DNA of 64,000 nt, from IMG/VR virus record IMGVR_UViG_3300046777_002520, positions 96,001 through 160,000 of that record. One strand, 5' to 3'. The notes below the pieces were generated by a model. The model made no database searches and was not told where the DNA came from. It saw only the letters and a program-made list of their open reading frames with translations. How positions within the stretch are numbered: the first letter of the stretch is position 1; every line of letters starts with the position of its first letter. The position numbers were made by a program, and so were the translations under genes. Shown piece after piece: positions 1 through 64,000 of this stretch. This DNA comes from a virus.

Positions 1-116
1 ATCCCTTCTTGTGGACCGTGATCTTTTGGTTCTACAGGGAGGACCTGAAGTGGCTGTTTAGAGGAGATGGTAAGGGGTGCAAAGCCAGCACCCCTAACCA
101 CAACTGCTGGAACTAA
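1..116 (+). CDS. 3' end of an upstream ORF (partial, hydrophobic segment)
   Basis: Frame from nt 3 is open to TAA 114-116 (PFLWTVIFWFYREDLKWLFRG...CWN*). The stop overlaps the AAGGAG SD of the next gene. Confidence 0.35.
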   Translation, partial: PFLWTVIFWFYREDLKWLFRGDGKGCKASTPNHNCWN

Positions 117-125
117 GGAGATGTC

Positions 126-416
126 ATGACCATTCTCGTATCTTTGTTCGAGGTTCCGCTCGGATCTTACGTGGCGACTGTCAAAGCTTTGCGGGAGGTC
201 CAATGGATGGACCTCAAAAAAGCAGCGGGCATGGTGCGTCCCGCAGTTCCTTTTGCAGAGAACAAATTCGAGACCACGGTCTCGAATTTCATTCTCAGCG
301 CTGAAAACTTCAGCAGCGCGTTGGGTTTTTTCTCCGAGCTTTGCAAGCTCGGCGTCCACTGCGAGGTGGACGGGGAAACCTTTAAGCTCGTTAACCGGTC
401 TACCGTGCCGGTGTAG
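126..416 (+). CDS. Small protein, weak resemblance to ribosomal bL12 C-terminal domain
   Basis: AAGGAG SD. VATVKALREVQWMDLKKAAGMV resembles the bL12 KVIKAVRE...GLKEAKDLV pattern; the function call is weak. Confidence 0.5.
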   Translation: MTILVSLFEVPLGSYVATVKALREVQWMDLKKAAGMVRPAVPFAENKFETTVSNFILSAENFSSALGFFSELCKLGVHCEVDGETFKLVNRSTVPV

Positions 417-439
417 GTGCCGTTTTTAGAAAGAGAGAT

Positions 440-934
440 ATGAACGTAGACGTCGTCCCGACGGAAGTGCTTCCGTATCTAACAAGCCTACTCAGACAGC
501 GTCCGCTTGTCAGAAAAGAGTGGGACACAGATGACTTTTACCAGGAACTGTCCCATAAGTACCTGGCAAAAGTTGCCTCTGGTCTGATAAGACATGTCGG
601 CAAGGGCCAACAAATGTCTTTGCTCAGGATGATGGCCTTCCGTATGTGCTCTGACAAGCTTAGGCGCATCAAGCGAGACATTCGGTGCGCTCACGACAAT
701 CTGAGGCTGAAAGTGAATGAAACTTCAAAACCGTTTATCGAACGGTTCCAAAGGCTGAAGGCGTTCCTGAAGCCGGTATATCAAGAGGTTCTTGAGCTAA
801 AGCTTGAGGGCTTCACTTGGGACGAGATTGCAGAAAAAATGCAGCCTCGCAAAACTTCAAATGGCTGGTTTAGAGGCTTTCAGCGAAATGTTAGAGCCTT
901 TGTTCTTAAAGAAAGGGCAACACATGGAGACTGA
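440..934 (+). CDS. ECF-like RNA polymerase sigma factor
   Basis: Region-2-like DDFYQELSHKYL...AFRMCSDKLRR and region-4 HTH LKPVYQEVLELKLEGFTWDEIAEKM; 164 aa fits ECF size. Confidence 0.65.
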   Translation: MNVDVVPTEVLPYLTSLLRQRPLVRKEWDTDDFYQELSHKYLAKVASGLIRHVGKGQQMSLLRMMAFRMCSDKLRRIKRDIRCAHDNLRLKVNETSKPFIERFQRLKAFLKPVYQEVLELKLEGFTWDEIAEKMQPRKTSNGWFRGFQRNVRAFVLKERATHGD

Positions 935-1124
935 CAACTCTTTGGGCGAGATCCAGGAAATGATGGAGAAGCTCCTCGCCGCCGTGGACCGAGGGCAGGC
1001 CGTGTGCATTCGGCCTTCTGGCTGGATGCAGATCGGCAAGGAGATCTGGAACCTGCCTTATGCCGCGCATAAGGCAGGGTTCAAGGTTCCAGAAGGACTG
1101 CTGGGTCAAGCTGTTCTTGGGTAA
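924..1124 (+). CDS. Hypothetical protein (66 aa)
   Basis: ATG at 924 after GAAAGG, overlapping the sigma stop. It is the 3' part of track ORF 804-1124. Confidence 0.55.
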   Translation: METDNSLGEIQEMMEKLLAAVDRGQAVCIRPSGWMQIGKEIWNLPYAAHKAGFKVPEGLLGQAVLG

Positions 1125-1143
1125 CAATTCAAAGGAGAAGACC

Positions 1144-1722
1144 ATGATTACCGCAACAGTCGAAAAAGCAAAGACGACGGTTAACTTCCCTTGGTTGAAC
1201 CACCCAAGCCAGTCAGACAACCCCATTGTGGTGGCGTTGTCCGACAGGCTGGCCTGGGCCAAGACCAAGGGAGACGAGCCTCTTTGGCCTAACGGGCCAA
1301 CGGCCCAAGCCTATGTCCAGGGGTTCGTCAGAACTTCTGGAATGGGTTCCCATGTCAAGATCGCAGATCGTGACATGACCAGCCTCAACCATGTGTTGTG
1401 GCTGTTTGAGAGCTTGGGTTGGGAGGAGATCACTCCAGACGAACCAGCACCTGGGCACAAATACTACCAAGCGGTGATCAGCGTTGGCAGTATCTTCTCT
1501 GGGTACCAGTCTGCCGTGACCCTTGACAGGGTCGCGGACTTCTCGACTGTGAGGGTCCGCAAAGGTCCTCACGGATTCGAGCTGTACACGCCCGATGCTG
1601 AAGGTCGGGCCTATACCAGAGTAGTGTCTGCCATCGTTGACAAAGATGGACTAGTCACCTGGTATCCAGGTGAGATAACCCCGAAGGTTGATCTAGCGAA
1701 AGCCACGGTCAAGCTGATCTAA
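1144..1722 (+). CDS. Hypothetical phage protein (192 aa)
   Basis: AAGGAGAAG SD before ATG 1144; followed directly by a terminator hairpin. Confidence 0.7.
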   Translation: MITATVEKAKTTVNFPWLNHPSQSDNPIVVALSDRLAWAKTKGDEPLWPNGPTAQAYVQGFVRTSGMGSHVKIADRDMTSLNHVLWLFESLGWEEITPDEPAPGHKYYQAVISVGSIFSGYQSAVTLDRVADFSTVRVRKGPHGFELYTPDAEGRAYTRVVSAIVDKDGLVTWYPGEITPKVDLAKATVKLI

Positions 1723-1730
1723 ACCCAAAT

Positions 1731-1777
1731 GGGGAGTGTAGCCTAAAAGCTACACTCCCCACCCTGGGTTTTCTTTT
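1731..1777. terminator. Intrinsic, probably bidirectional terminator
   Basis: 12-bp perfect stem GGGGAGTGTAGC/GCTACACTCCCC plus TTTTCTTTT, lying between convergent genes. Confidence 0.85.
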
Positions 1778-1791
1778 AGCTATCAGACGAA

Positions 1792-4700
1792 CTAGAACTC
1801 GCAGGCTCCACCCACACAGGCGTATGTCTGTGAACCCGTGGTCATGTCGTCGGACTCATACCGCACCAGCTTGGACCAATCGATCTCAGGCAGCGCAGCC
1901 AGTCTCTTTCGGTATTCTTCCTCGGTGATCTCCTCGTAGGGAGTACCAGTGTAAGTACCGTTATCGCGAGGCAGAAAGCTGACGCCACTAACCTCATCGA
2001 AATGCTTGTGGACCCAGAGACCAGCTTCAAACCACTCAGTCTCCTCCACATAAATTGTGGCAGACACTGAGTGCTCTGCGAAATGCTTCTTCCACACGAG
2101 CCAGTTGTCCAGCTGATCGATTGCCGTCTGATCATGGCGGGTCAAAGCTCCTTCTGGTGCCTTCCTTGGAAACTCGAAACAGACAAGCGACGGATCTTCA
2201 GGCGCAACCATCCACGGCACTCCCTGGTCCATGAGCATACGGGCAACAGGGCTGTCCTTGCGTTCACGCACACGTCGAATGAAGTACTTGCCGAACCAGG
2301 CGTGAATACCTGAACCGCAGTTGAAGAACTGCGAGCTGTCACCAGACGGTTTAACGCAGGTGTCGGCAGCGGCTCGGTTGATGCCTATCTTTTTCGCCCA
2401 CTCTTCATTCGTAGCTGCAACGACTGCCTTGAGATCTTCAAGGAGCTTCTCGCGGCCCTCGGCACCTGGACGGAGTAGAGGACAGTCCATCTGTCCTGTG
2501 ATGTCCACTCCGAGCAGTGCTTCCTCCTCACAGTTCTCGTGCCAAGTCGGGCGAATGTACTTAAAGTTCGTGCAGCTCGCCTGAAGAGTACCGAAAATAG
2601 TCGCAACACGGATCTTCTCCTTGAGGGTCTCGGGAGTGTCGTCAGGACGAGCGATGACAATCGTCAGATTGCAGAACTCATGGGGACGAAGAATGATCTC
2701 AGCGCAGTTGCCAGCAACGACACCGTTGGCGATGACATTGTGAGTCTCTGGCTGGTTCAGGCAGTACACATCAGAAATTCCTTCTTCCGCGACGCTTTTC
2801 ACAGTTGTGACGTAATCATCGTCGGAGGGCTCGATGTTGCCCATTTCCATCATGTTGTCCAGCATGGAGCCAGAAACACCGCCCATACCCACCACTTCCA
2901 TAAACCTGCCACACTGCCCCTGACTGATGGTCAGAGCGTAGCGCTCATGGTCGTTGTAGTTCTTCCGCTCGTCAATGACGGGCACGGAAGAGTCGGGCTT
3001 ACGCACGACCTTGCGCACACGGCTGACGACACCGAAGTTGGACAGCAGCATCTGGGTTTCCAGAAGCAGCCTGTGACTGGTGCTCTCCAGCACGAGGTTT
3101 ACCTCGGAGCCAGAGCCGCTGGCACGCACCACGCGACCAGCTGAGCTGAACAGCCCAGCCAGGTATCCAGCCACCATGCCACGGCAGCCCTGCATCACGG
3201 ACTCAGGCACCAGGTACTTCAGGTCCACGACGCTGTCCACGCCAGCAAAGCTCTGGATCTTGCTGTTGTACAGCGAGCCAGACGCCTTGGCCGTCTTGGT
3301 GCTCTTGAACCGCAGCTTGGCCTTGATACCACCGCTGGTGGTGCGGCTGACAAGAGCCCTCTTGCAGTCAGCAGCCATCTGCTGGTTCTGATAGCCCTCC
3401 ATGAACTTGTCGGAGTCCAGGAGAACACGGTGGCCTTCGCGCACCACCTCGCCAGAGCCAGCAGCCACGCCGAGATTCAGACCCTCACCAAAGCTGCCGT
3501 ACTGCCCGAAGAAGCCCTCGTCGGACTGCAGCATCAGCTTCATGCCAGGCTTCAGGTCCTTAAGCTGCTTGCGTCCCTTGTCGGTGGGGAACTCATGGTT
3601 CTCGGTGCAGACGATCTCCTGCCCGTGAGCCGTGGTCAGCTTGTAGACCTTGGCGTTCTGCTGCGTCATCTCAACCTGAGTCGCCATGCGCAGGCTGACG
3701 CCCATGCTCTTCGACTTCAGCGTGTCGCGCCCGTCCACGGTTACCCTGTTGATGGGCTTACCAGCCGTGTACAGATCACCGATGCGCACCAGACCCTCGT
3801 CGGTGTGAATGCGCGTGTCAGGGTGGAAGCAGGGGTTGGTGCCGAACTTGGCCTTCTTTCGGCGCTTGGGCAGCATCTTCATGACGCCCTCGCGATTGAA
3901 GATGCCACGCTCGCCAGAACCGCTCTTGGCCAGGCTCAGCCACTCTTCCATGAAGACCGTGTCGCTGGGCTTGCTGTTGAACACGGCCGAGTTGTTGGCC
4001 ATCGAGCGATAGACATGGTTCTGCCACCACGGGCCGCTCTTGGCCTCACGCATCTCGTTGCTGTTGAGGTCGGACAGCGAGATAAGCGCTGCACGGCGCA
4101 CGCCACCCACCTGCACGATCTTGCCCACCATGCAGGCCAGGTCGTGGCAGTCCAGCTCGGTGAAGTACTTGCCCTGACGCTTGAGGATCAGGTCTCTGGC
4201 AAACTTCAGCAGGTCCTTGAGGGGCTCAGGCCCACAGGACCTGCCACCTTTGGTCTTGAGCTTGGCACCAGCAGGACGAATCTTGCTGAAGTCGAACTCG
4301 ACGTCCGAGCCGTCGAACCAGGTCTCCAGCCCCAGCTTTAGGGCGTCGCACCAGCCCTCGGTGGAGTCGTCGATGACGTGGGTTGGCAGCATCGTGCCTG
4401 TCTGCCTCTTGACGCGAGGCAGATGCTCGATGTTGTCGGCCTCGACGGAGAAGCCTGCGCCTGTGCCCTGCATGAGGATGTAGAGCAGCTCGACGAACGA
4501 GAACAGGTCCTTGATGGGCAGGTAGGAGCAGTTGAAGACACCGACGTTGCAGCGATCCAGGGGAGGCCCAGCCATCTGGATGACACGCATCGCGGGGCTG
4601 GCCTTCAGGTTGTAGAGGTACTGGTACAGCTCGTCCCACTGTTCCTTGGGCACGTTCTTGAGCCTGGGCTGCTTCTTGAACCAGCCCATCACACGCTCGC

Positions 4701-5190
4701 AGACCTCCTGCCAGGTCTCACGGCGCTTGGCGTTCTCGTTCCAGCGTGCAAACTTGGTGATCAGCTGGAAGTATTGGATAGGCTCGCCAAAGTGTTTGGC
4801 ATCAGCTGATATCATGTCCTTAATATTCTGGTCAATAGGCTCCAGCTCACGAGCCTTGCGTCGCTCTTCCTTATAGAGCGTGTAGTGCGTGGCAACGCGA
4901 TCCATGTTGTCGATCCAGAACTGCTGGATCACATACTTCTGAACATCGTCCACAGGAACTGGGTTTACGTTGGTCTTAACGATAAGACTGCAGACGGCCT
5001 TTGTGACCTTGTCCACATACTTCTCTGTTTCCTCGTCCTGAGGCCAGTCTCCACCATTGATCAAAGCTCGTCGAACAGCGCTCTGAATCTTGCTGACTTT
5101 GAAGTCTTCAGACCTGCCTCCACGCTTTAAAACCTTGAATTTGGATTCGAGTTTACCGATAATGTCCTTAGCGCGAGTATTCCCACTCAT
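1792..5190 (-). CDS. nrdJ: Class II (B12-dependent) ribonucleotide reductase with N-terminal ATP cone and intein
   Basis: ATP cone (KRGGRSEDFKVSKI), RRETWQEVCERV, SPAMR, NCSY, GTGAGFS, split active-site loop TNP|C...N|CAEI, TCVKPSG, C-terminal ACVGGAC; no nrdB in the window. Confidence 0.92.
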   Translation of the reverse strand: MSGNTRAKDIIGKLESKFKVLKRGGRSEDFKVSKIQSAVRRALINGGDWPQDEETEKYVDKVTKAVCSLIVKTNVNPVPVDDVQKYVIQQFWIDNMDRVATHYTLYKEERRKARELEPIDQNIKDMISADAKHFGEPIQYFQLITKFARWNENAKRRETWQEVCERVMGWFKKQPRLKNVPKEQWDELYQYLYNLKASPAMRVIQMAGPPLDRCNVGVFNCSYLPIKDLFSFVELLYILMQGTGAGFSVEADNIEHLPRVKRQTGTMLPTHVIDDSTEGWCDALKLGLETWFDGSDVEFDFSKIRPAGAKLKTKGGRSCGPEPLKDLLKFARDLILKRQGKYFTELDCHDLACMVGKIVQVGGVRRAALISLSDLNSNEMREAKSGPWWQNHVYRSMANNSAVFNSKPSDTVFMEEWLSLAKSGSGERGIFNREGVMKMLPKRRKKAKFGTNPCFHPDTRIHTDEGLVRIGDLYTAGKPINRVTVDGRDTLKSKSMGVSLRMATQVEMTQQNAKVYKLTTAHGQEIVCTENHEFPTDKGRKQLKDLKPGMKLMLQSDEGFFGQYGSFGEGLNLGVAAGSGEVVREGHRVLLDSDKFMEGYQNQQMAADCKRALVSRTTSGGIKAKLRFKSTKTAKASGSLYNSKIQSFAGVDSVVDLKYLVPESVMQGCRGMVAGYLAGLFSSAGRVVRASGSGSEVNLVLESTSHRLLLETQMLLSNFGVVSRVRKVVRKPDSSVPVIDERKNYNDHERYALTISQGQCGRFMEVVGMGGVSGSMLDNMMEMGNIEPSDDDYVTTVKSVAEEGISDVYCLNQPETHNVIANGVVAGNCAEIILRPHEFCNLTIVIARPDDTPETLKEKIRVATIFGTLQASCTNFKYIRPTWHENCEEEALLGVDITGQMDCPLLRPGAEGREKLLEDLKAVVAATNEEWAKKIGINRAAADTCVKPSGDSSQFFNCGSGIHAWFGKYFIRRVRERKDSPVARMLMDQGVPWMVAPEDPSLVCFEFPRKAPEGALTRHDQTAIDQLDNWLVWKKHFAEHSVSATIYVEETEWFEAGLWVHKHFDEVSGVSFLPRDNGTYTGTPYEEITEEEYRKRLAALPEIDWSKLVRYESDDMTTGSQTYACVGGACEF
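2707..3831 (-). mobile_element. Intein (375 aa) with degenerate LAGLIDADG endonuclease
   Basis: Begins CFHPDTRIHT (Cys454) and ends HNVIANGVVAGN, followed by the +1 Cys. Block B LTTAHGQEIVCTENHEF; LAGLIDADG-like YLAGLFSSAG. Confidence 0.92.
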
Positions 5191-5221
5191 CGAAGCTGTT
5201 CTCCGAACTATATGATGAAAA

Positions 5222-5243
5222 AAGTCGCACTGATGTGCGACTT
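5222..5243. promoter_or_regulatory. Inverted repeat in the divergent intergenic region nrdJ / head module
   Basis: AAGTCGCAC-tgat-GTGCGACTT, 9-bp perfect arms, no U-tract. Confidence 0.5.
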
Positions 5244-5305
5244 AAGCGATTGTAGAGAGATGGCCCAAACAGGGCAAATCCAAATACAAAATTTTTGGTG
5301 ACACA

Positions 5306-5662
5306 ATGGATAATCCTTTGAATATGGGAAGTGTCATCGAGAAAGTCGCTGAAAAGCACCCAGATTTACAAACACTTCTGCTGGCCAAAGAGCTGTCAGA
5401 CAAGAAGAAATACATTCAGAAGAATGAGCTGCTTCGGCATCTGCTGCATAAGGCCCCAAATGACTTCGCTGTCTCAGAGCCTGACAACGGTGGGATAGTG
5501 GGAATTTCCCACCTGCCCACCAACTTCAGAATCCACACGCTTACCAGAAACCTGCCAGAGTCGCTCAAGCAAGCCTGCGAAGAGTTGACTGAGAAGCATC
5601 TGCTGAAGGAAGCAGCTGCCACTCGCATCGCTTACTTGATGGAAACAGAAACATGGAACTGA
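5306..5662 (+). CDS. Hypothetical head-module protein (K-x-A motif)
   Basis: 118 aa ORF overlapping the next gene; LLKEAAA near the C-terminus. Confidence 0.75.
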   Translation: MDNPLNMGSVIEKVAEKHPDLQTLLLAKELSDKKKYIQKNELLRHLLHKAPNDFAVSEPDNGGIVGISHLPTNFRIHTLTRNLPESLKQACEELTEKHLLKEAAATRIAYLMETETWN

Positions 5663-6690
5663 CTTACGCCAACCTGCCACAGCGCGTCAAGGAAGCAGCC
5701 AAAGAGCTGCTTCCAACCTATCTGGGAATTCGCAAGCACATGGATGCTTACGACAGCCCTGTGTGGATCAACGCGGACAACATCAAGGCTGCCTACCACA
5801 CAGAGTTCCACAGCACGGCTGACAAGCTGCAGCAGCTGGGCTTACCTGTAGGCCAGAGAGACACACGCCTCCCTGAAGGGAACTGGGTGTTCGTCAAGAA
5901 GGCTGACCCTGTGCTGATGTCGGATGTGTTAGGCAAGATCCCCAAGATAATGAACCTGGCTCCTAACTCGTTCAATAAGCATCTGGGCGAGTTTGGAACC
6001 AGTCCTCTGTTCAGTATGCTTACAAGCGGTTTACTGGGTGGGGGTTTAGGGTATATGGGTGGAGCTCTGGCTGAGCAGTTGCTGCCAGAGCAGTACCTTG
6101 AGCGAGGAAAGCTCCGAAAGACGTTGGGAACGCTTGGGGCTCTGGCTGGCGCAGCAGGTCCAGCCTACCTTGGCACAATCGGACACAGAAACTGGGAAGA
6201 CCCCAATCGCAGCGCCTGGAACTCGTGGATAGAGCCCAACGTCCTCTTCGGGCAGCAGAAGAAGGCCATTGATCTGGGCTTAGCCAATATCCGTAAGGTC
6301 ATGGCAAGCAGCGAGGGCTTACTGAAGGAAGCCTTTGATGATGGCATCACTGCGGGTCCAGGAATGCTGCCTATCATGCCTCATATTCCTGTCGATGCGT
6401 TCAATCGCTCGATCATGGCTGATCCCTATGCGCCTTTACCCATACAGACAGCTGCTGTGGGAGTGATAGAGGCAGCGAATCAGGCAAAAGGAAATTCTGG
6501 CCTCATTTCCCCTTTCGACATCGCTCGCATAGGTGTAGGAATGGGTGCAGGTCTGTCTCAGGCCTATATCGGGGGCAAGGTACTAGGCGCTTTGGCAGGG
6601 CTTACGCCTCAGGCACAGCAGACATTGCAGCAGGCAGGTATGTTCGCTGGAGCACTCAAGGCAGTCGTGCCAGGTTTATTCGGAAGGTAG
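5653..6690 (+). CDS. Glycine-zipper protein, putative internal virion protein
   Basis: LTSGLLGGGLGYMGG...LGTLGALAGAAG hairpin, a second zipper at the C-terminus, and KEAA/KKAI/KEAF motifs. Confidence 0.75.
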   Translation: MELTYANLPQRVKEAAKELLPTYLGIRKHMDAYDSPVWINADNIKAAYHTEFHSTADKLQQLGLPVGQRDTRLPEGNWVFVKKADPVLMSDVLGKIPKIMNLAPNSFNKHLGEFGTSPLFSMLTSGLLGGGLGYMGGALAEQLLPEQYLERGKLRKTLGTLGALAGAAGPAYLGTIGHRNWEDPNRSAWNSWIEPNVLFGQQKKAIDLGLANIRKVMASSEGLLKEAFDDGITAGPGMLPIMPHIPVDAFNRSIMADPYAPLPIQTAAVGVIEAANQAKGNSGLISPFDIARIGVGMGAGLSQAYIGGKVLGALAGLTPQAQQTLQQAGMFAGALKAVVPGLFGR

Positions 6691-6696
6691 GCTCGA

Positions 6697-7986
6697 ATGT
6701 CTGTGTATGGGAACTACGACATGTGGTGGCGAGAAGACGGACGCGACGCTGACCCCAGAATAGACATCAGCTCGCAGCCACCTCATCAGGACATGAGGGC
6801 TCACAACACGTTAGACGCACGCCAAATAGAGATCGACAGAAGGCGCGAGTTGCTTACCAGAGCCTACATAGAGCTGTCCACGCCCAGACCTGGCACCAAC
6901 AGAGGTCCGTCAGCAGAACTCACGGAGGCTTACAGAGAGGCAATAGCCCAGCTGGGTCGATATGTCAGCATTGATGGGCTTACAAGGAACGAGACTGTGC
7001 AAAATCAATTTTACGCTGATAACTTTTTCGAACGTGACGGCTCGAATTTTTACTACGAGCTGGTGCTGTCAAACAGGACAATCAGCAATATACAGAAAGA
7101 TACTAACCTTACATATAATCAACTATCTTCCTATGCCAGAAGAAAGATAGAGAGAAAAATAGAAAGTCTTTATGCAGAAAACTCAGAATCAATTCTGACC
7201 AAGATCGAAGCCATGCGTCTGCTGCTCCTCATCATCGCGGACACACGCTCATTCTTTAACAGCACAGCTTATGACGAACCTCGCTATATAACTCCTAATT
7301 CCTGGATGTGCTACGTCTCGGGCCTAAGAGCACTTGCCTTCCTAGAGACTATCGCCCAGTTACTTGTAATAGCAAGAACCACCTATGCCAACGACATAGG
7401 TGTTTACCTAGATGAGGAGCTGGAGTTTTTGGCTTATGAACTAGAAGACGCCATGGAGATGGTAAAGCACAAGCTTTACCTCATGGAGGAAAACAATCTG
7501 GCCTTTAGACCCAATAGACTCGTTAACAGCAATCAGAGCGCCCCATTCCATTTCTTTGAGAGAGACACGCGACTGACGTGGATAGAGCAGAGGATAATGC
7601 CTCATCTTAACGCCAGTACGCTAAACGGAGCAAACCACTATGACACGTTCCCATCGTTTAGGACCCCAGTGACAGAGAGGGTTGAGGAGCGTGCTCCTCT
7701 TCCTGTGACGACATGGGAAGTGCTTACAGATGCTGAGAGCAGAGGAAGGGGATTGGGCTTACGGGTAAACGGTGTGACGCTTAGAGGGATTACTGGGTTT
7801 ACATTCGACTCAGAGCCAGGAGGAGTGACAAGGCTGTCTATACAAGCGCTTATCGTTCCTGGTCAAAGTACCCTTAGCTTTTCTAGCCAGTTATCTGATA
7901 CTATACAGACTACGGAGGGCAACGCTCTGCCAGTTGATACTGACAGAGTGCAGAGTGGACCTAATGAGCGGTTTATCGATCTATAA
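6697..7986 (+). CDS. Hypothetical protein (429 aa), lower GC than flanks
   Basis: Long ORF with AT-richer codon usage; no motif recognised. Confidence 0.7.
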   Translation: MSVYGNYDMWWREDGRDADPRIDISSQPPHQDMRAHNTLDARQIEIDRRRELLTRAYIELSTPRPGTNRGPSAELTEAYREAIAQLGRYVSIDGLTRNETVQNQFYADNFFERDGSNFYYELVLSNRTISNIQKDTNLTYNQLSSYARRKIERKIESLYAENSESILTKIEAMRLLLLIIADTRSFFNSTAYDEPRYITPNSWMCYVSGLRALAFLETIAQLLVIARTTYANDIGVYLDEELEFLAYELEDAMEMVKHKLYLMEENNLAFRPNRLVNSNQSAPFHFFERDTRLTWIEQRIMPHLNASTLNGANHYDTFPSFRTPVTERVEERAPLPVTTWEVLTDAESRGRGLGLRVNGVTLRGITGFTFDSEPGGVTRLSIQALIVPGQSTLSFSSQLSDTIQTTEGNALPVDTDRVQSGPNERFIDL

Positions 7987-7998
7987 GAAAGGAAGACC

Positions 7999-8361
7999 AT
8001 GAGTCAGGACATCGTTAAGAACAATGGCTTGTTTACTTTCCGTGATCTGAAGTATTGGGCTCAGGACGGAATGGTTTACATCGTCGATGAGAGAGATGGA
8101 GAGATAAAGCACGAAGCCCCGATGACCATGAGATATAGAGCGCTGTCCTTTGCGCGTGAGGCAGATAGCATGAAGGACAGTGGTGGACATTATGCTAGTG
8201 ACCGCAAGGAATTGCTTACAGCTGCTAGGAATCTGATGCAGGTTGTGCAGACCGCTGAGATGCAGGGCTGCCCCATGGACCCGCGAGTTCTGCAGCAGCA
8301 GGTGGAAGAAAGAAAGAGGGTTTACGTTTCTCTGTCAGGGTTGAACATACCCACGAGGTAA
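7999..8361 (+). CDS. Hypothetical protein (120 aa)
   Basis: AAGGAAG SD; tight packing with neighbours. Confidence 0.75.
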   Translation: MSQDIVKNNGLFTFRDLKYWAQDGMVYIVDERDGEIKHEAPMTMRYRALSFAREADSMKDSGGHYASDRKELLTAARNLMQVVQTAEMQGCPMDPRVLQQQVEERKRVYVSLSGLNIPTR

Positions 8362-8363
8362 TC

Positions 8364-8876
8364 ATGGATAAGCTCACAGCATTCAAGGTGGCGTTCCTCA
8401 GCCGATGTGCTGAAGAGGGTCTGGACATCGACCAGATTCACCAGCGTGTCAAGGAAGCCGTGGCCAGGGCCGAGAAGACTCTGGAGAAGAAAGCCATCAT
8501 CGGTCCCGTGCTGAGCGGTATCGGCTTCGGCACAGGCTTCGCCAATCCCGACATCATCGGCAAGACGCTGGGTGGTATCGCTGGTGGAATCACTGGCTTT
8601 GTCAACAGTCCCAAGAACGACATCAAGACCGACCTGCTCAGCGCAGGCACAGGAGCCACTTTCGGCTACAACGCCAAGAAGATCGCTCCGCTGCTGCTGG
8701 GGGGTGGCGCTCTGCTGGCTGGCGGCGGTCTGGCTGCTGGCAAGCTGCTGGCCGAATCAACGGATGATCCCATGGCCGCTGACGAGGTCAAGCAGCAGGA
8801 ACTGATCAACGAGTACAAGCGTTTGACTGACAAGGCCAAGAGGCAGGCTAGATTCCGTCAACTGAAAGGGATGTAA
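8364..8876 (+). CDS. Glycine-zipper protein with K-x-A leader
   Basis: LEKKAII followed by Gly-rich hydrophobic segments and a coiled-coil C-terminus. Confidence 0.8.
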   Translation: MDKLTAFKVAFLSRCAEEGLDIDQIHQRVKEAVARAEKTLEKKAIIGPVLSGIGFGTGFANPDIIGKTLGGIAGGITGFVNSPKNDIKTDLLSAGTGATFGYNAKKIAPLLLGGGALLAGGGLAAGKLLAESTDDPMAADEVKQQELINEYKRLTDKAKRQARFRQLKGM

Positions 8877-9217
8877 TGAATATCCTGAACCACTTCGGGG
8901 TAGGGGCCAAGTATCGGCAGGAATCAGGGACGACAATGCACGGCTTCCCTATCCATGGGAAGATCGCGCCAAATCTCACTCAGGAAGAGTACGAGAACCT
9001 GCCACTTGGCCTCAACGTTCAAGTGCGTGTGTTTGATCTGTCTAAGGCTGAAGACCTTCGCGAATATGCTACTGTTCGAGATCAGATAGCTAATCGCAAA
9101 TGTGTACAGTTAGATAGAACCAAACTTGTATCTGAAGATGGACGCAACATTCATATTCATTTAGAATGGGCAGATGTAGAGGGCTACGTGCCCAAGAGTA
9201 TGCAACGGAGAATGTGA
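8876..9217 (+). CDS. Hypothetical protein (113 aa)
   Basis: TAATG stop/start coupling with the upstream gene. Confidence 0.75.
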   Translation: MNILNHFGVGAKYRQESGTTMHGFPIHGKIAPNLTQEEYENLPLGLNVQVRVFDLSKAEDLREYATVRDQIANRKCVQLDRTKLVSEDGRNIHIHLEWADVEGYVPKSMQRRM

Positions 9218-9220
9218 CAC

Positions 9221-10075
9221 ATGAACGAAGCTCAAAGTAATGCACTCAAGTATACTCTGACTGCTGGGCTGCTGAGCGCTTTGGGCGGTGGCGGTCTGGC
9301 CTATCTGGCCAACAAGGTCCAGAAGACAGACCCCGAGACTCTGGAAGACCTCAACACCACTTCTCCTGATCTTGTCGAGATTCCCTATCCGATAGTTAAA
9401 AAGAAAAAGCCCCAAGGGGCTCTGCCAGCCCCCAAGCTCGCCTCGCTCAAGGGCTTTCTGGGCGGTGAGAACGCCGAGTCGTGGCATGAGGTGCCCTGGG
9501 CTCCTGTCGCCTTGGTTGGTGGCACGGCCCTGGGTGGTCTGGGCGCTTACAAGCTTATCGACAACATGATGAAGAAGAAGCGCAAGGAAGGCATGAAGGA
9601 CCAGCTCGCTGCTGCCGAAGAAGAGTACAAGAAAACTCTGCTCAACAGCTACGACCCCAGCCGACTGAAGCTGATCAAGTCCTCCAAAGCCCAGGAGATC
9701 AACGAGGGGCTGGAGAAGCTAGCTTCCCTGCTGAAGATCAGCGAGGAGGAGAACCTGGCTGACAAACTGGTCGCAGGCAAGGCTCCTCCCCCGTCAGCTG
9801 CCGAGAAGGCTTACGCTGCTGGCAGCTCGGCTGCTAAGACGCTGGGCCACAACCTAGGCGTTCCCGACACGAAAAACATGCCAAGCTGGACAGGCATTCC
9901 TGTTGGCTTGGCTGCGCTGGCTGGCGTCACCATTCCCCTCGCCTCAGGCTACGCGGCTTACAAGTACTTCAAGAAGCGCAACAAGTCCAACCTGGTGAAC
10001 GAAGCCGCCAAGGCCCGTGCCCTGGAGCGACTGGGTGAGAATGTGCCAGCGCCTTACGCTGCCATCGAGGACTAA
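9221..10075 (+). CDS. Glycine-zipper / membrane-like protein with K-x-A motifs
   Basis: Three Gly/Ala hydrophobic helices, each followed by basic clusters; KLAS occurs twice. Confidence 0.8.
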   Translation: MNEAQSNALKYTLTAGLLSALGGGGLAYLANKVQKTDPETLEDLNTTSPDLVEIPYPIVKKKKPQGALPAPKLASLKGFLGGENAESWHEVPWAPVALVGGTALGGLGAYKLIDNMMKKKRKEGMKDQLAAAEEEYKKTLLNSYDPSRLKLIKSSKAQEINEGLEKLASLLKISEEENLADKLVAGKAPPPSAAEKAYAAGSSAAKTLGHNLGVPDTKNMPSWTGIPVGLAALAGVTIPLASGYAAYKYFKKRNKSNLVNEAAKARALERLGENVPAPYAAIED

Positions 10076-10090
10076 GATCGGGGTTTAGCG

Positions 10091-13000
10091 ATGCCCTCCG
10101 TACTAGACAACGACCTTCCCGAGCAGCCGATCCTCCCGTCAGGACCGGCTGCAACGCCATTGGTACCACCTCCAGCAGGTGTGATGGCTCCTGTGCTGCC
10201 CAAGCCCCAGCCAGAGCCCATGCGCGGCTTTGCCGACATCGACAAGACGCGTCAGGCGATCTATGACGGTGTGCTGGAAGCTGCCAGAGGACTGCCTGAG
10301 TTCTCCAACAACAAGTACAAGCTGCGGCTCGCTGACGTCAACTATGTGGACAGCGACAAGCCCACCATCGCTGAGCGCAAGAAGGCCATTCTGCGCTCGG
10401 AGACATTGGACAGACGACTGCAGGGCACCTGGCAGCTGACCGACCACGAGGGCAACCTGGTCGATGAGCGCAAGGTAACGATGGCGCGCATTCCCAAGCT
10501 GACCAACGGCGGCACGTTTGTGCTGAACGGCGTCGAGTACACGCTCGCCAACCAGGCCCGTCTGCGCCCAGGTGTCTTCACGCGCCAGAAGCAGAACGGC
10601 GAGATCGAGAGCCATGTCAACGTGATGCCTGGCAGAGGCGTCTCCCACCGCTACACGCTGGACCCAGAGAAGGGCACCTTCAAGCTGACCCTTGGTCAAG
10701 CTAACCTGCCCCTCTTTCCTATCCTCAAGGCGCTTGGAGCCACAGACTCCCAGATTCGCGGCGTCTGGGGCAACGAGCTGTACGAGCAGAACGCCAAGCA
10801 GAATGACCCTCAGGCCGTGGACAAGCTGGCCCAGAGGCTGCTGAAGAAGTCCGACATGACGCTGGAGTCTGAAGGCAGGCTCAACAGGCTTCGGGAAGTC
10901 TTCAACAAGATGGAGCTGGACGACACCGTCACGTCCAGAACATTGGGTAAGCCCTATAAGAATCTCTCCGTGGACGCGATTCTCGACTCCACGCGCAAGA
11001 TTCTGGCCGTGCAGCGCAGGGAAGCCGAAGCCGACGACCGTGACGCCATGGCGTATCAGATGGTGTACGGCCCTGAGGACTTCTTCGCTGAGAAGATGCG
11101 CTCAGCCTACAAGGTGATGAATCCGCTGCTGTGGAAGTCCACCTTTAAGAACAACCTCAGCCCTCTTGCCTCCAACTTTCTGGGCAAGCACCTGAACTCG
11201 GCCATTCTGAACTCAGGTTTGGGCCAGCCCTCTGAGGAAGTGAACAACGCTGAGATTCTTGGCCAGCTGACACGCATGAGCCGACTGGGTGAAGGTGGCA
11301 TTCCCTCGCTGGACGCTGTGCCAGACGAGGCTCGCTCCGTGCAGCCGTCCCACTTCGGCTACGTGGACCCGCTGCTGACACCAGAGTCCCTGAAGGTGGG
11401 TGTGGACAGCCGTTTAGCGATGGCGAGCCAGAAGGGCAAGGACGGCAAGATCTACACGAAGTTTCTTAACGTTAAGACTGGAGAGCCTGAGTGGCGCACG
11501 CCTCAGGACGTGGCCGACTCGGTCATCGCGTTTCCCAAGGAGATGGACAATCCCAACGCCAAGACCGTAGCCGCCCTGGTGTCGGGCAAGATCAAGTATG
11601 TGCCCAGGGAGTCCGTGGAGCTGACGCTGCCCCACATGGAGGACTCGTTCAATCCTCTGGTCAACATGATTCCGCTGAAGTCCACCATCAAGGGCCAGCG
11701 CGTGATGATGGGCGCGAGAATGCTGACGCAGGCTCTGCCCCTCAGGGACGCTGAGGCTCCTCTGGTGCAGTCAGGAGTTCCAGGCGACGCGGACGAGTCG
11801 TTTGAGGAGCGCTACGGCAAGTACATGGGCGCGATTCGCTCCGATGTGGAAGGACAGGTCGTCAAGGTGACAGCTGACGAGATTCACGTCAAAGGCCCAG
11901 ACGGCAGAATCCAGACGCACGAGCTGCACAACAACCTGCCCTACAACCGCAAGACCTACCTGCACAACAGCCCCGTGGTGAAGGTGGGCGACATGGTCGG
12001 CAAGGACAGCCTGCTCGCCAAGTCCAACTTCACCAACGACAAGGGGGCTACGGCGCTGGGCCTGAACCTGCGCACGGCCTATATCCCCTACAAGGGCTAC
12101 AACTTTGAAGACGCCACGGTCATCTCCGAGTCAGCAGCCAAGAGGCTGTCCTCGGAGCATATGTACCAGCATGACGTGGAGTTTGACGACAAGACGAAGG
12201 TGAACAAGAAGCACTTCATCTCCATGTATCCGTCCACGTTTGACAGGCAGACGCTGGACAACATCGACGATGATGGCGTCATCAAGCCTGGCACGGTGGT
12301 GAACTCTGGCACTCCGCTCATTCTGCAGGTGCAGGAGAAGGAGCGCGCCCACAACCAGATCACGCGTGGCAGGTCGCCCCTGCACTCGGACTCCTCGGTC
12401 CTCTGGGAGCACCATGACCCAGGCGTCGTCACGGACGTCGAGAAGACCAAGAAGGGCGTCGTGGTGACGGTTAAGAGCTACGCCCAGATGCAGGTGGGTG
12501 ACAAGCTGTCAGGCCGCTACGGCGACAAGGGCGTCATCGCTGACATCGTGCCAGACGACAAGATGCCCAAGGACAGCGAGGGCAGGCCCTTTGAGGTCCT
12601 GGTGAACCCTCTGGGCATCATCACCAGAACCAACCCTGGCCAGATGGTCGAGGCCGTGCTGGGCAAAATTGCCGAGAAGACTGGCAAGCGCTACGCCGTC
12701 AAGGACTTCGACAAGATTCAGGACATGACCGAGTTCGCCAAGGAGGAGCTGCGCAAGCACGGCCTCAGCGACACCGAGGACATCGAGGACCCTGAGATCA
12801 ACCAGAAGATCAAGGGCGTCTTCACGGGCAACCGCTTCTTCATGAAGCTGCACCACATGGCCGAGAGCAAGGGCTCTGGCCGTGGTCTGGGTTCCTACAC
12901 GGCAGAGGAGTCTCCTGCCCGTGGTGGTCCGATGGGCAGCAAGAGAGTCTCGCTGGCTGACAACAACGCGCTGCTGTCCCACGGTGCACTGGAGGTGCTG

Positions 13001-14551
13001 ACGGACGCTGGAGCCATTCGTGGCCAGAAGAACCAGGACTACTGGGCAGCGTTCATGTCGGGCAGAACGCCTCCGCAGCCCCGTGTTCCCCTCGTCTACA
13101 ACAAGTTCTTCGAGCAGCTGCGCTCCGCTGGCATCAATCCCGTGCGCAACGGGCCGCGTGTGCAGATCATGGCGCTGACTGGCAAGGACATCGACAACCT
13201 GGCCGAGGGCAGGGAGATTCAGTCGGCCGAGACGGTGGACTGGAAGGAAGGCCTCAAGCCCATCAAGGGCGGTCTCTTTGACGAGACTCTCACAGGGGGA
13301 CACAACGGCAATCGCTGGAGCTACATCAAGCTGCACGAGCCGATGCCCAGCCCCATCATGGAAGAGCCGATTCGCAGAGTGCTCGGCCTGACGCAGCAGA
13401 AGTTCATGGACGTGCTGGGAGGCAAGGAGAAGCTGGGCGAGGAGACAGGCCCAGAGGCCATCGGCAACGCCCTGAAGCGCATCAACCTGCCAGAGGCCGT
13501 CAAGAGAGCCGAAACCGAGTGGCGCAACAGCAAGCGCTCCACCAAGGACGCGGCCCTGAAGCGCTGGGCGCTGCTGAAGCACACCGAGAAGCTCGGCCTG
13601 CATCCCAGCGAATGGATGCTGGACAAGATTCCCGTGCTGCCTCCAGCGTTTCGTCCCGTCTCCGTCATGGGGGCGAGCGGTAAGCCGTTGGTGTCAGATC
13701 CCAACTATCTCTACAAGGAAGCCTTTGACGCCAACCAGGCGCTGAAGGAGACCGCCAGCTTCTCGAAGGAGCTGGCCGACGAGCGCACAGCCCTCTACAA
13801 GGCGTTCAAGGGCGTCACAGGGCTGGGTGATCCCGTCACGCCCAAGAACCAGGAGAGCAACGTCAAGGGTGTGCTGAAGTACATCTTTGGCGACAATCCC
13901 AAGTTCTCCGTCATGCAGCGCAAGCTGCTTTCCACCACGGTGGACGTGGTCGGCAGAGGCGTCATCTCGCCCAATCCTAATCTCGACATGGACCAGGTCG
14001 GACTGCCTGAGACCAAGGCCTGGGAGATCTACAGGCCGTTCGTCATTCGCAGGCTGGCTCGCAGGGGCATACCAGCCCTAAGAGCTGCCGAGATGGTCGA
14101 GAAGAAGGAGAAGATCGCCAAGGACGCGCTGCAGCAGGAGCTGGACGAGCGTCCTGTCATCATCACGCGCGCTCCCGTGCTGCATCGCTACGGTGTCATG
14201 GCGTTCAAGCCGCAGCTGGTCAAGGCTGAGACGCTGCAGATTCCTCCAGCCATCGTCAAGGGCTTCGGCGCAGACTTCGACGGCGACACGATGAACTACC
14301 ACGTGCCTGTCTCCGAAGGGGCCGTCAAGGACGCTCTGGAGAAGATGCTGCCCAGCAAGAACCTGCTCAGCACCAAGACCTTTCGAGCGCATCAGCTGCC
14401 CCAGAACGAATACCAAGGCGGTCTATACCACGCTACAGCGTTCGTGTCTAATAAACCTGAAAGGTATTTCGCTACAAAAGCTGATGCCATAAAGGCTTAC
14501 AGAAGTGGTGAGATAGGCCCAGACCAGAAGGTGGTCATACTGAACCAGTAA
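10091..14551 (+). CDS. rpoB/rpoC: Multisubunit RNA polymerase: beta fused to the N-terminal half of beta'
   Basis: Beta motifs GGTFVLNG, RLGEGG...HFGYVDP..TPE, GYNFED, GDKLSGRYGDKG, MKLHHM. In frame these continue into beta' motifs GGLFD, PVLPPAFRP, RAPVLHR and the catalytic ADFDGD (14267-14287). Confidence 0.95.
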   Translation: MPSVLDNDLPEQPILPSGPAATPLVPPPAGVMAPVLPKPQPEPMRGFADIDKTRQAIYDGVLEAARGLPEFSNNKYKLRLADVNYVDSDKPTIAERKKAILRSETLDRRLQGTWQLTDHEGNLVDERKVTMARIPKLTNGGTFVLNGVEYTLANQARLRPGVFTRQKQNGEIESHVNVMPGRGVSHRYTLDPEKGTFKLTLGQANLPLFPILKALGATDSQIRGVWGNELYEQNAKQNDPQAVDKLAQRLLKKSDMTLESEGRLNRLREVFNKMELDDTVTSRTLGKPYKNLSVDAILDSTRKILAVQRREAEADDRDAMAYQMVYGPEDFFAEKMRSAYKVMNPLLWKSTFKNNLSPLASNFLGKHLNSAILNSGLGQPSEEVNNAEILGQLTRMSRLGEGGIPSLDAVPDEARSVQPSHFGYVDPLLTPESLKVGVDSRLAMASQKGKDGKIYTKFLNVKTGEPEWRTPQDVADSVIAFPKEMDNPNAKTVAALVSGKIKYVPRESVELTLPHMEDSFNPLVNMIPLKSTIKGQRVMMGARMLTQALPLRDAEAPLVQSGVPGDADESFEERYGKYMGAIRSDVEGQVVKVTADEIHVKGPDGRIQTHELHNNLPYNRKTYLHNSPVVKVGDMVGKDSLLAKSNFTNDKGATALGLNLRTAYIPYKGYNFEDATVISESAAKRLSSEHMYQHDVEFDDKTKVNKKHFISMYPSTFDRQTLDNIDDDGVIKPGTVVNSGTPLILQVQEKERAHNQITRGRSPLHSDSSVLWEHHDPGVVTDVEKTKKGVVVTVKSYAQMQVGDKLSGRYGDKGVIADIVPDDKMPKDSEGRPFEVLVNPLGIITRTNPGQMVEAVLGKIAEKTGKRYAVKDFDKIQDMTEFAKEELRKHGLSDTEDIEDPEINQKIKGVFTGNRFFMKLHHMAESKGSGRGLGSYTAEESPARGGPMGSKRVSLADNNALLSHGALEVLTDAGAIRGQKNQDYWAAFMSGRTPPQPRVPLVYNKFFEQLRSAGINPVRNGPRVQIMALTGKDIDNLAEGREIQSAETVDWKEGLKPIKGGLFDETLTGGHNGNRWSYIKLHEPMPSPIMEEPIRRVLGLTQQKFMDVLGGKEKLGEETGPEAIGNALKRINLPEAVKRAETEWRNSKRSTKDAALKRWALLKHTEKLGLHPSEWMLDKIPVLPPAFRPVSVMGASGKPLVSDPNYLYKEAFDANQALKETASFSKELADERTALYKAFKGVTGLGDPVTPKNQESNVKGVLKYIFGDNPKFSVMQRKLLSTTVDVVGRGVISPNPNLDMDQVGLPETKAWEIYRPFVIRRLARRGIPALRAAEMVEKKEKIAKDALQQELDERPVIITRAPVLHRYGVMAFKPQLVKAETLQIPPAIVKGFGADFDGDTMNYHVPVSEGAVKDALEKMLPSKNLLSTKTFRAHQLPQNEYQGGLYHATAFVSNKPERYFATKADAIKAYRSGEIGPDQKVVILNQ

Positions 14552-14571
14552 AAATGCTGAACAAGCGTAGG

Positions 14572-14590
14572 TTATGCGGACTTCGCATAA
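14572..14590. promoter_or_regulatory. Intergenic hairpin
   Basis: TTATGCG-gactt-CGCATAA just after the RNAP stop. Confidence 0.4.
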
Positions 14591-14611
14591 ATACTGTGAG
14601 GTTTACCTGCT

Positions 14612-15706
14612 ATGTCCGATGAAGCTATCAAGCAGGCGAATAGAATGGCGCTGCTCAACGCCCTGCGTGGTGGGGCTACGGCTGCAGCCAGCAACGCTGC
14701 CAAAGCCTCGGTTCGTCCCCAGGTCACCTCAGCGCTGACTCAGGCGATGGCCAACACGGGCAAGTCGCTGTCCGAGCGCTCTGGTCTGTCCCAGTTTGCC
14801 CGTAATGAGGTTGTGCGTCCGTTCAGGCTGGGCGCAGGTCAGGCTGCTGCAGGAGACCGCTATCTGCAGGGTCTGGGCACAGCCACGCCAGCCCTCAGGC
14901 AGCAGGCAGCAGCCAAACTGCTCAATCTCACCGACAGGTCGGCGCGACTGGGTGGGGACACGCTGGCCACGGCTGGCAACTTCCTGGGCAAGAGCCTGCC
15001 CGAGGTCAACAAGGGTGTCGGCCAGTTTGTCCGCACGCTGCCCAACCTGCTGAATAACCCCATAAACCGCCTGCCTGGCTTCAACAAGCTGACCGATCTG
15101 CTGCAGTCCCTCAAGGGCAGACTGCCCAAGGCCATACGCTGGGCGCTGCCTGGCACTACGACTGGAGCGCTGTCAGCAGGCGTGCTGGGTCATTCGCTGG
15201 CCAGCACAGGCAAGCAGGTCGGTGAGATCTACAACGATTCAGTGCAGCCCATGATCGACAAGGCCAAGCTGCTCACCGAGGCTCCAGACGCCAGCAGCAA
15301 GATGCAGCAGGTCTATGACGCCTCAGGCAGGGCGCTCAAAGGCGTCACCACGGCCCTGACAGGCCCTGCTGTCACCAACTTCGTGGAAGGCGTGGCCAAT
15401 CTGCCTGCTGTCAACGCAGCCAAGCAGAAAGCCACCAGAGTGGCTGGCAACATTGGCACCAATGCTCTGACAGGACTGGCCAACGACTTGTCCTACAACG
15501 TTGGCACAGGCCTGTTCAGAAACACGCCCATCAAACTGATGGCCAACGCCTCTCCAGCCATGGCTGCTGCCCACAGCGCGTTCAACTACTTCAATCCTGG
15601 CGCTCAGAGACTCAGCACCGAAGAGCTGAAGAAGCGCTTAGCCTCCAGAACACTCGGTTCGATCAAAGATGAGTTTACTGGTATGCTACCGTGGTCGAGT
15701 AGGTGA
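14612..15706 (+). CDS. Ala/Gly-rich helical protein, putative internal virion protein
   Basis: 364 aa; N-terminal EAIKQA motif. Confidence 0.75.
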   Translation: MSDEAIKQANRMALLNALRGGATAAASNAAKASVRPQVTSALTQAMANTGKSLSERSGLSQFARNEVVRPFRLGAGQAAAGDRYLQGLGTATPALRQQAAAKLLNLTDRSARLGGDTLATAGNFLGKSLPEVNKGVGQFVRTLPNLLNNPINRLPGFNKLTDLLQSLKGRLPKAIRWALPGTTTGALSAGVLGHSLASTGKQVGEIYNDSVQPMIDKAKLLTEAPDASSKMQQVYDASGRALKGVTTALTGPAVTNFVEGVANLPAVNAAKQKATRVAGNIGTNALTGLANDLSYNVGTGLFRNTPIKLMANASPAMAAAHSAFNYFNPGAQRLSTEELKKRLASRTLGSIKDEFTGMLPWSSR

Positions 15707-15738
15707 TAAACTGATAGTTACCCACAAGGAGTACTGAT

Positions 15739-16518
15739 ATGCCTCTGAATCCCATTCTCATTCAGCAAGTCAAGCAAGCGATGGCGGCTAAGCGCGCCTT
15801 TGTGCCTCCTGGTGGTGGCGCTCCTCCTGGGGGCGACCCTGCGGCGATGGGTGCGGCTGGAGGCGCTCCCCCCATGGACCCTTCGATGATGGGTGCAGCA
15901 GGTGGGGCACCTCCTATGGACCCAGCCATGATGGCTGCAATGGGCGGTGGCGGTGCTCCTCCTATGGACCCGAGCATGATGGGCGGTGCGCCTCCCATGG
16001 ACCCTGCGATGATGGGTGGGGCACCTCCTATGGACCCAGCCATGATGGGCGGCGCTCCTCCGATGGACCCAGCAGCCATGGGTGCAGCCCCTCCTGCGCC
16101 TCCTGCTCCTAGCGCGGCTCCCTCCGAGGAGATCAAGGCGCTGATTCAGGCCGAGATTCAGAAGGCCATGTCGGGTGGCGGCAGCTCAGGTGGCGAGGCC
16201 AAGCCCAAGAGCAAGGGCGCTGGCAAGGTCGATCCCAGCCAGATGATCGAGTACATGGAGCGCCAGCAGAAGCTGCTGATCAACCTGTACGAGAGCCTGG
16301 GTCTCAACCTGCCCTACGACATTCTCGACAAGCCCAAGCCCGAAGGTGGCGATGAGGCCAAGCAGGAGGAAGCTCCCAAGGAGCAGCAGAGCGACACCAA
16401 CGTCTCTGGCATTCCTCCCATCAAGCCGATTGACCCCATTGGTGGCAAGCAGGCCAGCATTCGAGAGAAGGCCGCAGCAGCCCGTTACCTGCTGGCTGCG
16501 CTGAACAAGAAAGGCTGA
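15739..16518 (+). CDS. Pro/Met/Gly repeat protein
   Basis: AAGGAG SD; AAKRAF leader; about six GGAPPMDPxMM units. Confidence 0.8.
   Translation: MPLNPILIQQVKQAMAAKRAFVPPGGGAPPGGDPAAMGAAGGAPPMDPSMMGAAGGAPPMDPAMMAAMGGGGAPPMDPSMMGGAPPMDPAMMGGAPPMDPAMMGGAPPMDPAAMGAAPPAPPAPSAAPSEEIKALIQAEIQKAMSGGGSSGGEAKPKSKGAGKVDPSQMIEYMERQQKLLINLYESLGLNLPYDILDKPKPEGGDEAKQEEAPKEQQSDTNVSGIPPIKPIDPIGGKQASIREKAAAARYLLAALNKKG
15855..16085 (+). repeat. Degenerate 33-bp coding tandem repeat (GGAPPMDPAMM)
   Basis: Units such as GGTGGGGCACCTCCTATGGACCCAGCCATGATG occur twice identically, plus four variants. Confidence 0.85.
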
Positions 16519-16521
16519 TCC

Positions 16522-16743
16522 GTGAAACTGGAGTTCGGTCAGGGCGTTCACGGCAACATGTCCGTGAGCGCCACACGCCTTGTCGTCAGGGACAACTTCA
16601 ACCAGCCGATCATGCTGGTTGTCGAGCATGACCCCCAGACGATCATGGTTTACAAGGCCAAGCCTGGAGACGACTCCCTCAAGGAGATGCTCAGCAGGAT
16701 TGGCGTAGAGCACAACCATGAGGTTCGAGAGATTCGAATATAG
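16522..16743 (+). CDS. Hypothetical protein (73 aa)
   Basis: GTG start; exactly fills the gap before the beta'-C gene. Confidence 0.7.
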   Translation: MKLEFGQGVHGNMSVSATRLVVRDNFNQPIMLVVEHDPQTIMVYKAKPGDDSLKEMLSRIGVEHNHEVREIRI

Positions 16744-16745
16744 CC

Positions 16746-18653
16746 ATGCCAACGCGCACGACCATAGGCCAGCTACTCGTCAACGAAGCTCTTCCTGAGG
16801 AGTACAGGGACTATGACCGTGTGATGGACAGCAAGACTGTCCAGAAGATCATGCAGTCCGTGGCTGACAAGAACCCTGACCAGTACAGGGATGTCCTGAA
16901 AAGGCTCTTTGACGCTGGCAGGGATGTCGCCTACAGGACGGGTGGCTTCTCGTTCGGCCTGGACTCCCTCAGGACAGCCGTAGCCTCCAAGCGCATTCGC
17001 TACGAGCTGGAGAACAAGATCAACCAGATCCAGTCCACTCCAGGTCTTGACGATAAGACTCGCAACGAGGCCATCGTCAACACGGTGCTTCAGTACCAGA
17101 AGCCCCTGGAAGACGACATCATGGCCGAGTCCAAGGCCGAGCAGAACCCTCTGGCGCTGCAGGTGCTGTCAGGCTCCAGAGGCAAGCCCTCCAACCTGAA
17201 GTCGCTGCGTGGCGGCGACCTGCTGTACACCGACCACAGGGATCGGGCCATTCCCATTCCCGTGCTGAACTCCTTCAGCTCTGGGCTGACGCCTGCCGAG
17301 TACTTCGCTGGCAGCTTCGGTGCCCGTAAGGGTGTCGTCGATACCAAGTTCTCGGTGCAGCACTCTGGCTTCTTCTCCAAGCAGCTCAACCAGCTGGGCC
17401 ACAGGCTGATCGTCACGGCCAAGGACTCCGACGACGAGGAGTTTGTCCGCGACAGGGGTATGCCTGTCGCGGTGGACGATCCCGACAACGAGGGCTCGCT
17501 GCTGGCCATTTCGGTGGCAGGCTATCCGCGCAACACGGCCCTGACGCCCAAGGTTTTGAAGGACCTGCAAGCAAAAGGTATCAAGAAGATAGCCGTGCGT
17601 AGTCCCGTGGCGTCTGGCTCTCCAGACGGAGGCCTGTATGCGCGAGATGTTGGAATTCGTGAGCGTGGGGGCTTACCTGGTGTTGGGGACTTTGTGGGCA
17701 TTGCAGCGGTGCAGGCACTCAGCGAACCAATCTCACAGGGAACCCTGAGCTCCAAGCACAGTGGTGGCGTGGCTGGCGGCAAGTCGATCTCGGGCTTCAA
17801 GGTGCTGAACCAGCTGATTCAGTCTCCAAAGCAGTCGCCCTACTGGGCCTCACACGCCCAGATGGACGGCAAGATCTCGGCCATACAGCCTGCCCCCACG
17901 GGTGGCAGCTTCGTCTACATCAAGGACATGCCCCACTACGTCAACCCAGAAGCCGCCATCAAGTACAAGGTGGGCGATGAGGTGGAAGCTGGGGACATTC
18001 TGTCCGACGGCGTGCCCAATCCTGCCGAGTTCGTCAAGCACAAGGGTCTTGGCGAAGGCAGACGGCAGTTCGTCAACGCCTTCAGGTCGTCGATGCAGGA
18101 AGCAGGCCTGGGAGCGCACCGTAGAAACATCGAGATGCTGTCACGTGGTGTCATCAACCATGTGCGCCTCAACGATGCCGTGGGCGACTATATGCCTGAT
18201 GACATCATTCCTTACGACATGTTTGAGAGAAACTGGCAGCCTAGAGCTGGCAATAAGCAGGTAGCTATCAATGCTGCCAAGGGTAAGTATCTAGAAAAGC
18301 CTATTTTGCACTACACGGTTGGTACAAGGTTAACTCCTAGCGTTATGAAGGAGCTTAACGACTTCAATATTAAAGACGTTACAGTACACGACGAACCTCC
18401 ACCGTTTGAGCCTCACTTCTTGCGTGGATTAGACAATTTACAGTATGATCCAGATTGGATGACTCGTATGTTGGGTTCCAATCTGCAGAAGTCAACGCTT
18501 AAGGCTGTCTGGTCTGGAGCCACGTCTGACGAGTCTGGTACTTCATTTGTGCCTTCTCTGGCCAAGTCTGTCGGCTTCGGGCAGGGCGGCAAGATCAAGA
18601 GCTACGACCCCAAGGAAGTAGCCAAGCCATCCAGCGACGGCGGTGTTCTATGA
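16746..18653 (+). CDS. rpoC: RNA polymerase beta' C-terminal subunit
   Basis: TTIGQ, SGSRG, bridge helix GLTPAEYFAGSFGARKGVVDT, trigger loop ALSEPISQGTLSSKHSGG, and GDILSDG. Confidence 0.93.
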   Translation: MPTRTTIGQLLVNEALPEEYRDYDRVMDSKTVQKIMQSVADKNPDQYRDVLKRLFDAGRDVAYRTGGFSFGLDSLRTAVASKRIRYELENKINQIQSTPGLDDKTRNEAIVNTVLQYQKPLEDDIMAESKAEQNPLALQVLSGSRGKPSNLKSLRGGDLLYTDHRDRAIPIPVLNSFSSGLTPAEYFAGSFGARKGVVDTKFSVQHSGFFSKQLNQLGHRLIVTAKDSDDEEFVRDRGMPVAVDDPDNEGSLLAISVAGYPRNTALTPKVLKDLQAKGIKKIAVRSPVASGSPDGGLYARDVGIRERGGLPGVGDFVGIAAVQALSEPISQGTLSSKHSGGVAGGKSISGFKVLNQLIQSPKQSPYWASHAQMDGKISAIQPAPTGGSFVYIKDMPHYVNPEAAIKYKVGDEVEAGDILSDGVPNPAEFVKHKGLGEGRRQFVNAFRSSMQEAGLGAHRRNIEMLSRGVINHVRLNDAVGDYMPDDIIPYDMFERNWQPRAGNKQVAINAAKGKYLEKPILHYTVGTRLTPSVMKELNDFNIKDVTVHDEPPPFEPHFLRGLDNLQYDPDWMTRMLGSNLQKSTLKAVWSGATSDESGTSFVPSLAKSVGFGQGGKIKSYDPKEVAKPSSDGGVL

Positions 18654-19759
18654 ACCTATTTGAGCAACTGGGCAAGGCTGCAGCTAGTAATCTGATCAAG
18701 CAGGCTGGTTTGATGGAAAGCCTGCCTGAGCCTGCGCAGCGCGCCTTGGTTCAGGGCGGTATCGGTGCCCTGCTCGGCGGCGCGCTGGGTGGAGTCAAAG
18801 GGCTTATTGCTCCAGATGAGGAAGTGGACTCCGACGGCCAGCCGACGGGCAAGCGCAAAGGCAGACTGGCTTCAGCCCTGCGCAACGGCCTGATCGGCGC
18901 TGGCGTTGGTGGTGGCGTCGGCGCTATACGTGGCGGTGTGCGCGGCTATTTTGACTCCAAGCGCAAGCAGATGCTTCCTCCAAGTTTGGGCGGTTCCAAC
19001 CCGAATCCAATACCTGCTCCAAGACCCACCGACGCTCCCAAGCCGTCGGCTCCTAGCGGAAAGCCCAAGACAAAGCTGCAGGAGGCCAGGGAAAAAGGCG
19101 GTCCTGTGATAATCAACAGGCCCAAGTCTGACAACACAGATAACTTTGATGCCAAGCGCAGGGATGCAGAATTAGACGCAAGAATGGATAAGGATATAGC
19201 CGCTGCGACAAAAGGTATTCCTCGATTTACTAATGAAAGCTTAGACACGATTAAAAAACAACAAGCTAAGCACATTGAAAGCTTACAATACTTATTGGGT
19301 GAATCACAAAGGCCAGACGGAAATGCTTCAAGATCGCCTCAAGAGTACAAACAGTTGCTCGAAAAGGCAAAAGACGACTTTAAACAAATAGAAAACTGGC
19401 AAAATAGTCCTTCCACTAGTCTGATGCTCCATCAGCAGTTGCTGCTGGACAAAGCTATACGCAATGCAGGGCCTAATACGTTTGTAGGTCACAACTACGA
19501 CAAAAAAACAAAGCTACCAAAAGATTATTTGTTAGCTTACCCAAAAGACGGAAAGCCTCTTAACAATTTGCCAGCTTGGATGGACAGTAACTACGGCTTT
19601 TCACCAAAAACTAAAGAAATAGCTTTGGCACAAAACGAAGTAGGTAATCTTTTTGCTTATCCGCAAACGCAGGAAGCCCAAAACAAATTAGAATTGATAC
19701 TAGACAGACTTAGAGAACCATCAGAAAGAAAATTCGATTACTACACGGATTACAGATAG
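18650..19759 (+). CDS. Glycine-zipper protein with AT-rich variable C-terminal domain
   Basis: ATGA coupling to beta'-C; KAAA/KQAG leader; paired glycine zippers; Pro linker; AT-rich tail from about 19140. Confidence 0.8.
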   Translation: MNLFEQLGKAAASNLIKQAGLMESLPEPAQRALVQGGIGALLGGALGGVKGLIAPDEEVDSDGQPTGKRKGRLASALRNGLIGAGVGGGVGAIRGGVRGYFDSKRKQMLPPSLGGSNPNPIPAPRPTDAPKPSAPSGKPKTKLQEAREKGGPVIINRPKSDNTDNFDAKRRDAELDARMDKDIAAATKGIPRFTNESLDTIKKQQAKHIESLQYLLGESQRPDGNASRSPQEYKQLLEKAKDDFKQIENWQNSPSTSLMLHQQLLLDKAIRNAGPNTFVGHNYDKKTKLPKDYLLAYPKDGKPLNNLPAWMDSNYGFSPKTKEIALAQNEVGNLFAYPQTQEAQNKLELILDRLREPSERKFDYYTDYR

Positions 19760-19771
19760 AGGCTGCGTAGC

Positions 19772-22210
19772 ATGACAGACATCACCAAGCTGGCTGAGCA
19801 GGCTGCTGACCAAGTTATCAGCGAGACCTCTGCCAAGAAGAAAAAGAAGAAAACCTCTCCTGCGTGGTTGCTGGCTCCTGCTGGCCTGGGAGCCGCAGCT
19901 GGGCTTGGTGGTGCTTACGCTCTGGCGTCAGACTCGCACGCTGCCAACCTAAGCAAGGCCATAGAGAACAGCAAGACGCCTCTAGGCCCAGACGAGACTC
20001 CACTCACACGTTACACGCAGACCATGAGCCAGCTGGCCAACTCCACGCCAGGTGGTGTGCCTATTGGCGAGATTTTGGCCAAGGCCCGATCTTCCGCTGA
20101 CCTGATGAAGCGAGTCGGTATCGGTGAAGCCTACGCTGCCACCACTCCTGGAGCTTTTCAAGAAGCGCGTATGCACTACGACGCTTTCAGAAAAGGCCCT
20201 ATTGCAGCGTTGTATCACATGATGCAGCCAGAAGCCAGAGGCAATACGGCCATTCCTCAGGAACTGGTGCCAGACAGACTCAAGGGAAAAGTGAACAACT
20301 ACGGCGAAGCCATGAATCCCCATTTCAGGGACGCTTGGAAGAAATTCGTCGCCAAGAAGCTGCCAGGAGCTGCTGGTTGGATCTCCCCTCTGGAGATTGA
20401 CACCAAGGTCATTCCGTACAAGGACCAGCTTGAGTTCTTCAAGGAATATGAGAACAGCATTCCAGCCGATCTCAAGGCCCTGCGCAAGAACGTTGAAGGC
20501 GGTATGGGTGAAGGCCTGGCTGGCAACACCAGAAACTATATGCCCATAGCCGAGTCTGCCCTGAAAGCTAGACAGCTGATGAAGAACGTCGGCATCACCT
20601 CGGCAGGCGCTGGCGCAGGCGGTCTGTTGGGCCACTACCTGCACGGAGCGCTGGCTGATCAGGAGAACCCCAGCACTCTGGGCTATCTGGCCTCGACGCT
20701 GGGTGGCGCAGGTCTGGGTGGAGCAGCCAGTTATTTCGGCGGTACCGAGCAGGGCAGGCAGCAGGCCTCCAACCTGATCGGCAAGCTGATGTCGATGATG
20801 CAGAAGAAGTCCGCTGCTGGCGACAAGATCGAGTCGTCCTCGGTAACAGATCCAAAAGCCAAAGACTATCTTCCCAAGCCAGGCACACAGACCTATTACG
20901 CCAACGAGGATACAGGCTACAAGACTATGCCTACTCCAGGCAGTCCTGAAGACCTGAAGATGAAACAACAGGCTCTAGGACCCGTAGGCCCAGGCGCGCC
21001 AGCTCCCGCAGCGCCTCCTGCAGCTCCTGCGCCTCAGGCTACCCAACCTGCCCCAGCTCCAGCGCCTGCTCCTGCTCCCCAGCAGGGCAACTGGCTCAGC
21101 AACCTGCCGACATCCCAGGCCCTGGTGCCTCTGGGGGGTATGGCTCTGGGTGGTCTGGTAGGCAACATGATGGGCGGTGGTGACGAGGACGAGGAACCCA
21201 GCACACTCAGAAGGCTTCTTTACACTCTGGGCGGCGTTGGCTTGGGCGGCGCTGCTGGTTACTTTGGCGGTACTTCACAAGGGAGAGAAACGATGTCCAA
21301 CGCATACAACAGCCTTTTCGGCAAGAAGCAGGCAGCAGCCAACAAGCTCAACGGTCTGCTGAGCAAGAAGGCAGCCGAGAAATGCGACTGCTGCAAGAAG
21401 ACACCCTGCCAGTGTCCTCCTGACTGCTCCTGCGGCTGCAAGCAGAAGATGGCTGCTAGCAAGCCTGGGCTGTGGGCCAACATTCACGCCAAGAAGCAGC
21501 GTGGTGAAGCGCCTGCCAAGCCTGGCGACAAGGACTATCCCGACGCCAAGAACTGGAAGAAAGTGACGGAGGAGTCCGAGAAGAAGGCTCTGTTCGGCTT
21601 TGGGGCCAAGAAGCCCAAGGGCATGACCGTAGAAGAAGCTTCCAAGCTGGTCGATCCGATGCTGATGGCCAGAGCGGCTATGCTCAACGAGCTGTTCGAG
21701 GCGTCGCAGGACCCGACAGGCAAGGCTGTGCGCAAGAAGTTCAAGAACCCCCAGTTCAGGTCCATGTTCTTTGAGGGCATGACTCCTGAGATGTATGACG
21801 CCGTGTCAGTACCTGCCGAGAAGAAGGCCTCGCCTGCCTGGCAGACCTCCGAAGGCAAGAGCGAGTCTGGCGGTCTGAACGACAAGGGCCGAGCCAGCCT
21901 CAAGGCGCAGGGACACGACATCAAGCGTCCCCAGCCTGAGGGCGGTCCCCGTAAGGACAGCTTCTGCGCCCGTATGAAGGGCATGAAGTCCAAGCTGACC
22001 TCGGAAGAGACGGCCAGAGATCCCGACAGCCGCATCAACAAGGCACTGCGCAAGTGGAAGTGCGGCAGCGCCAACGAGAAGATGGCGGCTCTGGCCGAAC
22101 TTGCAGCCAACACGCTGGGCAAGGCCATCGAAGGACCCAGGAAGGAAAAAGGATCTGGCATCAAGATCCAAATCGGCTCGGCCGCTCCCATCGCCAACTT
22201 CTTCCGCTAA
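19772..22210 (+). CDS. Modular K-x-A-punctuated polyprotein, putative internal head cargo
   Basis: 812 aa; duplicated zipper module, Cys-rich peptide, and GLWANIHAK and AWQTSEGK...FCARM modules separated by KKxA sites. Confidence 0.85.
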   Translation: MTDITKLAEQAADQVISETSAKKKKKKTSPAWLLAPAGLGAAAGLGGAYALASDSHAANLSKAIENSKTPLGPDETPLTRYTQTMSQLANSTPGGVPIGEILAKARSSADLMKRVGIGEAYAATTPGAFQEARMHYDAFRKGPIAALYHMMQPEARGNTAIPQELVPDRLKGKVNNYGEAMNPHFRDAWKKFVAKKLPGAAGWISPLEIDTKVIPYKDQLEFFKEYENSIPADLKALRKNVEGGMGEGLAGNTRNYMPIAESALKARQLMKNVGITSAGAGAGGLLGHYLHGALADQENPSTLGYLASTLGGAGLGGAASYFGGTEQGRQQASNLIGKLMSMMQKKSAAGDKIESSSVTDPKAKDYLPKPGTQTYYANEDTGYKTMPTPGSPEDLKMKQQALGPVGPGAPAPAAPPAAPAPQATQPAPAPAPAPAPQQGNWLSNLPTSQALVPLGGMALGGLVGNMMGGGDEDEEPSTLRRLLYTLGGVGLGGAAGYFGGTSQGRETMSNAYNSLFGKKQAAANKLNGLLSKKAAEKCDCCKKTPCQCPPDCSCGCKQKMAASKPGLWANIHAKKQRGEAPAKPGDKDYPDAKNWKKVTEESEKKALFGFGAKKPKGMTVEEASKLVDPMLMARAAMLNELFEASQDPTGKAVRKKFKNPQFRSMFFEGMTPEMYDAVSVPAEKKASPAWQTSEGKSESGGLNDKGRASLKAQGHDIKRPQPEGGPRKDSFCARMKGMKSKLTSEETARDPDSRINKALRKWKCGSANEKMAALAELAANTLGKAIEGPRKEKGSGIKIQIGSAAPIANFFR

Positions 22211-22222
22211 GAAACTGTACAA

Positions 22223-22254
22223 AACCTCGGTACTTGTGAATAAGTACCGAGGTT
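22223..22254. promoter_or_regulatory. 13-bp perfect intergenic hairpin
   Basis: AACCTCGGTACTT-gtgaat-AAGTACCGAGGTT; no U-tract on the + strand. Confidence 0.55.
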
Positions 22255-22267
22255 ATGTAGGTGCAGC

Positions 22268-22633
22268 ATGAACGCCAGAATACAACTCATCAAAGCCGTG
22301 CTGGCCGCAGGCACTGAGAAGTCCGCTCAGAACCTGCAGCAAACCCTTGCCAAGGCAGCAGCCTGCTGGAAGGGCTACGAGCGCGTCCCTGGCACCAAGG
22401 CTATGACACCTGGCTCATGCAGGCCCGTCGGTGAGGGCAAGGACAAAAAGAAAAAAGAAAAGAAGGCGTTCATCAACAGCGCGCGTGAGGCTCTGGGCAA
22501 GTATGTGCAGGAGAAGACTGATCCTGCCAGCTACATCAATACCGACAACCTTGAAGCCATTCTCAAGCACTACTCCAAGGTCAAGCCCCAGCTGCTCAGG
22601 CTTTTGCAGGAAGAGCAGGAGCTAGAGCAGTGA
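22268..22633 (+). CDS. Small K-x-A protein with a CWKGY module
   Basis: EKSA, AKAAA-CWKGYERVPGTK...SCRP, EKKAF. Confidence 0.75.
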   Translation: MNARIQLIKAVLAAGTEKSAQNLQQTLAKAAACWKGYERVPGTKAMTPGSCRPVGEGKDKKKKEKKAFINSAREALGKYVQEKTDPASYINTDNLEAILKHYSKVKPQLLRLLQEEQELEQ

Positions 22634-22634
22634 T

Positions 22635-24113
22635 ATGAGCAAACCAGACCTCAACCTGGCTTTGCGCTATCTGGAGCATAAACAGGCTGCCATCAATCCC
22701 GATGTCACGCCTCAGGAACACCAACAGCGTGTGGCTGACAGGCTGTCTGGGGCCAACCCCAGGCTGCTTGTCTACCACGGTCTAGGCACGGGCAAGTCCC
22801 TTGCCTCCATTCTTGCGGCTGAGCAGGCTGGCGGCGATTATGGCATAGTCGCCCCAGCCGCTTTGCGCCAGAACTTCAACAAGGAAATCGAGAAGTTCAC
22901 GGAAGGCAGCAACCCTGAGGTGATGTCCTACACGGGTCTCGGCATGGGCAAGCAGTTTGCCAAGCAGCCAGAGACGCTGATCGTGGACGAGGCGCATAGG
23001 CTGCGCAATCCGTCTGGCAAGGCCAACAAGGCCATCGCGGACCAAGCTGCCAAAGCCAAGCGCCTGATGCTGCTGACAGGCTCACCCATCGTCAACTCGC
23101 CCACAGACCTGGCGGCTCCCATCAGCCTGCTCAACAACATCAACTTGTCTCCAGAGAAGTTTGAAGAGGACTTCATCGACTACAAGAAGGTCAACCCTGG
23201 CTTCTTCGCCAGTCTGCGTGGCGTGACGGCTGGAGAGAAGCCAGCCATCAAGAACGAGGCCAGGCTGCGCGAGCTGCTCAAGGGTAAGGTCGATTACCAG
23301 CCCAGCAAGACTCCAGAGGGCGTCTCCGTCAACGAGGAGATCGTCGATGCGCCCATGTCTGCGGACCAGGAGCGCATTCAGAACGCCATTCGCAAAAAGA
23401 TCCCTCTCAAGTTCCTGTGGAAGCTCGACAAGGAGTTCCCCCTGTCCAGAAACGAGATCACCAAGCTGAACGCTTTTCTGTCAGGCCTCAGGCAGGTGTC
23501 TCTGTCCACGCAGCCGTTTCGGGCTGACAAGGACCCCCTCAAGTCGTTCGAGCAGTCTGGTAAGCTGACCACGGCCATGAACAAGCTCAAGGACTTGCTG
23601 GCGTCTGATCCGCGTAAGAAAGCAATCATCTACTCCAACTTCGTGCAGTCAGGTCTGGACCCTTACGCTGCAGCCCTGGCCAAGGAAAAGATACCGTACG
23701 GCTACTTCCATGGCGGTATCAGCGAAGCGGATAGGAAGAAAGCTGTAGACGAGTATAATGCAGGTAAGCTCAAGGCTCTATTGATTGGACCAGCTGGTGC
23801 AGAGGGTTTAAGCACCAAGGGAACAAGTCTTATACAGCTTTTGGACCCTTACTGGAATGAGACTAGGTCTAACCAGGCACAAGGCAGGGGTTTACGCTTT
23901 GATTCCCATATAGGTTTACCTGAAGAACTTAAAGACGTTAAAGTACAGAAGTTTATCAGCAAGGGTCAGCAGCCTTCCACATTGATGCGATGGCTCGGTG
24001 CCAAACCAGTCAGGACAGGCGATGAGATGCTGCAGTCTATGGCTGCATCCAAGGAAGAGCTGAACGAGCGCTTCAAGAAGCTGCTGCAGGAAGAGGGGTC
24101 CAAGCGTGAATAA
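22635..24113 (+). CDS. SF2 (SNF2 / D6-D11-like) helicase-ATPase
   Basis: Motif I YHGLGTGKS, II DEAH, III LTGSP, IV IIYSNF, V GAEGLS, VI QAQGRGLRFDSH. Confidence 0.9.
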   Translation: MSKPDLNLALRYLEHKQAAINPDVTPQEHQQRVADRLSGANPRLLVYHGLGTGKSLASILAAEQAGGDYGIVAPAALRQNFNKEIEKFTEGSNPEVMSYTGLGMGKQFAKQPETLIVDEAHRLRNPSGKANKAIADQAAKAKRLMLLTGSPIVNSPTDLAAPISLLNNINLSPEKFEEDFIDYKKVNPGFFASLRGVTAGEKPAIKNEARLRELLKGKVDYQPSKTPEGVSVNEEIVDAPMSADQERIQNAIRKKIPLKFLWKLDKEFPLSRNEITKLNAFLSGLRQVSLSTQPFRADKDPLKSFEQSGKLTTAMNKLKDLLASDPRKKAIIYSNFVQSGLDPYAAALAKEKIPYGYFHGGISEADRKKAVDEYNAGKLKALLIGPAGAEGLSTKGTSLIQLLDPYWNETRSNQAQGRGLRFDSHIGLPEELKDVKVQKFISKGQQPSTLMRWLGAKPVRTGDEMLQSMAASKEELNERFKKLLQEEGSKRE

Positions 24114-24768
24114 CATAGAGAAAATAGCCAAGCTGGCAGCGAACAGGGCTTACCCTTTGCTGAAACGTGCCAACTTTGGTGAGAGCGTATTCGAGTGGGG
24201 CAAGGCCCAGACGGCTCCTGGCCAGCTGCAGAAGCAGCTGGAAAGCTTCAATCTGCCCAAGAACCAGATGTTCATGTCGATGATGGCCCAGAATGCTATG
24301 CCTCTGTTTGAGGCTGCAGGCAACGTCGGAGGGCTGCCAGCCATCGCTGGGCTTTTGGACATGTTCAGGGGTGGCGGTAACATCGGCATGTTGCTGCGAG
24401 GCAAGGACAACTCCAGCCCGTTGGCGCTGCTGCGTTCCTCAACAGCTGCCGATCCCGAGGCTGTCTTTGATCCCCAGCAGCTGCAGAAAGCCATGCAGCC
24501 CAACGTCAACCTGACGCCTCCAGCCGCTCCTGGCGTGGTAACGCCTCCCCCTCCTCCTGCTGCCCCAGTCCAGCAGCAGCCTGCCCCAGCGCCTGCACCT
24601 ACTCCTCCACCTGTGCCTGCTCCAGTCCCTGCCCCAGCGCCACCAGCACTAAAGCCTGCTACTAACCAAAGCAAGCCATTACAGCCGTATACCAATATTC
24701 AACAGGTACCTCCAAAGATCACTGCGTCTAAGCCCATTGATTCGATGCAGCAAGTGAAGCCATTCTGA
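24106..24768 (+). CDS. Pro-rich protein with K-x-A leader
   Basis: GTG start overlapping the helicase end; EKIAKLAA/KRAN; PAPAP tract. Confidence 0.7.
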   Translation: MNNIEKIAKLAANRAYPLLKRANFGESVFEWGKAQTAPGQLQKQLESFNLPKNQMFMSMMAQNAMPLFEAAGNVGGLPAIAGLLDMFRGGGNIGMLLRGKDNSSPLALLRSSTAADPEAVFDPQQLQKAMQPNVNLTPPAAPGVVTPPPPPAAPVQQQPAPAPAPTPPPVPAPVPAPAPPALKPATNQSKPLQPYTNIQQVPPKITASKPIDSMQQVKPF

Positions 24769-24843
24769 TCTGTCGAATATGGACAGGGCTTAGCGTTACT
24801 GATAGAGTTTTAAATAGAGCTCATACAAACATAGGTGTTTAAC

Positions 24844-25482
24844 ATGGCAGAAAAACGTGCTTTCCTTGAGACGTTTAACTCACTGTCACCCCAGATGAAA
24901 GGCGCGCTTATCGGCGGCTTGGTGGGCGCAGGCGGCGCTGCTCTGTTTGGCAAGCGCAAGAACATGCTTCAGAACATGTTGATGTTCGGAGGCTTGGGCG
25001 CTGCAGGCGGTTACGGCTTGGGGCATCTCTATAGAAGTATGCAGCCCAACATTCCTGGACTGGGTGGCGTGGCGAAAGGCGTCAACGCTGCTGCAGGCAC
25101 AGCCAGCAAGGTGTTGCCAGCTGCTGCCACAGCCGTGCCAGCAGCCATGATGGGCAACATGACTCCAGCCATGAACACAGCCAAGGGCGTGATGAGTGGC
25201 GCTGCCGACCTGGGCAGAAACATCACCTCAGGCGTTTCTTCGATGATTCCAGCAGCCAGCGACGCCTCCAAGTGGATGGGCAGAGCCATCAGCGCTGGCA
25301 AGATTCAAAACGCTTACAACACAGCAACTAACGCTATCAGCAACCAGCAAGCCAAGGGGCCAGCAGGTAGAGCTGCAGCCGCTGTCAAGAACGCGCCTCC
25401 AATGCACACTCCTGTCCAATCCTGGGCAAACGAGGCCTACCGTCCGACAAACTCGCACGCAGCTCCAGGGTATCTCGACTAA
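24844..25482 (+). CDS. Glycine-zipper protein
   Basis: MAEKRAF...LSPQMKGALIGGLVGAGG; N-terminus paralogous to the ORF at 61755. Confidence 0.75.
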   Translation: MAEKRAFLETFNSLSPQMKGALIGGLVGAGGAALFGKRKNMLQNMLMFGGLGAAGGYGLGHLYRSMQPNIPGLGGVAKGVNAAAGTASKVLPAAATAVPAAMMGNMTPAMNTAKGVMSGAADLGRNITSGVSSMIPAASDASKWMGRAISAGKIQNAYNTATNAISNQQAKGPAGRAAAAVKNAPPMHTPVQSWANEAYRPTNSHAAPGYLD

Positions 25483-25499
25483 CCAGAGAGGTCCGACTC

Positions 25500-27956
25500 A
25501 TGCTTTCCAAGAACACACGTCAGCAGCTTGAAGAATGCCGCAAACTGATGCGCGACCACTCTCCGCTTGAGAAGCTGGCTGCTCTGGGTGGCGACGGCAA
25601 CGACAGCCAGTTCGAGCAGTCGTTCTCGAACCTCGCCCACGCTTTCATCAAGGACAAGGCCCCCTCGCTGCTCGACTACGAGGTCGGCTTTCAGCTGATG
25701 GACCGCAATGACGACAACACCAAGGCTGTCGGCATCTTCGGTTTCAAGGTCGGCGGTCAGTGGCTCTATGCTCCCGTGTTCTTCCTGAACGGCGACATGA
25801 AGGGCACCGAGCTGCTGTACCTCAAGGACCAGGACCAGTTCGTGCCCCTGAAGGAGAACTGGCTGAACTACATTCTGCAGCGCAAGCCCAACGTCATGGG
25901 CTCGGAGACGGGCCGCAACCTGCAGCAGCTGGGCGTGCTGTCTCCCGACCTGCAGGCTTTCTCCCGTCCTCCTGCCAAGTTCGCCTCGGCAGGCGGCATG
26001 GAAGCTGGCGAGTCCGCTTTCGCTTACTTCGCCACCAGCAACCCCCTGTCCGACGACAAGTACAAGGATGTGCGCACGCTGCCTGAGTTCCTGAAGGAAG
26101 CGGGCCTGAGCACCGTCAAGTCGCTGATTCAGGGCATGGAGGCTTACCCTGCCGTCGCTGAGGCCGTCGAGAAGATCTACGGCAAGGAGACGATCAAGCA
26201 GGCCATCGCCGCAGCTGCTGCCAACGAGAAGGAAGCTGGCAAGAAGGTGCGCTGGATCAAGCAGAAGGAATACGGCCGTCAGGAGGACGAGGACGATTCT
26301 CCCCAGAAGCCCAAGGGCGTGCTGGAAGCCTACAACGGCAGCGTCGAAAACAAGATCATGCGCGAGAAGGCCTCGGCCATCGCCATTCTTACCGTTAAGA
26401 CCGTCGTCCAGCGCGGCATCGGCTTCGAGCCCACCGACAAGGAACTGGAAGACATCGCCACCGAGGGTGTGTCGATTCGCGACGAGCGCCCCGACGCCTC
26501 GGTTGCCTACGAGGTCCAGACGCCCCTGAACCTCACAAACCCTCCAGAGACCGGGGTTTACGACATACTGTGCAAGCCCAGCGCCTTCTGCAAGGGCCTG
26601 GTCATCGTCGGTCCCCAAGGCCCCAAGGGCACGGTCGGCTTCTCCACTGTCATCGACCTCGACGACAAGAAGTGGACCAATTTGCACCAGGCCCACGTCT
26701 GGACTCGCGAGCGTGGCGTGCAGGAAGACGAGCTGCGCAAGCTGCACGACGAGCTGCCCGAGCTGACGCCTGCCTCTTTGAAAGAAGACGGGCTGTATGT
26801 CATCGTGGGCGGCAACCGTGAGGGCACGCTGCCCTTCAGGGTCAAGGAAGTCTGCGACAAGGACGACGCCTGCTCCAGCTTCAAGGTGGACTTCATGGAC
26901 TACGCTGGCGCTCCGCGTCCAGCGAACCTGCCCAAGCTAAACAGTAAGGAAACTTATTGGGGCTACGGCTCTGATGCCCATCCTTACGGCTGCGGCTGCT
27001 CGGCTATTCTGCACCTGACCAACAAGACAGGCGGCAGAATGCGCAACATGCACAACGAGCTGTATGTGCCCCAGGGTTACAAGGTTATCAAGATCGACGA
27101 GAAGGCCGACGAGTACGGCCACATGGACAGGGGCGAGAAGCCTGCCATTCAGTACGGCAACCTGCTGGATGTCCAGAAGGCTGTTTACGAGAAGACGGCT
27201 GGGCTGGAAGTGCGCCACACCGGTTCCGTGGTCAACATCAACGGCAGGGACTTCGACAAGGTCGCCGCCGTCGTGCATCTGGTCCAGGACTGGATGCTGC
27301 GCGAGGGTCAGGCCAAGGCGATAGTAAAAGCCGCCTCCGACAAGAAGGCGGTCAGATACCGTGTCGCCTTCCCAGAAGGCTACGAGTCGATCATCAAGGT
27401 CGCCGCCCCTGGCGACATGATGGACCCGAGAATGGTAGCGACCACAGGCGCTCCTCCGTTCCCGTCGCCTCCCAGCGGTCTGGAGCAGACGATGCTGGGC
27501 AGCGTCCAGTCGATCTATCCGCAGCAGGAAGCCCTGCCCGTCATGCCCTCCTCGGTCAACCTGGTCGGCAACGAGCAGGTTTACGACCCCAGACTGCCCG
27601 ATCCCAAGACCATGGCGCTCGGCTATCAAGCCGCCCAGTCCGGTCAGAAGGAAGTGTTTGACACCAGCATGGTCGGCTCGCTGCTCAAGAACGTGCGCAG
27701 CGACTCCATGGTGGACAAGTACCTGGGCGATCTGATGAAGGGCATGGACCGCATCGGACGCATTCTCTTCTCGTTCTACTGGCACGGCGAGGAGATGCAG
27801 GACCGCTACGGCAAGAAGGACATGCCCGAACTGGAAGAGTCGCTGCGCAACGCCTTCGAGGCTGTCGGTGACGTGGTGCTGTTCCTGAAGCAGAAGACCG
27901 TGGAGCCGTTCCCCGAGGAAGGCTTCAACTCAGACCTGTCCGACACCGCTGGCTGA
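25500..27956 (+). CDS. Large head-module protein of unknown function (818 aa)
   Basis: Strong GC3 bias; multiple K-x-A sites (KLAA, KFAS, KASA, KTAG, KAAS, KVAA). Confidence 0.85.
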   Translation: MLSKNTRQQLEECRKLMRDHSPLEKLAALGGDGNDSQFEQSFSNLAHAFIKDKAPSLLDYEVGFQLMDRNDDNTKAVGIFGFKVGGQWLYAPVFFLNGDMKGTELLYLKDQDQFVPLKENWLNYILQRKPNVMGSETGRNLQQLGVLSPDLQAFSRPPAKFASAGGMEAGESAFAYFATSNPLSDDKYKDVRTLPEFLKEAGLSTVKSLIQGMEAYPAVAEAVEKIYGKETIKQAIAAAAANEKEAGKKVRWIKQKEYGRQEDEDDSPQKPKGVLEAYNGSVENKIMREKASAIAILTVKTVVQRGIGFEPTDKELEDIATEGVSIRDERPDASVAYEVQTPLNLTNPPETGVYDILCKPSAFCKGLVIVGPQGPKGTVGFSTVIDLDDKKWTNLHQAHVWTRERGVQEDELRKLHDELPELTPASLKEDGLYVIVGGNREGTLPFRVKEVCDKDDACSSFKVDFMDYAGAPRPANLPKLNSKETYWGYGSDAHPYGCGCSAILHLTNKTGGRMRNMHNELYVPQGYKVIKIDEKADEYGHMDRGEKPAIQYGNLLDVQKAVYEKTAGLEVRHTGSVVNINGRDFDKVAAVVHLVQDWMLREGQAKAIVKAASDKKAVRYRVAFPEGYESIIKVAAPGDMMDPRMVATTGAPPFPSPPSGLEQTMLGSVQSIYPQQEALPVMPSSVNLVGNEQVYDPRLPDPKTMALGYQAAQSGQKEVFDTSMVGSLLKNVRSDSMVDKYLGDLMKGMDRIGRILFSFYWHGEEMQDRYGKKDMPELEESLRNAFEAVGDVVLFLKQKTVEPFPEEGFNSDLSDTAG

Positions 27957-27968
27957 TAGGAGTTTACG

Positions 27969-28409
27969 ATGCGTATCTACGAAAGACGTCTTTGCAGCCT
28001 GTCTGCTCCGCTGGGTCAAACCACCTGCTGGCAGATCGGCTTTCCACCCGAAGCGTCCATCAAGCGTGTGATTGTCAAGCAGACGGGCGGCACCGCTGCC
28101 AACTTCAAGATCATCGTTTTCAACGCGCTGCACGCCTGCCAGCCAGGAACCAGCTCGGACGGTGATCCTGACGGACCTTCGGGACCGCTGAAATGCGTTT
28201 CCGACCCCGACCTGTACGTGGTGTTCCCAGAGACGAGCGGCACGTCGGGCGAGCTGCTGCAGATCTCTGACAGCGTCGGTCGCTCCTTCCGCAACCAGGA
28301 CGGCACATACACGCTGCCCGTGCGCAAGATTTATCTTCAGATCACACCAGAAGGCAGCGGCGACGCTACCTGGGACGTGCTCATTGGCGGGGATACGGAC
28401 GTCAGCTGA
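27969..28409 (+). CDS. Probable beta-sandwich structural protein
   Basis: GGAG SD; beta-rich composition; 146 aa. Confidence 0.7.
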   Translation: MRIYERRLCSLSAPLGQTTCWQIGFPPEASIKRVIVKQTGGTAANFKIIVFNALHACQPGTSSDGDPDGPSGPLKCVSDPDLYVVFPETSGTSGELLQISDSVGRSFRNQDGTYTLPVRKIYLQITPEGSGDATWDVLIGGDTDVS

Positions 28410-29368
28410 TGCTTGTAAACCTCACGCGGGACAATCCGCAACGGCCTCCAGATTGGCGTTGGCTCAAGGCTTCCAAGTACACGGACGCAAACCGTGTCAT
28501 ACCAAGAAGCCACAGAGACAGGCATATCTGGGAGGCCGTTGAGTTTGCGCAGCGGCTGCGGGATCTTCCCACCAACCAGGAGGAAGCCGCTTTTGAGATG
28601 GTCGGACTGTCTGTGGACTTTCCAGAAATCTCACAGGCTTACGACATCTACGACAACACGGGACCAAACGGATTCAGATGGGAGCTGGAAGCAAGAATAC
28701 TGGCTAATGAGTCGTTTGAGGAGATATCCAAGAAGTCCAGTACTTCTGTAGCTGTTCTGGAAACATACGAGAACCTGTTCTTTAACGTATTGGATCGGCT
28801 TGAAGCTTGGACATGGGTTCTTAACTGCGTCATAGGTCGGTCAGTACACGCTGGTATGACCGAAAGAGACTATGACCTTCTATGGAAGTTGTATGGCTAC
28901 GTAGGTGGTCCTTTCTTTGTAGACATTCTGACTAACAAGACAGGTATGCACGAGAAAGTCAAACCTAAATCAATACAAGAAGCCCTTAATATGATGCGCG
29001 ATTCTACTGAAACTAACGCTACTGTTGTGGCAGCAAAAGGGTTTACTCTTACTCCTGTCAACAGTTTTACTATTGCTGGTTTAATTGCAATAGAGCAAAA
29101 CTATAGACAGATAACCAAGGAGTCTGCTGGTATCTCTGCTGCTCAGAATTGGCTGCAGCTGGCTGGCTCTGTTATGTCGCGTTTGCCACACTGTTCTGGA
29201 AATGATAAGATAAACCAACCTGTGTTGAATGCGCTAAGAGAAAAGTATGACAATACACCTGCTGAGTTGAGAGCACACGAAGCTATCTTAGTGGCTAATG
29301 GAGAAACGCTACAAGGTATTGAAAACGAAAGGCTACCAGAGCCAGAGGCTAAAGATGGCAATGAGTAG
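28409..29368 (+). CDS. Hypothetical protein (319 aa)
   Basis: TGATG coupling; long ORF. Confidence 0.8.
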   Translation: MLVNLTRDNPQRPPDWRWLKASKYTDANRVIPRSHRDRHIWEAVEFAQRLRDLPTNQEEAAFEMVGLSVDFPEISQAYDIYDNTGPNGFRWELEARILANESFEEISKKSSTSVAVLETYENLFFNVLDRLEAWTWVLNCVIGRSVHAGMTERDYDLLWKLYGYVGGPFFVDILTNKTGMHEKVKPKSIQEALNMMRDSTETNATVVAAKGFTLTPVNSFTIAGLIAIEQNYRQITKESAGISAAQNWLQLAGSVMSRLPHCSGNDKINQPVLNALREKYDNTPAELRAHEAILVANGETLQGIENERLPEPEAKDGNE

Positions 29369-30761
29369 GTTGAGCAAACAAGCCGAGCAGCGTCTGACCG
29401 AGGCCCTTGAGAAAGTGGCCACGTTGGTGTCTGAGGGAGAACATCCCAACGATGCCATTGTCAAAGTCGCCAGCGACGGTGGCATTCCAGCAGGTCACGT
29501 CAACCTGATGGTCACGGCCTTCAACACGGGCCGCACTGAGACGCAGCGCAAGATCGGCCAGGACATCTTCGAGAAGTCTGCCGAGTTTGATCTCGCTGAC
29601 GCCGAAGAGATCCTCAACCGAATGTACCCCAAGGAAGTGAAGTCGGCAGCCGCAGCACGGCTGTCGTCTGTCGTTTCCGAGGAGTATGCAGCGCCGCCCA
29701 CGTGGCATCGCGACAGCATCAAGAAGGCCACCTTCAACCAGGAGCTGCCTCCCCTGACCACCAGGGCTGGCACCGTGGTCAAGAGCGTGGAGCCTCTGCC
29801 TGCCGATCCCGTGCTGGCGATGAAGAAGGCCCACTGCCAGGCAGCCGACACCCGTCGCGAGCTGGAGAACCGCCGCGCCGAGGTCTCCAACCTGCAGGAC
29901 AACCTGATCAGCTCGATCACCAAGCTGGCCGAGTACTTCCGTCAGCCTGGCTGCGAGCCGTACCTGGGCGTGAAGGGCAACATGGTGCGCCTGTTCGACA
30001 AGAAGGCGTCCGCTCTGTTCAAGATGCTGGAAACCCGCAATCCCAGGCTGATCAAGCAGGCTGGCGACGGCAGCGAGTTCTACTCGCTGGTCAACTTCCA
30101 GAAGGAGCCGTACGCTCTGGTGCGCAAGTGCCTGACCGAGGCCGAGGTCCTGGTCGAGAAGCAGGCCTCCTTCAACGAGTTCGAGAAGCAGGCCAAGGCG
30201 CAGATCGAGGAAAAGCTGCTCCCTTTTGCCCAAAGCCAGGACCCATCAAGAACACCTGGGGTCCTGGCGTCTGTTGAGAAGACCGCAGCCGATCTGTTCG
30301 GCCTGGCTTCTCCGTTCAGCGCCTCCAGCACCATGCTGGGCTTTGACTCGGCTGCCGACAGGCTCAACAAGGCCATCGGTGCCGAGATTGCCGAATCCCA
30401 GCTTGGGACCAAGCAGAAAGCTCTTGGCAAGGTCATGAGCGAGCTGGAAGACCCCAAGCACATCGGCAAGCTGCGCAATCTGCAGGCTTCGTCGCTGCTG
30501 ACAGGGCTTATGGCCAACGATGACGTCATCAGCGGTTACGACCCTGAGGAAGTCATGGGCCACTACAACGAGCTGAGCCAGATCGCTCCGCGAGCCGCCC
30601 TGCATGAGGGCATCATGCGCGCCATGCTGCGACGCAGGCTGGCTGGCGGCAGCAGCGCCATTGATCCGTACGAGATCGGTGAGGTTCTCAAGTTCGAGAA
30701 CCAGCTCAAGGAGCGCGACACCGATCCTTACAAGAAGAAATCCCCTCCTGGCGTCATCTGA
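29355..30761 (+). CDS. Helical head-module protein, dense in K-x-A motifs
   Basis: ATG 29355 (track start 29298 is TTG); KQAE, KVAS, KSAE, KSAA, KQAG, KQAS, KTAA. Confidence 0.85.
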   Translation: MAMSRLSKQAEQRLTEALEKVATLVSEGEHPNDAIVKVASDGGIPAGHVNLMVTAFNTGRTETQRKIGQDIFEKSAEFDLADAEEILNRMYPKEVKSAAAARLSSVVSEEYAAPPTWHRDSIKKATFNQELPPLTTRAGTVVKSVEPLPADPVLAMKKAHCQAADTRRELENRRAEVSNLQDNLISSITKLAEYFRQPGCEPYLGVKGNMVRLFDKKASALFKMLETRNPRLIKQAGDGSEFYSLVNFQKEPYALVRKCLTEAEVLVEKQASFNEFEKQAKAQIEEKLLPFAQSQDPSRTPGVLASVEKTAADLFGLASPFSASSTMLGFDSAADRLNKAIGAEIAESQLGTKQKALGKVMSELEDPKHIGKLRNLQASSLLTGLMANDDVISGYDPEEVMGHYNELSQIAPRAALHEGIMRAMLRRRLAGGSSAIDPYEIGEVLKFENQLKERDTDPYKKKSPPGVI

Positions 30762-30773
30762 GTAGGAGCTGTC

Positions 30774-32321
30774 ATGGACCTCGAAAAAGTTGCTTCCGAA
30801 CTGGCTCAAAAGGCTGTTGCCGTCCGTAACTCTGACACGCGACTGGCTCCTGGCGAATACCCAGCCTGGGCCTCTGAGTTCAAAAAGCTGGCCGAGGAGC
30901 ACTACGCCGAGCTCGGCCTGGCCAAGGAAGCAGCTGGCGAGGACTACAACCCGTACAGCCGCTACGACCAGGCTGTGCAGGGCAATGAGGTCCTGTCCAA
31001 CCCTCTGGTGCGCAACGCGCTGGTGACTGGCGGTCTTGGCGCGGGTGTCGGCGCTCTGGGCTCGCTGGCGTCTAATCTCCTGTCCAAAAAGAGGAAAAAG
31101 CGCTATCTGTCTGACGCTCTGTCGGCTGGCCTGATGGGCGGCTTGGCAGGCGGTGTGGGTGGCGCTGGTTACACAGCTTTGACCGACAACAAGGCCACCA
31201 ACGATCTTGTCGGGCAGGTCAGCAAGGCTTTGGGTGGCACCAAGCCGCCTCCAGCCAACCGTAACGCTGCTCTGGAAGGCGAGAGAGCCGCCATCGAAGA
31301 CAAGACCATGGGTCAACTTAACCCAGCGCTTGCTAAGGCTCAAACATTCGGCAATATGGCAGCCGCAGGCGTGGGCCTCAAAAAGCCTGTGACTGCTTTG
31401 GGTAAAGGATTGGCAACTGGTCAATTCACCACGACGGCTGACACAGCCAAAATGCTCAGCCACGCTGAGCAGCAGCTGAACGCTTTCAGAGACTCGCTGG
31501 CTGATAGCAGCAAAAAAGGTTTGCCGACAGGCAACAGGCAAGCGATATTCAATGACTTTTTGAAAGAACACAATCTTGTTGATACCAATGGCGTTATCAA
31601 GGTCAAAGACCCCAGACACCTGTCAGCTGCGCTGCAGGATCTTAAAAATCTAAACTCAAGAACAGAGGCACCGCCAACGCCTATACCCCCTGCAGCACCA
31701 AGCGCCTCAGGCAGAAGACTAAGTAAACCAATCGACACCAATACTTTGCTGCACAATATCATGGGGACAAACGCTTCCCCCACTTCGGCTACCCTGACCA
31801 CAGGAGCTAGTCCTGGTGTTCTGCAGTCGTTCAGCAACCCTGAGCTGGCTGCACGCAGACTCAACGCTATGACTAGAGGCGGTGCCTTGAGCGCCGCTGA
31901 AGCGGCTAATTTTATAAACCAAGGCTATGCAAAGCCTTCTCCTGCACTCGTTTCATTGTCCAACAACCCTCCTGGCGCTAAAAGCTACAGATTTTATGAT
32001 GGCAAGGGATTGGCCAGAGCCGCTTTGCCTTCCGTCAAAGGCTCGGTAGGTGCCGCAGGTCTGGCGTTGGCTAGCAACTACGGCCTGCCGTATCTCAACA
32101 ACAACCCAGAAGCCAGAACCGAGAACACCCAGAGCTTCCTCGACAAGCTGCGTCAGGACATGGCTACAGCCAAGTCTCCAGAGATCGCTGGCAGCAGAGA
32201 GCAGATCCTCAAATCTCTGGACGAACTGCGCAGCGGTCTGGGTAGCGACCTCGAAAGGACCGACGTCCGCGACCTCTTCGACAAGCTTAACGACATTGTG
32301 CCCCAGAGGAGTCAGAACTAA
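30774..32321 (+). CDS. Glycine-zipper protein with variable C-terminal region
   Basis: EKVAS and KEAA leader, then NALVTGGLGAGVGALG...KKRKKR...GLMGGLAGGVGG. Confidence 0.8.
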   Translation: MDLEKVASELAQKAVAVRNSDTRLAPGEYPAWASEFKKLAEEHYAELGLAKEAAGEDYNPYSRYDQAVQGNEVLSNPLVRNALVTGGLGAGVGALGSLASNLLSKKRKKRYLSDALSAGLMGGLAGGVGGAGYTALTDNKATNDLVGQVSKALGGTKPPPANRNAALEGERAAIEDKTMGQLNPALAKAQTFGNMAAAGVGLKKPVTALGKGLATGQFTTTADTAKMLSHAEQQLNAFRDSLADSSKKGLPTGNRQAIFNDFLKEHNLVDTNGVIKVKDPRHLSAALQDLKNLNSRTEAPPTPIPPAAPSASGRRLSKPIDTNTLLHNIMGTNASPTSATLTTGASPGVLQSFSNPELAARRLNAMTRGGALSAAEAANFINQGYAKPSPALVSLSNNPPGAKSYRFYDGKGLARAALPSVKGSVGAAGLALASNYGLPYLNNNPEARTENTQSFLDKLRQDMATAKSPEIAGSREQILKSLDELRSGLGSDLERTDVRDLFDKLNDIVPQRSQN

Positions 32322-33781
32322 TGATCAAGATCATCTCTCCCGACTCCCAGACCTTCGACGTTCCGACCATGGAAATGGTCAAGATGTCGAACCGAGGTCT
32401 GCGTGGCGACGACCTGCGCTCCTTTGTGAAAAGGGCTGGCCATGAATTCGCTGACAAGCTCCGCGATGTGCATGTTGCGCCAGGTGAGCAGCTTGTTCAC
32501 CTTATCGCTATCGGTTCTACTGAAGCTTACGGTCCTAACCGTAACGGAGATGGTTTCAAGTCTGCGACTTGTAGAAAGTACCATCCAACATTTGTTAAGC
32601 ACGCCAGATGGTACCGAAACCACCAGAACAAGGATGAGTCCAAGAGCTACGGCATCATCAAGATGTCGGCGTTTAACGAGGCGATGAAGCGCATCGAGCT
32701 GCTTGTCGCCTTGAATGGCACCAAGGAAGCTGCAGACCGTAATGGCGGTTTGATAGCTGACAAAGAGATGCAGAAGATTGCATCTGGCTCTGGAGACTGG
32801 GGTGTCTCCATGGCGTGTAGGGTTCCTTTCGACGTATGCTCTGGCTGTGGCAATAAAGCGCCCAGTAGAGCTCAGTACTGCAAGGAAGCTAGCTGCAAGT
32901 ATGGTGGCTGCTACAACAACCTGACCAAGGTCGCTGAAGATGGCCACGTTCTACACGTCGATAATCCTGAGCCTACTTGGTTTGATATTTCTGACGTATA
33001 TAGACCAGCCGACAGAATAGCTTACGTCTTCGGCCACATGAAAGCAGCCAGCCACGGTGGCGTGGGTGGCGCGCTGCTGGCTGAGGAGCTGGGCGTCACG
33101 GCTCCCTACCGTCTGAACCTCGACTCTTTCGACGACAGGTCGATGCAGCTGATCAAGCTGGCTTACGAGCTGGCCGAGCTGGAGAACGATCTGGAGTCTG
33201 GCAGAATGGGCACCTCCCTGAAGGATGCCGTCATTCTTAACGATAAGACTGCCAGCCTGAAGGACATTCCCACGGGACGACTCACCACGCTGCAGATCTG
33301 GCGTGCGCTGAGCCGTGAGAAAGTGGCCCTGAGCGTCAAGGACTGGCTCGATGTCATCAGCCAGGACACCGACAATCTGGCCATCAAGAGCGCTTCCGCA
33401 GCAGAGATCAGCAGAGCTCTGCCAGGAGTGTTCAGCAGGCTTGTGGCTGACAACGTCAACCTTGAGCACTGCATCAGCGAGCGTACTTGTGATCCTTCCA
33501 TGGCTTTTCCTGGAGAGCGTGTTCAGGAATGGGCTACGAAGATAGCCAGTGCGAAATCGATTAACCCTAATCACTTCGAGAGAAGGGTTATGAGGCAAGC
33601 TGTAACTGGTTCGGAGAAGCGTGCTAGCTTTTCTGACAGCAAGGTCGCTGTTAGCGCCGAAGCTGAGCAGTTAGCTAGACGCTATGGTACTTATCAGTTA
33701 TATTTCCTAAACGAACTTAGGAATGATTCGAATTTCGGCTGGTATAAGGAGCACGCTGTTCGTTCCAATTACTTAGCTTGA
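32321..33781 (+). CDS. Prohead (maturation) protease with Zn-finger insert
   Basis: PNRNGDGF, candidate His RNHQN, candidate Ser VSMAC, and CSGC...YC...C; lies immediately upstream of scaffold/decoration/MCP. Confidence 0.7.
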   Translation: MIKIISPDSQTFDVPTMEMVKMSNRGLRGDDLRSFVKRAGHEFADKLRDVHVAPGEQLVHLIAIGSTEAYGPNRNGDGFKSATCRKYHPTFVKHARWYRNHQNKDESKSYGIIKMSAFNEAMKRIELLVALNGTKEAADRNGGLIADKEMQKIASGSGDWGVSMACRVPFDVCSGCGNKAPSRAQYCKEASCKYGGCYNNLTKVAEDGHVLHVDNPEPTWFDISDVYRPADRIAYVFGHMKAASHGGVGGALLAEELGVTAPYRLNLDSFDDRSMQLIKLAYELAELENDLESGRMGTSLKDAVILNDKTASLKDIPTGRLTTLQIWRALSREKVALSVKDWLDVISQDTDNLAIKSASAAEISRALPGVFSRLVADNVNLEHCISERTCDPSMAFPGERVQEWATKIASAKSINPNHFERRVMRQAVTGSEKRASFSDSKVAVSAEAEQLARRYGTYQLYFLNELRNDSNFGWYKEHAVRSNYLA

Positions 33782-33783
33782 AA

Positions 33784-33806
33784 TCCGCAAAAATTACTCT
33801 TGCGGA
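33784..33806. promoter_or_regulatory. Intergenic hairpin upstream of the scaffold gene
   Basis: TCCGCAA-aaattactc-TTGCGGA. Confidence 0.35.
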
Positions 33807-33867
33807 CTTGGTGTTCTATAGTGACAATCTAAGTTAGGTGTCTGATACTGACACAAGGAGTTTAATC

Positions 33868-35163
33868 ATGGCGCTATTTGATGAACTGCGTAGCTTTTTG
33901 GCTGAAGTCGAAACTCAGCAGGTTAAAGCTGCTTCCGCAAAGAAGGCTGAGGCTAACACCGAAGCTGGCAGCTATGAGGGTGGCACCAGCCATCCCGTCA
34001 AGTCTGTTGATGATCAGACTTCCGACGCTTCCGAAGGCGAGCGTTCCTCCGAGAACAGCGCCGACGTGAAGTCCCAGGTGCCTGCTGGTGGTGTTGACTC
34101 CAACAACGCCAAGCCACCCGAGCAAGAAGGCCAGCAGTTCGATGTCGGCCTGAAGTCCACCTCGACCGGCGAAGACCCCGCCCACGAGGACGACTACAAG
34201 GGCACAAAGGACGATCCTGGCACGGCTCATCCCGCCAAGACCGAAGACGGCGAGAAGTACAGCTCGATGAACTTCAGCCAGCTGAAGAAGCTGACCGAGA
34301 AGAAGGCCAACGCCATTCTCGCTTCGGTTGCCGTGGCTCTGAACAAGAAGGCCGAGCTGAAAGGCGAACAGCACAAGCTGGACGTTGACGGCGACAAGAA
34401 GATCGAAGGCACTGACCTCGCCAAGCTGCGCAAGGGTCAGACCGCCCACAAGGCTCCCGCCGCTCCTGCTCCCGCCGCCCATAAGATGGACGAGAAGAAG
34501 GCAGCCGCCGTGGGCTACGACCAGGCCGTCCAGGCTGGCGTGCTGTCCCAGGAGGACGCTTCCTCTTTTTTTAAGTCTGCCTCCGAGAACCTGATTCGCG
34601 GTGCTCTCTCGGCGGCATCGGCAACCGGCCAATACCTCACCGCTTTCAACCAGCAGCTTTTGACCAAGGCCGCTGAGGAGAGCGAAGAGCACGAAAGCGA
34701 CGAGCCCGCTGGGCACGAGGAGTCAGAATCTCCCGCCCAGGAATCTGCTGAGAACTCTGGTGACATCGGTGTGGACGAAGGCGACCTGGCCGCTATGGCT
34801 GGTGAGGCTCCTCCTGCTGGCGGCGCTATGGGTGGAGAGGAAGGGGGCGTTGATGAGCTCCTGGCCGCTCTGGCTGAAATGGGCGTTAGCCCCGACGAGG
34901 TCATGGCTGCTCTGGGCGCTCAGGGCGCTGGTGCAGGTGGTGCTCCCGCTCCCGAAGCGATGGGCGCTGTTCCTGCCGAAGCCCTTGCCGCCGAAGCTCC
35001 CAAGATGGCTTCTGCCGGTGCCAACCAGCAAATTGCCGGTCTGATGAAGGCCGCAAAAGCCCGTGCTCGTAGCGGCAAATTCCAGATTTCTGCCGCGAAG
35101 ACCGCTGGACAGCGCAAGCTTCGCGACGAGATCAAGAAGTGCATCGCTGAAATCGTTGGTTAA
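33868..35163 (+). CDS. Probable capsid scaffolding protein
   Basis: CAAGGAG SD before ATG 33868; acidic, low-complexity, helical C-terminal tip; position between protease and MCP; many K-x-A sites. Confidence 0.7.
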   Translation: MALFDELRSFLAEVETQQVKAASAKKAEANTEAGSYEGGTSHPVKSVDDQTSDASEGERSSENSADVKSQVPAGGVDSNNAKPPEQEGQQFDVGLKSTSTGEDPAHEDDYKGTKDDPGTAHPAKTEDGEKYSSMNFSQLKKLTEKKANAILASVAVALNKKAELKGEQHKLDVDGDKKIEGTDLAKLRKGQTAHKAPAAPAPAAHKMDEKKAAAVGYDQAVQAGVLSQEDASSFFKSASENLIRGALSAASATGQYLTAFNQQLLTKAAEESEEHESDEPAGHEESESPAQESAENSGDIGVDEGDLAAMAGEAPPAGGAMGGEEGGVDELLAALAEMGVSPDEVMAALGAQGAGAGGAPAPEAMGAVPAEALAAEAPKMASAGANQQIAGLMKAAKARARSGKFQISAAKTAGQRKLRDEIKKCIAEIVG

Positions 35164-35183
35164 TCCATAAAGGGAGGCTTGTA

Positions 35184-35567
35184 ATGAGCGACCTGAACGC
35201 TGTTGTTGATTACGTCGAGTGCAGCGCTGCTGCTCTCGACGCTGCCGAGAAGATTATCAAGCAAGCGGAAGATGCCCAGAAGAAGGCTTCTGAGAAGATC
35301 GCCGCTGTGGTTGACGCCCTCATCGCGCATGAGCGTATCGACCCCAAAGACCGCGAAAAGTGCGCGGCTATGCTGAAGGACCCAGTCAAGGTGCTGGAAA
35401 TCCTTGAAAAGACTGCTGACACGAATCGCACGATTCGTCCTCATCAGCTTGGTAAAGCCGTTCAGGAGAAGAAGGCCTCAGCTTCCTCTCCCTACGTTGG
35501 CTTGCGTTCTTCCCAGGCGCGTGCCAGTGATCTGCGGTTTGACGAGGTCCTGGGTATTAACGGTTGA
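35184..35567 (+). CDS. Small helical head protein
   Basis: GGGAGG SD; KQAE, KKAS, EKKAS. Confidence 0.75.
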   Translation: MSDLNAVVDYVECSAAALDAAEKIIKQAEDAQKKASEKIAAVVDALIAHERIDPKDREKCAAMLKDPVKVLEILEKTADTNRTIRPHQLGKAVQEKKASASSPYVGLRSSQARASDLRFDEVLGING

Positions 35568-35604
35568 TTCTAAAGTGCCCCATAAGGCATAGGAGGTTCT
35601 TTCC

Positions 35605-36153
35605 ATGGCTCAGATGTTTGATCATACCCTGGACGCTGTCAAGGGTTGGTTCCACATGGCTGCGCTTGACTTCACCGCCAAGCTCAGCGACACCGAAACC
35701 GTCACCGCTTACGCCGGTCGCGTCGTTCACCTGAACAACGACGGCGAGTTCGAGCTGGGTTGCAAAGGCAGTCAGATGCCTATCTTCCTGCTGCAGAACG
35801 AAGGCGACTCGGACGTCAGCAACAACGGCGGTACCACCTGGTATCCCATCGGACCTGACGGCAACCTGACCGGATTGGTCGGCAAAGGTGCTTACGAACT
35901 CGAAACCACCGAGTACGACAGCGCCAGCGGTACCGACTACGTCCCCAACCAGCTCCTGAAGGCCATCAACACCGATGATGACGCCGACAAGGGTAAGCTG
36001 ACCAACACAGGAATCAGCACCTTGGAGAACGGTGGTTCTAACCCCACCGCCATCGTAGGCGTTGTGAGCCGCGCTCCCCGTAAGCGACAGAGCGACCGCA
36101 ACACCGTGTTGTCGTTCTGGCCAGTTTACAAGCCAGGCAAGACTGGTTACTAA
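35605..36153 (+). CDS. Head decoration (cement) protein
   Basis: AGGAGG SD; AGRVVHL...G...YELET...GKLT...IVGVVS pattern; directly upstream of the MCP. Confidence 0.7.
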   Translation: MAQMFDHTLDAVKGWFHMAALDFTAKLSDTETVTAYAGRVVHLNNDGEFELGCKGSQMPIFLLQNEGDSDVSNNGGTTWYPIGPDGNLTGLVGKGAYELETTEYDSASGTDYVPNQLLKAINTDDDADKGKLTNTGISTLENGGSNPTAIVGVVSRAPRKRQSDRNTVLSFWPVYKPGKTGY

Positions 36154-36187
36154 TCTTAACCCAACGCCACTAAGGAGGTAATTTACC

Positions 36188-37120
36188 ATGGCATCGGTTA
36201 ATGATGATGTCAGGCTGCGCAACGAGACCTTTATTTCTTACCTGGAAACTCCGGGTATGGAGAAGCGCGCCCTGGACGCCGTGAATGACTTCACACGCTA
36301 TCGTATGCGTGAAGAGGGTTTCTATCGTCGCATTCTGCCGCCCGTGCAGATCAGCAACGATGACCTCGACCGTCAGGTTGACACCGACAAGCCGGTGAAG
36401 ATCGTTGACCGCGAACCGGATTCCCCGGCCGCGATCAGCATCCCCTTCGCCACGCTGCCGCTCAGCCTGTACATCCGTGGCCAGCGCTACCGCGTTAGCT
36501 TCGACCGCATCGTCACTCCTCGCTTCACCAAGGACGTTGACGAACTGCGCACCTACTACATCGACATCCGTCAGGTGCTGTCGGACAACTCGATCAAGGA
36601 CATGCTGGCTGAAGAAGACCGCAAGTTCTTGGCCGCTGTTGACGCTGGCCTGGGTGGCTCGGCTGACGCCGTCAACCCGACCTCCGGTGTCGTCCAGTGG
36701 GAGACCCTGTACGGCGGTATCACCCGTGATACCCTCCAGGACGCTTTCAAGATTCTGCCCCGCACCATCAGCCGCCTCGAAACCGGCACCGTGTTGCTGA
36801 ACAACCTCACGATCCGCGAGATCATGAAGTTTGGCCGCGAAGAGATGGGTGGCGACTTCAGCCAGGACGTTTTCAAGAACGGCTGGTCTGAGCAGAACTT
36901 CATGAACGCCAACTGGATCATCACCATCAAGCAGGACCTGGTGCCTAACGACTCCATGTACCTGTTCGCTGATCCCAAGTTCATGGGCAAGTCCTACGTC
37001 CTCGAAGACACCACAATGTACATCGAGCGTAAGGCTTACATGCTTGAATTCTTTGCCTACGAGACCCTGGGTGGAGCCATCGGCAACACCAACTCGCTGG
37101 CAAGAGTTGACTTTGCTTGA
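36188..37120 (+). CDS. Major capsid protein (HK97 fold)
   Basis: TAAGGAGGT SD, very strong codon bias, 310 aa, DIRQVLSDNSIKDMLAEEDRKF spine-helix pattern, downstream GNRA hairpin. Confidence 0.85.
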   Translation: MASVNDDVRLRNETFISYLETPGMEKRALDAVNDFTRYRMREEGFYRRILPPVQISNDDLDRQVDTDKPVKIVDREPDSPAAISIPFATLPLSLYIRGQRYRVSFDRIVTPRFTKDVDELRTYYIDIRQVLSDNSIKDMLAEEDRKFLAAVDAGLGGSADAVNPTSGVVQWETLYGGITRDTLQDAFKILPRTISRLETGTVLLNNLTIREIMKFGREEMGGDFSQDVFKNGWSEQNFMNANWIITIKQDLVPNDSMYLFADPKFMGKSYVLEDTTMYIERKAYMLEFFAYETLGGAIGNTNSLARVDFA

Positions 37121-37133
37121 TAACGGTTAGTTG

Positions 37134-37160
37134 AAGCGGCCTCGGCAACGGGGCCGCTTT
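37134..37160 (+). terminator. GCAA-loop hairpin after the MCP (weak terminator or mRNA stabiliser)
   Basis: AAGCGGCCTCG-GCAA-CGGGGCCGCTT with a short T tract. Confidence 0.65.
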
Positions 37161-37185
37161 GACAACCCCTTTTAAGGAGCTTTCG

Positions 37186-37587
37186 ATGTCTGAGCAAATC
37201 ACACCAGAAGCAGCCCATGGATTCCTGATGCAGGAAGTCTATGTGCCCGTCTTCTTGGAAAAGCTGGCCAACGACTTCGGCATCGTTCCCCAGAACGAGC
37301 AAGAAGTTGAGAACCTGCTCAAGATTGCCAGCCACTTGACCGCCCTGCAAGAGCAAGAGCAAGTCAAGCAGGCTTCTTCTCGAAGCACCTTGATCAGCGC
37401 CGCTACCGACAGCCTGGAAAATGTGATGGGTCAACTTGGCTACGCCAGCCCCGCCGCAGAAAAGCAGGCCGCTCAGGAAGAAAGCTTGATCAAAGCCGCC
37501 TCCGAGAACCTGGCAATCAATCCTTCCATCCAAGCCGCCTTCGCTGTCTACCACGACGCGCTGGCTCAACAACTGGCCAATTCCTAA
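37186..37587 (+). CDS. Small helical head protein (133 aa)
   Basis: TAAGGAG SD before ATG 37186; five K-x-A sites. Confidence 0.8.
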   Translation: MSEQITPEAAHGFLMQEVYVPVFLEKLANDFGIVPQNEQEVENLLKIASHLTALQEQEQVKQASSRSTLISAATDSLENVMGQLGYASPAAEKQAAQEESLIKAASENLAINPSIQAAFAVYHDALAQQLANS

Positions 37588-37599
37588 TCGGAGGTAATC

Positions 37600-37938
37600 A
37601 TGGCTGATAGCAATTGCCTTCAAACGAAGGTGCGCAACATGAGTGGGAAGGAGGCCTTTTTCGGCTTTCTGCCTCCCCATGGCAAGCGTCTCGCTTCGGG
37701 CGAAGAATACACTTTCTTTGGTTCTCCTGAGGCCCTGTTGGCTTCTGTGACCAAGAAGCGCCAGCGCACTGCCCTGCAGAACGCTCTGGTCAGCGGCAAA
37801 GTCGTGATCGTCTCGACTCCCGCAGTCCACGCTTACGACGCCACCCTCGACGTCACCAAGACCCTTGGTGTCACGAACGGCAGCGTCACGGCTTCCGATC
37901 CCTGCTGGGGCCAATACTCCAGCTCCATCGGCAGCTAA
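37600..37938 (+). CDS. Probable minor head protein (112 aa)
   Basis: GGAGGT SD; last gene of the head operon. Confidence 0.75.
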   Translation: MADSNCLQTKVRNMSGKEAFFGFLPPHGKRLASGEEYTFFGSPEALLASVTKKRQRTALQNALVSGKVVIVSTPAVHAYDATLDVTKTLGVTNGSVTASDPCWGQYSSSIGS

Positions 37939-37963
37939 GCTGACGGCTAAAAAAAATTCAGAG

Positions 37964-37991
37964 AGCCCACCCTTTGCAGGGTGGGCTTTTT
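37964..37991. terminator. Bidirectional intrinsic terminator
   Basis: AGCCCACCCT-ttgc-AGGGTGGGCT followed by T tract; A8 tract upstream at 37949-37956. Confidence 0.85.
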
Positions 37992-38027
37992 GCTTAATTG
38001 ACGCAAAATAACAGGCATAATCAGATG
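37992..38027 (+). promoter_or_regulatory. Cassette promoter copy 1
   Basis: GCTTAATT-N16-CATAATCAGATG; same spacing in copies 2 and 3. Confidence 0.65.
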
Positions 38028-38084
38028 ACCGATATATAGCTGTGACAGGAGTTGCAGGTGTATCGGAAATTGAAGGAGATAGTC

Positions 38085-38327
38085 ATGAAGACTACTCTGG
38101 CCTGTGGTTCTAGGTTAGTTATTGGCACCGTTGTCAACGACTATGTCGTTGACATGCGACGGAGGCGTCGTGAGGCTCAAGAAGCCATTCTGTGGCACCT
38201 GGCCCAGAAGGGGTTACTTGAAATCGACGAGGTAATCAACCTCGTCGAGTCCAGCCGCAAGGCTGGACCGTTCACTGGCTCTGCCATGAGGCAGGAAGCC
38301 ATCGACCGCTACAAGGCGGTCGCATAA
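38085..38327 (+). CDS. Accessory hypothetical protein (80 aa), cassette 1
   Basis: GAAGGAG SD before ATG 38085. Confidence 0.7.
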   Translation: MKTTLACGSRLVIGTVVNDYVVDMRRRRREAQEAILWHLAQKGLLEIDEVINLVESSRKAGPFTGSAMRQEAIDRYKAVA

Positions 38328-38333
38328 CTTCAT

Positions 38334-38378
38334 AGCCCCTTAAAGCGGGGGCTTTATAAATACGCTTTTTTTAGCTAT
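38334..38378 (+). terminator. Cassette 1 terminator with T7-AGCTAT motif
   Basis: AGCCCC/GGGGCT hairpin, then ATACGC-T7-AGCTAT. Confidence 0.6.
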
Positions 38379-38384
38379 TGGCTG

Positions 38385-38420
38385 ATTTAATCCAAGCAAC
38401 TTACAAGTCATAATCAGATG
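38385..38420 (+). promoter_or_regulatory. Cassette promoter copy 2
   Basis: ATTTAATC-N16-CATAATCAGATG; also a perfect TATAAT at 38427-38432. Confidence 0.65.
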
Positions 38421-38424
38421 CAAA

Positions 38425-38551
38425 TCTATAATGAACTCAGTCCAGTCACCGCTGGACCACTAGAACAAACAAGCGGTGTTTGACTCCTTGGATTCCACGC
38501 TGAATCGCGTGAAGGAGCACAGGTCCGAACCTGTGATCTAGACTTTTTTTT
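38425..38551 (+). ncRNA. Putative structured small RNA (about 130 nt), cassette 2
   Basis: Promoter and terminator present, but no ORF over 21 codons and no SD-led ORF; three hairpins and a possible pseudoknot. Confidence 0.5.
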
Positions 38552-38565
38552 AGCTGTCAGACGCT

Positions 38566-38601
38566 GCTTAATTCAGAGAAAAAACCAGTCATATTCAGAT
38601 G
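38566..38601 (+). promoter_or_regulatory. Cassette promoter copy 3
   Basis: GCTTAATT-N16-CATATTCAGATG. Confidence 0.65.
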
Positions 38602-38624
38602 ATATAGACATACCTATTTTAGGT

Positions 38625-39089
38625 GTGTCGAGGCCCCGTCGCCTATTTCAAGACGGAGAGGGTTATTTCATGAACACTGGTAAAATGGCTGTGCTGTACG
38701 TTATCCTGGCTTTTGTGTTCTGCTCAGGCATATACCTGCATGTCAGCAAGCCCCAGGAGAAAGCAGAAATCCAGAGGTGGACTCTGGTGACAGACAAGAC
38801 CACACACAAAGGGCAGGCCTTGACTGACCTTGACCTGATGTGGGTGATCTCCCCCAAAGGGGAGTGGTTTGTAGTTCCTGAGGCTCAGAAAACTCGCTTC
38901 AAAGCGAGCAAGAGTGGGGAGCATATCCAGCTTCCAGAATCGGCCCACCTGTGGGACCGAGTCCTGATGGCCCCTGACAAGGCCGATTCGGCAAAGCTGA
39001 GAATGGGTCTGCCTGTGAGCAGGACCAACAGCATCAACACTGACATCGAGTCAGTGCTCATTCCTTCCTACTTTTACAGTAGGTCTTAA
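38625..39089 (+). CDS. Accessory membrane-anchored protein, cassette 3
   Basis: N-terminal TM helix MAVLYVILAFVFCSGIYLHV; the start may be the ATG after GGAGAGGG (MNTGKMAV) rather than GTG 38625. Confidence 0.7.
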   Translation: MSRPRRLFQDGEGYFMNTGKMAVLYVILAFVFCSGIYLHVSKPQEKAEIQRWTLVTDKTTHKGQALTDLDLMWVISPKGEWFVVPEAQKTRFKASKSGEHIQLPESAHLWDRVLMAPDKADSAKLRMGLPVSRTNSINTDIESVLIPSYFYSRS

Positions 39090-39095
39090 CCCACA

Positions 39096-39141
39096 GTCCT
39101 GGCGAGGACGTTAAAGATACGCTTTTTTTTAGCTATCAGAC
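39096..39141 (+). terminator. Cassette 3 terminator with T8-AGCTATCAGAC motif
   Basis: GTCCT-ggcg-AGGAC, then GATACGC-T8-AGCTATCAGAC. Confidence 0.6.
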
Positions 39142-39154
39142 AAATCAGCAGACG

Positions 39155-39163
39155 TGGTATGAT
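39155..39163 (+). promoter_or_regulatory. Extended -10 promoter candidate for the neck/tail operon
   Basis: TGgTATGAT matches TGnTATAAT. Confidence 0.4.
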
Positions 39164-39203
39164 ACATAAAAGTGTATAGCTACTTACGTTAGAGGGACAG
39201 TTC

Positions 39204-40121
39204 ATGGCTGATCCATCCAGCGTCGATTGTGCGGACCAACTCATCATTCGACCCAGAATAACAAGAGTCGAAGGTCAACCTATCCTCGCCAAAGTTCCGT
39301 CCTTGCTGACCAGCCAAGGCGTCACGCCGTTTATCGAGATGGTGCTCAGGGATAGCGAAGGCCGACCTGTCAACCTGACGAGCTGTGGGTTTAACTCCTC
39401 CAACAGTTCGTCCATAGGTTCTGGTGTCAGTGTTGTTGGCAAGCTTAGGGAGGCCATGGGCCTTTCTTCCAACCTGCCTGCCATAACCCTGGATGCAGCC
39501 GTCTGGAATGCCGAGTCTGGAACCATACGTGCGCGCGTGCCTGCCGAGGCCACGGATCTCAACCAGATTCTGCGAGGCCAGTGGGCCGTCGTGGACAGCG
39601 ACAACTCCGTGCTGTTTACCTGCCCGTTCTTCCTGTTTGTGGACCGTGGCGAGTTCGGCTCTGTCTTCAACCCCAAGGGCGTGCCCAGCCCCAGCGACAT
39701 TCGTGTGTTCCTCAGGGACAGCGCTCCAGAGGACAACTACCTGCTGAACGAGCTGGAGTTTGATCTGACAGAAATCGTTGAGTCAGCGATTCGCTGCATC
39801 GATCACTTCAACAGCGCCCAGCCGCCTATTCCCCAGAAGTTTACCACCAGCAGCTTTCCCAACACGGCCATACTGCTGACTGGCATCATGGGGTATCTCT
39901 ATCAGATAGCGGCCAAGCACTATCGACGCAACCACCTGCCTTACAGCGCTGGTGGTATTCAGGTCGATGACAAGAACAAGGCTTCCGAGTACGAGCAGCT
40001 CGGTATGCAGATGGTTGCTGAATATCAGCAGTGGACCAAGAACAAGAAGGCTCAGTTCAACCTGCAGAATTTCAACGGAACACTTGGTTCAGGATACGAA
40101 TACAGCGGCAGATGGAGGTAA
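39204..40121 (+). CDS. Head-tail adaptor (neck) protein
   Basis: C-terminal DIRVFLRD...NYLL...AIRCIDHFN...LPYSAGGIQVDDK pattern; first gene after the head module. Confidence 0.65.
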   Translation: MADPSSVDCADQLIIRPRITRVEGQPILAKVPSLLTSQGVTPFIEMVLRDSEGRPVNLTSCGFNSSNSSSIGSGVSVVGKLREAMGLSSNLPAITLDAAVWNAESGTIRARVPAEATDLNQILRGQWAVVDSDNSVLFTCPFFLFVDRGEFGSVFNPKGVPSPSDIRVFLRDSAPEDNYLLNELEFDLTEIVESAIRCIDHFNSAQPPIPQKFTTSSFPNTAILLTGIMGYLYQIAAKHYRRNHLPYSAGGIQVDDKNKASEYEQLGMQMVAEYQQWTKNKKAQFNLQNFNGTLGSGYEYSGRWR

Positions 40122-40124
40122 GCC

Positions 40125-40943
40125 ATGACTGACCGCTCCAGAATAGCCAGCCCTTTTGAACGAGTCCGCATTCGCTATTCCGTGGACGGTTCCACTCGCG
40201 TGGAGTGGGACCTGTCCAGGCTTTTCACGGACCCTCAGCCCCACACGTTCACGCTGCAGGGTACTCACTCCTCCACGGACAACACAACCTTCGCCAACAT
40301 CGGCCTGCCTGCCCAGAATACCCAGGCTCTTGTGGACGATGAAAAGAGAGTGTTTGCCCAGACCCAGGACTTCTACTACAGGGTCAAGCTGGTCACACCA
40401 GTACGGACTTACTACTCCGAGATTGTCTCTGCCTTCAAGAACCTGAATTTCAGGGACTGGCGACTGGCCAGGGACGTGCTGCGCAAGGAGCAGCTCAGGC
40501 ACAGCAAGTACACTTCGTTGCAGGGATTTCTCCTAAAAAGGAAACGTTACGGGTCGCGATGTACTGCCTGCACGGACTACCTGACGGATGAAGTGACCAA
40601 CAGCTCATGCGCTGTATGCAACGGTACAGGCATCGTTGATGGCTATTTTGCAGCTGTTCCGTCGTTTCTTGAGCTGCCTCCCACATCTACACGTGAGGAG
40701 ATGGACAACGCTCAGGCAGTAGGCACAAAGAAAGACGTCATATACCAAAACTGCAGAATGCTTGGAGAGCCGATACCTGACAGTTATGATGTCTTTGTAG
40801 ACAGTGGCAGCGACAGAAGATTTATAATCCACGAGATAACTTCTTCAGCTATCATGCGTGGATACCCTGTGGCTTTTAACGTGAATGTCAGGCAGGCTAA
40901 TTTTTCAGATATTGTTTACTCCATACCAATGGAGGGGACATGA
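40125..40943 (+). CDS. Head closure / neck protein with Zn finger
   Basis: RCTAC...CAVCNGTG motif typical of myovirus neck proteins. Confidence 0.65.
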   Translation: MTDRSRIASPFERVRIRYSVDGSTRVEWDLSRLFTDPQPHTFTLQGTHSSTDNTTFANIGLPAQNTQALVDDEKRVFAQTQDFYYRVKLVTPVRTYYSEIVSAFKNLNFRDWRLARDVLRKEQLRHSKYTSLQGFLLKRKRYGSRCTACTDYLTDEVTNSSCAVCNGTGIVDGYFAAVPSFLELPPTSTREEMDNAQAVGTKKDVIYQNCRMLGEPIPDSYDVFVDSGSDRRFIIHEITSSAIMRGYPVAFNVNVRQANFSDIVYSIPMEGT

Positions 40944-41101
40944 TGGAAAAGCCAGACAAGCAGACCGAGAAGAAAACAAGCCTGCTGCCCAAAGTAAAGA
41001 TCATGGACTGGAAACCTGACGAAAGTCTTAACGCCAAGATAAACGAGTCATGGGGTCTGGAGGGCAGAGATGAGCGATCCTCAGCCGATAGACCCAAGTA
41101 A
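40940..41101 (+). CDS. Small hypothetical protein (53 aa)
   Basis: GGAGGG SD, ATGA overlap with the upstream stop; MMEKPDKQTEKK... Confidence 0.4.
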   Translation: MMEKPDKQTEKKTSLLPKVKIMDWKPDESLNAKINESWGLEGRDERSSADRPK

Positions 41102-41696
41102 ACCGAGCAACTGGTGCAGCATAGCGCCCAGACCCCATCTGATGACTGGGTTCTTCAGGGAGTGGTTTATCAACCACTTTGCCAACCCTGACAACATTGA
41201 AGCCAAAGAGCTTAGAGGAAAGCTGTGGAAGGCAGTACCTTCTACAGATATAGTCGTTGAATCTATCACTCAATGGCGTCCAGACTTGACGCAAAAAAGA
41301 CCCGCAATCATAATTAAACGTAATGACTGGCAAGTTAATCGCGTAAGTATACGTGACGAGCTGCACGGCACAATAAACTGGGATGGCTCAAAAGACTATG
41401 CGGTAATGGTATCTGGAAGCCATACACTTTTTTGCCTTGCTGGAAAAGGCGCAGAAGCCGAGATATTAGCTGGTGAAGTATACAGAGACTTGATGCAGTT
41501 CGCACCAGTCATCAGAGACGAACTAGCTTTAATCAAGTTTGTAGTGGTTTCTGTAGGCAGTCTTTTTGAGCTTGAAGAAGCCAGAGAGATTTACGGAGTA
41601 CCTGTCACAGTGTCCTATGTTGCAGGTGAATCTTGGAAGATTATACCGCAAGCGCCGGTTTTAAAAAGTATTGTGTTATCTAAGTTCATTCCTTAA
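41070..41696 (+). CDS. Tail terminator/completion protein
   Basis: RPAIIIKR motif; size and position immediately before the sheath. Confidence 0.6.
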   Translation: MSDPQPIDPSKPSNWCSIAPRPHLMTGFFREWFINHFANPDNIEAKELRGKLWKAVPSTDIVVESITQWRPDLTQKRPAIIIKRNDWQVNRVSIRDELHGTINWDGSKDYAVMVSGSHTLFCLAGKGAEAEILAGEVYRDLMQFAPVIRDELALIKFVVVSVGSLFELEEAREIYGVPVTVSYVAGESWKIIPQAPVLKSIVLSKFIP

Positions 41697-41742
41697 ACTA
41701 AGAGTTAGATAGCGTGTCTAATCAGACACAACGGAGGAGATC

Positions 41743-44433
41743 ATGGCTTACGTTCTTCCACAGGTTACAGTATTCCAAGAGTTCAACATTGTTCCTGCCA
41801 ATGCAGCAGCTCCAAGAGCTGTTCACATTACTGGCGGGCACGCTAAGCTTTTCCGTTACAGCAACGCTGACGAAAAAGCCATCATCAACCTTGGTGAATA
41901 CGACAGCGTAGCCGACCAGGCTTACCTGTGGCCCGAGCGACCTGCTGGCGGCGTGGTGGATCACACCTTCACCAAGCTGTACGTTGAAGACGCTCTTCTT
42001 GAGTACTACGTCAACAACGCCAGCTCTGGCAATGCCGTGGCTCCTGTCTCTGGCTACAAGAACCGCGTTCGCGATTCTGGCACCAGCTTCAAGACCAACA
42101 CCGCCAGCTATCCCCGTTCAGCCGCCCTGTACGACCGTGACGCCAAGGTTGGCGACTACGTCTACATTCGTGGCGTCTCTAGCGGCACCGAGTACACGCT
42201 CAACACCACGATCCGTGGTTTCGTGGGTGACGCTGTGGCCGCTGTGACTGGCGCTGCCTCCTCCGCTGGCAGCAACAAGGCCAGCCAGAGCCTGTCCACC
42301 AACATCGACATCCTCGGCCTGAAGAACTCGATCACCCTGACCGCCGACGCTTCCGGTTACAACGGCCTGGAAGACGGCGACATCGACGAGTCCTACACCG
42401 TCGAGGTGACCCAGAGCTCCATCGGCGGCGACCTGACCACAGCTCGCCTGCGCGTGACCAGCTCCAGCGGCAACGACAACCAGTTCGACGTGAACTCCAC
42501 CGCGTCGGCCAGCTCTCATGCCGACGGCGAAGACATCAGCCCGAACGACCTGGTGGTCGGTCAGAAGTGGCGCGTCCGCGTGAAGCAGGCCTTCACTCCC
42601 CCGTCGGCAACCTCGGGCGGCACCTACACCGGCCTGCGCGACACCACCTACATCGTCCAAGTGACCAAGGGCGGCACCTACGCTTCCAGCCCCGAAATCA
42701 CCGTCAGCACCACCACCGGCTACGACGTCGGCTCCCCTGTCGTCGTGTCGGCATCCGCCACGGCTGTCGCCGTCGGTAACTACGGTGTCACCGTCAGCTT
42801 CAACCAGACTGCCCTCTGCAAGGGCGACAAGTACTACATTGTCGTCACCGCCGCAGGTCAGGGTGCCATGAAGACCCTGATTCTGGCCGACGACCTGCCC
42901 GAAGAGCTGGAGTCCGCAGTTGACCTCGACCTGAAGCTGTACATCAAGAAGAACATCCTTGTCGAGAAGAACCTCGAAGCCGACGCCCCCAACGTCGCTT
43001 ACACGGTCAGCGACACGGAGATCACCGTCCAGTCTGGCATCATGCTGCACGACAGCACCTGGACCGACGCTGGCGCTCTGCAGCCCTTGCCGCTGAAGGG
43101 CGGCACCCTGTTCGTTGAGTACAGAGCCTGGCTTCCCGACTACGTCGCCACCGTCGAGAGCATCACCGATCCCGCCGAGATCTCCTCGCTGCTCGGTCAG
43201 CTCAGCCCCGACAACCCGCTCTGCTGGGGCGTCTACCTGGCCCTGCAGAACGCCAACGGCCAGCCTGTGTTCTTCACATCGGTCACCGACCCTGACAACG
43301 TGGACGACTGGACCATCGCCCTCGAAGGTCTGGACGGGCAGGACCAGATCTACAACCTGGTGCCGCTGACGACCAACGAGACCGTGCTCGGCCTGTGGAA
43401 AGCCCACGTCGAGTCGCAGTCCGGTCCTGAAGTAGGCAACTGGCGCGCCGCCGTCTTCAGCATCGCCGTCACAGGCGTCAAGAAGATCCTCAGCGACGCC
43501 AACAGCGTGGACGGCAATGTCATCCTCGCCAAGCTGGCCGACGACAACACCACCTCGGGCACGCAGTACACCCTGCTGTCGGTTCCCGCCAACAACGCCA
43601 AGTTCCTCACGAAGGGCGTCAAGGCTGGCGACACCGTCCGCTACCTGTACAGCACCGACGCCTTCGGTCAGGAAACCTACAGCGAGTTCGTCGTTGACGA
43701 GGTCCTGTCCGAGTCCAGCATCCGTCTGGTGACTGGCAACGGCAGCCCCATCACCGTCGGTCAGAAGGTCGAAATCTGGCGCACCCTGGATCGCGCCGGT
43801 CGCGCAGCTGAGGCCATCGAGCAGATCGGTGCCCACAGCAGCCGCCGCGTGGTTGTCATCGCCAACCCGACCGTGGGCCTGGAAGGCGCTACCTTCCCAG
43901 GCTACTTCGCAGCCTGCGCCGTGGCTGGTCTTCGCTCGGGCGTCCTGCCCCAGCAGGGCCTGACCAGGGTCACCATCTCCGGTATCGATGACGTTGGCGA
44001 GCTTGTCACCGAGTTGAACGGCAGCCAGCTCAACCTGATTGCCGGTGCCGGTGGTTGGATTCTCGCCAAGGACGCTACTGGCTCGATCTTCAACCGTCAC
44101 GCCATCACCACCGACACGACTGACACCAACACTCGTGAAGAGGTGATTCGCGTCAACGTTGACTCGATCTCCTACCAGTACAAGGCAGCCTTCGAGCCTT
44201 ATATCGGTAGAGTCAACATCACACCTGGCACTCTCGACCTGCTTCGACAGCGCTTTGAAATGATGACCGAAGAGCTGCGCGTCAACGGTACTCCCAACAC
44301 AGGCGGTCAGCTTATCTCTGCTGAGATTGCTGACATCCGCCAGCACGCAGTGTTCAAGGACAAGGTTGTGATTCAGGCCAACCTGAACATTCCTTACCCG
44401 ATGAACAACATCGAACTGAAGCTGGTTGTCTGA
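41743..44433 (+). CDS. Contractile tail sheath protein
   Basis: MAYVLPQVTVFQE start, GQLSPDNPL, AACAVAGLRSG..PQQGLT, IFNRHAITT, REEVIRVNVDSI, PYPMNNIELKL; strong codon bias. Confidence 0.9.
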   Translation: MAYVLPQVTVFQEFNIVPANAAAPRAVHITGGHAKLFRYSNADEKAIINLGEYDSVADQAYLWPERPAGGVVDHTFTKLYVEDALLEYYVNNASSGNAVAPVSGYKNRVRDSGTSFKTNTASYPRSAALYDRDAKVGDYVYIRGVSSGTEYTLNTTIRGFVGDAVAAVTGAASSAGSNKASQSLSTNIDILGLKNSITLTADASGYNGLEDGDIDESYTVEVTQSSIGGDLTTARLRVTSSSGNDNQFDVNSTASASSHADGEDISPNDLVVGQKWRVRVKQAFTPPSATSGGTYTGLRDTTYIVQVTKGGTYASSPEITVSTTTGYDVGSPVVVSASATAVAVGNYGVTVSFNQTALCKGDKYYIVVTAAGQGAMKTLILADDLPEELESAVDLDLKLYIKKNILVEKNLEADAPNVAYTVSDTEITVQSGIMLHDSTWTDAGALQPLPLKGGTLFVEYRAWLPDYVATVESITDPAEISSLLGQLSPDNPLCWGVYLALQNANGQPVFFTSVTDPDNVDDWTIALEGLDGQDQIYNLVPLTTNETVLGLWKAHVESQSGPEVGNWRAAVFSIAVTGVKKILSDANSVDGNVILAKLADDNTTSGTQYTLLSVPANNAKFLTKGVKAGDTVRYLYSTDAFGQETYSEFVVDEVLSESSIRLVTGNGSPITVGQKVEIWRTLDRAGRAAEAIEQIGAHSSRRVVVIANPTVGLEGATFPGYFAACAVAGLRSGVLPQQGLTRVTISGIDDVGELVTELNGSQLNLIAGAGGWILAKDATGSIFNRHAITTDTTDTNTREEVIRVNVDSISYQYKAAFEPYIGRVNITPGTLDLLRQRFEMMTEELRVNGTPNTGGQLISAEIADIRQHAVFKDKVVIQANLNIPYPMNNIELKLVV

Positions 44434-44457
44434 TCTACCTTAAGGAGGTAACTTTCG

Positions 44458-44916
44458 ATGGCAGACGTATTTGGAAGAAACGACGGCGGCACAGCCGGTG
44501 TATTCCTGAGCGAAGGCGGTAGCACCAGCGTTAACGGCGAGGGTGCTAACCTCCTGTTGCAGAATGTCCAGGTGACCTACCAGCGCCCTATCAACTTCAT
44601 CTTCGGCCTTGGTGACACCAAGCGCTACATGGTGGTTGGTCGTGCGCAGGGCAGCTTCAGCATCGGCCGCATCGTCGGCCCTGCTCCAGCCAACGCTAAC
44701 TTCTTGAAGGGTATGGCCGATCCTTGCGCCAATCCTAGAGGTGCCAGCGTCACCCTGAAGCTGGGCGGCGGTTGCCCCATCGGCCAGGGTGCCAACAATG
44801 TTACCCTGAGTCTTGGCGGTGCCTTCCTTACCAGCGTGGGCTACTCCATCCAGGCTCAGGACGTTATGATTAACGAAAACCTGCAGGGCATCTGCTCGAC
44901 TGTAAGCGTCGCCTAA
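44458..44916 (+). CDS. Tail tube protein
   Basis: TAAGGAGGT SD; LLQNVQVTYQRPINFIFGLG...GRAQGSFSIGRIVG; follows the sheath. Confidence 0.8.
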   Translation: MADVFGRNDGGTAGVFLSEGGSTSVNGEGANLLLQNVQVTYQRPINFIFGLGDTKRYMVVGRAQGSFSIGRIVGPAPANANFLKGMADPCANPRGASVTLKLGGGCPIGQGANNVTLSLGGAFLTSVGYSIQAQDVMINENLQGICSTVSVA

Positions 44917-44947
44917 TGCAGTCTTATCGTTAAGAAAGACGGTTGCT

Positions 44948-47572
44948 ATGGCCTCTCCTATCAAACTAGCCGAGATCTTGCAGTTCCTAATTGGCGAGAC
45001 AAAAAGGCTGGCGGCAAGAATTGACGGTGTGGACTACACCAACAATAACCTGCCAAAGAGAGACCCTAGCAATCAGTTAACCTCAAGTCGGACACCAGCT
45101 GGTATTTCATACCGGTTGGTGTCCGGTTCCATTATTGACACCATAGGAACCACTGGTTGGTACGGTGTTCAGACAGACGACAACATGAATGTCGCCTGTA
45201 ACGCCCTGAGCGAAACATCTCTGGCTCTGGTGGGCGTGAAGAAGATAGGAGCCATACAGCCAGGCTGCAGAGTCTTCGTCATCCTCAACGAGCAGCTACG
45301 GCACGGCACTATTATCGGTGTGATTCCTGTGGTGTCTCCTCCTGACGCCGTGAGAATCCACGACTATGTTTCTCAAGTGTCAACAAACAACATGCTCTTT
45401 GACACCTTCCTGGCGCATCACGCCTTCAGGGTGCCCAAGCCACTACAGTACGAAAACCACGCACCCATCGACGAGACTGCTCTCGGAGAATGGGGACGGA
45501 TCAACGAGTCTGGCGGTGCTGTGTTCCTGGACTCGTTCATGGCTTTTCTCAGGTCTGACGAGAACTGCGGATTCTGGGCGTTCTGGCACGACCAGCTGGC
45601 CCGAATGCAGGGCCACAACCTGCAGCTCAGATCACCAGCCCTGGACCTTTACGCCTTCGATGACGAGGACGAGCTCTCCATCATAAAAGGCGTCGCCACA
45701 TACCTGTGGGAGGCGCTTGGCAGGTTTGAGCCTGGCAAGATAGCCAACCTGCGCTCAGAGGAAGAAATCAACCAGGTGGTCAACGCCGAGTATGCGTTGG
45801 CAGACCCCATCGACAACGCACAGGTGCCTTTCCACAGGCTGCGAACGTTTGAAGGTTACCTGGGTCAGGGTTTCAAGAGACAGCTCAGGCTGCCTCCCCA
45901 GCAGCTGTCTGGTAACACGATCAACACGCTTACGGAGCCCAAGACAGGCCCGTCCGTCTGGGAAGAGCACCTGGCTCTGGACGGCAACTACCACATCGTT
46001 TCGTCTCAGGGCATATTTATCGCCCACGCGCCCGTGTTCCAAACGCCTGTGCAGAAGAAGCTGCCAGAAGATCCCACAGGGGATACAGCCAAGAGCGGTT
46101 ACTCCAGAGACAAGGCGAAGATCAAGCCAGGTCCAGACCGCAACACCAGGCTGGACGGCATCGGACCAGCCCTGACGGCCAACGACGAGCTCGCTTACGG
46201 CCTGCAGTGGCGGTCTGCGCATCCGTTTTACTACCGAGAGAAAGACTGGAAGATCGAAGAGGACAACAGGCAGCACATTCCTCCTGTGCCTGACTTCGGG
46301 ACGCTGAGAAACGCCCAGTACCTCAACAAGACGCAGCCAGAGCTGCTCAACGTGGACCAGCGTGAGCAGCAGGCCGAGTTTTACAAGACGCTCAGCTTCC
46401 TCTCCATCCTGCGCGACGGGACTGTGGTGATCGCTGGCCCAGGCGGCGAAGAGATCCGCATGGGTGGTGGCAACATCGAGATCAGCTGCCCAGGCGATAT
46501 ACAGCTGAGACCAGGGCGCAGCTGCGTGACTCTGGCAGGCAGGGACGCCATCGTCAGGGCCAACAAGAACGTTGAGCTGTCTGCCAACACGGAAGACGTG
46601 CGGATCAAGTCAGACAGAAACATGCAGATAATGGCTGGCAACTCGGGTGTCGGCGGGTTACTGCTGGAAAGCAGAAGCACAGGAGAGTTGCAGGATTACA
46701 CCAAGGTAGGCAGCGAAGTTGTCTCCAATGGCGTGACTATAAAAGCCAAGTCTTTTGTGTCTTGCCTTGGTAGAGACGTATACCTGAGAAGCCACGATAC
46801 AGGTTACGGCATAGGCCAGGTTATTATCGATGCAGGTGCTGGCGAAGGTAGCATCGTCACTACATCTAGAGACACAATTAACTACAACGTCAACAACATA
46901 CAGCAATACTTCGGACCTCCAGACGCACCGACAGGGGTTAACCAGTACACGGACACAATATCGCGGCTGGCTGGCGGTTTTGTCTGCAGCTACGGGTCTG
47001 TTGCTTATATTAACGGCGGTTTAGTAACAAAAGGCCAGGTAGCTATAATCGACGGTCACGTAGCCAGTACGGCTGACACGCCTTATGTCGGCACGATTAA
47101 GGGCGAGGCTCTTGATCAAGCCAGGGCTGCTTTTGAAGAGCTGGCGCAGCAGGAAGAGACATCCAAGCAGCAGGCTGCTGACAGCTACGAGACCTCCGTG
47201 ACCGAAAGGCTGCATGGCGAGAATAAAATAGGTAACGAGAAGGTTCTCAAGCAGATTGGCTTCTCGTTTAGGACGACTGATCAGTACAAGGCTGGCAACT
47301 TCACGCTCTTTGAAAGCCGATGGGCGCAGATAGCCAGAGGGTCTGGCCAGCCTTCGGTTTACTGGCAAGAGAAGATAGTCAAGGCAAACGAGCGCAACAC
47401 CATGCCGTATCCTGGCTTTGAGGCTTGGACAGGCAGCTCGGCTTATTGCAAAGTAGATAACAAGCTGTACACTGAAACAGGTCCAGAGCCTACTGGCAAG
47501 GTTTACGAAGACGCTCCAAGTTCAGAACAGTCGAAAACAGCTGCAGAAAACAGCTATCCTGTGATTGCTTGA
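44948..47572 (+). CDS. Baseplate central spike (gp5/VgrG-like)
   Basis: N-terminal OB-like segment (QPGCRVFVIL...GTIIGVIP) and beta-helix-like repeats (GGEEIRMGGGNIEISCPGDIQL). Confidence 0.6.
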   Translation: MASPIKLAEILQFLIGETKRLAARIDGVDYTNNNLPKRDPSNQLTSSRTPAGISYRLVSGSIIDTIGTTGWYGVQTDDNMNVACNALSETSLALVGVKKIGAIQPGCRVFVILNEQLRHGTIIGVIPVVSPPDAVRIHDYVSQVSTNNMLFDTFLAHHAFRVPKPLQYENHAPIDETALGEWGRINESGGAVFLDSFMAFLRSDENCGFWAFWHDQLARMQGHNLQLRSPALDLYAFDDEDELSIIKGVATYLWEALGRFEPGKIANLRSEEEINQVVNAEYALADPIDNAQVPFHRLRTFEGYLGQGFKRQLRLPPQQLSGNTINTLTEPKTGPSVWEEHLALDGNYHIVSSQGIFIAHAPVFQTPVQKKLPEDPTGDTAKSGYSRDKAKIKPGPDRNTRLDGIGPALTANDELAYGLQWRSAHPFYYREKDWKIEEDNRQHIPPVPDFGTLRNAQYLNKTQPELLNVDQREQQAEFYKTLSFLSILRDGTVVIAGPGGEEIRMGGGNIEISCPGDIQLRPGRSCVTLAGRDAIVRANKNVELSANTEDVRIKSDRNMQIMAGNSGVGGLLLESRSTGELQDYTKVGSEVVSNGVTIKAKSFVSCLGRDVYLRSHDTGYGIGQVIIDAGAGEGSIVTTSRDTINYNVNNIQQYFGPPDAPTGVNQYTDTISRLAGGFVCSYGSVAYINGGLVTKGQVAIIDGHVASTADTPYVGTIKGEALDQARAAFEELAQQEETSKQQAADSYETSVTERLHGENKIGNEKVLKQIGFSFRTTDQYKAGNFTLFESRWAQIARGSGQPSVYWQEKIVKANERNTMPYPGFEAWTGSSAYCKVDNKLYTETGPEPTGKVYEDAPSSEQSKTAAENSYPVIA

Positions 47573-47582
47573 AAGGGAAAAG

Positions 47583-48578
47583 ATGGATAAGCCAATCAAG
47601 AAACTGACTTCGTTCAAGAAGCTGCCTGCCGTTTCCCCAGCTTCCAAGCCAGAGATTACTCCGACGAGTGCTTCCGTGGCACCTGCTGAGAAGATGTCCA
47701 GCAAGGTCTCTCTGACGGAGTTTGAAAAGGAAGCGCTTAGCAAGCTTGGCGTTGAGGGAGACGTCACCGTACTGCCAGCCAACATCGCGGAGAAGATAGA
47801 GGCTGTCGGCGCAGGGCTGGGCAACACCATCAACTTCGACGATCTGCCAGAAGACAAGAAGAAGGAAATCGCTGAGTTTATCAAGCAAGCTCCTGCGCAG
47901 AAAGCTGAAGAAGCTTCCAACAACTTCAACGCGGTTTCTAGTGGTGTAAACATTCCCAAGCCCGTCATCATCGACGATCTGGAAGAAAAGGCCAAGGTTG
48001 AGAAAGAGCCAGAAGCGGAACTGCCACCTCTGAATGGCGCTTCCGTGATCTGCCCACACTGCGGCTGGGATACGCGCAAGGAAGACCTGACCGAAGTCAC
48101 CAAAGAAGACAAGATAAACTTTGTTCAGACCGTCCTTGGCGGTCTCAGGTTCAAGAAAACCTACGAGCTGTTTGGCGGTAAGCTGCGTGTCACTTTCAGG
48201 ACTCTCACCACGGCAGAGTCCGACATGGCTTACAAGCAGATAATCACAGACTCGCAGAAAGACATCAGAAACTACTCGATAGGAGACACGTCTTTCTACT
48301 GGAAGACGCTTATGGCTTACAGAGCCGTCATGGCTATCGAAAAGGTGGAAAGCGATTACAACGTCGTGGAAGTGCCGCCTATTGCTGAGATCGACGTTGA
48401 TCCACCAGAAGGGGCGAACACCAAAGTATTTGCTGTTTTCGATAGCCTCGTTGAGCAGATTATGCCCAACGAAGCTATGCGAAACGCCATCGCTCACACG
48501 TACACAGAATTTAACTCACTGTGTGAAAAACTTCAATCCATGGCTGAATCAAAGGATTTTTGGAACGCGATCAAATAG
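47583..48578 (+). CDS. Tail assembly chaperone (G-like)
   Basis: GAAAGGG SD before ATG 47583; CPHCG; acidic; lies upstream of the tape measure gene. Confidence 0.65.
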   Translation: MDKPIKKLTSFKKLPAVSPASKPEITPTSASVAPAEKMSSKVSLTEFEKEALSKLGVEGDVTVLPANIAEKIEAVGAGLGNTINFDDLPEDKKKEIAEFIKQAPAQKAEEASNNFNAVSSGVNIPKPVIIDDLEEKAKVEKEPEAELPPLNGASVICPHCGWDTRKEDLTEVTKEDKINFVQTVLGGLRFKKTYELFGGKLRVTFRTLTTAESDMAYKQIITDSQKDIRNYSIGDTSFYWKTLMAYRAVMAIEKVESDYNVVEVPPIAEIDVDPPEGANTKVFAVFDSLVEQIMPNEAMRNAIAHTYTEFNSLCEKLQSMAESKDFWNAIK

Positions 48579-48952
48579 CGTCCCTGTTTACAGGGATGGC
48601 AGTCGATGGCGTTGTAGACTTCTCCAAAGCCAATCTATCTGATCGCAACTGGAACATTCGACTGCTGTTGCTATCTAGGGCATACAAGAATAGCAAAGAA
48701 GCAGCCTATCTGGCTATGTGCTTCCAGCGAACCGTTGCTGGCATTGGCTACGGTAATGCTGAATTTGCCAAGAAGTGTATAGAGCATTCTGAAGAGCTTG
48801 TTGACAAGTTCAACAAGCTGAATATGCCTTGGCTTGATACAGACACAGCCCCAAAAACTAAATACAATGAGTATTTAAGTGCTATAGAAGAATACAAGAG
48901 ACGCTTTGGCAACGAGAATAAAGACGCCTCCAATGCCCAAGAGGGTAAATAA
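48548..48952 (+). CDS. Tail assembly chaperone second frame (T-like), probably reached by -1 frameshift
   Basis: -1 frame is open from 48548, overlaps the G-like ORF end and includes G GAT TTT (48554-48560). Confidence 0.6.
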   Translation: MKGFLERDQIASLFTGMAVDGVVDFSKANLSDRNWNIRLLLLSRAYKNSKEAAYLAMCFQRTVAGIGYGNAEFAKKCIEHSEELVDKFNKLNMPWLDTDTAPKTKYNEYLSAIEEYKRRFGNENKDASNAQEGK

Positions 48953-48954
48953 CC

Positions 48955-51795
48955 TTGGAGCAAGACAGCCCAAATAGTTTAGCTGCCCTAGCGGCCATGT
49001 TCGGCGGTCCTGGAACTATGTTCACAGGTACGCCTAATACGCCTGCTCCTACGTTTAACGTGGGCGAGGCTTTCGGCCTGCAAGGCCCGTCAGCGATGCT
49101 GGCCAACATGGCCGTGCAGTCGTTTATACCCTCGTTTTTTGGCAACAAGGGAGACGTATTCGGACAGTTCTCGCCAAAGATAGGTTTTGGTGAGCAGCTG
49201 CGTAGGCAGAACGCCTACTCTATGCAGCAAGAGGTTGTGGCCGACGCCTCCAAGCTCGACGAGGCTACTTATCAGAAGATGCTTGAAGGTATAGCCAACC
49301 TTCACGGAACACCTTTTGGCGAAAGAGAGAAAAAAGCAGCTGCTACTAACGCTAGAGACATGGCTTCGTTCATGTCTCTGGCAGCTCAGGTCAGGCCAGA
49401 CTTTGTTGATCAGGTGCACGGGACACGTGGCTCGGTAACCGTTATGGCCAACCGCATGGCCAGCGCTTCCAGATACATGCAGGACCCTACCACTGGGGCT
49501 ATAGGCTTAAGCAAAGAAAGCCTGAGCAACCTTGTCAACACGTTCAACGAATCGATGTTCGGGCCAAATGCCGATCTGTCAAGAATGCGTGGCATCTCGG
49601 CTGGTCAGGCTGGGGCCATGTTCGACCAGATGACCAGACGTGGCCTTCTGGGCAGCTCGATGCCTGACCTTGAGCAAGTGGCCAAAGAGCAGGGCAAGAC
49701 CATCGAGGAGCTGTCGAAGCTTCCAGACTTCAGCGCCAAAGTCCAGCAGTTCCAGGCCAACAGAACGGCTGACAGGCTTAAAGCCATGACTGGCGCTGTC
49801 TCCGCGATGAAGGATATCTTTGGCGAGAACGGGCAAGCCAATGCCCCTATGGAGCAGATATTCAATGCCCTGCAGCAGGTGACGCAGAACAAGCTGGGCA
49901 CAATGAGCGGTGCCGAGATCGAGAAGACTGTCCGAGATATGAGTAACGCTTCCAAGATGGCTGGCCTAGACATGCAGGGCATGATGCGAGTCAACGCCAT
50001 GGCTGGTCAGGCCACCGATAGACTGGGTTTAGACAGGTCTTTTGCTCCAAAGATCGCCACAGGAGCTATGACATACGCTGCGGCTTACGGAAGCCAGACA
50101 GGCAACATGCGCGCTTTCGGCATGTTTGACAAGGAGAAGATGCTGCAGGTCGGCGCTAACATGCAGGCGGCTGCCACGGGCAGTACCGAAGCCAACGAAG
50201 CTGCCGCACTTCTGCGTTTAGAGCGCTCAGGTGCGCTCGATCTCGGCAAGTCGCCAGAGCTGGCTGACTATCTGAATAAGATCAAATCTGGTGAGCGCGT
50301 TGAGCCGATAAGCAGCAGCAAGCTCAGAAGCATGGTCAGTCAGGCTGGCGTCACAGACGCCCAGTTCACGGCGTTTGCTGCTCAGAGGGAGCAGAACCAG
50401 GCCCTAATCTCTGAACGAGACCTGGGACGTGTTGTGGGACAGCAGGCGTTTACTAAACAAGCCAGGGCCATGGTCGGACGAGGTTTGATGTCGGGGCTTA
50501 CCCAGACAGGTCTCAAGACAGACCCAGACGCAGGCAAGGCGTTCATATCCAGCGTTGTTGAAGATATCTCCAACTTTACTTCGGAGCAGCGAGAGGAGTT
50601 CGCTAAAGGAAACTTCAAACCTTTCCTGGACAAAGTCAGAGCCAACTACAAGGCATCCACTGGCAAAGAGATGTCGGAAAAAGAAGCCTCTATGTTCTTG
50701 GAGTACGGCACAGGTCAAATAACAAGGGCGGCCGCTCGTCGTGGTTATGGTAGGGATGTGAATCTCATCAACATGATCAGCAAGAATGTGTTGCAGGACC
50801 AGGACCTGCGCGAGCAACAGGTGCAGGCAACTTCAGAATTCGATAAGGCTTTGTCTAAATTCGGTCGCGGTACGCCCACGCAACGTTTTGCAGACGCGCT
50901 GATGCGCGGAAAGCCAAACCAGACAGTCGGGGAGTTTGTCCGAGACGTGTTTGGAGCCGTGCCTCAGGACCAGCTCAGAGCGGCGTTGGCTCAGGGTCTG
51001 GAAAAAGACGTTCAAGACTTTCAAGCCATCAACAACAGAGACACCATAAAAGACACAGGCACGCTTCTAACCACGGCAAGTGCTGGCAAGCTTAACAATC
51101 TGACAAAAGAGCAACAGGCCGAGCTGGACGTAATAAAGAAGACATACGGTCTAAGCGATGACGATCTTAAAAACATGAAAGGCTTGGATCAGAGAGGCAT
51201 AATAAGGAAGCTTAACTACAAAGGAAATCTGTCAAAAGCTGCTGTTCTGGACAAAATAGACAAAACTTTTGTGGACACAGGTATTTCCAAGCTAGAGCCT
51301 CCTCCAGTGCCACAGCAGGGCGCGCAGCCTGCAGCTCAACCAGGAACACCTCCTGGAACGCCACCTGGAACATCTCCTGGAACGCCACCTGGAACACCGC
51401 CAGTGCCTGCTCAGACGGGGCCTGGGTTTTTCTCCAACATTGTCAACGACGCCGTGTCGGCTTTAAGTTCTGTAATACCTGGGCAGGCAGGAAAGCCTAC
51501 CAACGCAGCAGCTGGCTCTAGTGCGACAGATAAGGATAAACCCTCCACTTTTGGAGATTTGTTTAAGTCTTTCGATCTGAGCAAGATATCTACGGAGACT
51601 ATAAAGCAGTATGCCTCTGGAGGCGGGCTTCTCGGCATGTTCTCCAAAGCAGAAAAGCAAAAACAGGAAGAGGCAGAGAAATCTGCAGCCAAGGTTCAAA
51701 CTGTGCGACTTGAAGGCGGTACAGAGCTCACAGGTCGTCTGAACATCGTGTCTGAAGAAATCATGATGAAGATACCACAGACACAAAAGATTTGA
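48955..51795 (+). CDS. Tape measure protein
   Basis: 946 aa Ala/Gly/Gln/Met-rich helical protein after the chaperones; TTG start; PGTP repeat near the C-terminus. Confidence 0.75.
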   Translation: MEQDSPNSLAALAAMFGGPGTMFTGTPNTPAPTFNVGEAFGLQGPSAMLANMAVQSFIPSFFGNKGDVFGQFSPKIGFGEQLRRQNAYSMQQEVVADASKLDEATYQKMLEGIANLHGTPFGEREKKAAATNARDMASFMSLAAQVRPDFVDQVHGTRGSVTVMANRMASASRYMQDPTTGAIGLSKESLSNLVNTFNESMFGPNADLSRMRGISAGQAGAMFDQMTRRGLLGSSMPDLEQVAKEQGKTIEELSKLPDFSAKVQQFQANRTADRLKAMTGAVSAMKDIFGENGQANAPMEQIFNALQQVTQNKLGTMSGAEIEKTVRDMSNASKMAGLDMQGMMRVNAMAGQATDRLGLDRSFAPKIATGAMTYAAAYGSQTGNMRAFGMFDKEKMLQVGANMQAAATGSTEANEAAALLRLERSGALDLGKSPELADYLNKIKSGERVEPISSSKLRSMVSQAGVTDAQFTAFAAQREQNQALISERDLGRVVGQQAFTKQARAMVGRGLMSGLTQTGLKTDPDAGKAFISSVVEDISNFTSEQREEFAKGNFKPFLDKVRANYKASTGKEMSEKEASMFLEYGTGQITRAAARRGYGRDVNLINMISKNVLQDQDLREQQVQATSEFDKALSKFGRGTPTQRFADALMRGKPNQTVGEFVRDVFGAVPQDQLRAALAQGLEKDVQDFQAINNRDTIKDTGTLLTTASAGKLNNLTKEQQAELDVIKKTYGLSDDDLKNMKGLDQRGIIRKLNYKGNLSKAAVLDKIDKTFVDTGISKLEPPPVPQQGAQPAAQPGTPPGTPPGTSPGTPPGTPPVPAQTGPGFFSNIVNDAVSALSSVIPGQAGKPTNAAAGSSATDKDKPSTFGDLFKSFDLSKISTETIKQYASGGGLLGMFSKAEKQKQEEAEKSAAKVQTVRLEGGTELTGRLNIVSEEIMMKIPQTQKI

Positions 51796-51805
51796 GGTTT
51801 AAACC

Positions 51806-52300
51806 ATGGCTCTAAACATGCAGTTTGACCCTTCAGTCTTTTTAAGCTCAGAAGGTTGCGTTGCTGTTCTGTCTGGCAACGCTCAGAACGCTGGATTCAG
51901 TATCAGCGTGTCGTCCTTGAGCGCGGATTCTGCTTATGACAATTTAAAGTCCATTGTCACATCGGTAACGATGAACGAGTCGGCTAACGTGCAATTCACG
52001 CCGACTTTAGACAAATCTATATTCATGTATGTGTTTGGAGACCAGATCTCTACTCTAGACGTTTCTGGGGTTTGCTTCCTAGCGCCCCAGAAGAACGGCG
52101 TGTCTGGCGTAGCGGCTATGAAAGACTTCTACAAAGGCAACAAGGTCTCCACGTCTGGCAGTCCTGTCGGCGTGACCATCAGCTCAGGTGGAGGTCCAGG
52201 ATTGTCGTTCAACGCGTTCCTCACGGGTGGAACGTTCTCGGCAAACGATCCGCAAAACATGCTTGGAAGCTTTTCCCTGAAGCTGAGCTACCTCCCATGA
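51806..52300 (+). CDS. Tube-initiator / baseplate protein
   Basis: Tube-like pattern (NVQFTPTLDKSIFMYVFGDQISTLDVSG); follows the tape measure gene. Confidence 0.55.
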   Translation: MALNMQFDPSVFLSSEGCVAVLSGNAQNAGFSISVSSLSADSAYDNLKSIVTSVTMNESANVQFTPTLDKSIFMYVFGDQISTLDVSGVCFLAPQKNGVSGVAAMKDFYKGNKVSTSGSPVGVTISSGGGPGLSFNAFLTGGTFSANDPQNMLGSFSLKLSYLP

Positions 52301-53169
52301 TAAACCACATAAGAACCCTGCTTCTTGACGAAGAAGGCTCCAACAAGCCTGGCAACAGCTACCCCCTAGAGGAGTTTGTGCCCACAGCCTTCAAGCCTGC
52401 CAGAATGCCGTTCGAGCTCAGAAAGGTGTGGAACACTCTGTTTGGCAACAAGCCTGACAGGGCTTACAAGAACTGGAGACTTTCCCAGCTGAGCGAGCTG
52501 GCCCAAGCTTCAGACCTGCTGGAGCATTGGCAGACCTTCGATAAAAGAATCACCCACTTTGACAAGCCTTCTGGCGACTACTCGAAAGAGTACGGGAAAG
52601 TCTTAGCGTCAAGAGTCCAGAACGGCGCTGTTGTAAGCATTGTCATGGCTTATGCCAATGGCGTCATCTCGGTCCTGCCCAGCGAGCAGTCTGTCAACCA
52701 GACAAACAACCAAGAAGACTTGGGACTGCTGTTCACGGGCAAGATACTTGCTGACGAAGTTCTTGGCAGGTCTTACTCGGTGTGGCAGCTGGATTTGAAT
52801 GCTGACAACTACCTGGACATCAAAAACCTGACTGACTCGATGATTCAGGAGTCACAGCAGCTCTCCTTCACACAAGGGCTGTCCCAGGCTGTGACGCTGA
52901 AAGGCACTGGCTTGGACCTGAAGTTCAAGAACGCAGGCCCAGCCAGCTGGACATTCGACATCATCGCCAGACCCAGCAAAGACATAGGCGTGGTGCTGGC
53001 CAATCTGGACAACCTGCCAAGGTACGAGCTTGAGACTTTTTTTGCAGGCAAGCACAAGGACCTGGCCAAGTTCAAAGACTACTGGTTCAAAAACGACGAG
53101 CTGTGCGAGCGCATGACGGCCATCTCGCTCGCTCTGGCTTACAAGCTAGAAGAAAGGCGTGAAGGATAA
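52297..53169 (+). CDS. Baseplate-region hypothetical protein (290 aa)
   Basis: ATGA coupling at 52297 (3' part of track ORF 52072-53169). Confidence 0.7.
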   Translation: MINHIRTLLLDEEGSNKPGNSYPLEEFVPTAFKPARMPFELRKVWNTLFGNKPDRAYKNWRLSQLSELAQASDLLEHWQTFDKRITHFDKPSGDYSKEYGKVLASRVQNGAVVSIVMAYANGVISVLPSEQSVNQTNNQEDLGLLFTGKILADEVLGRSYSVWQLDLNADNYLDIKNLTDSMIQESQQLSFTQGLSQAVTLKGTGLDLKFKNAGPASWTFDIIARPSKDIGVVLANLDNLPRYELETFFAGKHKDLAKFKDYWFKNDELCERMTAISLALAYKLEERREG

Positions 53170-54779
53170 TGGCGTCAGACAACAGCATCCAGTTATACGA
53201 CATTGAAGCTTACCTGGCGCTGAGTCTTCCAGGTGCTTCAAGCAGTACCAATCTGCCCCTGACGAGGTTCTCTGCCCAGTTTCCGATCAACAGCATTCCC
53301 CAAGCTAGCTGCTCGGTTGCTTTGGGTATCAATCTGGCTGATTCCAATCCGTCTGGGATACACAACATTCTGAGAGGGCAGCTGCAGTATCGCATACCAG
53401 CCAAGGTATATGCGAAAGTCAAACTGGCTTACGAAGAGAACAACGCTAACTTAAAGATAACTAAAGATAAAATCTTTGATGGCAGACTTTTTGTTTTGTT
53501 TGATGGCTACATGTCTGGCTCAGGTTACAGACGCTCAGGCAGCACTATCGAGTACACGGTCTCTCTGGAGCACTGGTTGTCTGACCTGGCTGTAGCTTCT
53601 GGCATGAGCCAGGACATTCAGCCAGGAACGGCTGATGACTTTGTCTTTCCAGCCACTTACTACGATCCTGTGCTTGTTGACGCTGGAGTTATCCTGCCAA
53701 CTGACGCGGCTGAGGAGGCCTTGGCTGCGATCATCTCAGACGATGTTTGGTTTGGCATAAAAGCTTTCTTCACAGAACTGTGCTTGAAGGCTAAGCCTGT
53801 AGGTGTTGATGACATCTATCAGAGTGGAGGGTTCAGGGACAACAAGCCTGCTGCCGATGCCCTTGGAAAGTTTCTTGAGCAGAAACCTTACCAAAGCATG
53901 ACGCTAAAAGGAGTAACTCCTGGCATAGCTAACTCTATACAAGACACAATCAGAGCAAAAGCTGAGAGCACGTATGTAGGAAACTCCATATGGGACAATC
54001 TGATTATCTTCTCCTCAGCCCTTTTGTTTAATGTCGTGCCTTTGATTGAAAAAGCTGTGATAGGTCAGAAGAACCCCAACCTCAGAGGCACCTACAAGAC
54101 CATAGACGCTGGAGAAGTGTTCAGCTTCGACCTGTCTACGAATATGCCTAAGTTTATATCTGGCATTGTGCTCAAGAACCATCAAGCTGCTGGGTTTACC
54201 TTCTACACGGCTCAGTCAGCCGAACCAGGACTGTCCAAAAGGAATCTGGTTGTCGGTTCTTACTTCGCAGAGAACCAAGTTGGCACTGTGGCCTTCCAGA
54301 TGAGCCCTGAGTGGCTTATAGAGCCAGCCACTCCAGACGACGAACCTGTGGTACCTCCCCCCATGGCTGCGAAACAGCCAAACGGAGCAGCCCAAGCCAA
54401 CGGACAGCAGGCAGCAAGGGACATGCGCAGCTTCGCTGACAAGTTTGCCCAGGCCATGTACGGCAACGAGGTGCTCAAGTATCGAAACGGACAGCTCGCT
54501 GGCAGACTAAGGCTGGACATCTCTCCTGGATCGATAATCAAGATCGAGGCCTCGACAAATGCCACAGTCAAGAATGACAACCTGAACAACACGATTGTCG
54601 CTCACGTCGATAGCGTCGGCATATACCTGGACGCTGCTGCTGGACAAGCTTCAACGTCTTTCGGCCTGTCGAGTATCAGGTATGAGCAAGAGAACGCTTC
54701 TGGTAACTTAACTATTGACAGCAATCCTATGTACGTAGGCAGCTTCAACGGTGCTCCTTTACACTTAGGTAACCTGTGA
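53169..54779 (+). CDS. Baseplate hub protein (gp27 / Mu gp44-like)
   Basis: LFDGYMSG...YTVSLEHWLSDL; GRLRLDISPGSIIKI; position in the module. Confidence 0.6.
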   Translation: MASDNSIQLYDIEAYLALSLPGASSSTNLPLTRFSAQFPINSIPQASCSVALGINLADSNPSGIHNILRGQLQYRIPAKVYAKVKLAYEENNANLKITKDKIFDGRLFVLFDGYMSGSGYRRSGSTIEYTVSLEHWLSDLAVASGMSQDIQPGTADDFVFPATYYDPVLVDAGVILPTDAAEEALAAIISDDVWFGIKAFFTELCLKAKPVGVDDIYQSGGFRDNKPAADALGKFLEQKPYQSMTLKGVTPGIANSIQDTIRAKAESTYVGNSIWDNLIIFSSALLFNVVPLIEKAVIGQKNPNLRGTYKTIDAGEVFSFDLSTNMPKFISGIVLKNHQAAGFTFYTAQSAEPGLSKRNLVVGSYFAENQVGTVAFQMSPEWLIEPATPDDEPVVPPPMAAKQPNGAAQANGQQAARDMRSFADKFAQAMYGNEVLKYRNGQLAGRLRLDISPGSIIKIEASTNATVKNDNLNNTIVAHVDSVGIYLDAAAGQASTSFGLSSIRYEQENASGNLTIDSNPMYVGSFNGAPLHLGNL

Positions 54780-55609
54780 TGCCTGGACCATACGATCTTC
54801 CTGGTATTCCCAAGCCTACACAGCCCACAGGAGGCCCCAAGCCTCCGTCTGCGTTTACAGCGCAGCCTCAGATCGCTTTGGAGCCAGAGTACCAGAACGC
54901 TTACGAGACTTGGAAGTCAAACCAAGGCCCAGAAGGCAATGACATGCTGCTAAAGTCATTGCAGCCAGTTATAGACAATGCTGTCAAAGCATACGCAGGC
55001 AACGCCAGCCCCATAGTCAGAAGCAAAGCCAAGAAGATAGTCATAGACTCTCTGCCCAACTATGACCCACAAGGCTCCAAGCTGAAGACCTACCTGTTCA
55101 ACCAGCTTCAAGGCCTCAAACGCTTCTCGATGCAGCAGGGGCAGATCATCAGCGTGCCAGAGCAGGTCCAGCTCGATTACTCGAACCTCAAAAAGAAAGA
55201 GAACGAGCTTAAGGAAGAACTGGGCAGAGATCCGTCCACGGAAGAGCTGGCTGACGCGACCAACCTGTCCACCAAGAGGATCAATTACGTCAGAGGCCTC
55301 AAGACGCCGATGAGCGAAGGCTTCACGTCGCGTCCAGCTCCCAACTCTGAAGGGACTGATTACGGCGACCCATCTGTCGTGGGCGCGTCTGGCAAGCAGG
55401 ACGCTGCTGCCTGGCACGACTTCGTTTACAGCAGCCTGGGCGCTACTGACAAGCTGATCATGGAGCACACTCTGGGCCTTTATGGTAAAGGCGTGCTGTC
55501 CAACGAGCAGATAGCCAGAAAGCTGGGAGTCAGCCCTGCTGCGATAAGCATCAGAAAAAACAAAATACAGCAAGAGCTAGATAAACGCTATCAGCTTAAC
55601 ATCCTCTAA
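54779..55609 (+). CDS. Sigma70-family (group 3 / FliA-like) sigma factor
   Basis: Region 2 NYDPQGSKLKTYLFNQL, region 3 ELKEELGRDPSTEELADAT, region 4 LSNEQIARKLGVSPAAISIRKNKI. Confidence 0.88.
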   Translation: MPGPYDLPGIPKPTQPTGGPKPPSAFTAQPQIALEPEYQNAYETWKSNQGPEGNDMLLKSLQPVIDNAVKAYAGNASPIVRSKAKKIVIDSLPNYDPQGSKLKTYLFNQLQGLKRFSMQQGQIISVPEQVQLDYSNLKKKENELKEELGRDPSTEELADATNLSTKRINYVRGLKTPMSEGFTSRPAPNSEGTDYGDPSVVGASGKQDAAAWHDFVYSSLGATDKLIMEHTLGLYGKGVLSNEQIARKLGVSPAAISIRKNKIQQELDKRYQLNIL

Positions 55610-55626
55610 CAGGATTGGAGACAGCC

Positions 55627-56058
55627 ATGGCTGAAGGCAAGTCAAAATCAATATACGACAGCACACTCGACGCTCAGGTGCAGAAACTGATCGCAGACAA
55701 TAAGGCGATCTCAGAAGCTGGGCTGTCCACAGGTACTGGCAGAGTCTGGATTCACGGCTCCAACGATTACGAGCTTACTGACATCAGTGGGCTGAAGAAT
55801 CCGTTCAAGCGAGAAGACCTGCAGGCCAACTACGCCATAGTCATGCTGGACCCTGATCCAGGCACGGCTGCCGACAAAGTGGCCATCAAGTTCCAGAGCG
55901 ACTACCTGGCTGCGATGGAACGGGCTTACAGGCTTAGGCACACAGGACTGGTGAGGACAGAGGTGTTCTCAGCCATGCGACGCAAACTGCAGGCTGACAC
56001 GAACCTTCTGGAGTTTACCAAGGCCAACTTTGAACGTATGCGCCTGAGGGGCGAGTAA
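55627..56058 (+). CDS. Hypothetical baseplate-region protein
   Basis: GGAG SD before ATG 55627. Confidence 0.7.
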   Translation: MAEGKSKSIYDSTLDAQVQKLIADNKAISEAGLSTGTGRVWIHGSNDYELTDISGLKNPFKREDLQANYAIVMLDPDPGTAADKVAIKFQSDYLAAMERAYRLRHTGLVRTEVFSAMRRKLQADTNLLEFTKANFERMRLRGE

Positions 56059-56534
56059 TGAGCACAGTAGCTGATTACCAAGACAGGAAGATCGACATAC
56101 TCGCCTTCCAGCTGAACGACAACCTAACACAGCTGTCCCAGACCCTAGCGAAGGACAACTCAGGGGGGAACATATGTACAGGTATCCAGAAGCTTGCCCA
56201 GCGCTGGGTTCTAGAGTTCCTTACGCCTGCTGGTTCCGTGCCCTACAAGCCTAGCCTTGGCACACCATTCACCGACCAGGTGCGACGAGGCTTGCTCAAG
56301 AACAACTTTGACATCGTCTCCTACTTCTCTGCGTCAGCACTCATCGTTGAGATCAACCTGAAGAAAGAGGATCAAAGCACAGATCCAGCTGACGAGAGGC
56401 TAGATAGAGCGACTTTGGACGGGTTTTCTTTTGATAACAGCGGTAAACTAATACTTAACGTCACTGTGCTGAGTGCGGCTGGTACATCAAGAAAAGTGAT
56501 AATGCCGATCAGCGTAACAACGGGGTTGATCTAA
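56058..56534 (+). CDS. Baseplate wedge gp25/gpW-like protein
   Basis: IQKLAQRWVLEFLTPAGS.PY.P.LGT pattern; precedes the J-like gene. Confidence 0.65.
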   Translation: MSTVADYQDRKIDILAFQLNDNLTQLSQTLAKDNSGGNICTGIQKLAQRWVLEFLTPAGSVPYKPSLGTPFTDQVRRGLLKNNFDIVSYFSASALIVEINLKKEDQSTDPADERLDRATLDGFSFDNSGKLILNVTVLSAAGTSRKVIMPISVTTGLI

Positions 56535-56535
56535 C

Positions 56536-58188
56536 ATGGCCATCACTCTTCCCGACTTCCTTACCCTTGACTCTGCCGCTGTCGAGCAGGCCCATCTGTA
56601 CATAGCGCAGAAGATAGGCGAATACGCTCCCAGCATCGAAACAAAGCGTGGCGTGCTGCATGACATACTTTTCCATCTGGAAGCCATACTGCAGACCGGA
56701 CAGGACGTGTATGCCGACAACCTGAGGAAGTCAGGATCGCTGCTGGCCATCTCTGAGGACCCCGCTCTGGCCACCGACCGCAACCTGGACGAGCTGGCCT
56801 CCAACTTCAGGGCTGCCAGGTTTCCAGGAACCAAGGCCGCAGGCACGGCAGTGATTGTCCTCTCCCAGGCAGTCACCACATCGATCAGCACGGGCTTCAC
56901 CTTCAACGCAGCTGGCAAGAACTTCACCCCGCGAGGCGACTTTGTCGGCAGAGTGGCCAGCAACCAGGTTGTCACCGAGTTCGACCGCATCATCAAGCCT
57001 GTTGGCGACGGCACCTACTACTTCACAATCGAACTGGAAGCGGACGATGTGGGCGCTGACGGCAATATCAAGAGAAACACGAAGCTGGCCCCCGCTGCTA
57101 CCATTCCGTATTTCGTGACGGCATACGCCGAGAGCAGCTTCACCTCCGGTTCAGACTACGACAGCAACGCCAGTTTCCTGAAGCGACTGCAGGAGGGCAT
57201 CGCTGGTAAAAACCCATCGAACCGTGTCACCCTGAGCGCCATGCTGAAAAACCAGGAGCTGTTCAAGGCGTTCCTGGATGTCTCGACCATTGGTTTTGGT
57301 GACGCTGAGCAGATCCGCTACCACAGTCTCTTCCCTGTAGCCGCTGGCAACAGGCTGGACGTGTACGTGCGCCCACAGGGTATTCCAGACAGCAAGAGGC
57401 TTGTCAAAGAAGCCGTGCTGGTCGGCAGGCAGGACGGTGGAGGCCTGTGGCAGGCCTCAATAACCAGGGATGACGCGCCTGGTTTCTACGACATCGAGAA
57501 AGTCATCAAGGCCAGCGTAGCCGACCCGGAGTCCCAGACTGGTCACCTCGTTGTCCAGGACAATCGTGGCTACGACCTTTCAGACGACGGAACAAACTTC
57601 CTTCCAGACATCACCACCTACGAGGAAGCAGCCTACTCGAAGTACCAGACAGCCGTCGTGCGCTTCGTGGACCTGAGCACCAGCCCTGACCTGCCAGAAG
57701 GCACCACGGAAGACTACGCCCTGTACGTGCGCGCCATGCCGCTCATCAAGTCGGCGCAGGGATTCCTGGGAGGCAGGGACGTGCGCCCCACGGCGGGAGA
57801 CGTGCTGGTCAAAGCCGCAATACCTTGTGATCTAAAATTATCTTTTGTTATATACAAGAAGGTCAGCGAGGCAGACATCTCCGTAGCAGCCATTCAGCAG
57901 GCTGTGGCCACAAGGGTCAACAGCCTAGGGTTCTCCAGCAGCCTGTCCGCGTCGTTTCTGCACTCGGTCATTCACAGCTTCCTGAGGGAAGGTCAGACAG
58001 TCAGCGCGATAGAGTTGTTTGGAGCCATCCGCAGACCTAATGGCACCAAGAAGTACATCAGGGCGTTTGACTCACTGGAGATACCTAGTGAGCCATCCAA
58101 GATGGTGTCTTCCAGGACTACAGCTTTCATTCTCGACCCGGAGAATGTGGCTATATCAGTTCAGAACGTAGACTACACAGTCATCTGA
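56536..58188 (+). CDS. Baseplate J-like wedge protein
   Basis: LDELASNF...R..GTKAAG, SGSDYDSNASFLKRLQEGI, LDVYV. Confidence 0.8.
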   Translation: MAITLPDFLTLDSAAVEQAHLYIAQKIGEYAPSIETKRGVLHDILFHLEAILQTGQDVYADNLRKSGSLLAISEDPALATDRNLDELASNFRAARFPGTKAAGTAVIVLSQAVTTSISTGFTFNAAGKNFTPRGDFVGRVASNQVVTEFDRIIKPVGDGTYYFTIELEADDVGADGNIKRNTKLAPAATIPYFVTAYAESSFTSGSDYDSNASFLKRLQEGIAGKNPSNRVTLSAMLKNQELFKAFLDVSTIGFGDAEQIRYHSLFPVAAGNRLDVYVRPQGIPDSKRLVKEAVLVGRQDGGGLWQASITRDDAPGFYDIEKVIKASVADPESQTGHLVVQDNRGYDLSDDGTNFLPDITTYEEAAYSKYQTAVVRFVDLSTSPDLPEGTTEDYALYVRAMPLIKSAQGFLGGRDVRPTAGDVLVKAAIPCDLKLSFVIYKKVSEADISVAAIQQAVATRVNSLGFSSSLSASFLHSVIHSFLREGQTVSAIELFGAIRRPNGTKKYIRAFDSLEIPSEPSKMVSSRTTAFILDPENVAISVQNVDYTVI

Positions 58189-58218
58189 CAAATAGCTGTC
58201 GAAACACAGTAAGCTCTA

Positions 58219-58256
58219 TGTTACAATGACTCTGCAACTGTCGTTGCAGAAGGAGG
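58219..58256 (+). promoter_or_regulatory. Extended -10, 5' hairpin and SD for the subtilase cassette
   Basis: TGtTACAAT (58219-58227); TCTGCAAC-tgtc-GTTGCAGA; AGGAGG. Confidence 0.5.
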
Positions 58257-58261
58257 TTCGC

Positions 58262-58576
58262 ATGTCTGCCGAATTTGAAGCCAAGATTAGCATTCCTACC
58301 GATTTGATTCAGGAGTTCGTCGAACTGCTGACGAACAAGGAGTCTTTCGATAAGTGGAAGGCTGTTCAATTGGCACTGAAAGTCGCTCAATGGTTGGTTG
58401 ACAGTTTTGGCGGTCTTTCCGCTACAGCTGAAGGCAAGCCTGAAGAGCTGACCGAAGAGCAGCTGGCTGAAGCCTTGAAGCCTTACGCGTCCGAAGGCGC
58501 TGTAACCGCTTCCGCGCTTCCTGTCTGGCTTCTCCCCATCATCATCAAGCTGGTCATCAAGTGGCTGGCTAAGTAA
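58262..58576 (+). CDS. Small protein with C-terminal hydrophobic helix
   Basis: AGGAGG SD; ends LPVWLLPIIIKLVIKWLAK. Confidence 0.75.
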   Translation: MSAEFEAKISIPTDLIQEFVELLTNKESFDKWKAVQLALKVAQWLVDSFGGLSATAEGKPEELTEEQLAEALKPYASEGAVTASALPVWLLPIIIKLVIKWLAK

Positions 58577-58587
58577 GAGGTCGCGAC

Positions 58588-59670
58588 ATGGCACGATCTG
58601 GCCCAGAGTTCCGTATTCCTCATTTCAATGTCCAGCAACTTGTGGTTGCCTGCTCTGAAACGGTGGACTGGAGCTTGACAGAATTCGACATTCCTAGCCT
58701 GTGGAAAAAGACCACGGGAAAAGGCGTGAAGGTAGCTGTGCTGGACACAGGTTGTGCCGTATTGCACCCAGACCTGAAGGATCAACTGCTCGATGCAGTT
58801 GACTTCACGAACAGCAAAGTGGGTCCCGCTGACACGAACGGTCACGGGACTCATTGCTGTGGCGTCATCGCCGCCCAGCGAAACAAGGTCGGCATAGTAG
58901 GCGTGGCTCCCGAGGCTAAACTGCTTGTCGGCAAGGTGCTCGGTGACGGCGGTGTGGGTTCCGTAGAAACCATCGTCAAAGGCATCGAGTGGGCTGTCAG
59001 CAAAAAGGCAGACATCATCTCGATGAGCTTCGGGGCCAATGTCTCCGACAAGCGCCTGCAGAAGGCCATCGAGCTGGCTCACAGCAAAGGCGTGCTGCTG
59101 ATCGCCGCAGCAGGCAACGAAGGGCCTGGTCCGCAGACTGTCGGCTACCCAGCCAGGTACCCGCAGGTGCTGTCGGTGGCCGCTATCGACCCGAACCGCA
59201 AAGTCGCCAAGTTCTCCAGCCGTGGCCCTGAGGTGGACATCGCCGCACCTGGCGTGGACATCCTCTCCTGCTACCCGCCCAAGAACTACGCCAAGCTGTC
59301 TGGCACCTCGATGGCTACCCCGTTTGTGGCTGGTGTGGTTGCCTTGCTTCTCTCCTACAACAGGGCGAAAGGCATCAGCAGCGTCAGGAACACCCCGGAT
59401 CTCATCGAGGCGGTCAAAGCCACGGCCTTTGACGCAGGCAGTCAGGGTTTCGACAACGAGTACGGCTGGGGCCTTATCAACCCCAAAGGCCTGATTCTCG
59501 GCGTGCAGACCACGGCGCACAAGCGCATCAAGCTGCCAGACGCCCAGTGCCACTTCGGTGTGCGCTTCACGTCTGCGGACCTGACTAAGTCTGGCAAAGA
59601 GAAGCTGAAGCAGGTCTTTGGCGACTGCGAGCATCTCAGCTTCAACTTCGAGTTCCGTGGCGGCAAATAA
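58588..59670 (+). CDS. Subtilisin-family (S8) serine protease
   Basis: Triad motifs VAVLDTG, NGHGTHCCG, SGTSMATP; oxyanion AAAGN. Confidence 0.95.
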   Translation: MARSGPEFRIPHFNVQQLVVACSETVDWSLTEFDIPSLWKKTTGKGVKVAVLDTGCAVLHPDLKDQLLDAVDFTNSKVGPADTNGHGTHCCGVIAAQRNKVGIVGVAPEAKLLVGKVLGDGGVGSVETIVKGIEWAVSKKADIISMSFGANVSDKRLQKAIELAHSKGVLLIAAAGNEGPGPQTVGYPARYPQVLSVAAIDPNRKVAKFSSRGPEVDIAAPGVDILSCYPPKNYAKLSGTSMATPFVAGVVALLLSYNRAKGISSVRNTPDLIEAVKATAFDAGSQGFDNEYGWGLINPKGLILGVQTTAHKRIKLPDAQCHFGVRFTSADLTKSGKEKLKQVFGDCEHLSFNFEFRGGK

Positions 59671-59684
59671 GGTGAAAGCTACAG

Positions 59685-61178
59685 ATGGTTCCATTTCCAG
59701 CGCAACTGGACGATAAGGAACAGATTCTCCGACTGCTCGGAGGGTTCTGGAGCTACACGTACGAAGGTCAGGACCTGCTGGCCGAGGCCCTGAAGGCCAG
59801 GTACAACCTCACCGAGCAGACGTTTGAACGGCTTCAGGAAGCATCGGACTGCCGAAGCCGTTTGAACATACCGCTGTTCAGGAAAGAGACCTGGCGCTAC
59901 TTCACGATCAGCAGCAAGGACATACAGAACTTCCCGAATCTGTATGGCGAGAACACGACCTACAACGACTCAAGCGTGTACGGTCGCAGATCCTCCTCGC
60001 TGCCTTTTGTCTGTCCTTTTCCAGAAGAGATACTGGATTGCCAGCTGATAAGCAACAGGCTGAGCAACTCGTCTGTCACGCTCGTGCGCGGGCTGGATTT
60101 CTCCATAGACAACGCCAAGAAAATAATACGACTCAGCAGCAATCCTTTTACCGACGACAGGATAGCTAAACAAAAAACAGACGACGGATATGAAGAAGTC
60201 GTACTGTGGCTGTACAAGCCACGTATCGATAAGCAGTACATCTACTATCACTTTGGTCACATCATAAACATGTGGGCAAAGAGCAGTAAAGAATACAAAG
60301 ACATAGTCAATAACGTATACGACTGTCTCTGTGACGGAACGTCAATAGGCAAGACTCTTGACGCCATATCTATTGCGACAGGTATACCGCTTGCCAAAGG
60401 CGACGAGACCGTCGAGTACATAGAAGACGACAAGCTGCACAAGCTGCTAATAACAGACAAGAACGTCTACAAGTTCAGCAGGAAAGCAAACACCATTGTG
60501 ACTGTCGGCAGCACCCTGTCCCAGGACCAGCCGCTGACGGACGGTTTCACCTACGAGGAATTCAACAGGGGCCAGGTGCCGTCCTCGGCCCAGGCACTCA
60601 GTCTGTCTCCCGAGGTTCTCAGCAAGAGACTGGTGAGCGAGATAGGCTTCGCCAACGGCTCGAAGGAGTTGGTCGTCGAGTCCGATATTAACGGTAAGAC
60701 AAAAGTCAGCTTTGAGATTGGTGGTCACCCGTTTGATGTCGAGGCTTTCTGGGACGAGATCCATGCCAGGGGCCTGGACTCAGGCAAAACTCTCGCCAAC
60801 TATCTGGACACGCGAGTCAACAAGGACGGCGAGCCAGAAGCTTCCAACCTGCCAGCGACCATAAACCCCTTGGGCTTTCTTGTCGAGAACCTGTTCAGGT
60901 ACGGCGGCATGTTTGTCCGCATAAACTCGGCAGACGTTATCGGCAATGCTGTGGGCGTAGACAAGCTGTCCTACGTCAGGCGTCTGCTGCCGCCACACTC
61001 ACACCTGTTTCTGCTGCTGTCTCTTCCGTCTATTGAAGAAGATGTCAATTTATACGAAGATGGTTATGTGCCAGAAACTGATACTTTTACAGCAGCAAAC
61101 ACGCTTGAAGATGAAATAGACCAGACAGATACACAAGAAACAATAGTGGGTAGGGTAGTTTCTGGCGGCTGCATGTGA
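59685..61178 (+). CDS. Baseplate wedge protein
   Basis: LLGGFWS start, IVNNVYDCL..G...DAISIATGIP, LPPH near the C-terminus (P2 gpI-like end). Confidence 0.6.
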   Translation: MVPFPAQLDDKEQILRLLGGFWSYTYEGQDLLAEALKARYNLTEQTFERLQEASDCRSRLNIPLFRKETWRYFTISSKDIQNFPNLYGENTTYNDSSVYGRRSSSLPFVCPFPEEILDCQLISNRLSNSSVTLVRGLDFSIDNAKKIIRLSSNPFTDDRIAKQKTDDGYEEVVLWLYKPRIDKQYIYYHFGHIINMWAKSSKEYKDIVNNVYDCLCDGTSIGKTLDAISIATGIPLAKGDETVEYIEDDKLHKLLITDKNVYKFSRKANTIVTVGSTLSQDQPLTDGFTYEEFNRGQVPSSAQALSLSPEVLSKRLVSEIGFANGSKELVVESDINGKTKVSFEIGGHPFDVEAFWDEIHARGLDSGKTLANYLDTRVNKDGEPEASNLPATINPLGFLVENLFRYGGMFVRINSADVIGNAVGVDKLSYVRRLLPPHSHLFLLLSLPSIEEDVNLYEDGYVPETDTFTAANTLEDEIDQTDTQETIVGRVVSGGCM

Positions 61179-61185
61179 GGAAGCT

Positions 61186-61758
61186 ATGGAAAACTTTCCA
61201 GAAGTAAGCGGAATTGTTTCTCTGTTCGATATCGATCAAAACAATCGATGGTCGAAGCTTTCCGAGTCAGCCAACCAGATCCAGTGGGGTTGGGGTGAGA
61301 TTGCCTGCCATCTCTTTGGCGACGGCAACAAAGACTACAAGGTCAACGCGATGTATATCGAGTTCGAGAACACGGCGCTGATCCCGTCCACGCCCAGCTA
61401 CGAGAGAAGCGAAGGCGTCGAGTATTACGAGAACCTGGTGCTTTCTGCCACCAAGGATTTTCTCAGGGTGCCTCTGATCGCAGCGCCTGCCAAGGGCCTG
61501 GCTTCAGGTTACAGCAACCTCAACTTCAACCAGCTGACCTTTCTTGCCCAGACTGCTGGCACGCAAGGCGTCCACGGCAAGACTTTCTCAGACAGCGTGA
61601 ACAGCAAGGTGTATGGCCTGGCTCTGGTGGCCGCTCCCGTGTGGAACGACAGGACGCAGGACTTGATCTTTGCCAGAAAATACTACGACACGGCTGACCA
61701 GGTCATGAAGCAGGCCTCCAGCCAGATCGGCGTCAGCTGGGTTGAGAAGTTCAAATGA
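61186..61758 (+). CDS. Baseplate / tail-fibre attachment protein
   Basis: YGLALV...DLIFARKYY...VMK...IGVSW pattern seen at fibre-proximal genes. Confidence 0.55.
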   Translation: MENFPEVSGIVSLFDIDQNNRWSKLSESANQIQWGWGEIACHLFGDGNKDYKVNAMYIEFENTALIPSTPSYERSEGVEYYENLVLSATKDFLRVPLIAAPAKGLASGYSNLNFNQLTFLAQTAGTQGVHGKTFSDSVNSKVYGLALVAAPVWNDRTQDLIFARKYYDTADQVMKQASSQIGVSWVEKFK

Positions 61759-62957
61759 GCAACATCAAGCTAGCCTTCTTCTCGACTCTCAGCCCAGAGG
61801 CCAAAGGCGCTCTGATCGGCTCGTTGGTTGTCGGCGGGGCCAGTGCCCTGGGCCGCTACACCGACGAGGCAGCTGACTACGAGCTGCCAGAGGGTGTTGA
61901 CTTCTATTCGCTCACCGACAAGCAGAAAGCCAGGCTCAAGAAAAAGGGCGGCAAGTTCTTTGACGTTCTAGGAGCTGGCCTGGGCGGTGCTGCCATGGGC
62001 GGCGGTCTGGGGTATCTGGCAGGACGGGTGTTCGGCGGCGCGACAGCAATGGCGGGCTCTGGCAGAGGCGGCAATCCAGAAAGCCTGCCGACACCGCCAA
62101 CATCGAAAGAAAAAGATCCAGACATAAGAGCCAACATGCCCCTGAGCAACAGGGAAGCCGCCAAGTTGGGAGTTCCTTCAGGTACCAGGGCTGGTGAAGT
62201 TGTTGCGATGGGCAGCAGCAACCTTCCAGACTTCAGGGGTCAGGAAGGGACTGTAACCAAGCCAGAAAAGATTACCACCATAAGATCGCATCTGGAACCA
62301 GTCTACGAAAACGCTCCAGGCGGTCTGGAAAAAGCCGTGGATGAAGCGCAGCGCTGGCAGAGCGAGGCAGAGCGTGCTGGCCTTGTCTCTTGGGACAGAG
62401 GCGCTATCGACAGACCGGTGCGCTGGACAGACGACCCCAACAAGTGGTCCAGAGCCGTCGGCAAGCAGTTCTCGTTCGGGCAGACCAGGGGATTCAACGT
62501 CCCGCTTGTCAACTGGAGCTACATTGACCCGAAGCTGAAAGGCAACGAAAAGGCCAAGGTGCTGCAGCATGAGCTGACGCACTCGGTCTTGCGCAAGCCT
62601 GGTATGGCAGGCATGGACCAGGCTGTTAAGTCCAAGGACAGCGTATCCCCAAATAATTACTCTCCTAGCTCCTTAAAAGGCCAGCTCTGGAAATACGTGA
62701 GCAGGCCTGAGGAGTGGAAAGCGCACTTCGCTGAGGTCAAGCGAGACTGGGTCAAGAACAACAAAGACCAGCTCGACACTCCAGCCAAGGCACTAGACGC
62801 CATGCGCGAGTATCTGAAAGATCCAGAGAACCGCAATTCAGCAGTCACGCCGTTGATCGAAGACATACTCAAAGACCCTGACGCCAAGGAAAAAGCTATC
62901 CTCCAGCTTTTGTCCATCGTGCGCGGCGGCGGCAAATCCAAGTCAACCAACGCTTGA
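61755..62957 (+). CDS. Glycine-zipper protein with C-terminal HExxH (zincin-like) domain
   Basis: KLAF...LSPEAKGALIG leader; LQHELTHS and downstream YVSRPEE. Confidence 0.75.
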   Translation: MSNIKLAFFSTLSPEAKGALIGSLVVGGASALGRYTDEAADYELPEGVDFYSLTDKQKARLKKKGGKFFDVLGAGLGGAAMGGGLGYLAGRVFGGATAMAGSGRGGNPESLPTPPTSKEKDPDIRANMPLSNREAAKLGVPSGTRAGEVVAMGSSNLPDFRGQEGTVTKPEKITTIRSHLEPVYENAPGGLEKAVDEAQRWQSEAERAGLVSWDRGAIDRPVRWTDDPNKWSRAVGKQFSFGQTRGFNVPLVNWSYIDPKLKGNEKAKVLQHELTHSVLRKPGMAGMDQAVKSKDSVSPNNYSPSSLKGQLWKYVSRPEEWKAHFAEVKRDWVKNNKDQLDTPAKALDAMREYLKDPENRNSAVTPLIEDILKDPDAKEKAILQLLSIVRGGGKSKSTNA

Positions 62958-62968
62958 GGTAATTGAAA

Positions 62969-64000
62969 ATGGCTGGAAGCTGGAACGCCAACATTAACTT
63001 CATCCAGGATGGCGAAAGAGTTGACGCCAACGTGTCCGGTCGTCCAGACCGTGCTCTCAGCGACCGCACCAGCTACCTGAAAGACAGAATCGACGCCATC
63101 GACAACGGTCAGGCCTTGTTTGCATTCGACGTAGCCGTCGAGGCATCCACTCTGGTCGGTCAGGCTGTCTACTGGAACGCGTCGTCGCAGAAGTTCGAGA
63201 AGGCCCTGGCTTCCGTGGTCATCGACGCTGAGGGAAGCCTGGTCAATTCTCCAGAATCCGAAGTCGTTGGCGTGGTCTTCAGCAAGACCTCCAGCACCGT
63301 GGCGACGCTGCTCATCTCTGGCAAGGCCAAGCTGGACATCAGCAACGCCATCGCTGTCGCGCTGCAGCCAGGTCGGTACTTCCTGTCGGCAAACACGGCT
63401 GGTCAGCTTGAGCGCCAGTCTGAGGGTGCTTCCATCCCCGTGCTGTACTCCGACGGCAACGGCGAGGTGTATGTACAACCGCAATACAAGAACATAGCCG
63501 AGAACCACTGCCACTTTAAGTTCGACCTGTACACGTCTGTGGCTGGCGTACACAACATACCGGCCCCAGGTGGACGGCACGTCATCAGCAATCCAGACGC
63601 GTCCAAGCCTGGCTGGCTTCCTGCCAGCCACGAGTCGTTTCAGGGTCTGGCTCCCAGAGGCGCTGCCTTTGGCTACAACCTGTCGCAGCACTCCGACCTG
63701 AACAGGGTCTGGCCTCCCATGCCAGCCGAGTACGCAGCCGTCGTGCTGTTCAGCGGCGACAAGGCCCTGGGGCAAGAGCTGCCGATGGGCGAGACGGGGC
63801 TGGTGGTCATAGACAGGCACGGCCTGTGGTGGATGAGCGACTGCTACGGCGACGTGCCGTGGGACATCAATTACACGACATCGTTTTCCAGCTCCGAGGT
63901 GTCGCAGGGCGAGACCCCTGAGTGCCCGAGAGACTTGACCAGAAAGCTTGTGCTTTACTTCGCCAAGGTTCGGTACGGCGGCAAGGCCACGGTAGTGACC
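62969..64000 (+). CDS. Tail fibre / structural protein (partial, runs off window)
   Basis: GAGGT SD, ATG 62969, 344 stop-free codons: MAGSWNANINFIQDGERVDANVSGRPDRALSDRTSYLK...; absent from the track because it has no stop. Confidence 0.75.
   Translation, partial: MAGSWNANINFIQDGERVDANVSGRPDRALSDRTSYLKDRIDAIDNGQALFAFDVAVEASTLVGQAVYWNASSQKFEKALASVVIDAEGSLVNSPESEVVGVVFSKTSSTVATLLISGKAKLDISNAIAVALQPGRYFLSANTAGQLERQSEGASIPVLYSDGNGEVYVQPQYKNIAENHCHFKFDLYTSVAGVHNIPAPGGRHVISNPDASKPGWLPASHESFQGLAPRGAAFGYNLSQHSDLNRVWPPMPAEYAAVVLFSGDKALGQELPMGETGLVVIDRHGLWWMSDCYGDVPWDINYTTSFSSSEVSQGETPECPRDLTRKLVLYFAKVRYGGKATVVT

Follow-up and report, generated by a model that had tools for sequence, protein, structure and literature searches.

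A phage RNA polymerase with the beta subunit fused to the N-terminal part of beta' and the remainder of beta' as a separate chain

Cellular RNA polymerases (RNAPs) have an alpha2-beta-beta'-omega core, and all of them rely on an alpha-type assembly platform and keep two zinc sites. The initial annotation of the 64,000-nt stretch analyzed here (the window), which belongs to a 192-kb genome (also given as about 190 kb) of an uncultured phage encoding a bacterial-type multisubunit RNAP, had claimed that beta runs in frame into the N-terminal part of beta' (beta'-N), that the C-terminal part (beta'-C) restarts at MPTRTTIGQ as a separate downstream gene, and that no alpha or omega gene is recognizable. 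The fusion and the restart were both borne out, with unchanged coordinates (cf. Table 1).

Table 1. Position and description of the RNAP-related features in the window
Feature	Coordinates	Strand	Description and evidence
Fused ORF P0001	10091-14551	+	1486 aa; beta domains, 6-residue linker, beta'-N through catalytic GADFDGD
Beta module, residues 1-1017	10091-13141	+	Pfam Rpb2_3/Rpb2_6, BLASTP to Salmonella rpoB, motif positions
Linker VRNGPR, six residues	13142-13159	+	alignment with Salmonella rpoB/rpoC, Arash, D69, TM30, RP13
Beta'-N module, residues 1024-1486	13160-14551	+	Pfam Rpb1_1/Rpb1_2, TIGR02386 157-534, alignments, PDB beta' and gamma chains
Intervening ORF P0003	14612-15706	+	364 aa, Ala/Gly-rich, no Cys
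Intervening ORF P0004	15739-16518	+	259 aa, PPMDP repeats
ORF adjoining beta'-C upstream	16522-16743	+	73 aa; conserved in L010
Beta'-C chain P0002	16746-18653	+	635 aa; Pfam Rpb1_4 and Rpb1_5; TIGR02386 549-1062; PDB beta' chains E 1e-33
SNF2-family helicase	22635-24113	+	492 aa, no Cys
Divergent sigma70-family protein	54776-55609	+	277 aa, no Cys; sits among tail/baseplate genes

The fused chain begins with a variable, proline-rich leader of about 45 residues, which is followed by the beta lobes. Its Pfam matches were Rpb2_3 (residues 382-446), Rpb2_6 (588-937, E = 6.9e-53), Rpb1_1 (1167-1222), and Rpb1_2 (1338-1417, E = 7.6e-23). The double-psi beta-barrel (DPBB) of beta carries GRYGDKGV (nt 12512-12535), and the C-terminal clamp terminates in FEQLRSAGINP (residues 1007-1017, nt 13109-13141), which aligned with the C-terminus of Salmonella beta (...IRSLGINIELEDE); the BLASTP alignment of this module to Salmonella rpoB extends to residue 1374 of 1380. 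Beta' N-terminal sequence starts directly after the linker in the alignment, and the junction is kept in the relatives L011, L016, and L020 as well as in Salmonella phage Arash and Vibrio phage D69. The beta'-N module contains the clamp helices and TRAPVLHR (the R425 equivalent), while the catalytic GADFDGD occupies residues 1393-1399 (nt 14267-14287); the stop follows 87 residues beyond, near E. coli beta' residue 565. The beta'-C gene begins 2195 nt downstream of the fused ORF and encodes the bridge helix (17319-17387) and the trigger loop (17721-17768). Since the two parts of beta' cover positions 157-534 and 549-1062 of the rpoC model TIGR02386, nearly nothing has been lost at the split, which sits immediately ahead of the TTxG motif. 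Between them, P0003 had no family match and is not conserved in L010, L011, Arash, or D69; the C-terminal part of P0004 is kept immediately upstream of beta'-C in L010.

The catalytic elements are retained, namely the DFDGD triad, the R425 equivalent, the bridge helix, the trigger loop, and the beta GxKG lysine (motifs GADFDGD, TRAPVLHR, GARKG..., ...KHSGG, and GRYGDKGV), the sole change being the N of NADFDGD. Scores against the curated subunit models fell below their cut-offs (rpoB TIGR02013, 275.8 bits vs. 801; rpoC TIGR02386, 198 bits for beta'-N and 170.4 bits for beta'-C vs. 963.5), and comparison of the beta and beta' modules with bacterial subunits in the PDB gave E-values of 1e-33 to 1e-50. 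The fused chain, beta'-C, the SNF2 helicase, and the sigma protein, which total 2890 residues, contain no cysteine at all, the background in long ORFs of the same genome being about 1.1%; among 12 fused homologs, 11 are likewise free of cysteine. The two zinc sites of beta' are therefore gone: the Zn ribbon is deleted, with LTGGHNGNRW (13289-13318) in place of the CxC...CxxC segment, and the cysteine-free beta'-C has lost the second site.

It had been proposed that this layout matches neither the Helicobacter/Wolbachia, nor the cyanobacterial, nor the phiKZ arrangement. The proposal held when the defining features of each were tested, and it extends to the mReC phages. The RpoBC proteins of Helicobacter and Wolbachia (NF007172, NF011417) likewise join the beta C-terminus head-to-tail with the beta' N-terminus in one ORF, but they hold a whole beta' (about 2850 aa) and use alpha and omega, whereas the chain described here ends shortly past the catalytic motif. 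A whole fusion of this type was rejected, as the score of 347.8 bits fell short of the 5372-bit cut-off and beta' is incomplete in the fused chain. In cyanobacteria and plastids, the cut between gamma (rpoC1) and beta' (rpoC2) also lies within the linker after the catalytic DPBB; however, gamma reaches some 65 residues beyond the present split, and the ~18 residues at the start of beta'-C, including TTIGQ, fall in gamma there, in agreement with the initial remark that the present split just precedes TTxG. The end of beta'-N corresponds to position 552 of 619 in the gamma/rpoC1 model (gamma residue ~560 of 624) and beta'-C residue 56 to rpoC2 position 37. Moreover, gamma is free of a beta fusion, and alpha and omega are present; the cyanobacterial split (TIGR02387/TIGR02388) was thus dismissed because of the different boundary and the fusion of beta'-N to beta.

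The enzymes of the phiKZ/AR9 type, represented by Ralstonia phage RP13 (Yersinia phage YerA41 has a related split form), resemble the present one in being phage-encoded, in lacking alpha and omega, and in having beta' split after the DPBB; a virion-packaged version is known from that group (PMC7598289), in which an SNF2 helicase is also linked with the beta'-C gene (PMC7824862). Their beta is, however, split into two or three polypeptides and never joined to beta'-N, whereas here it is continuous over 1017 residues. They possess two paralogous sets, virion and non-virion, in contrast to the single Rpb2_6 locus and single Rpb1_2 locus of the 192-kb genome (93% complete record). No sigma70-type factor occurs there, unlike the clade-conserved, Sigma70_r3-positive ORF here; the Zn-ribbon cysteines are retained, and RP13 beta' is split about 45 residues earlier. 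Assignment to this type was rejected on account of the unsplit beta, the single set, and the presence of a sigma70-like protein, the absence of alpha and omega being in line with it. The mReC phages, Caudoviricetes of about 100-300 kb, have RNAP subunits that are also still alignable with cellular ones, but their beta and beta' are separate and unsplit and the Zn ribbon is kept; the cultured Rhizobium phage TM30 (Kleczkowskaviridae) has an unsplit beta' comparable to mReC. The best PHROG matches of the window's proteins, phrog_24349 and phrog_25354, are families of full-length beta and beta' size. The mReC screen (Weinheimer & Aylward 2020) needed beta and beta' as separate proteins, each 800 aa or longer, and NADxDGD in beta' (PMC7481178), a definition that the split beta' and GADFDGD do not fit; GADFDGD stands in place of NADxDGD across the alignment of the fused clade. 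Because an unsplit beta' with NADxDGD was required, the clade was probably missed by this screen. The post-barrel linker of beta' is a recurrent fission zone, cut at three different residues in cyanobacteria, phiKZ-type phages, and the fused clade.

The fusion is common to more than 120 metagenomic protein clusters (1436-1554 aa, 54-95% identity, contigs up to 222 kb), and the same gene pair is present in L010, L011, L016, L020, and L022. Among cultured phages, it was found in Arash (gp206, 1525 aa, and gp216, 606 aa) and in Vibrio phages D69, D181, and D148, at about 30% identity; for Arash and D69 the match extends over 99% of the length. In these phages, the junction and the split fall in the same alignment columns as here. 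This group also shares the Zn-ribbon deletion, the replaced N of NADFDGD (A there, G here), and a helicase close to beta'-C, and Arash has a sigma homolog. It differs in the low identity, in the number and strand of genes between the halves, and in the few cysteines that Arash and D69 retain. A phylogeny of beta', which had been suggested along with the initial annotation, placed the fused-RNAP phages in one monophyletic clade (12 taxa, SH-aLRT 100), with the phiKZ/AR9-type RNAPs on a separate branch. The present locus shows every feature of that clade: the beta/beta'-N junction, the split before TTxG, the Zn-ribbon deletion, and the tree branch.

The suggested genome-wide search for alpha also agreed with what had been noticed in the window. 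Profiles for alpha (PF01000, PF01193) and omega (PF01192) gave no match in the whole 192-kb genome, while controls were positive in 14 of 14 genomes; since the record is 93% complete, an absent gene could be one not captured. The earlier idea of a two-chain, alpha-independent core is therefore upheld as far as no alpha or omega is detectable, but phage RNAPs without alpha were already known (phiKZ/AR9; PMC7598289), and "two-chain" applies to the core only, as the kit also comprises a sigma70-like protein and an SNF2 helicase.

The sigma ORF is the sole sigma in the genome and is conserved across the clade. It matched Sigma70_r3 (29.5 bits vs. a cut-off of 25.3), has a C-terminal HTH, and was hit over residues 90-270 by NCBIfam SigB/F/G (3.4e-8; 33.4 bits, far under the cut-off of 234), while PF04542 gave no match to region 2. 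With gp10, a protein of the Arash virion, as query, tblastn identified it as a homolog (28% identity, 2.8e-11). A complex model of the sigma protein with beta'-N (residues 1023-1486) scored 0.76, the best of three controls reaching 0.43; among complexes of known structure, 58 of 80 attain the mark that this model passed, as do 2 of 110 mismatched pairs. At least 78% of contacts agreed between the runs, partner pLDDT was at least 70, and the contacts joined the clamp helices (1190-1259) to sigma residues 51-90. As the binding of sigma region 2 to the clamp helices is textbook knowledge with solved structures, the pass may reflect likeness only. The SNF2 ORF is orthologous to gp217, the helicase of the Arash virion (36% identity). 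It shares 41% identity with the helicase part of P0223, a beta'C-NUDIX-SNF2 fusion that in some relatives forms a single 1774-aa ORF (11 contigs).

In the Arash particle proteome, Gp206 had 100% coverage and yielded the most spectra, 3516 as compared with 1333 from the major capsid protein, and Gp216, the sigma Gp10, and the helicase Gp217 were detected likewise (PMC10585845). All four have homologs here; packaging in the virion is shown, by mass spectrometry, only for Arash, at about 30% identity. The same proteome includes ribonucleotide reductases, primase, and kinases (PMC10585845). The RNAP genes lie in one plus-strand block leading into head, sheath, and baseplate genes; scans for sigma70-type promoters and terminators around the locus did no better than on shuffled sequence.

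We consider it probable that the locus encodes a phage RNAP that has a two-chain core, lacks alpha, uses sigma, and is associated with the virion; this is the best reading of these data. Two polypeptides would then replace the catalytic core of cellular alpha2-beta-beta'-omega. In chain 1, the short linker tethers a complete beta to beta'-N, which makes up 40% of beta' and holds the clamp helices and the Mg-binding DPBB; as both active-site barrels are on this chain, their stoichiometry is fixed at 1:1. Chain 2 supplies the remaining beta' with the bridge helix, trigger loop, and jaw. The covalent tether may substitute for the assembly role of the alpha dimer in cells, the sigma70-like protein may dock on the beta' clamp helices and confer promoter specificity, and the SNF2 helicase might act alongside the enzyme in a RapA-like manner. 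By analogy with the Arash proteome, the kit would be packaged in the capsid, delivered with the DNA, and used for transcription of early genes independently of host RNAP, freshly synthesized enzyme probably carrying on later. More tentatively, and with somewhat more doubt than belief, we propose that the zinc- and cysteine-free two-chain core, the sigma70-type factor, and the SNF2 motor make up a complete, self-sufficient kit that travels in the capsid and enters the cell by way of the tail. The tether would then take the place of the alpha platform, and the metal sites would have been lost as an adaptation to unfolding and refolding at ejection. If true, this would be the smallest known sigma-dependent RNAP holoenzyme of the cellular type.

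The detection in Arash particles could also be explained by carry-over of an intracellular, non-virion RNAP serving middle and late genes, like phiKZ nvRNAP. The Arash authors themselves raised possible carry-over of abundant infection proteins, and many metabolic enzymes are in the particle proteome (PMC10585845); besides, the genome has a single RNAP set, so the enzyme must be made and used intracellularly in any case if late genes depend on it. We nevertheless hold this explanation to be unlikely, considering that Gp206 exceeds the major capsid protein in spectra at full coverage (PMC10585845), that the RNAP genes are located in the structural block, and that the entire kit, unlike the metabolic enzymes, is cysteine-free, even if we infer what that absence means. 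Slightly less probable still is a hybrid enzyme whose two phage chains assemble on host alpha2 (and omega). The phage has neither subunit of its own, and its modules are nearer to bacterial ones, judging by the PDB E-values, than phiKZ-type enzymes usually are; however, jumbo-phage RNAPs function without alpha and omega (PMC7598289), the tether offers an alternative assembly route, the chains are far diverged from any host (170-276 bits vs. curated cut-offs of 801-964), and cultured clade members infect Enterobacteria as well as Vibrio.

That the split is only apparent, with RNA splicing or a split intein rejoining the halves into a giant Helicobacter-like beta-beta' chain, seems very improbable. 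The D181 fused gene does hold a group I intron, and inteins or LAGLIDADG domains are found in many homologs, yet here no intron model matched between the halves, conserved protein-coding ORFs fill the spacer, and neither the end of beta'-N nor the start of beta'-C shows intein blocks or a junction nucleophile; in Arash, nine opposite-strand genes separate the halves, and in L010, 19 genes do so. The initial annotation had allowed for a sequencing error behind the architecture, such as a lost stop codon producing the fusion or a frameshift producing the split. This is contradicted by the recurrence of identical boundaries in over 120 independent clusters and in cultured phages with finished genomes, and the chance of such an artefact is negligible.

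A virion-associated, alpha-less, sigma-using enzyme of this kind would be of interest since phage RNAPs that dispense with the alpha platform and the zinc sites reveal the true essentials. The phiKZ enzymes consist of four or five pieces, and the fused clade is simpler, with two chains that can still be aligned with their bacterial beta and beta' counterparts and that are apparently paired with a recognizable sigma; it should therefore be tractable for reconstitution and cryo-EM. Arash, a cultured member, grows on a laboratory strain of Salmonella, so the predictions can be put to the test directly. The clade occurs widely in metagenomes from freshwater and other sources, and the enzyme is a further variant among the already known phage multisubunit RNAPs. 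Its genes are already public (GenBank, Arash), and we found no published description of the fused/split architecture. In GenBank, the genes of the Arash/D69 group are labelled hypothetical or simply "beta" and "beta'", and the fusion goes unremarked in the publication on Arash (PMC10585845). The intron of D181 (RF00028, 100.7 bits) is accompanied by a homing endonuclease within the fused gene, and, together with the inteins of other homologs, it indicates that introns and inteins are actively invading these RNAP genes.

The two open reading frames (ORFs) that the initial annotation had read as a fused and split RNA polymerase (RNAP) were borne out, and Pfam assigned beta and beta'-N domains to the first and beta'-C domains to the second (see the table). 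BLASTP analysis revealed that the beta part of the fused chain reaches to within 6 residues of the C-terminus of Salmonella rpoB, and that its beta' part covers residues 160-540 of Salmonella rpoC. In a multiple alignment, the motif FEQLRSAGINP, from which beta had been proposed to run in frame into beta', matched the extreme C-terminus of bacterial beta; it is followed by six residues (VRNGPR), beyond which the alignment continues at the very start of beta'. As initially read, the chain stops after the catalytic region, 87 residues past GADFDGD, and beta' restarts in the second protein at MPTRTTIGQ, the E. coli equivalent being ...KDTTVGR. Since the two pieces span positions 157-534 and 549-1062 of the rpoC model TIGR02386, the cut in beta' is clean. 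The enzyme retains the equivalent of R425 as well as bridge helix, trigger loop and beta lysine motif, and the genome contains one beta locus and one beta' locus.

Features of the RNAP locus and its surroundings (window numbering)
Feature	Position	Strand	Remarks
Ribonucleotide reductase, large subunit	1792-5190	-	
284-aa ORF	9221-10075		
Fused chain	10091-14551	+	1486 aa
Rpb2_3 and Rpb2_6 (beta)	fused chain residues 382-937	+	Pfam
Rpb1_1 and Rpb1_2 (beta'-N)	fused chain residues 1167-1417	+	Pfam
Catalytic motif	14267-14287		GADFDGD
ORF P0003	14612-15706		
ORF P0004	15739-16518		
beta'-C	16746-18653	+	635 aa; Rpb1_4 and Rpb1_5 (Pfam)
812-aa ORF	19772-22210		
SNF2 helicase	22635-24113		36% identity to Arash gp217
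Major head	36188-37120	+	same block as RNAP genes
Sheath	41743-44433	+	same block
sigma70-like ORF	54776-55609		only one in genome; among tail/baseplate genes; Pfam region 3 above cut-off, C-terminal HTH
Baseplate	56536-58188	+	same block

A sequencing error, which could have produced either the fusion or the split, is ruled out by conservation. A search of 5.8 billion proteins retrieved fused proteins in at least 120 clusters (1436-1554 aa, longer if intein-bearing; 54-95% identity), on contigs of up to 222 kb, and in all five relatives' gene tables (contigs L010, L011, L016, L020 and L022) the beta'-C gene lies 1.7-8 kb downstream of the fused gene on the same strand. The same gene pair is present in four deposited phage genomes, Salmonella phage Arash and Vibrio phages D69, D181 and D148, at about 30% identity over 99% of the length; in Arash it corresponds to gp206 (1525 aa) and gp216 (606 aa), and the junction and split of Arash and D69 fall in the same alignment columns as those of the window, within 3 residues. 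Nor does an intron separate the beta' halves: since no Rfam model matched the 2.2-kb spacer, and the Arash spacer consists of nine genes on the opposite strand, we consider the split genuine. Among genome contigs, a single-protein query found no relative, and an alignment query found five loci, all on phage contigs binned into metagenome-assembled genomes (MAGs). Three phage contigs of this clade (L016, L018 and L020; 47-175 kb) are placed in MAGs named 'uncultured Aquaspirillum sp.' or 'uncultured bacterium', and one bin contains two different clade members; such placement may reflect mis-binning or may hint at a host.

Multisubunit phage RNAPs whose subunit boundaries differ from the cellular ones are a known kind of enzyme, of which this clade is a variant. 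All the cuts that we compared sit in the linker behind the catalytic barrel, already known as a cut zone in jumbo phages and cyanobacteria (PMC7598289), but their positions differ. Cyanobacterial gamma continues for about 65 residues past the point where the window beta'-N stops and includes the counterpart of the first ~18 residues of beta'-C, TTIGQ among them, whereas in the phiKZ-type Ralstonia phage RP13 the cut lies about 45 residues earlier than in the clade. In Rhizobium phage TM30 beta' is unsplit, and in Yersinia phage YerA41 beta' is split and beta is whole. Among the systems compared, this clade alone has this exact cut site and a fusion to beta. The phylogeny proposed in the initial annotation for both halves was obtained for beta' (12 taxa, including three bacteria, TM30, RP13 and YerA41); for beta, a PF00562 search of the TM30 and RP13 records gave no match. 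The window group, Arash and D69 formed one branch (SH-aLRT 100), apart from the bacteria and from the TM30, RP13 and YerA41 enzymes, on a tree whose deeper nodes are poorly supported (support 18).

In every sequence of the clade alignment the catalytic motif is GADFDGD, and Arash and D69 have AADYDGD, so that N458 of E. coli beta' (the Asn of NADFDGD) is replaced by Gly or Ala. This Asn, which is described as universally conserved and is said to contact the ribose of the NTP, could be substituted in E. coli with only modest effects (PMC7862312). The screen that defined the mReC group of phage RNAPs demanded an unsplit beta' with NADxDGD (PMC7481178), which the clade does not have; this may be the reason for its having been overlooked. 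Its genes are already public, labelled as plain beta/beta' or hypothetical; neither the papers on Arash and on mReC (with the supplement of the latter) nor jumbo-phage reviews, Vibrio phage papers or targeted literature searches yielded a description of the fusion.

The multiple alignment also showed that the N-terminal zinc ribbon of beta', retained in TM30 and RP13, is deleted in the clade. The fused chain, beta'-C, the SNF2 helicase and the sigma-like protein together contain no cysteine in 2890 residues; therefore, both beta' zinc sites are absent. Cysteine is likewise missing from P0003 and P0004, two ORFs between the RNAP genes, from a downstream 369-aa ORF, and from 11 of 12 fused homologs. 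Long ORFs of this genome average about 1.1% Cys, with 24 residues in ribonucleotide reductase, 10 in the 812-aa ORF and 7 in an 818-aa ORF.

That no alpha or omega is recognisable, initially stated for the window, holds for the whole record (191,966 bp, 93% complete by CheckV, with the window at positions 96001-160000): the genome-wide search that had been called for gave no match to PF01000 and PF01193 (alpha) or PF01192 (omega), and every control genome was positive. A search for a T7-type RNAP gave no match, its control being silent as well. The 284-aa ORF, which stops 16 nt before the RNAP start and has three Gly-zipper/TM-like segments, was rejected as an alpha-like partner, being fast-evolving and membrane-like with only 13 homologs; it had no Pfam or PHROG match (atlas scores ≤0.83). 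Relatives also have an ORF at this position, from a family with a much higher rate of evolution than the RNAP.

The sigma70-like protein is a homolog of Arash gp10, is kept in the clade and shares contigs with the fused RNAP genes. A complex model docked its residues 51-90 onto the clamp helices of beta' with a score of 0.76 vs 0.43 for the best of three controls; 58 of 80 solved complexes attained this mark, as did 2 of 110 mismatched pairs. Contacts agreed by at least 78% between runs, and partner pLDDT was at least 70. Because structures of sigma region 2 bound to these helices have been solved, the model indicates likeness and does not prove binding. The protein would presumably pair with the phage RNAP. 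As for the helicase, the gp217 gene adjoins the beta'-C gene in Arash, and in one recurrent relative beta'-C, NUDIX and SNF2 helicase form a single 1774-aa ORF, found on 11 contigs (P0223, L022:9001-14325). In phiKZ-type phages SNF2 is linked to beta'-C genes, and a RapA-like role was proposed (PMC7824862). Other beta'-C homologs carry C-terminal extensions (DUF5661, DUF4269, low-complexity tracts); many long forms are intein-bearing, and true extensions are variable except for the NUDIX-SNF2 form. The long homologs showed no similarity to the downstream 369-aa and 812-aa ORFs and are not fusions to them.

The RNAP genes belong to a long plus-strand block running into head, sheath and baseplate genes; predicted promoters and terminators at 9-19 kb were as numerous as in shuffled sequence. 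In purified Arash particles, Gp206 was top in spectra (3516 vs 1333 for the major capsid protein), and Gp216, the sigma Gp10 and the helicase Gp217 were also present; the authors proposed early transcription and allowed for carry-over (PMC10585845). In view of these particle proteins and the structural-gene setting, our reading is that the locus encodes the core of a phage RNAP that is virion-associated, lacks alpha and uses sigma. By analogy, the enzyme of the window would be packaged in the virion and may act independently of alpha, and the tether that joins beta to beta'-N probably stands in for alpha-mediated assembly. Just downstream of beta'-C, the 812-aa ORF looks like a multi-module (polyvalent-type) protein, its C-terminus matching DUF6321 as well as many small PHROG families without known function.

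Mobile elements insert into these genes. The fused gene of Vibrio phage D181 is broken up by a group I intron (RF00028, 100.7 bits; L021:5078-5358) with a homing endonuclease ORF behind it, its sister phage D69 being free of the intron, and inteins occur in many homologs; insertions of this kind are one plausible way in which a gene becomes split. The ribonucleotide reductase, with an ATP-cone and a class II-like insertion domain, is likewise interrupted by an intein that contains a LAGLIDADG endonuclease.

Follow-up and report, generated by a model that had tools for sequence, protein, structure and literature searches.

Internal head proteins that are processed by a prohead protease are a kind of phage protein already known, and the 812-residue protein described here is probably one more form of it. 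In T4, the internal proteins IPI, IPII, IPIII and Alt enter the prohead by way of a short leader, lose this leader by a cut at a three-residue motif and are ejected together with the DNA (PMC9026906). In phiKZ, 201phi2-1 and SPN3US, the inner-body and ejection proteins are processed by gp175/gp245 at S/A/G-x-E, and propeptides of the phiKZ type hold several redundant sites (PMC10052503, PMC9026906). All of the cuts identified in SPN3US, except that of the protease itself, remove N-terminal propeptides (PMC10052503).

The window (the whole stretch of DNA analysed, 64,000 nucleotides) comes from an uncultured 192-kb phage. Within the head-assembly block of this phage, an open reading frame on the plus strand with the exact bounds 19772-22210 encodes 812 residues. 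Several independently conserved units lie in this one frame with a single short motif repeated between them: the modules N1, GLWANIHAK and DUF6321 are each found alone elsewhere, and K-x-A stands at all of the junctions. The reading favored here, with a probability of roughly 0.7, is that the frame encodes a precursor polyprotein of capsid-internal and probably ejected proteins that is cut at K-x-A by the phage's own prohead protease. An earlier note, drawn up from the DNA alone, had proposed the release of peptides at such sites; this proposal is supported by where the modules begin and end, by the restriction of the motif to the head module and by a nearby candidate protease of predicted gp21 fold, and it is from these that cleavage is inferred.

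Comparison with described systems

The locus resembles the T4 internal protein system in its small basic putative cargo, in the combination of a leader with a presumed head-protease motif, in a cargo set that varies between related phages and in the predicted gp21 fold of its candidate protease. Moreover, GLWANIHAK and DUF6321 themselves occur behind T4-like leaders in the cyanophages P-SSM7 and S-CREM1. In contrast, each T4 internal protein has its own gene and its own leader, whereas here a single frame strings together about eight pieces and carries a site at every junction, and the T4 motif is L/I-x-E, whereas the presumed cleavage motif here is x-K-x-A, with a small residue at P1 and Lys at P3.

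With phiKZ, 201phi2-1 and SPN3US this phage shares a large size, a virion-packaged multisubunit RNA polymerase and many head proteins that would be cut at one motif, but their motif is unlike K-x-A. The SPN3US propeptides also differ from the pieces between the sites here, which are conserved modules that are likewise found as free-standing genes. No sequence homology was found between the 812-residue protein and the inner-body or ejection proteins of these three phages, and no cleavage motif was found in the phage G paper.

The T4-GC119 proteins of cyanophages (S-E7 AYR02000.1, S-SCSM1_29, S-SSM5_108, P-SSM7_194 and S-CREM1_179) are strings of small basic Cys-containing modules that include DUF6321, GLWANIHAK and CW-GY, and two of them are annotated as virion or structural proteins. 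They differ in having [LIV]-x-E junctions, in being without N1, the Cys-rich peptide and LFGFG, and in belonging to another phage lineage with another protease. Pp220 and pp62 of African swine fever virus (cut at GG-X) and the precursors of adenovirus are a further parallel, in which a virion protease acting at a short repeated motif releases several core components from one precursor; the products of such eukaryotic virus core polyproteins include some small basic peptides. This is an analogy only, as there is no homology and the protease families and virion architecture are different.

Modules and K-x-A sites of the 812-residue protein

The protein opens with the leader MTDITKLA (residues 1-8, 19772-19795; all features given here are on the plus strand), which ends in the first K-x-A. 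If K-x-A is a protease motif, this is a candidate capsid-targeting leader that would be cleaved off. It is followed by N1 (residues 9-348, 19796-20815), an all-helical module that has a hydrophobic helix at its N-terminus, includes two Gly-zipper-like ones and ends in QKKSA, and by M2 (residues 349-521, 20816-21334), in which a Pro/Ala-rich spacer precedes a second copy of the Gly-zipper segment ending in GKKQA. Next come a 14-residue spacer ending in SKKAA (residues 522-535, 21335-21376, as read from the translation), a Cys-rich peptide with 8 Cys in 26 residues ending in KQKMA (residues 536-561, 21377-21454) and the basic GLWANIHAK module ending in SEKKA (residues 562-606, 21455-21589), with several PHROG families matching residues ~561-605. 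The LFGFG cassette (residues 607-686, 21590-21829) fills a variable slot and ends in AEKKA. The DUF6321 module (residues 687-772, 21830-22087) is basic, with a net charge of +8 and two conserved Cys, and is rounded off by the linker GSANEKMA; the C-terminal 40-residue tail (residues 773-812 and the stop codon, 22088-22210) is ~50-100% identical in those orthologues that keep it. The peptides quoted in the earlier note all appear in the translation in the order given there, and its duplicated Gly-rich module is borne out by an alignment of residues ~283-344 with ~460-520 (55% identity over 62 residues, E = 6e-8).

The nine K-x-A of the protein lie at residues 6-8, 346-348, 519-521, 532-535 (overlapping KKA/KAA), 559-561, 604-606, 684-686 and 770-772. 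All nine fall at module edges that were set independently by homology, and none falls within a module. The raw number is not above chance (9 versus 11.2 expected from composition) and was dropped as evidence; thus, it is the placement of the motif and not its number that carries the argument. Within N1 there is no K-x-A where 3.8 are expected (P = 0.02). The preceding residue is E, K, Q or S, and K-x-A itself is invariant, so that the earlier description of the module borders as KKxA was right about the edges and too loose about the motif. The motif is short, and some of its occurrences in Lys/Ala-rich linkers could reflect composition alone.

The end of N1 illustrates this coincidence of edge and motif. 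In an AF2 model of the full-length protein, residues 1-27 have low confidence, pLDDT is 80-95 over residues ~30-345 and drops below 50 exactly at residue 348, which is where the confidently modelled domain ends. Everything past this point is modelled with low confidence, and the beads there therefore rest on homology rather than on structure. An exhaustive search returned N1 homologues in 89 cluster representatives with matches that cover residues ~5-350 of the query and end at ~334-350. These homologues stand alone or form the N-terminal, middle or C-terminal part of proteins of 600-1600 residues, and of 61 distant homologues, 27 have N1 as their C-terminus. Where the module ends internally (34 homologues), a K-x-A is found at most 6 residues from the end of N1 in 16 (null 8%, P = 2e-9). 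Fold searches with N1 gave generic helical matches only (Z < 6) and no informative fold. GxxxG repeats are present in the 812-residue sequence, and weak Gly-zipper leads came from Atlas (feature score 0.75, TM no higher than 0.6 and from short models); no Pfam family, Gly-zipper_YMGG and Gly-zipper_Omp included, matched residues 1-296 or residues 297-523 at E <= 5.

The DUF6321 module is recognized by its Pfam profile (PF19846) at residues 695-762, covering profile positions 1-72 of 72 with 55.1 bits, and scores 60.2 bits when searched alone (cutoff 28.5 in both cases). The statement in the earlier note that this module and GLWANIHAK occur alone or fused in many phages was verified. DUF6321 matches 492 phage records, and the open reading frame begins at most 6 residues from the domain in 58 of 83 DUF6321 frames fetched; the stand-alone homologues begin with MAK-SPAW and end in W(K/N)C. 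The usual form of this family, which has no assigned function and of which no mention was found in the literature searched, is a stand-alone protein of ~85 residues, whereas the copy here forms a single bead in a longer precursor. GLWANIHAK likewise occurs in stand-alone 49-residue proteins that begin with MAKPGLYANIHAK.

Orthologues and the variable slot

The same architecture recurs in independent assemblies at 54-97% identity (P0122-P0133 and L004). The M2 block is missing from L004, P0128-P0132 and others by a deletion that spans one K-x-A to the next, and in P0126 the 14-residue spacer is duplicated as KQA-AANRLHSLLSKKQA-AANKLHSLLSKRA. The Cys-rich peptide is present in 14 of 22 orthologues at 75-100% identity and is flanked by two K-x-A every time. 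GLWANIHAK (1-45 of 45) and DUF6321 (1-86 of 86) align from end to end. The protein in L005 begins directly at the GLWANIHAK module. Some related junctions read EKKG or are without the motif (L005 and P0155).

Between GLWANIHAK and DUF6321, the slot in the orthologues is either empty or occupied by one of at least six unrelated inserts, always flanked by K-x-A. The LFGFG cassette is found in P0122, P0124 and P0141 only, the inserts of other orthologues being 100-305 residues long; it is bordered on both sides by an 11-nt direct repeat, GAGAAGAAGGC. No stand-alone-size homologue of LFGFG was found among 5.8 billion proteins or in 91 fetched loci, and no homologue beyond close orthologues. Neither the Cys-rich peptide nor the orthologue cassettes matched a Pfam family. 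That every junction has the same short sequence suggests that cassettes are gained, lost or swapped at the junctions, and this would account for the variability of the slot among relatives.

When each segment between K-x-A sites was searched separately, as the earlier note had advised, the homologue boundaries of N1, GLWANIHAK and DUF6321 matched the sites. Of 118 unforced BLAST alignment ends, 36 lie at most 3 residues from a K-x-A (7% expected). Homology that crosses the sites was looked for and was not seen: LFGFG is confined to close orthologues, and in those T4-like cyanophages that have both GLWANIHAK and DUF6321 the two are joined by an unrelated linker with [LIV]-x-E. Among T4-like cyanophages this motif directly precedes DUF6321 in 7 of 9 cases and GLWANIHAK in 4 of 4, the latter module being found behind [LI]-x-E leaders in T4-like contexts. 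These cases include the leaders MKTYNDFITE and MKTYSQFIEE, which resemble T4 capsid-targeting sequences; no literature link between such sequences and cyanophage proteins was found beyond a T4 review. With the cargo the same and the junction different, the junction motif appears to track the protease of the lineage.

K-x-A across the head module

The motif is a property of the head module as a whole. E-K-x-A occurs there 34 times versus 5.4 expected (6-fold, P ~ 1e-16), whereas the rest of the genome contains 10 versus 13 expected. Permuted control motifs are enriched at most 2-fold, on which ground composition was rejected as the cause. K-x-A lies within the first 30 residues of 17 of 29 head-module proteins as compared with 15 of 176 elsewhere, and adjoining head-module frames open with similar short leaders that end in K-x-A. 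Host signal peptidase was considered as the responsible enzyme and dropped, since it recognizes A-x-A after a hydrophobic core and the K-x-A sites are internal, hydrophilic and restricted to the head module.

Three further products illustrate the pattern. The translation of a 121-residue frame (22268-22633) reads as a leader, EKSA, KAA, a CWKGYERVPG...SC module, EKKA and a tail; its CW-GYERVPG module also occurs in the cyanophage T4-GC119 proteins and, in P0124, P0125 and P0127, forms the end of the polyprotein after KLA, in place of the C-terminal tail. A scaffold-like protein of 127 residues (35184-35567) carries five [E/Q]-K-x-A sites and, in PHROG, weakly matches the C-terminal portion of fusions that contain a head maturation protease. 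The major capsid protein (36188-37120; phrog_2522, major head protein) has MEKRA at residues 24-28 and no other K-x-A. It is 32% identical to the major capsid protein of Salmonella phage Arash and the homologue in Vibrio phage D69, which carry LVKEA and LTKEA, respectively, at residues ~25-29. The K-x-A pattern, including the capsid protein site, thus recurs in these distant cultured relatives. Arash virions contain the products of the neighboring RNA polymerase and helicase genes (PMC10585845), and the paper reporting this proteome makes no mention of cleavage (PMC10585845).

The enzyme that would act on these sites is a candidate prohead protease of 486 residues (32321-33781), with an N-terminal domain at residues ~15-225 and a helical C-terminal part that itself bears K-x-A sites. 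Exhaustive structural alignment of its model gave the T4 gp21 protease as the best match (5jbl_A, Z 7.4, rmsd 3.4 A, 137 of 165 residues), followed by the varicella-zoster virus protease at Z 4.8, which is 2.6 Z units lower; the human cytomegalovirus protease was also listed. At this moderate score, the product is predicted to have the fold of the T4 gp21 and herpesvirus proteases. Foldseek gave 5jbl_B with a probability of 0.75 and E = 0.65, and no PDB match at E <= 0.001. Sequence searches gave no match to a protease family of Pfam or PHROG or to a PDB entry, so that the assignment comes from the modelled fold rather than from a curated family. Homologues of the protein number more than 1100 and lie on contigs as long as ~230 kb, and His60, His101 and Ser163 are invariant across 26 diverse homologues.

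Processing model and alternatives

The most likely role of K-x-A is that of the site at which the phage's own capsid protease cuts, and the reading frame probably supplies the capsid with several separate peptides. The short N-terminal leader, other parts of the precursor or both would carry it into the assembling prohead, where the protease of predicted gp21 fold would cut after the Ala of every x-K-x-A. These cuts would free a 340-residue helical Gly-zipper protein (possibly a membrane-active ejection protein), a second Gly-zipper fragment, the Cys-rich 26-mer and the basic GLWANIHAK, LFGFG and DUF6321 peptides. The freed peptides would then remain with the packaged DNA.

An intact multi-domain ejection protein, perhaps minus its leader, is an unlikely alternative that nevertheless deserves consideration; the K-x-A would then be flexible linkers or recombination junctions. 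Many phages have large ejection proteins of several domains, the cuts are presumed rather than observed, and the direct repeat around LFGFG indicates that microhomology at the junctions could alone explain the turnover of cassettes. However, recombination would not place the motif at the N-terminus of the capsid protein or densely in scaffold-like proteins that have no modules to recombine, nor would it deplete the motif within the mature bodies of internal proteins, as is seen here. The same module edges in T4-like phages, moreover, bear the established gp21 motif and a leader resembling a capsid-targeting sequence.

It is considerably less probable that K-x-A is a binding or targeting tag that is not cut, for example one that docks each module on the scaffold or portal for packaging. 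The enrichment of the motif in N-terminal leaders would suit a tag, and the T4 capsid-targeting sequences, about 10 residues long, contain determinants of both targeting and processing (PMC9026906). A pure docking tag, however, is not expected at high density in scaffold proteins or to be selected against inside mature domains, and it would not give way to a protease motif at the equivalent T4-like junctions. A spurious fusion of several small genes, by chance or in assembly, can hardly be entertained: the K-x-A count does match composition, but the architecture recurs in the independent assemblies, and the placement statistics and head-module enrichment are far beyond chance.

Possible implications for capsid cargo

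Processing of the precursor at K-x-A may also be taken a step further, although tentatively and with the balance somewhat against it. In this clade, any peptide placed between two K-x-A might be packaged, released by cleavage inside the capsid and injected along with the DNA, and the variable slot might be a fast-evolving bay for host-takeover or anti-defence functions. DUF6321, GLWANIHAK, CW-GY and other modules might then be traded between unrelated marine phage lineages, with the junctions re-coded for the protease of each lineage (K-x-A here, [LIV]-x-E in T4-like cyanophages).

Should the cuts prove real, a prohead protease of the gp21 fold would have a new specificity, with Lys at P3 and Ala at P1, and tailed phages would be seen to use for their internal proteins the polyprotein strategy that is otherwise linked with large eukaryotic DNA viruses. 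DUF6321 and GLWANIHAK, which occur in ~500 sequenced and mostly marine phages, would then be capsid cargo released by a protease. The variable slot with its identical junctions would be a natural system for the diversification of injected cargo, and would suggest a simple tag for loading foreign peptides into the capsids of this clade.

Gene neighborhood of the putative polyprotein

The 812-aa product of the ORF at 19772-22210 of the window (+ strand) would be, with a probability of roughly 0.7, a precursor polyprotein of capsid-internal proteins that is cut after the Ala of x-K-x-A by a prohead protease of the gp21 fold, and in which one slot varies among relatives. The window covers bases 96001-160000 of a single 191,966-bp contig, and the ORF lies within a + strand block that also encodes an RNA polymerase beta/beta'-N fusion (10091-14551, 1486 aa), a separate beta'-C protein (16746-18653, 635 aa; one K-x-A observed against 3.2 expected), a SNF2-type helicase two genes downstream of the polyprotein (22635-24113), a weakly recognizable major capsid protein (36188-37120) and a scaffold-like protein. 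The multisubunit RNA polymerase genes sit within the head-module block. A 259-aa protein (15739-16518) with about eight tandem GGAPPMDP(S/A)MM units and K-x-A sites clustered near both ends is conserved in the related locus L004.

Among cultured phages, Salmonella phage Arash and Vibrio phages D69, D148 and D181 are the nearest relatives (capsid protein identity 32%), Bacillus phage G being more remote. RNA polymerase subunits are among the most abundant proteins of Arash virions, in which the Arash counterpart (gp217) of the helicase of this block is also abundant (PMC10585845). This supports the view that the block encodes packaged proteins, and because the homologous Arash subunits are abundant in virions, the RNA polymerase of the window phage is probably virion-packaged.

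Module boundaries and K-x-A sites

All of the peptides quoted in the earlier note are present in the polyprotein in the order described, and the Gly-rich module that it called duplicated is a real duplicate (55% identity over 62 aa, E = 6e-8). K-x-A sites fall at aa 6-8, 346-348, 519-521, 532-535, 559-561, 604-606, 684-686 and 770-772. Their number is not above compositional expectation (9 versus 11.2); it is their placement that is distinctive: no module has one in its interior, not even N1, where 3.8 are expected over 337 interior residues. When the whole protein was compared with the homologue set by unforced BLAST, 36 of the 118 alignment ends lay no more than 3 aa from a site (7% expected), a figure that is descriptive and not a probability because the matched proteins are relatives of each other.

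With aa 1-523 as the query, exhaustive HMMER searching of 1.84 billion representatives recovered 89 proteins matching N1 (aa 9-348), the matches stopping at query positions ~334-350. N1 can make up a whole protein (~330-370 aa) or be the first, a middle or the last part of proteins of 600-1600 aa. It forms the protein C-terminus in 27 of 61 distant homologues; of the 34 where the chain continues, 16 have K-x-A no more than 6 aa from the point at which the module is extrapolated to end (8% for random positions, P = 2e-9). The junction with sequence preceding N1 usually has K-x-A too, SNF2 helicase fusions included: some relatives carry such a helicase N-terminal to N1, and the junction reads K-x-A (EKAA, KAA/KPA) in P0146 and P0166 but EKKG in P0155. 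In the whole-protein AF2 model N1 is all-helical and confident (pLDDT 80-95 for aa ~30-345), falling below 50 exactly at aa 348. Beyond N1 the model is of low confidence only, and thus the small modules are defined by homology alone. A fold search with N1 gave no informative match. N1 contains a single clearly hydrophobic helix (aa ~29-52) along with Gly-zipper-like helices, features that would, speculatively, fit an ejection protein acting on membranes.

The small modules carry a basic net charge (+2 to +8). GLWANIHAK (aa 562-606) also occurs as 49-aa stand-alone proteins beginning MAKPGLYANIHAK, and the L005 homologue begins right at this module. DUF6321 (aa 687-772; Pfam score 55 bits, cutoff 28.5) has matches in 492 phage records, most of them from cyanophages and pelagiphages. 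As the note stated, both modules occur as small stand-alone or fused phage proteins. In 58 of 83 fetched ORFs there is a Met no more than 6 aa from the DUF6321 start, typically MAK-SPAW as against KKA-SPAW in the polyprotein; W(K/N)C is where most homologues stop, and in the polyprotein it is 8 aa short of the next K-x-A. A 26-aa peptide (21377-21454) with eight Cys in the pattern C.CC...C.C...C.C.C has K-x-A on both sides, is conserved in those orthologues where it is present, looks like a metal-thiolate peptide and gave no family match. The observation that modules are bounded by K-x-A is correct, and its interpretation as proteolytic release passes the comparison that the note had proposed: homologue boundaries match the sites for every segment having homologues.

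Module variation among orthologues

The polyprotein architecture is widespread. The 22 orthologues retain N1, the Cys peptide, GLWANIHAK, DUF6321 and usually the tail, with GLWANIHAK and DUF6321 aligned over their full length. The slot between ...SEKKA and SPAWQ is empty in L004, P0128 and P0129, holds the 80-aa LFGFG cassette in the window, P0122, P0124 and P0141, and elsewhere contains unrelated inserts of 100, 128, 154 or 160-166 aa, or a 305-aa double insert divided by KKA-SV-KKA-TEQSE-KKA; all inserts end in K-x-A. The block at aa 349-535 is either present or absent as a unit bounded by K-x-A sites. An additional N-terminal Gly-zipper module ending ESTEKAA is found in some relatives, and some carry after KLA, instead of the tail, a CW-GYERVPG module that in the window is the next gene (22268-22633). 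Homologue searches found no stand-alone-size homologue of the LFGFG cassette (aa 607-686) and none in other lineages. An 11-nt direct repeat, GAGAAGAAGGC, flanks the cassette, encodes both EKKA junctions (21566-21601 and 21806-21841) and could provide microhomology for its gain and loss. The main alternative, an unlikely one, is that the chain stays largely intact, the motif marking only linkers and recombination junctions.

Comparison with T4-like cyanophages

The same cargo bears on this alternative. DUF6321 directly follows [LIV]-x-E in seven of nine T4-like cyanophage proteins, from different genera and with mutually unrelated upstream sequences, and GLWANIHAK directly follows [LI]-x-E in four of four. 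In T4-like cyanophages both modules thus stand behind the established T4 gp21 motif, whereas in the window phage they stand behind K-x-A. With the cargo unchanged, the junction motif shifts with the protease of the lineage, as predicted for a scissile junction and not for a mere linker.

The T4-GC119 proteins of these cyanophages (P-SSM7_194, L001 2965-3483; S-CREM1_179, L087 1594-1869; also in L002, L085, L086, L088, L089 and L090) are chains of small, basic modules that contain Cys (DUF6321, GLWANIHAK, CW-GY-..-C, KDACYHKVK...), several separated by [LIV]-x-E. Two open with a leader of the form MKTY..F I x E: S-CREM1_179 starts MKTYNDFITE and P-SSM7_194 MKTYSQFIEE, both closely resembling the 10-residue sequence that targets T4 IPIII to the capsid. 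These features suggest that the T4-GC119 proteins are unrecognized internal head proteins. The function of the IPIII targeting sequence is described in a review (PMC9026906).

K-x-A as a candidate protease site

The evidence that K-x-A may be a protease site is indirect but points one way. Counted in a simple ORF set of the whole genome, E-K-x-A occurs 34 times against 5.4 expected (P ~ 1e-16) in + strand ORFs of window 5.0-37.6 kb, limits chosen partly on prior grounds although the effect is far too large for that choice to explain, and 10 times against 13 expected in the remainder; none of seven permuted control motifs exceeds 2-fold enrichment. Of 29 head-module proteins, 17 have K-x-A in their N-terminal 30 residues, versus 15 of 176 others. 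The capsid protein has exactly one (aa 26-28, in MEKRA at aa 24-28), scaffold-like proteins have 5-14 each, and several putative internal proteins have it in the N-terminal leader only and are depleted elsewhere. The pattern is the same in Arash and D69, with LVKEA and LTKEA at aa ~25-29 of their capsid proteins and 8-10 sites in their scaffold-like proteins. Two head-module proteins of no known family, of 487 aa (29298-30761; 14 K-x-A versus 4.5 expected) and 441 aa (33838-35163, very acidic; 11 versus 6.8), are probably scaffold or core proteins degraded in maturation.

The candidate protease is the 486-aa product of 32321-33781, which has more than 1100 unannotated homologues. Its AF2 model, built on 26 homologues (pLDDT 72), is structurally most similar to the T4 prohead protease gp21 (Z 7.4, rmsd 3.4 Å, 137 of 165 residues), with herpesvirus proteases next; Foldseek alone gave no significant match. 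A nearly invariant E-K-x-A (consensus MEKLA, MQKIA in the window; aa 149-154) falls within the predicted protease domain, 9 residues ahead of the invariant Ser163, and may serve for autoprocessing or belong to the substrate groove.

The principle of such processing is already known in T4 and phiKZ-like phages. No description was found in the searchable literature of the K-x-A motif, of a polyprotein layout with free-standing modules, of the variable slot or of the role that the polyprotein reading would imply for DUF6321 and GLWANIHAK, namely that of cargo released inside the capsid.
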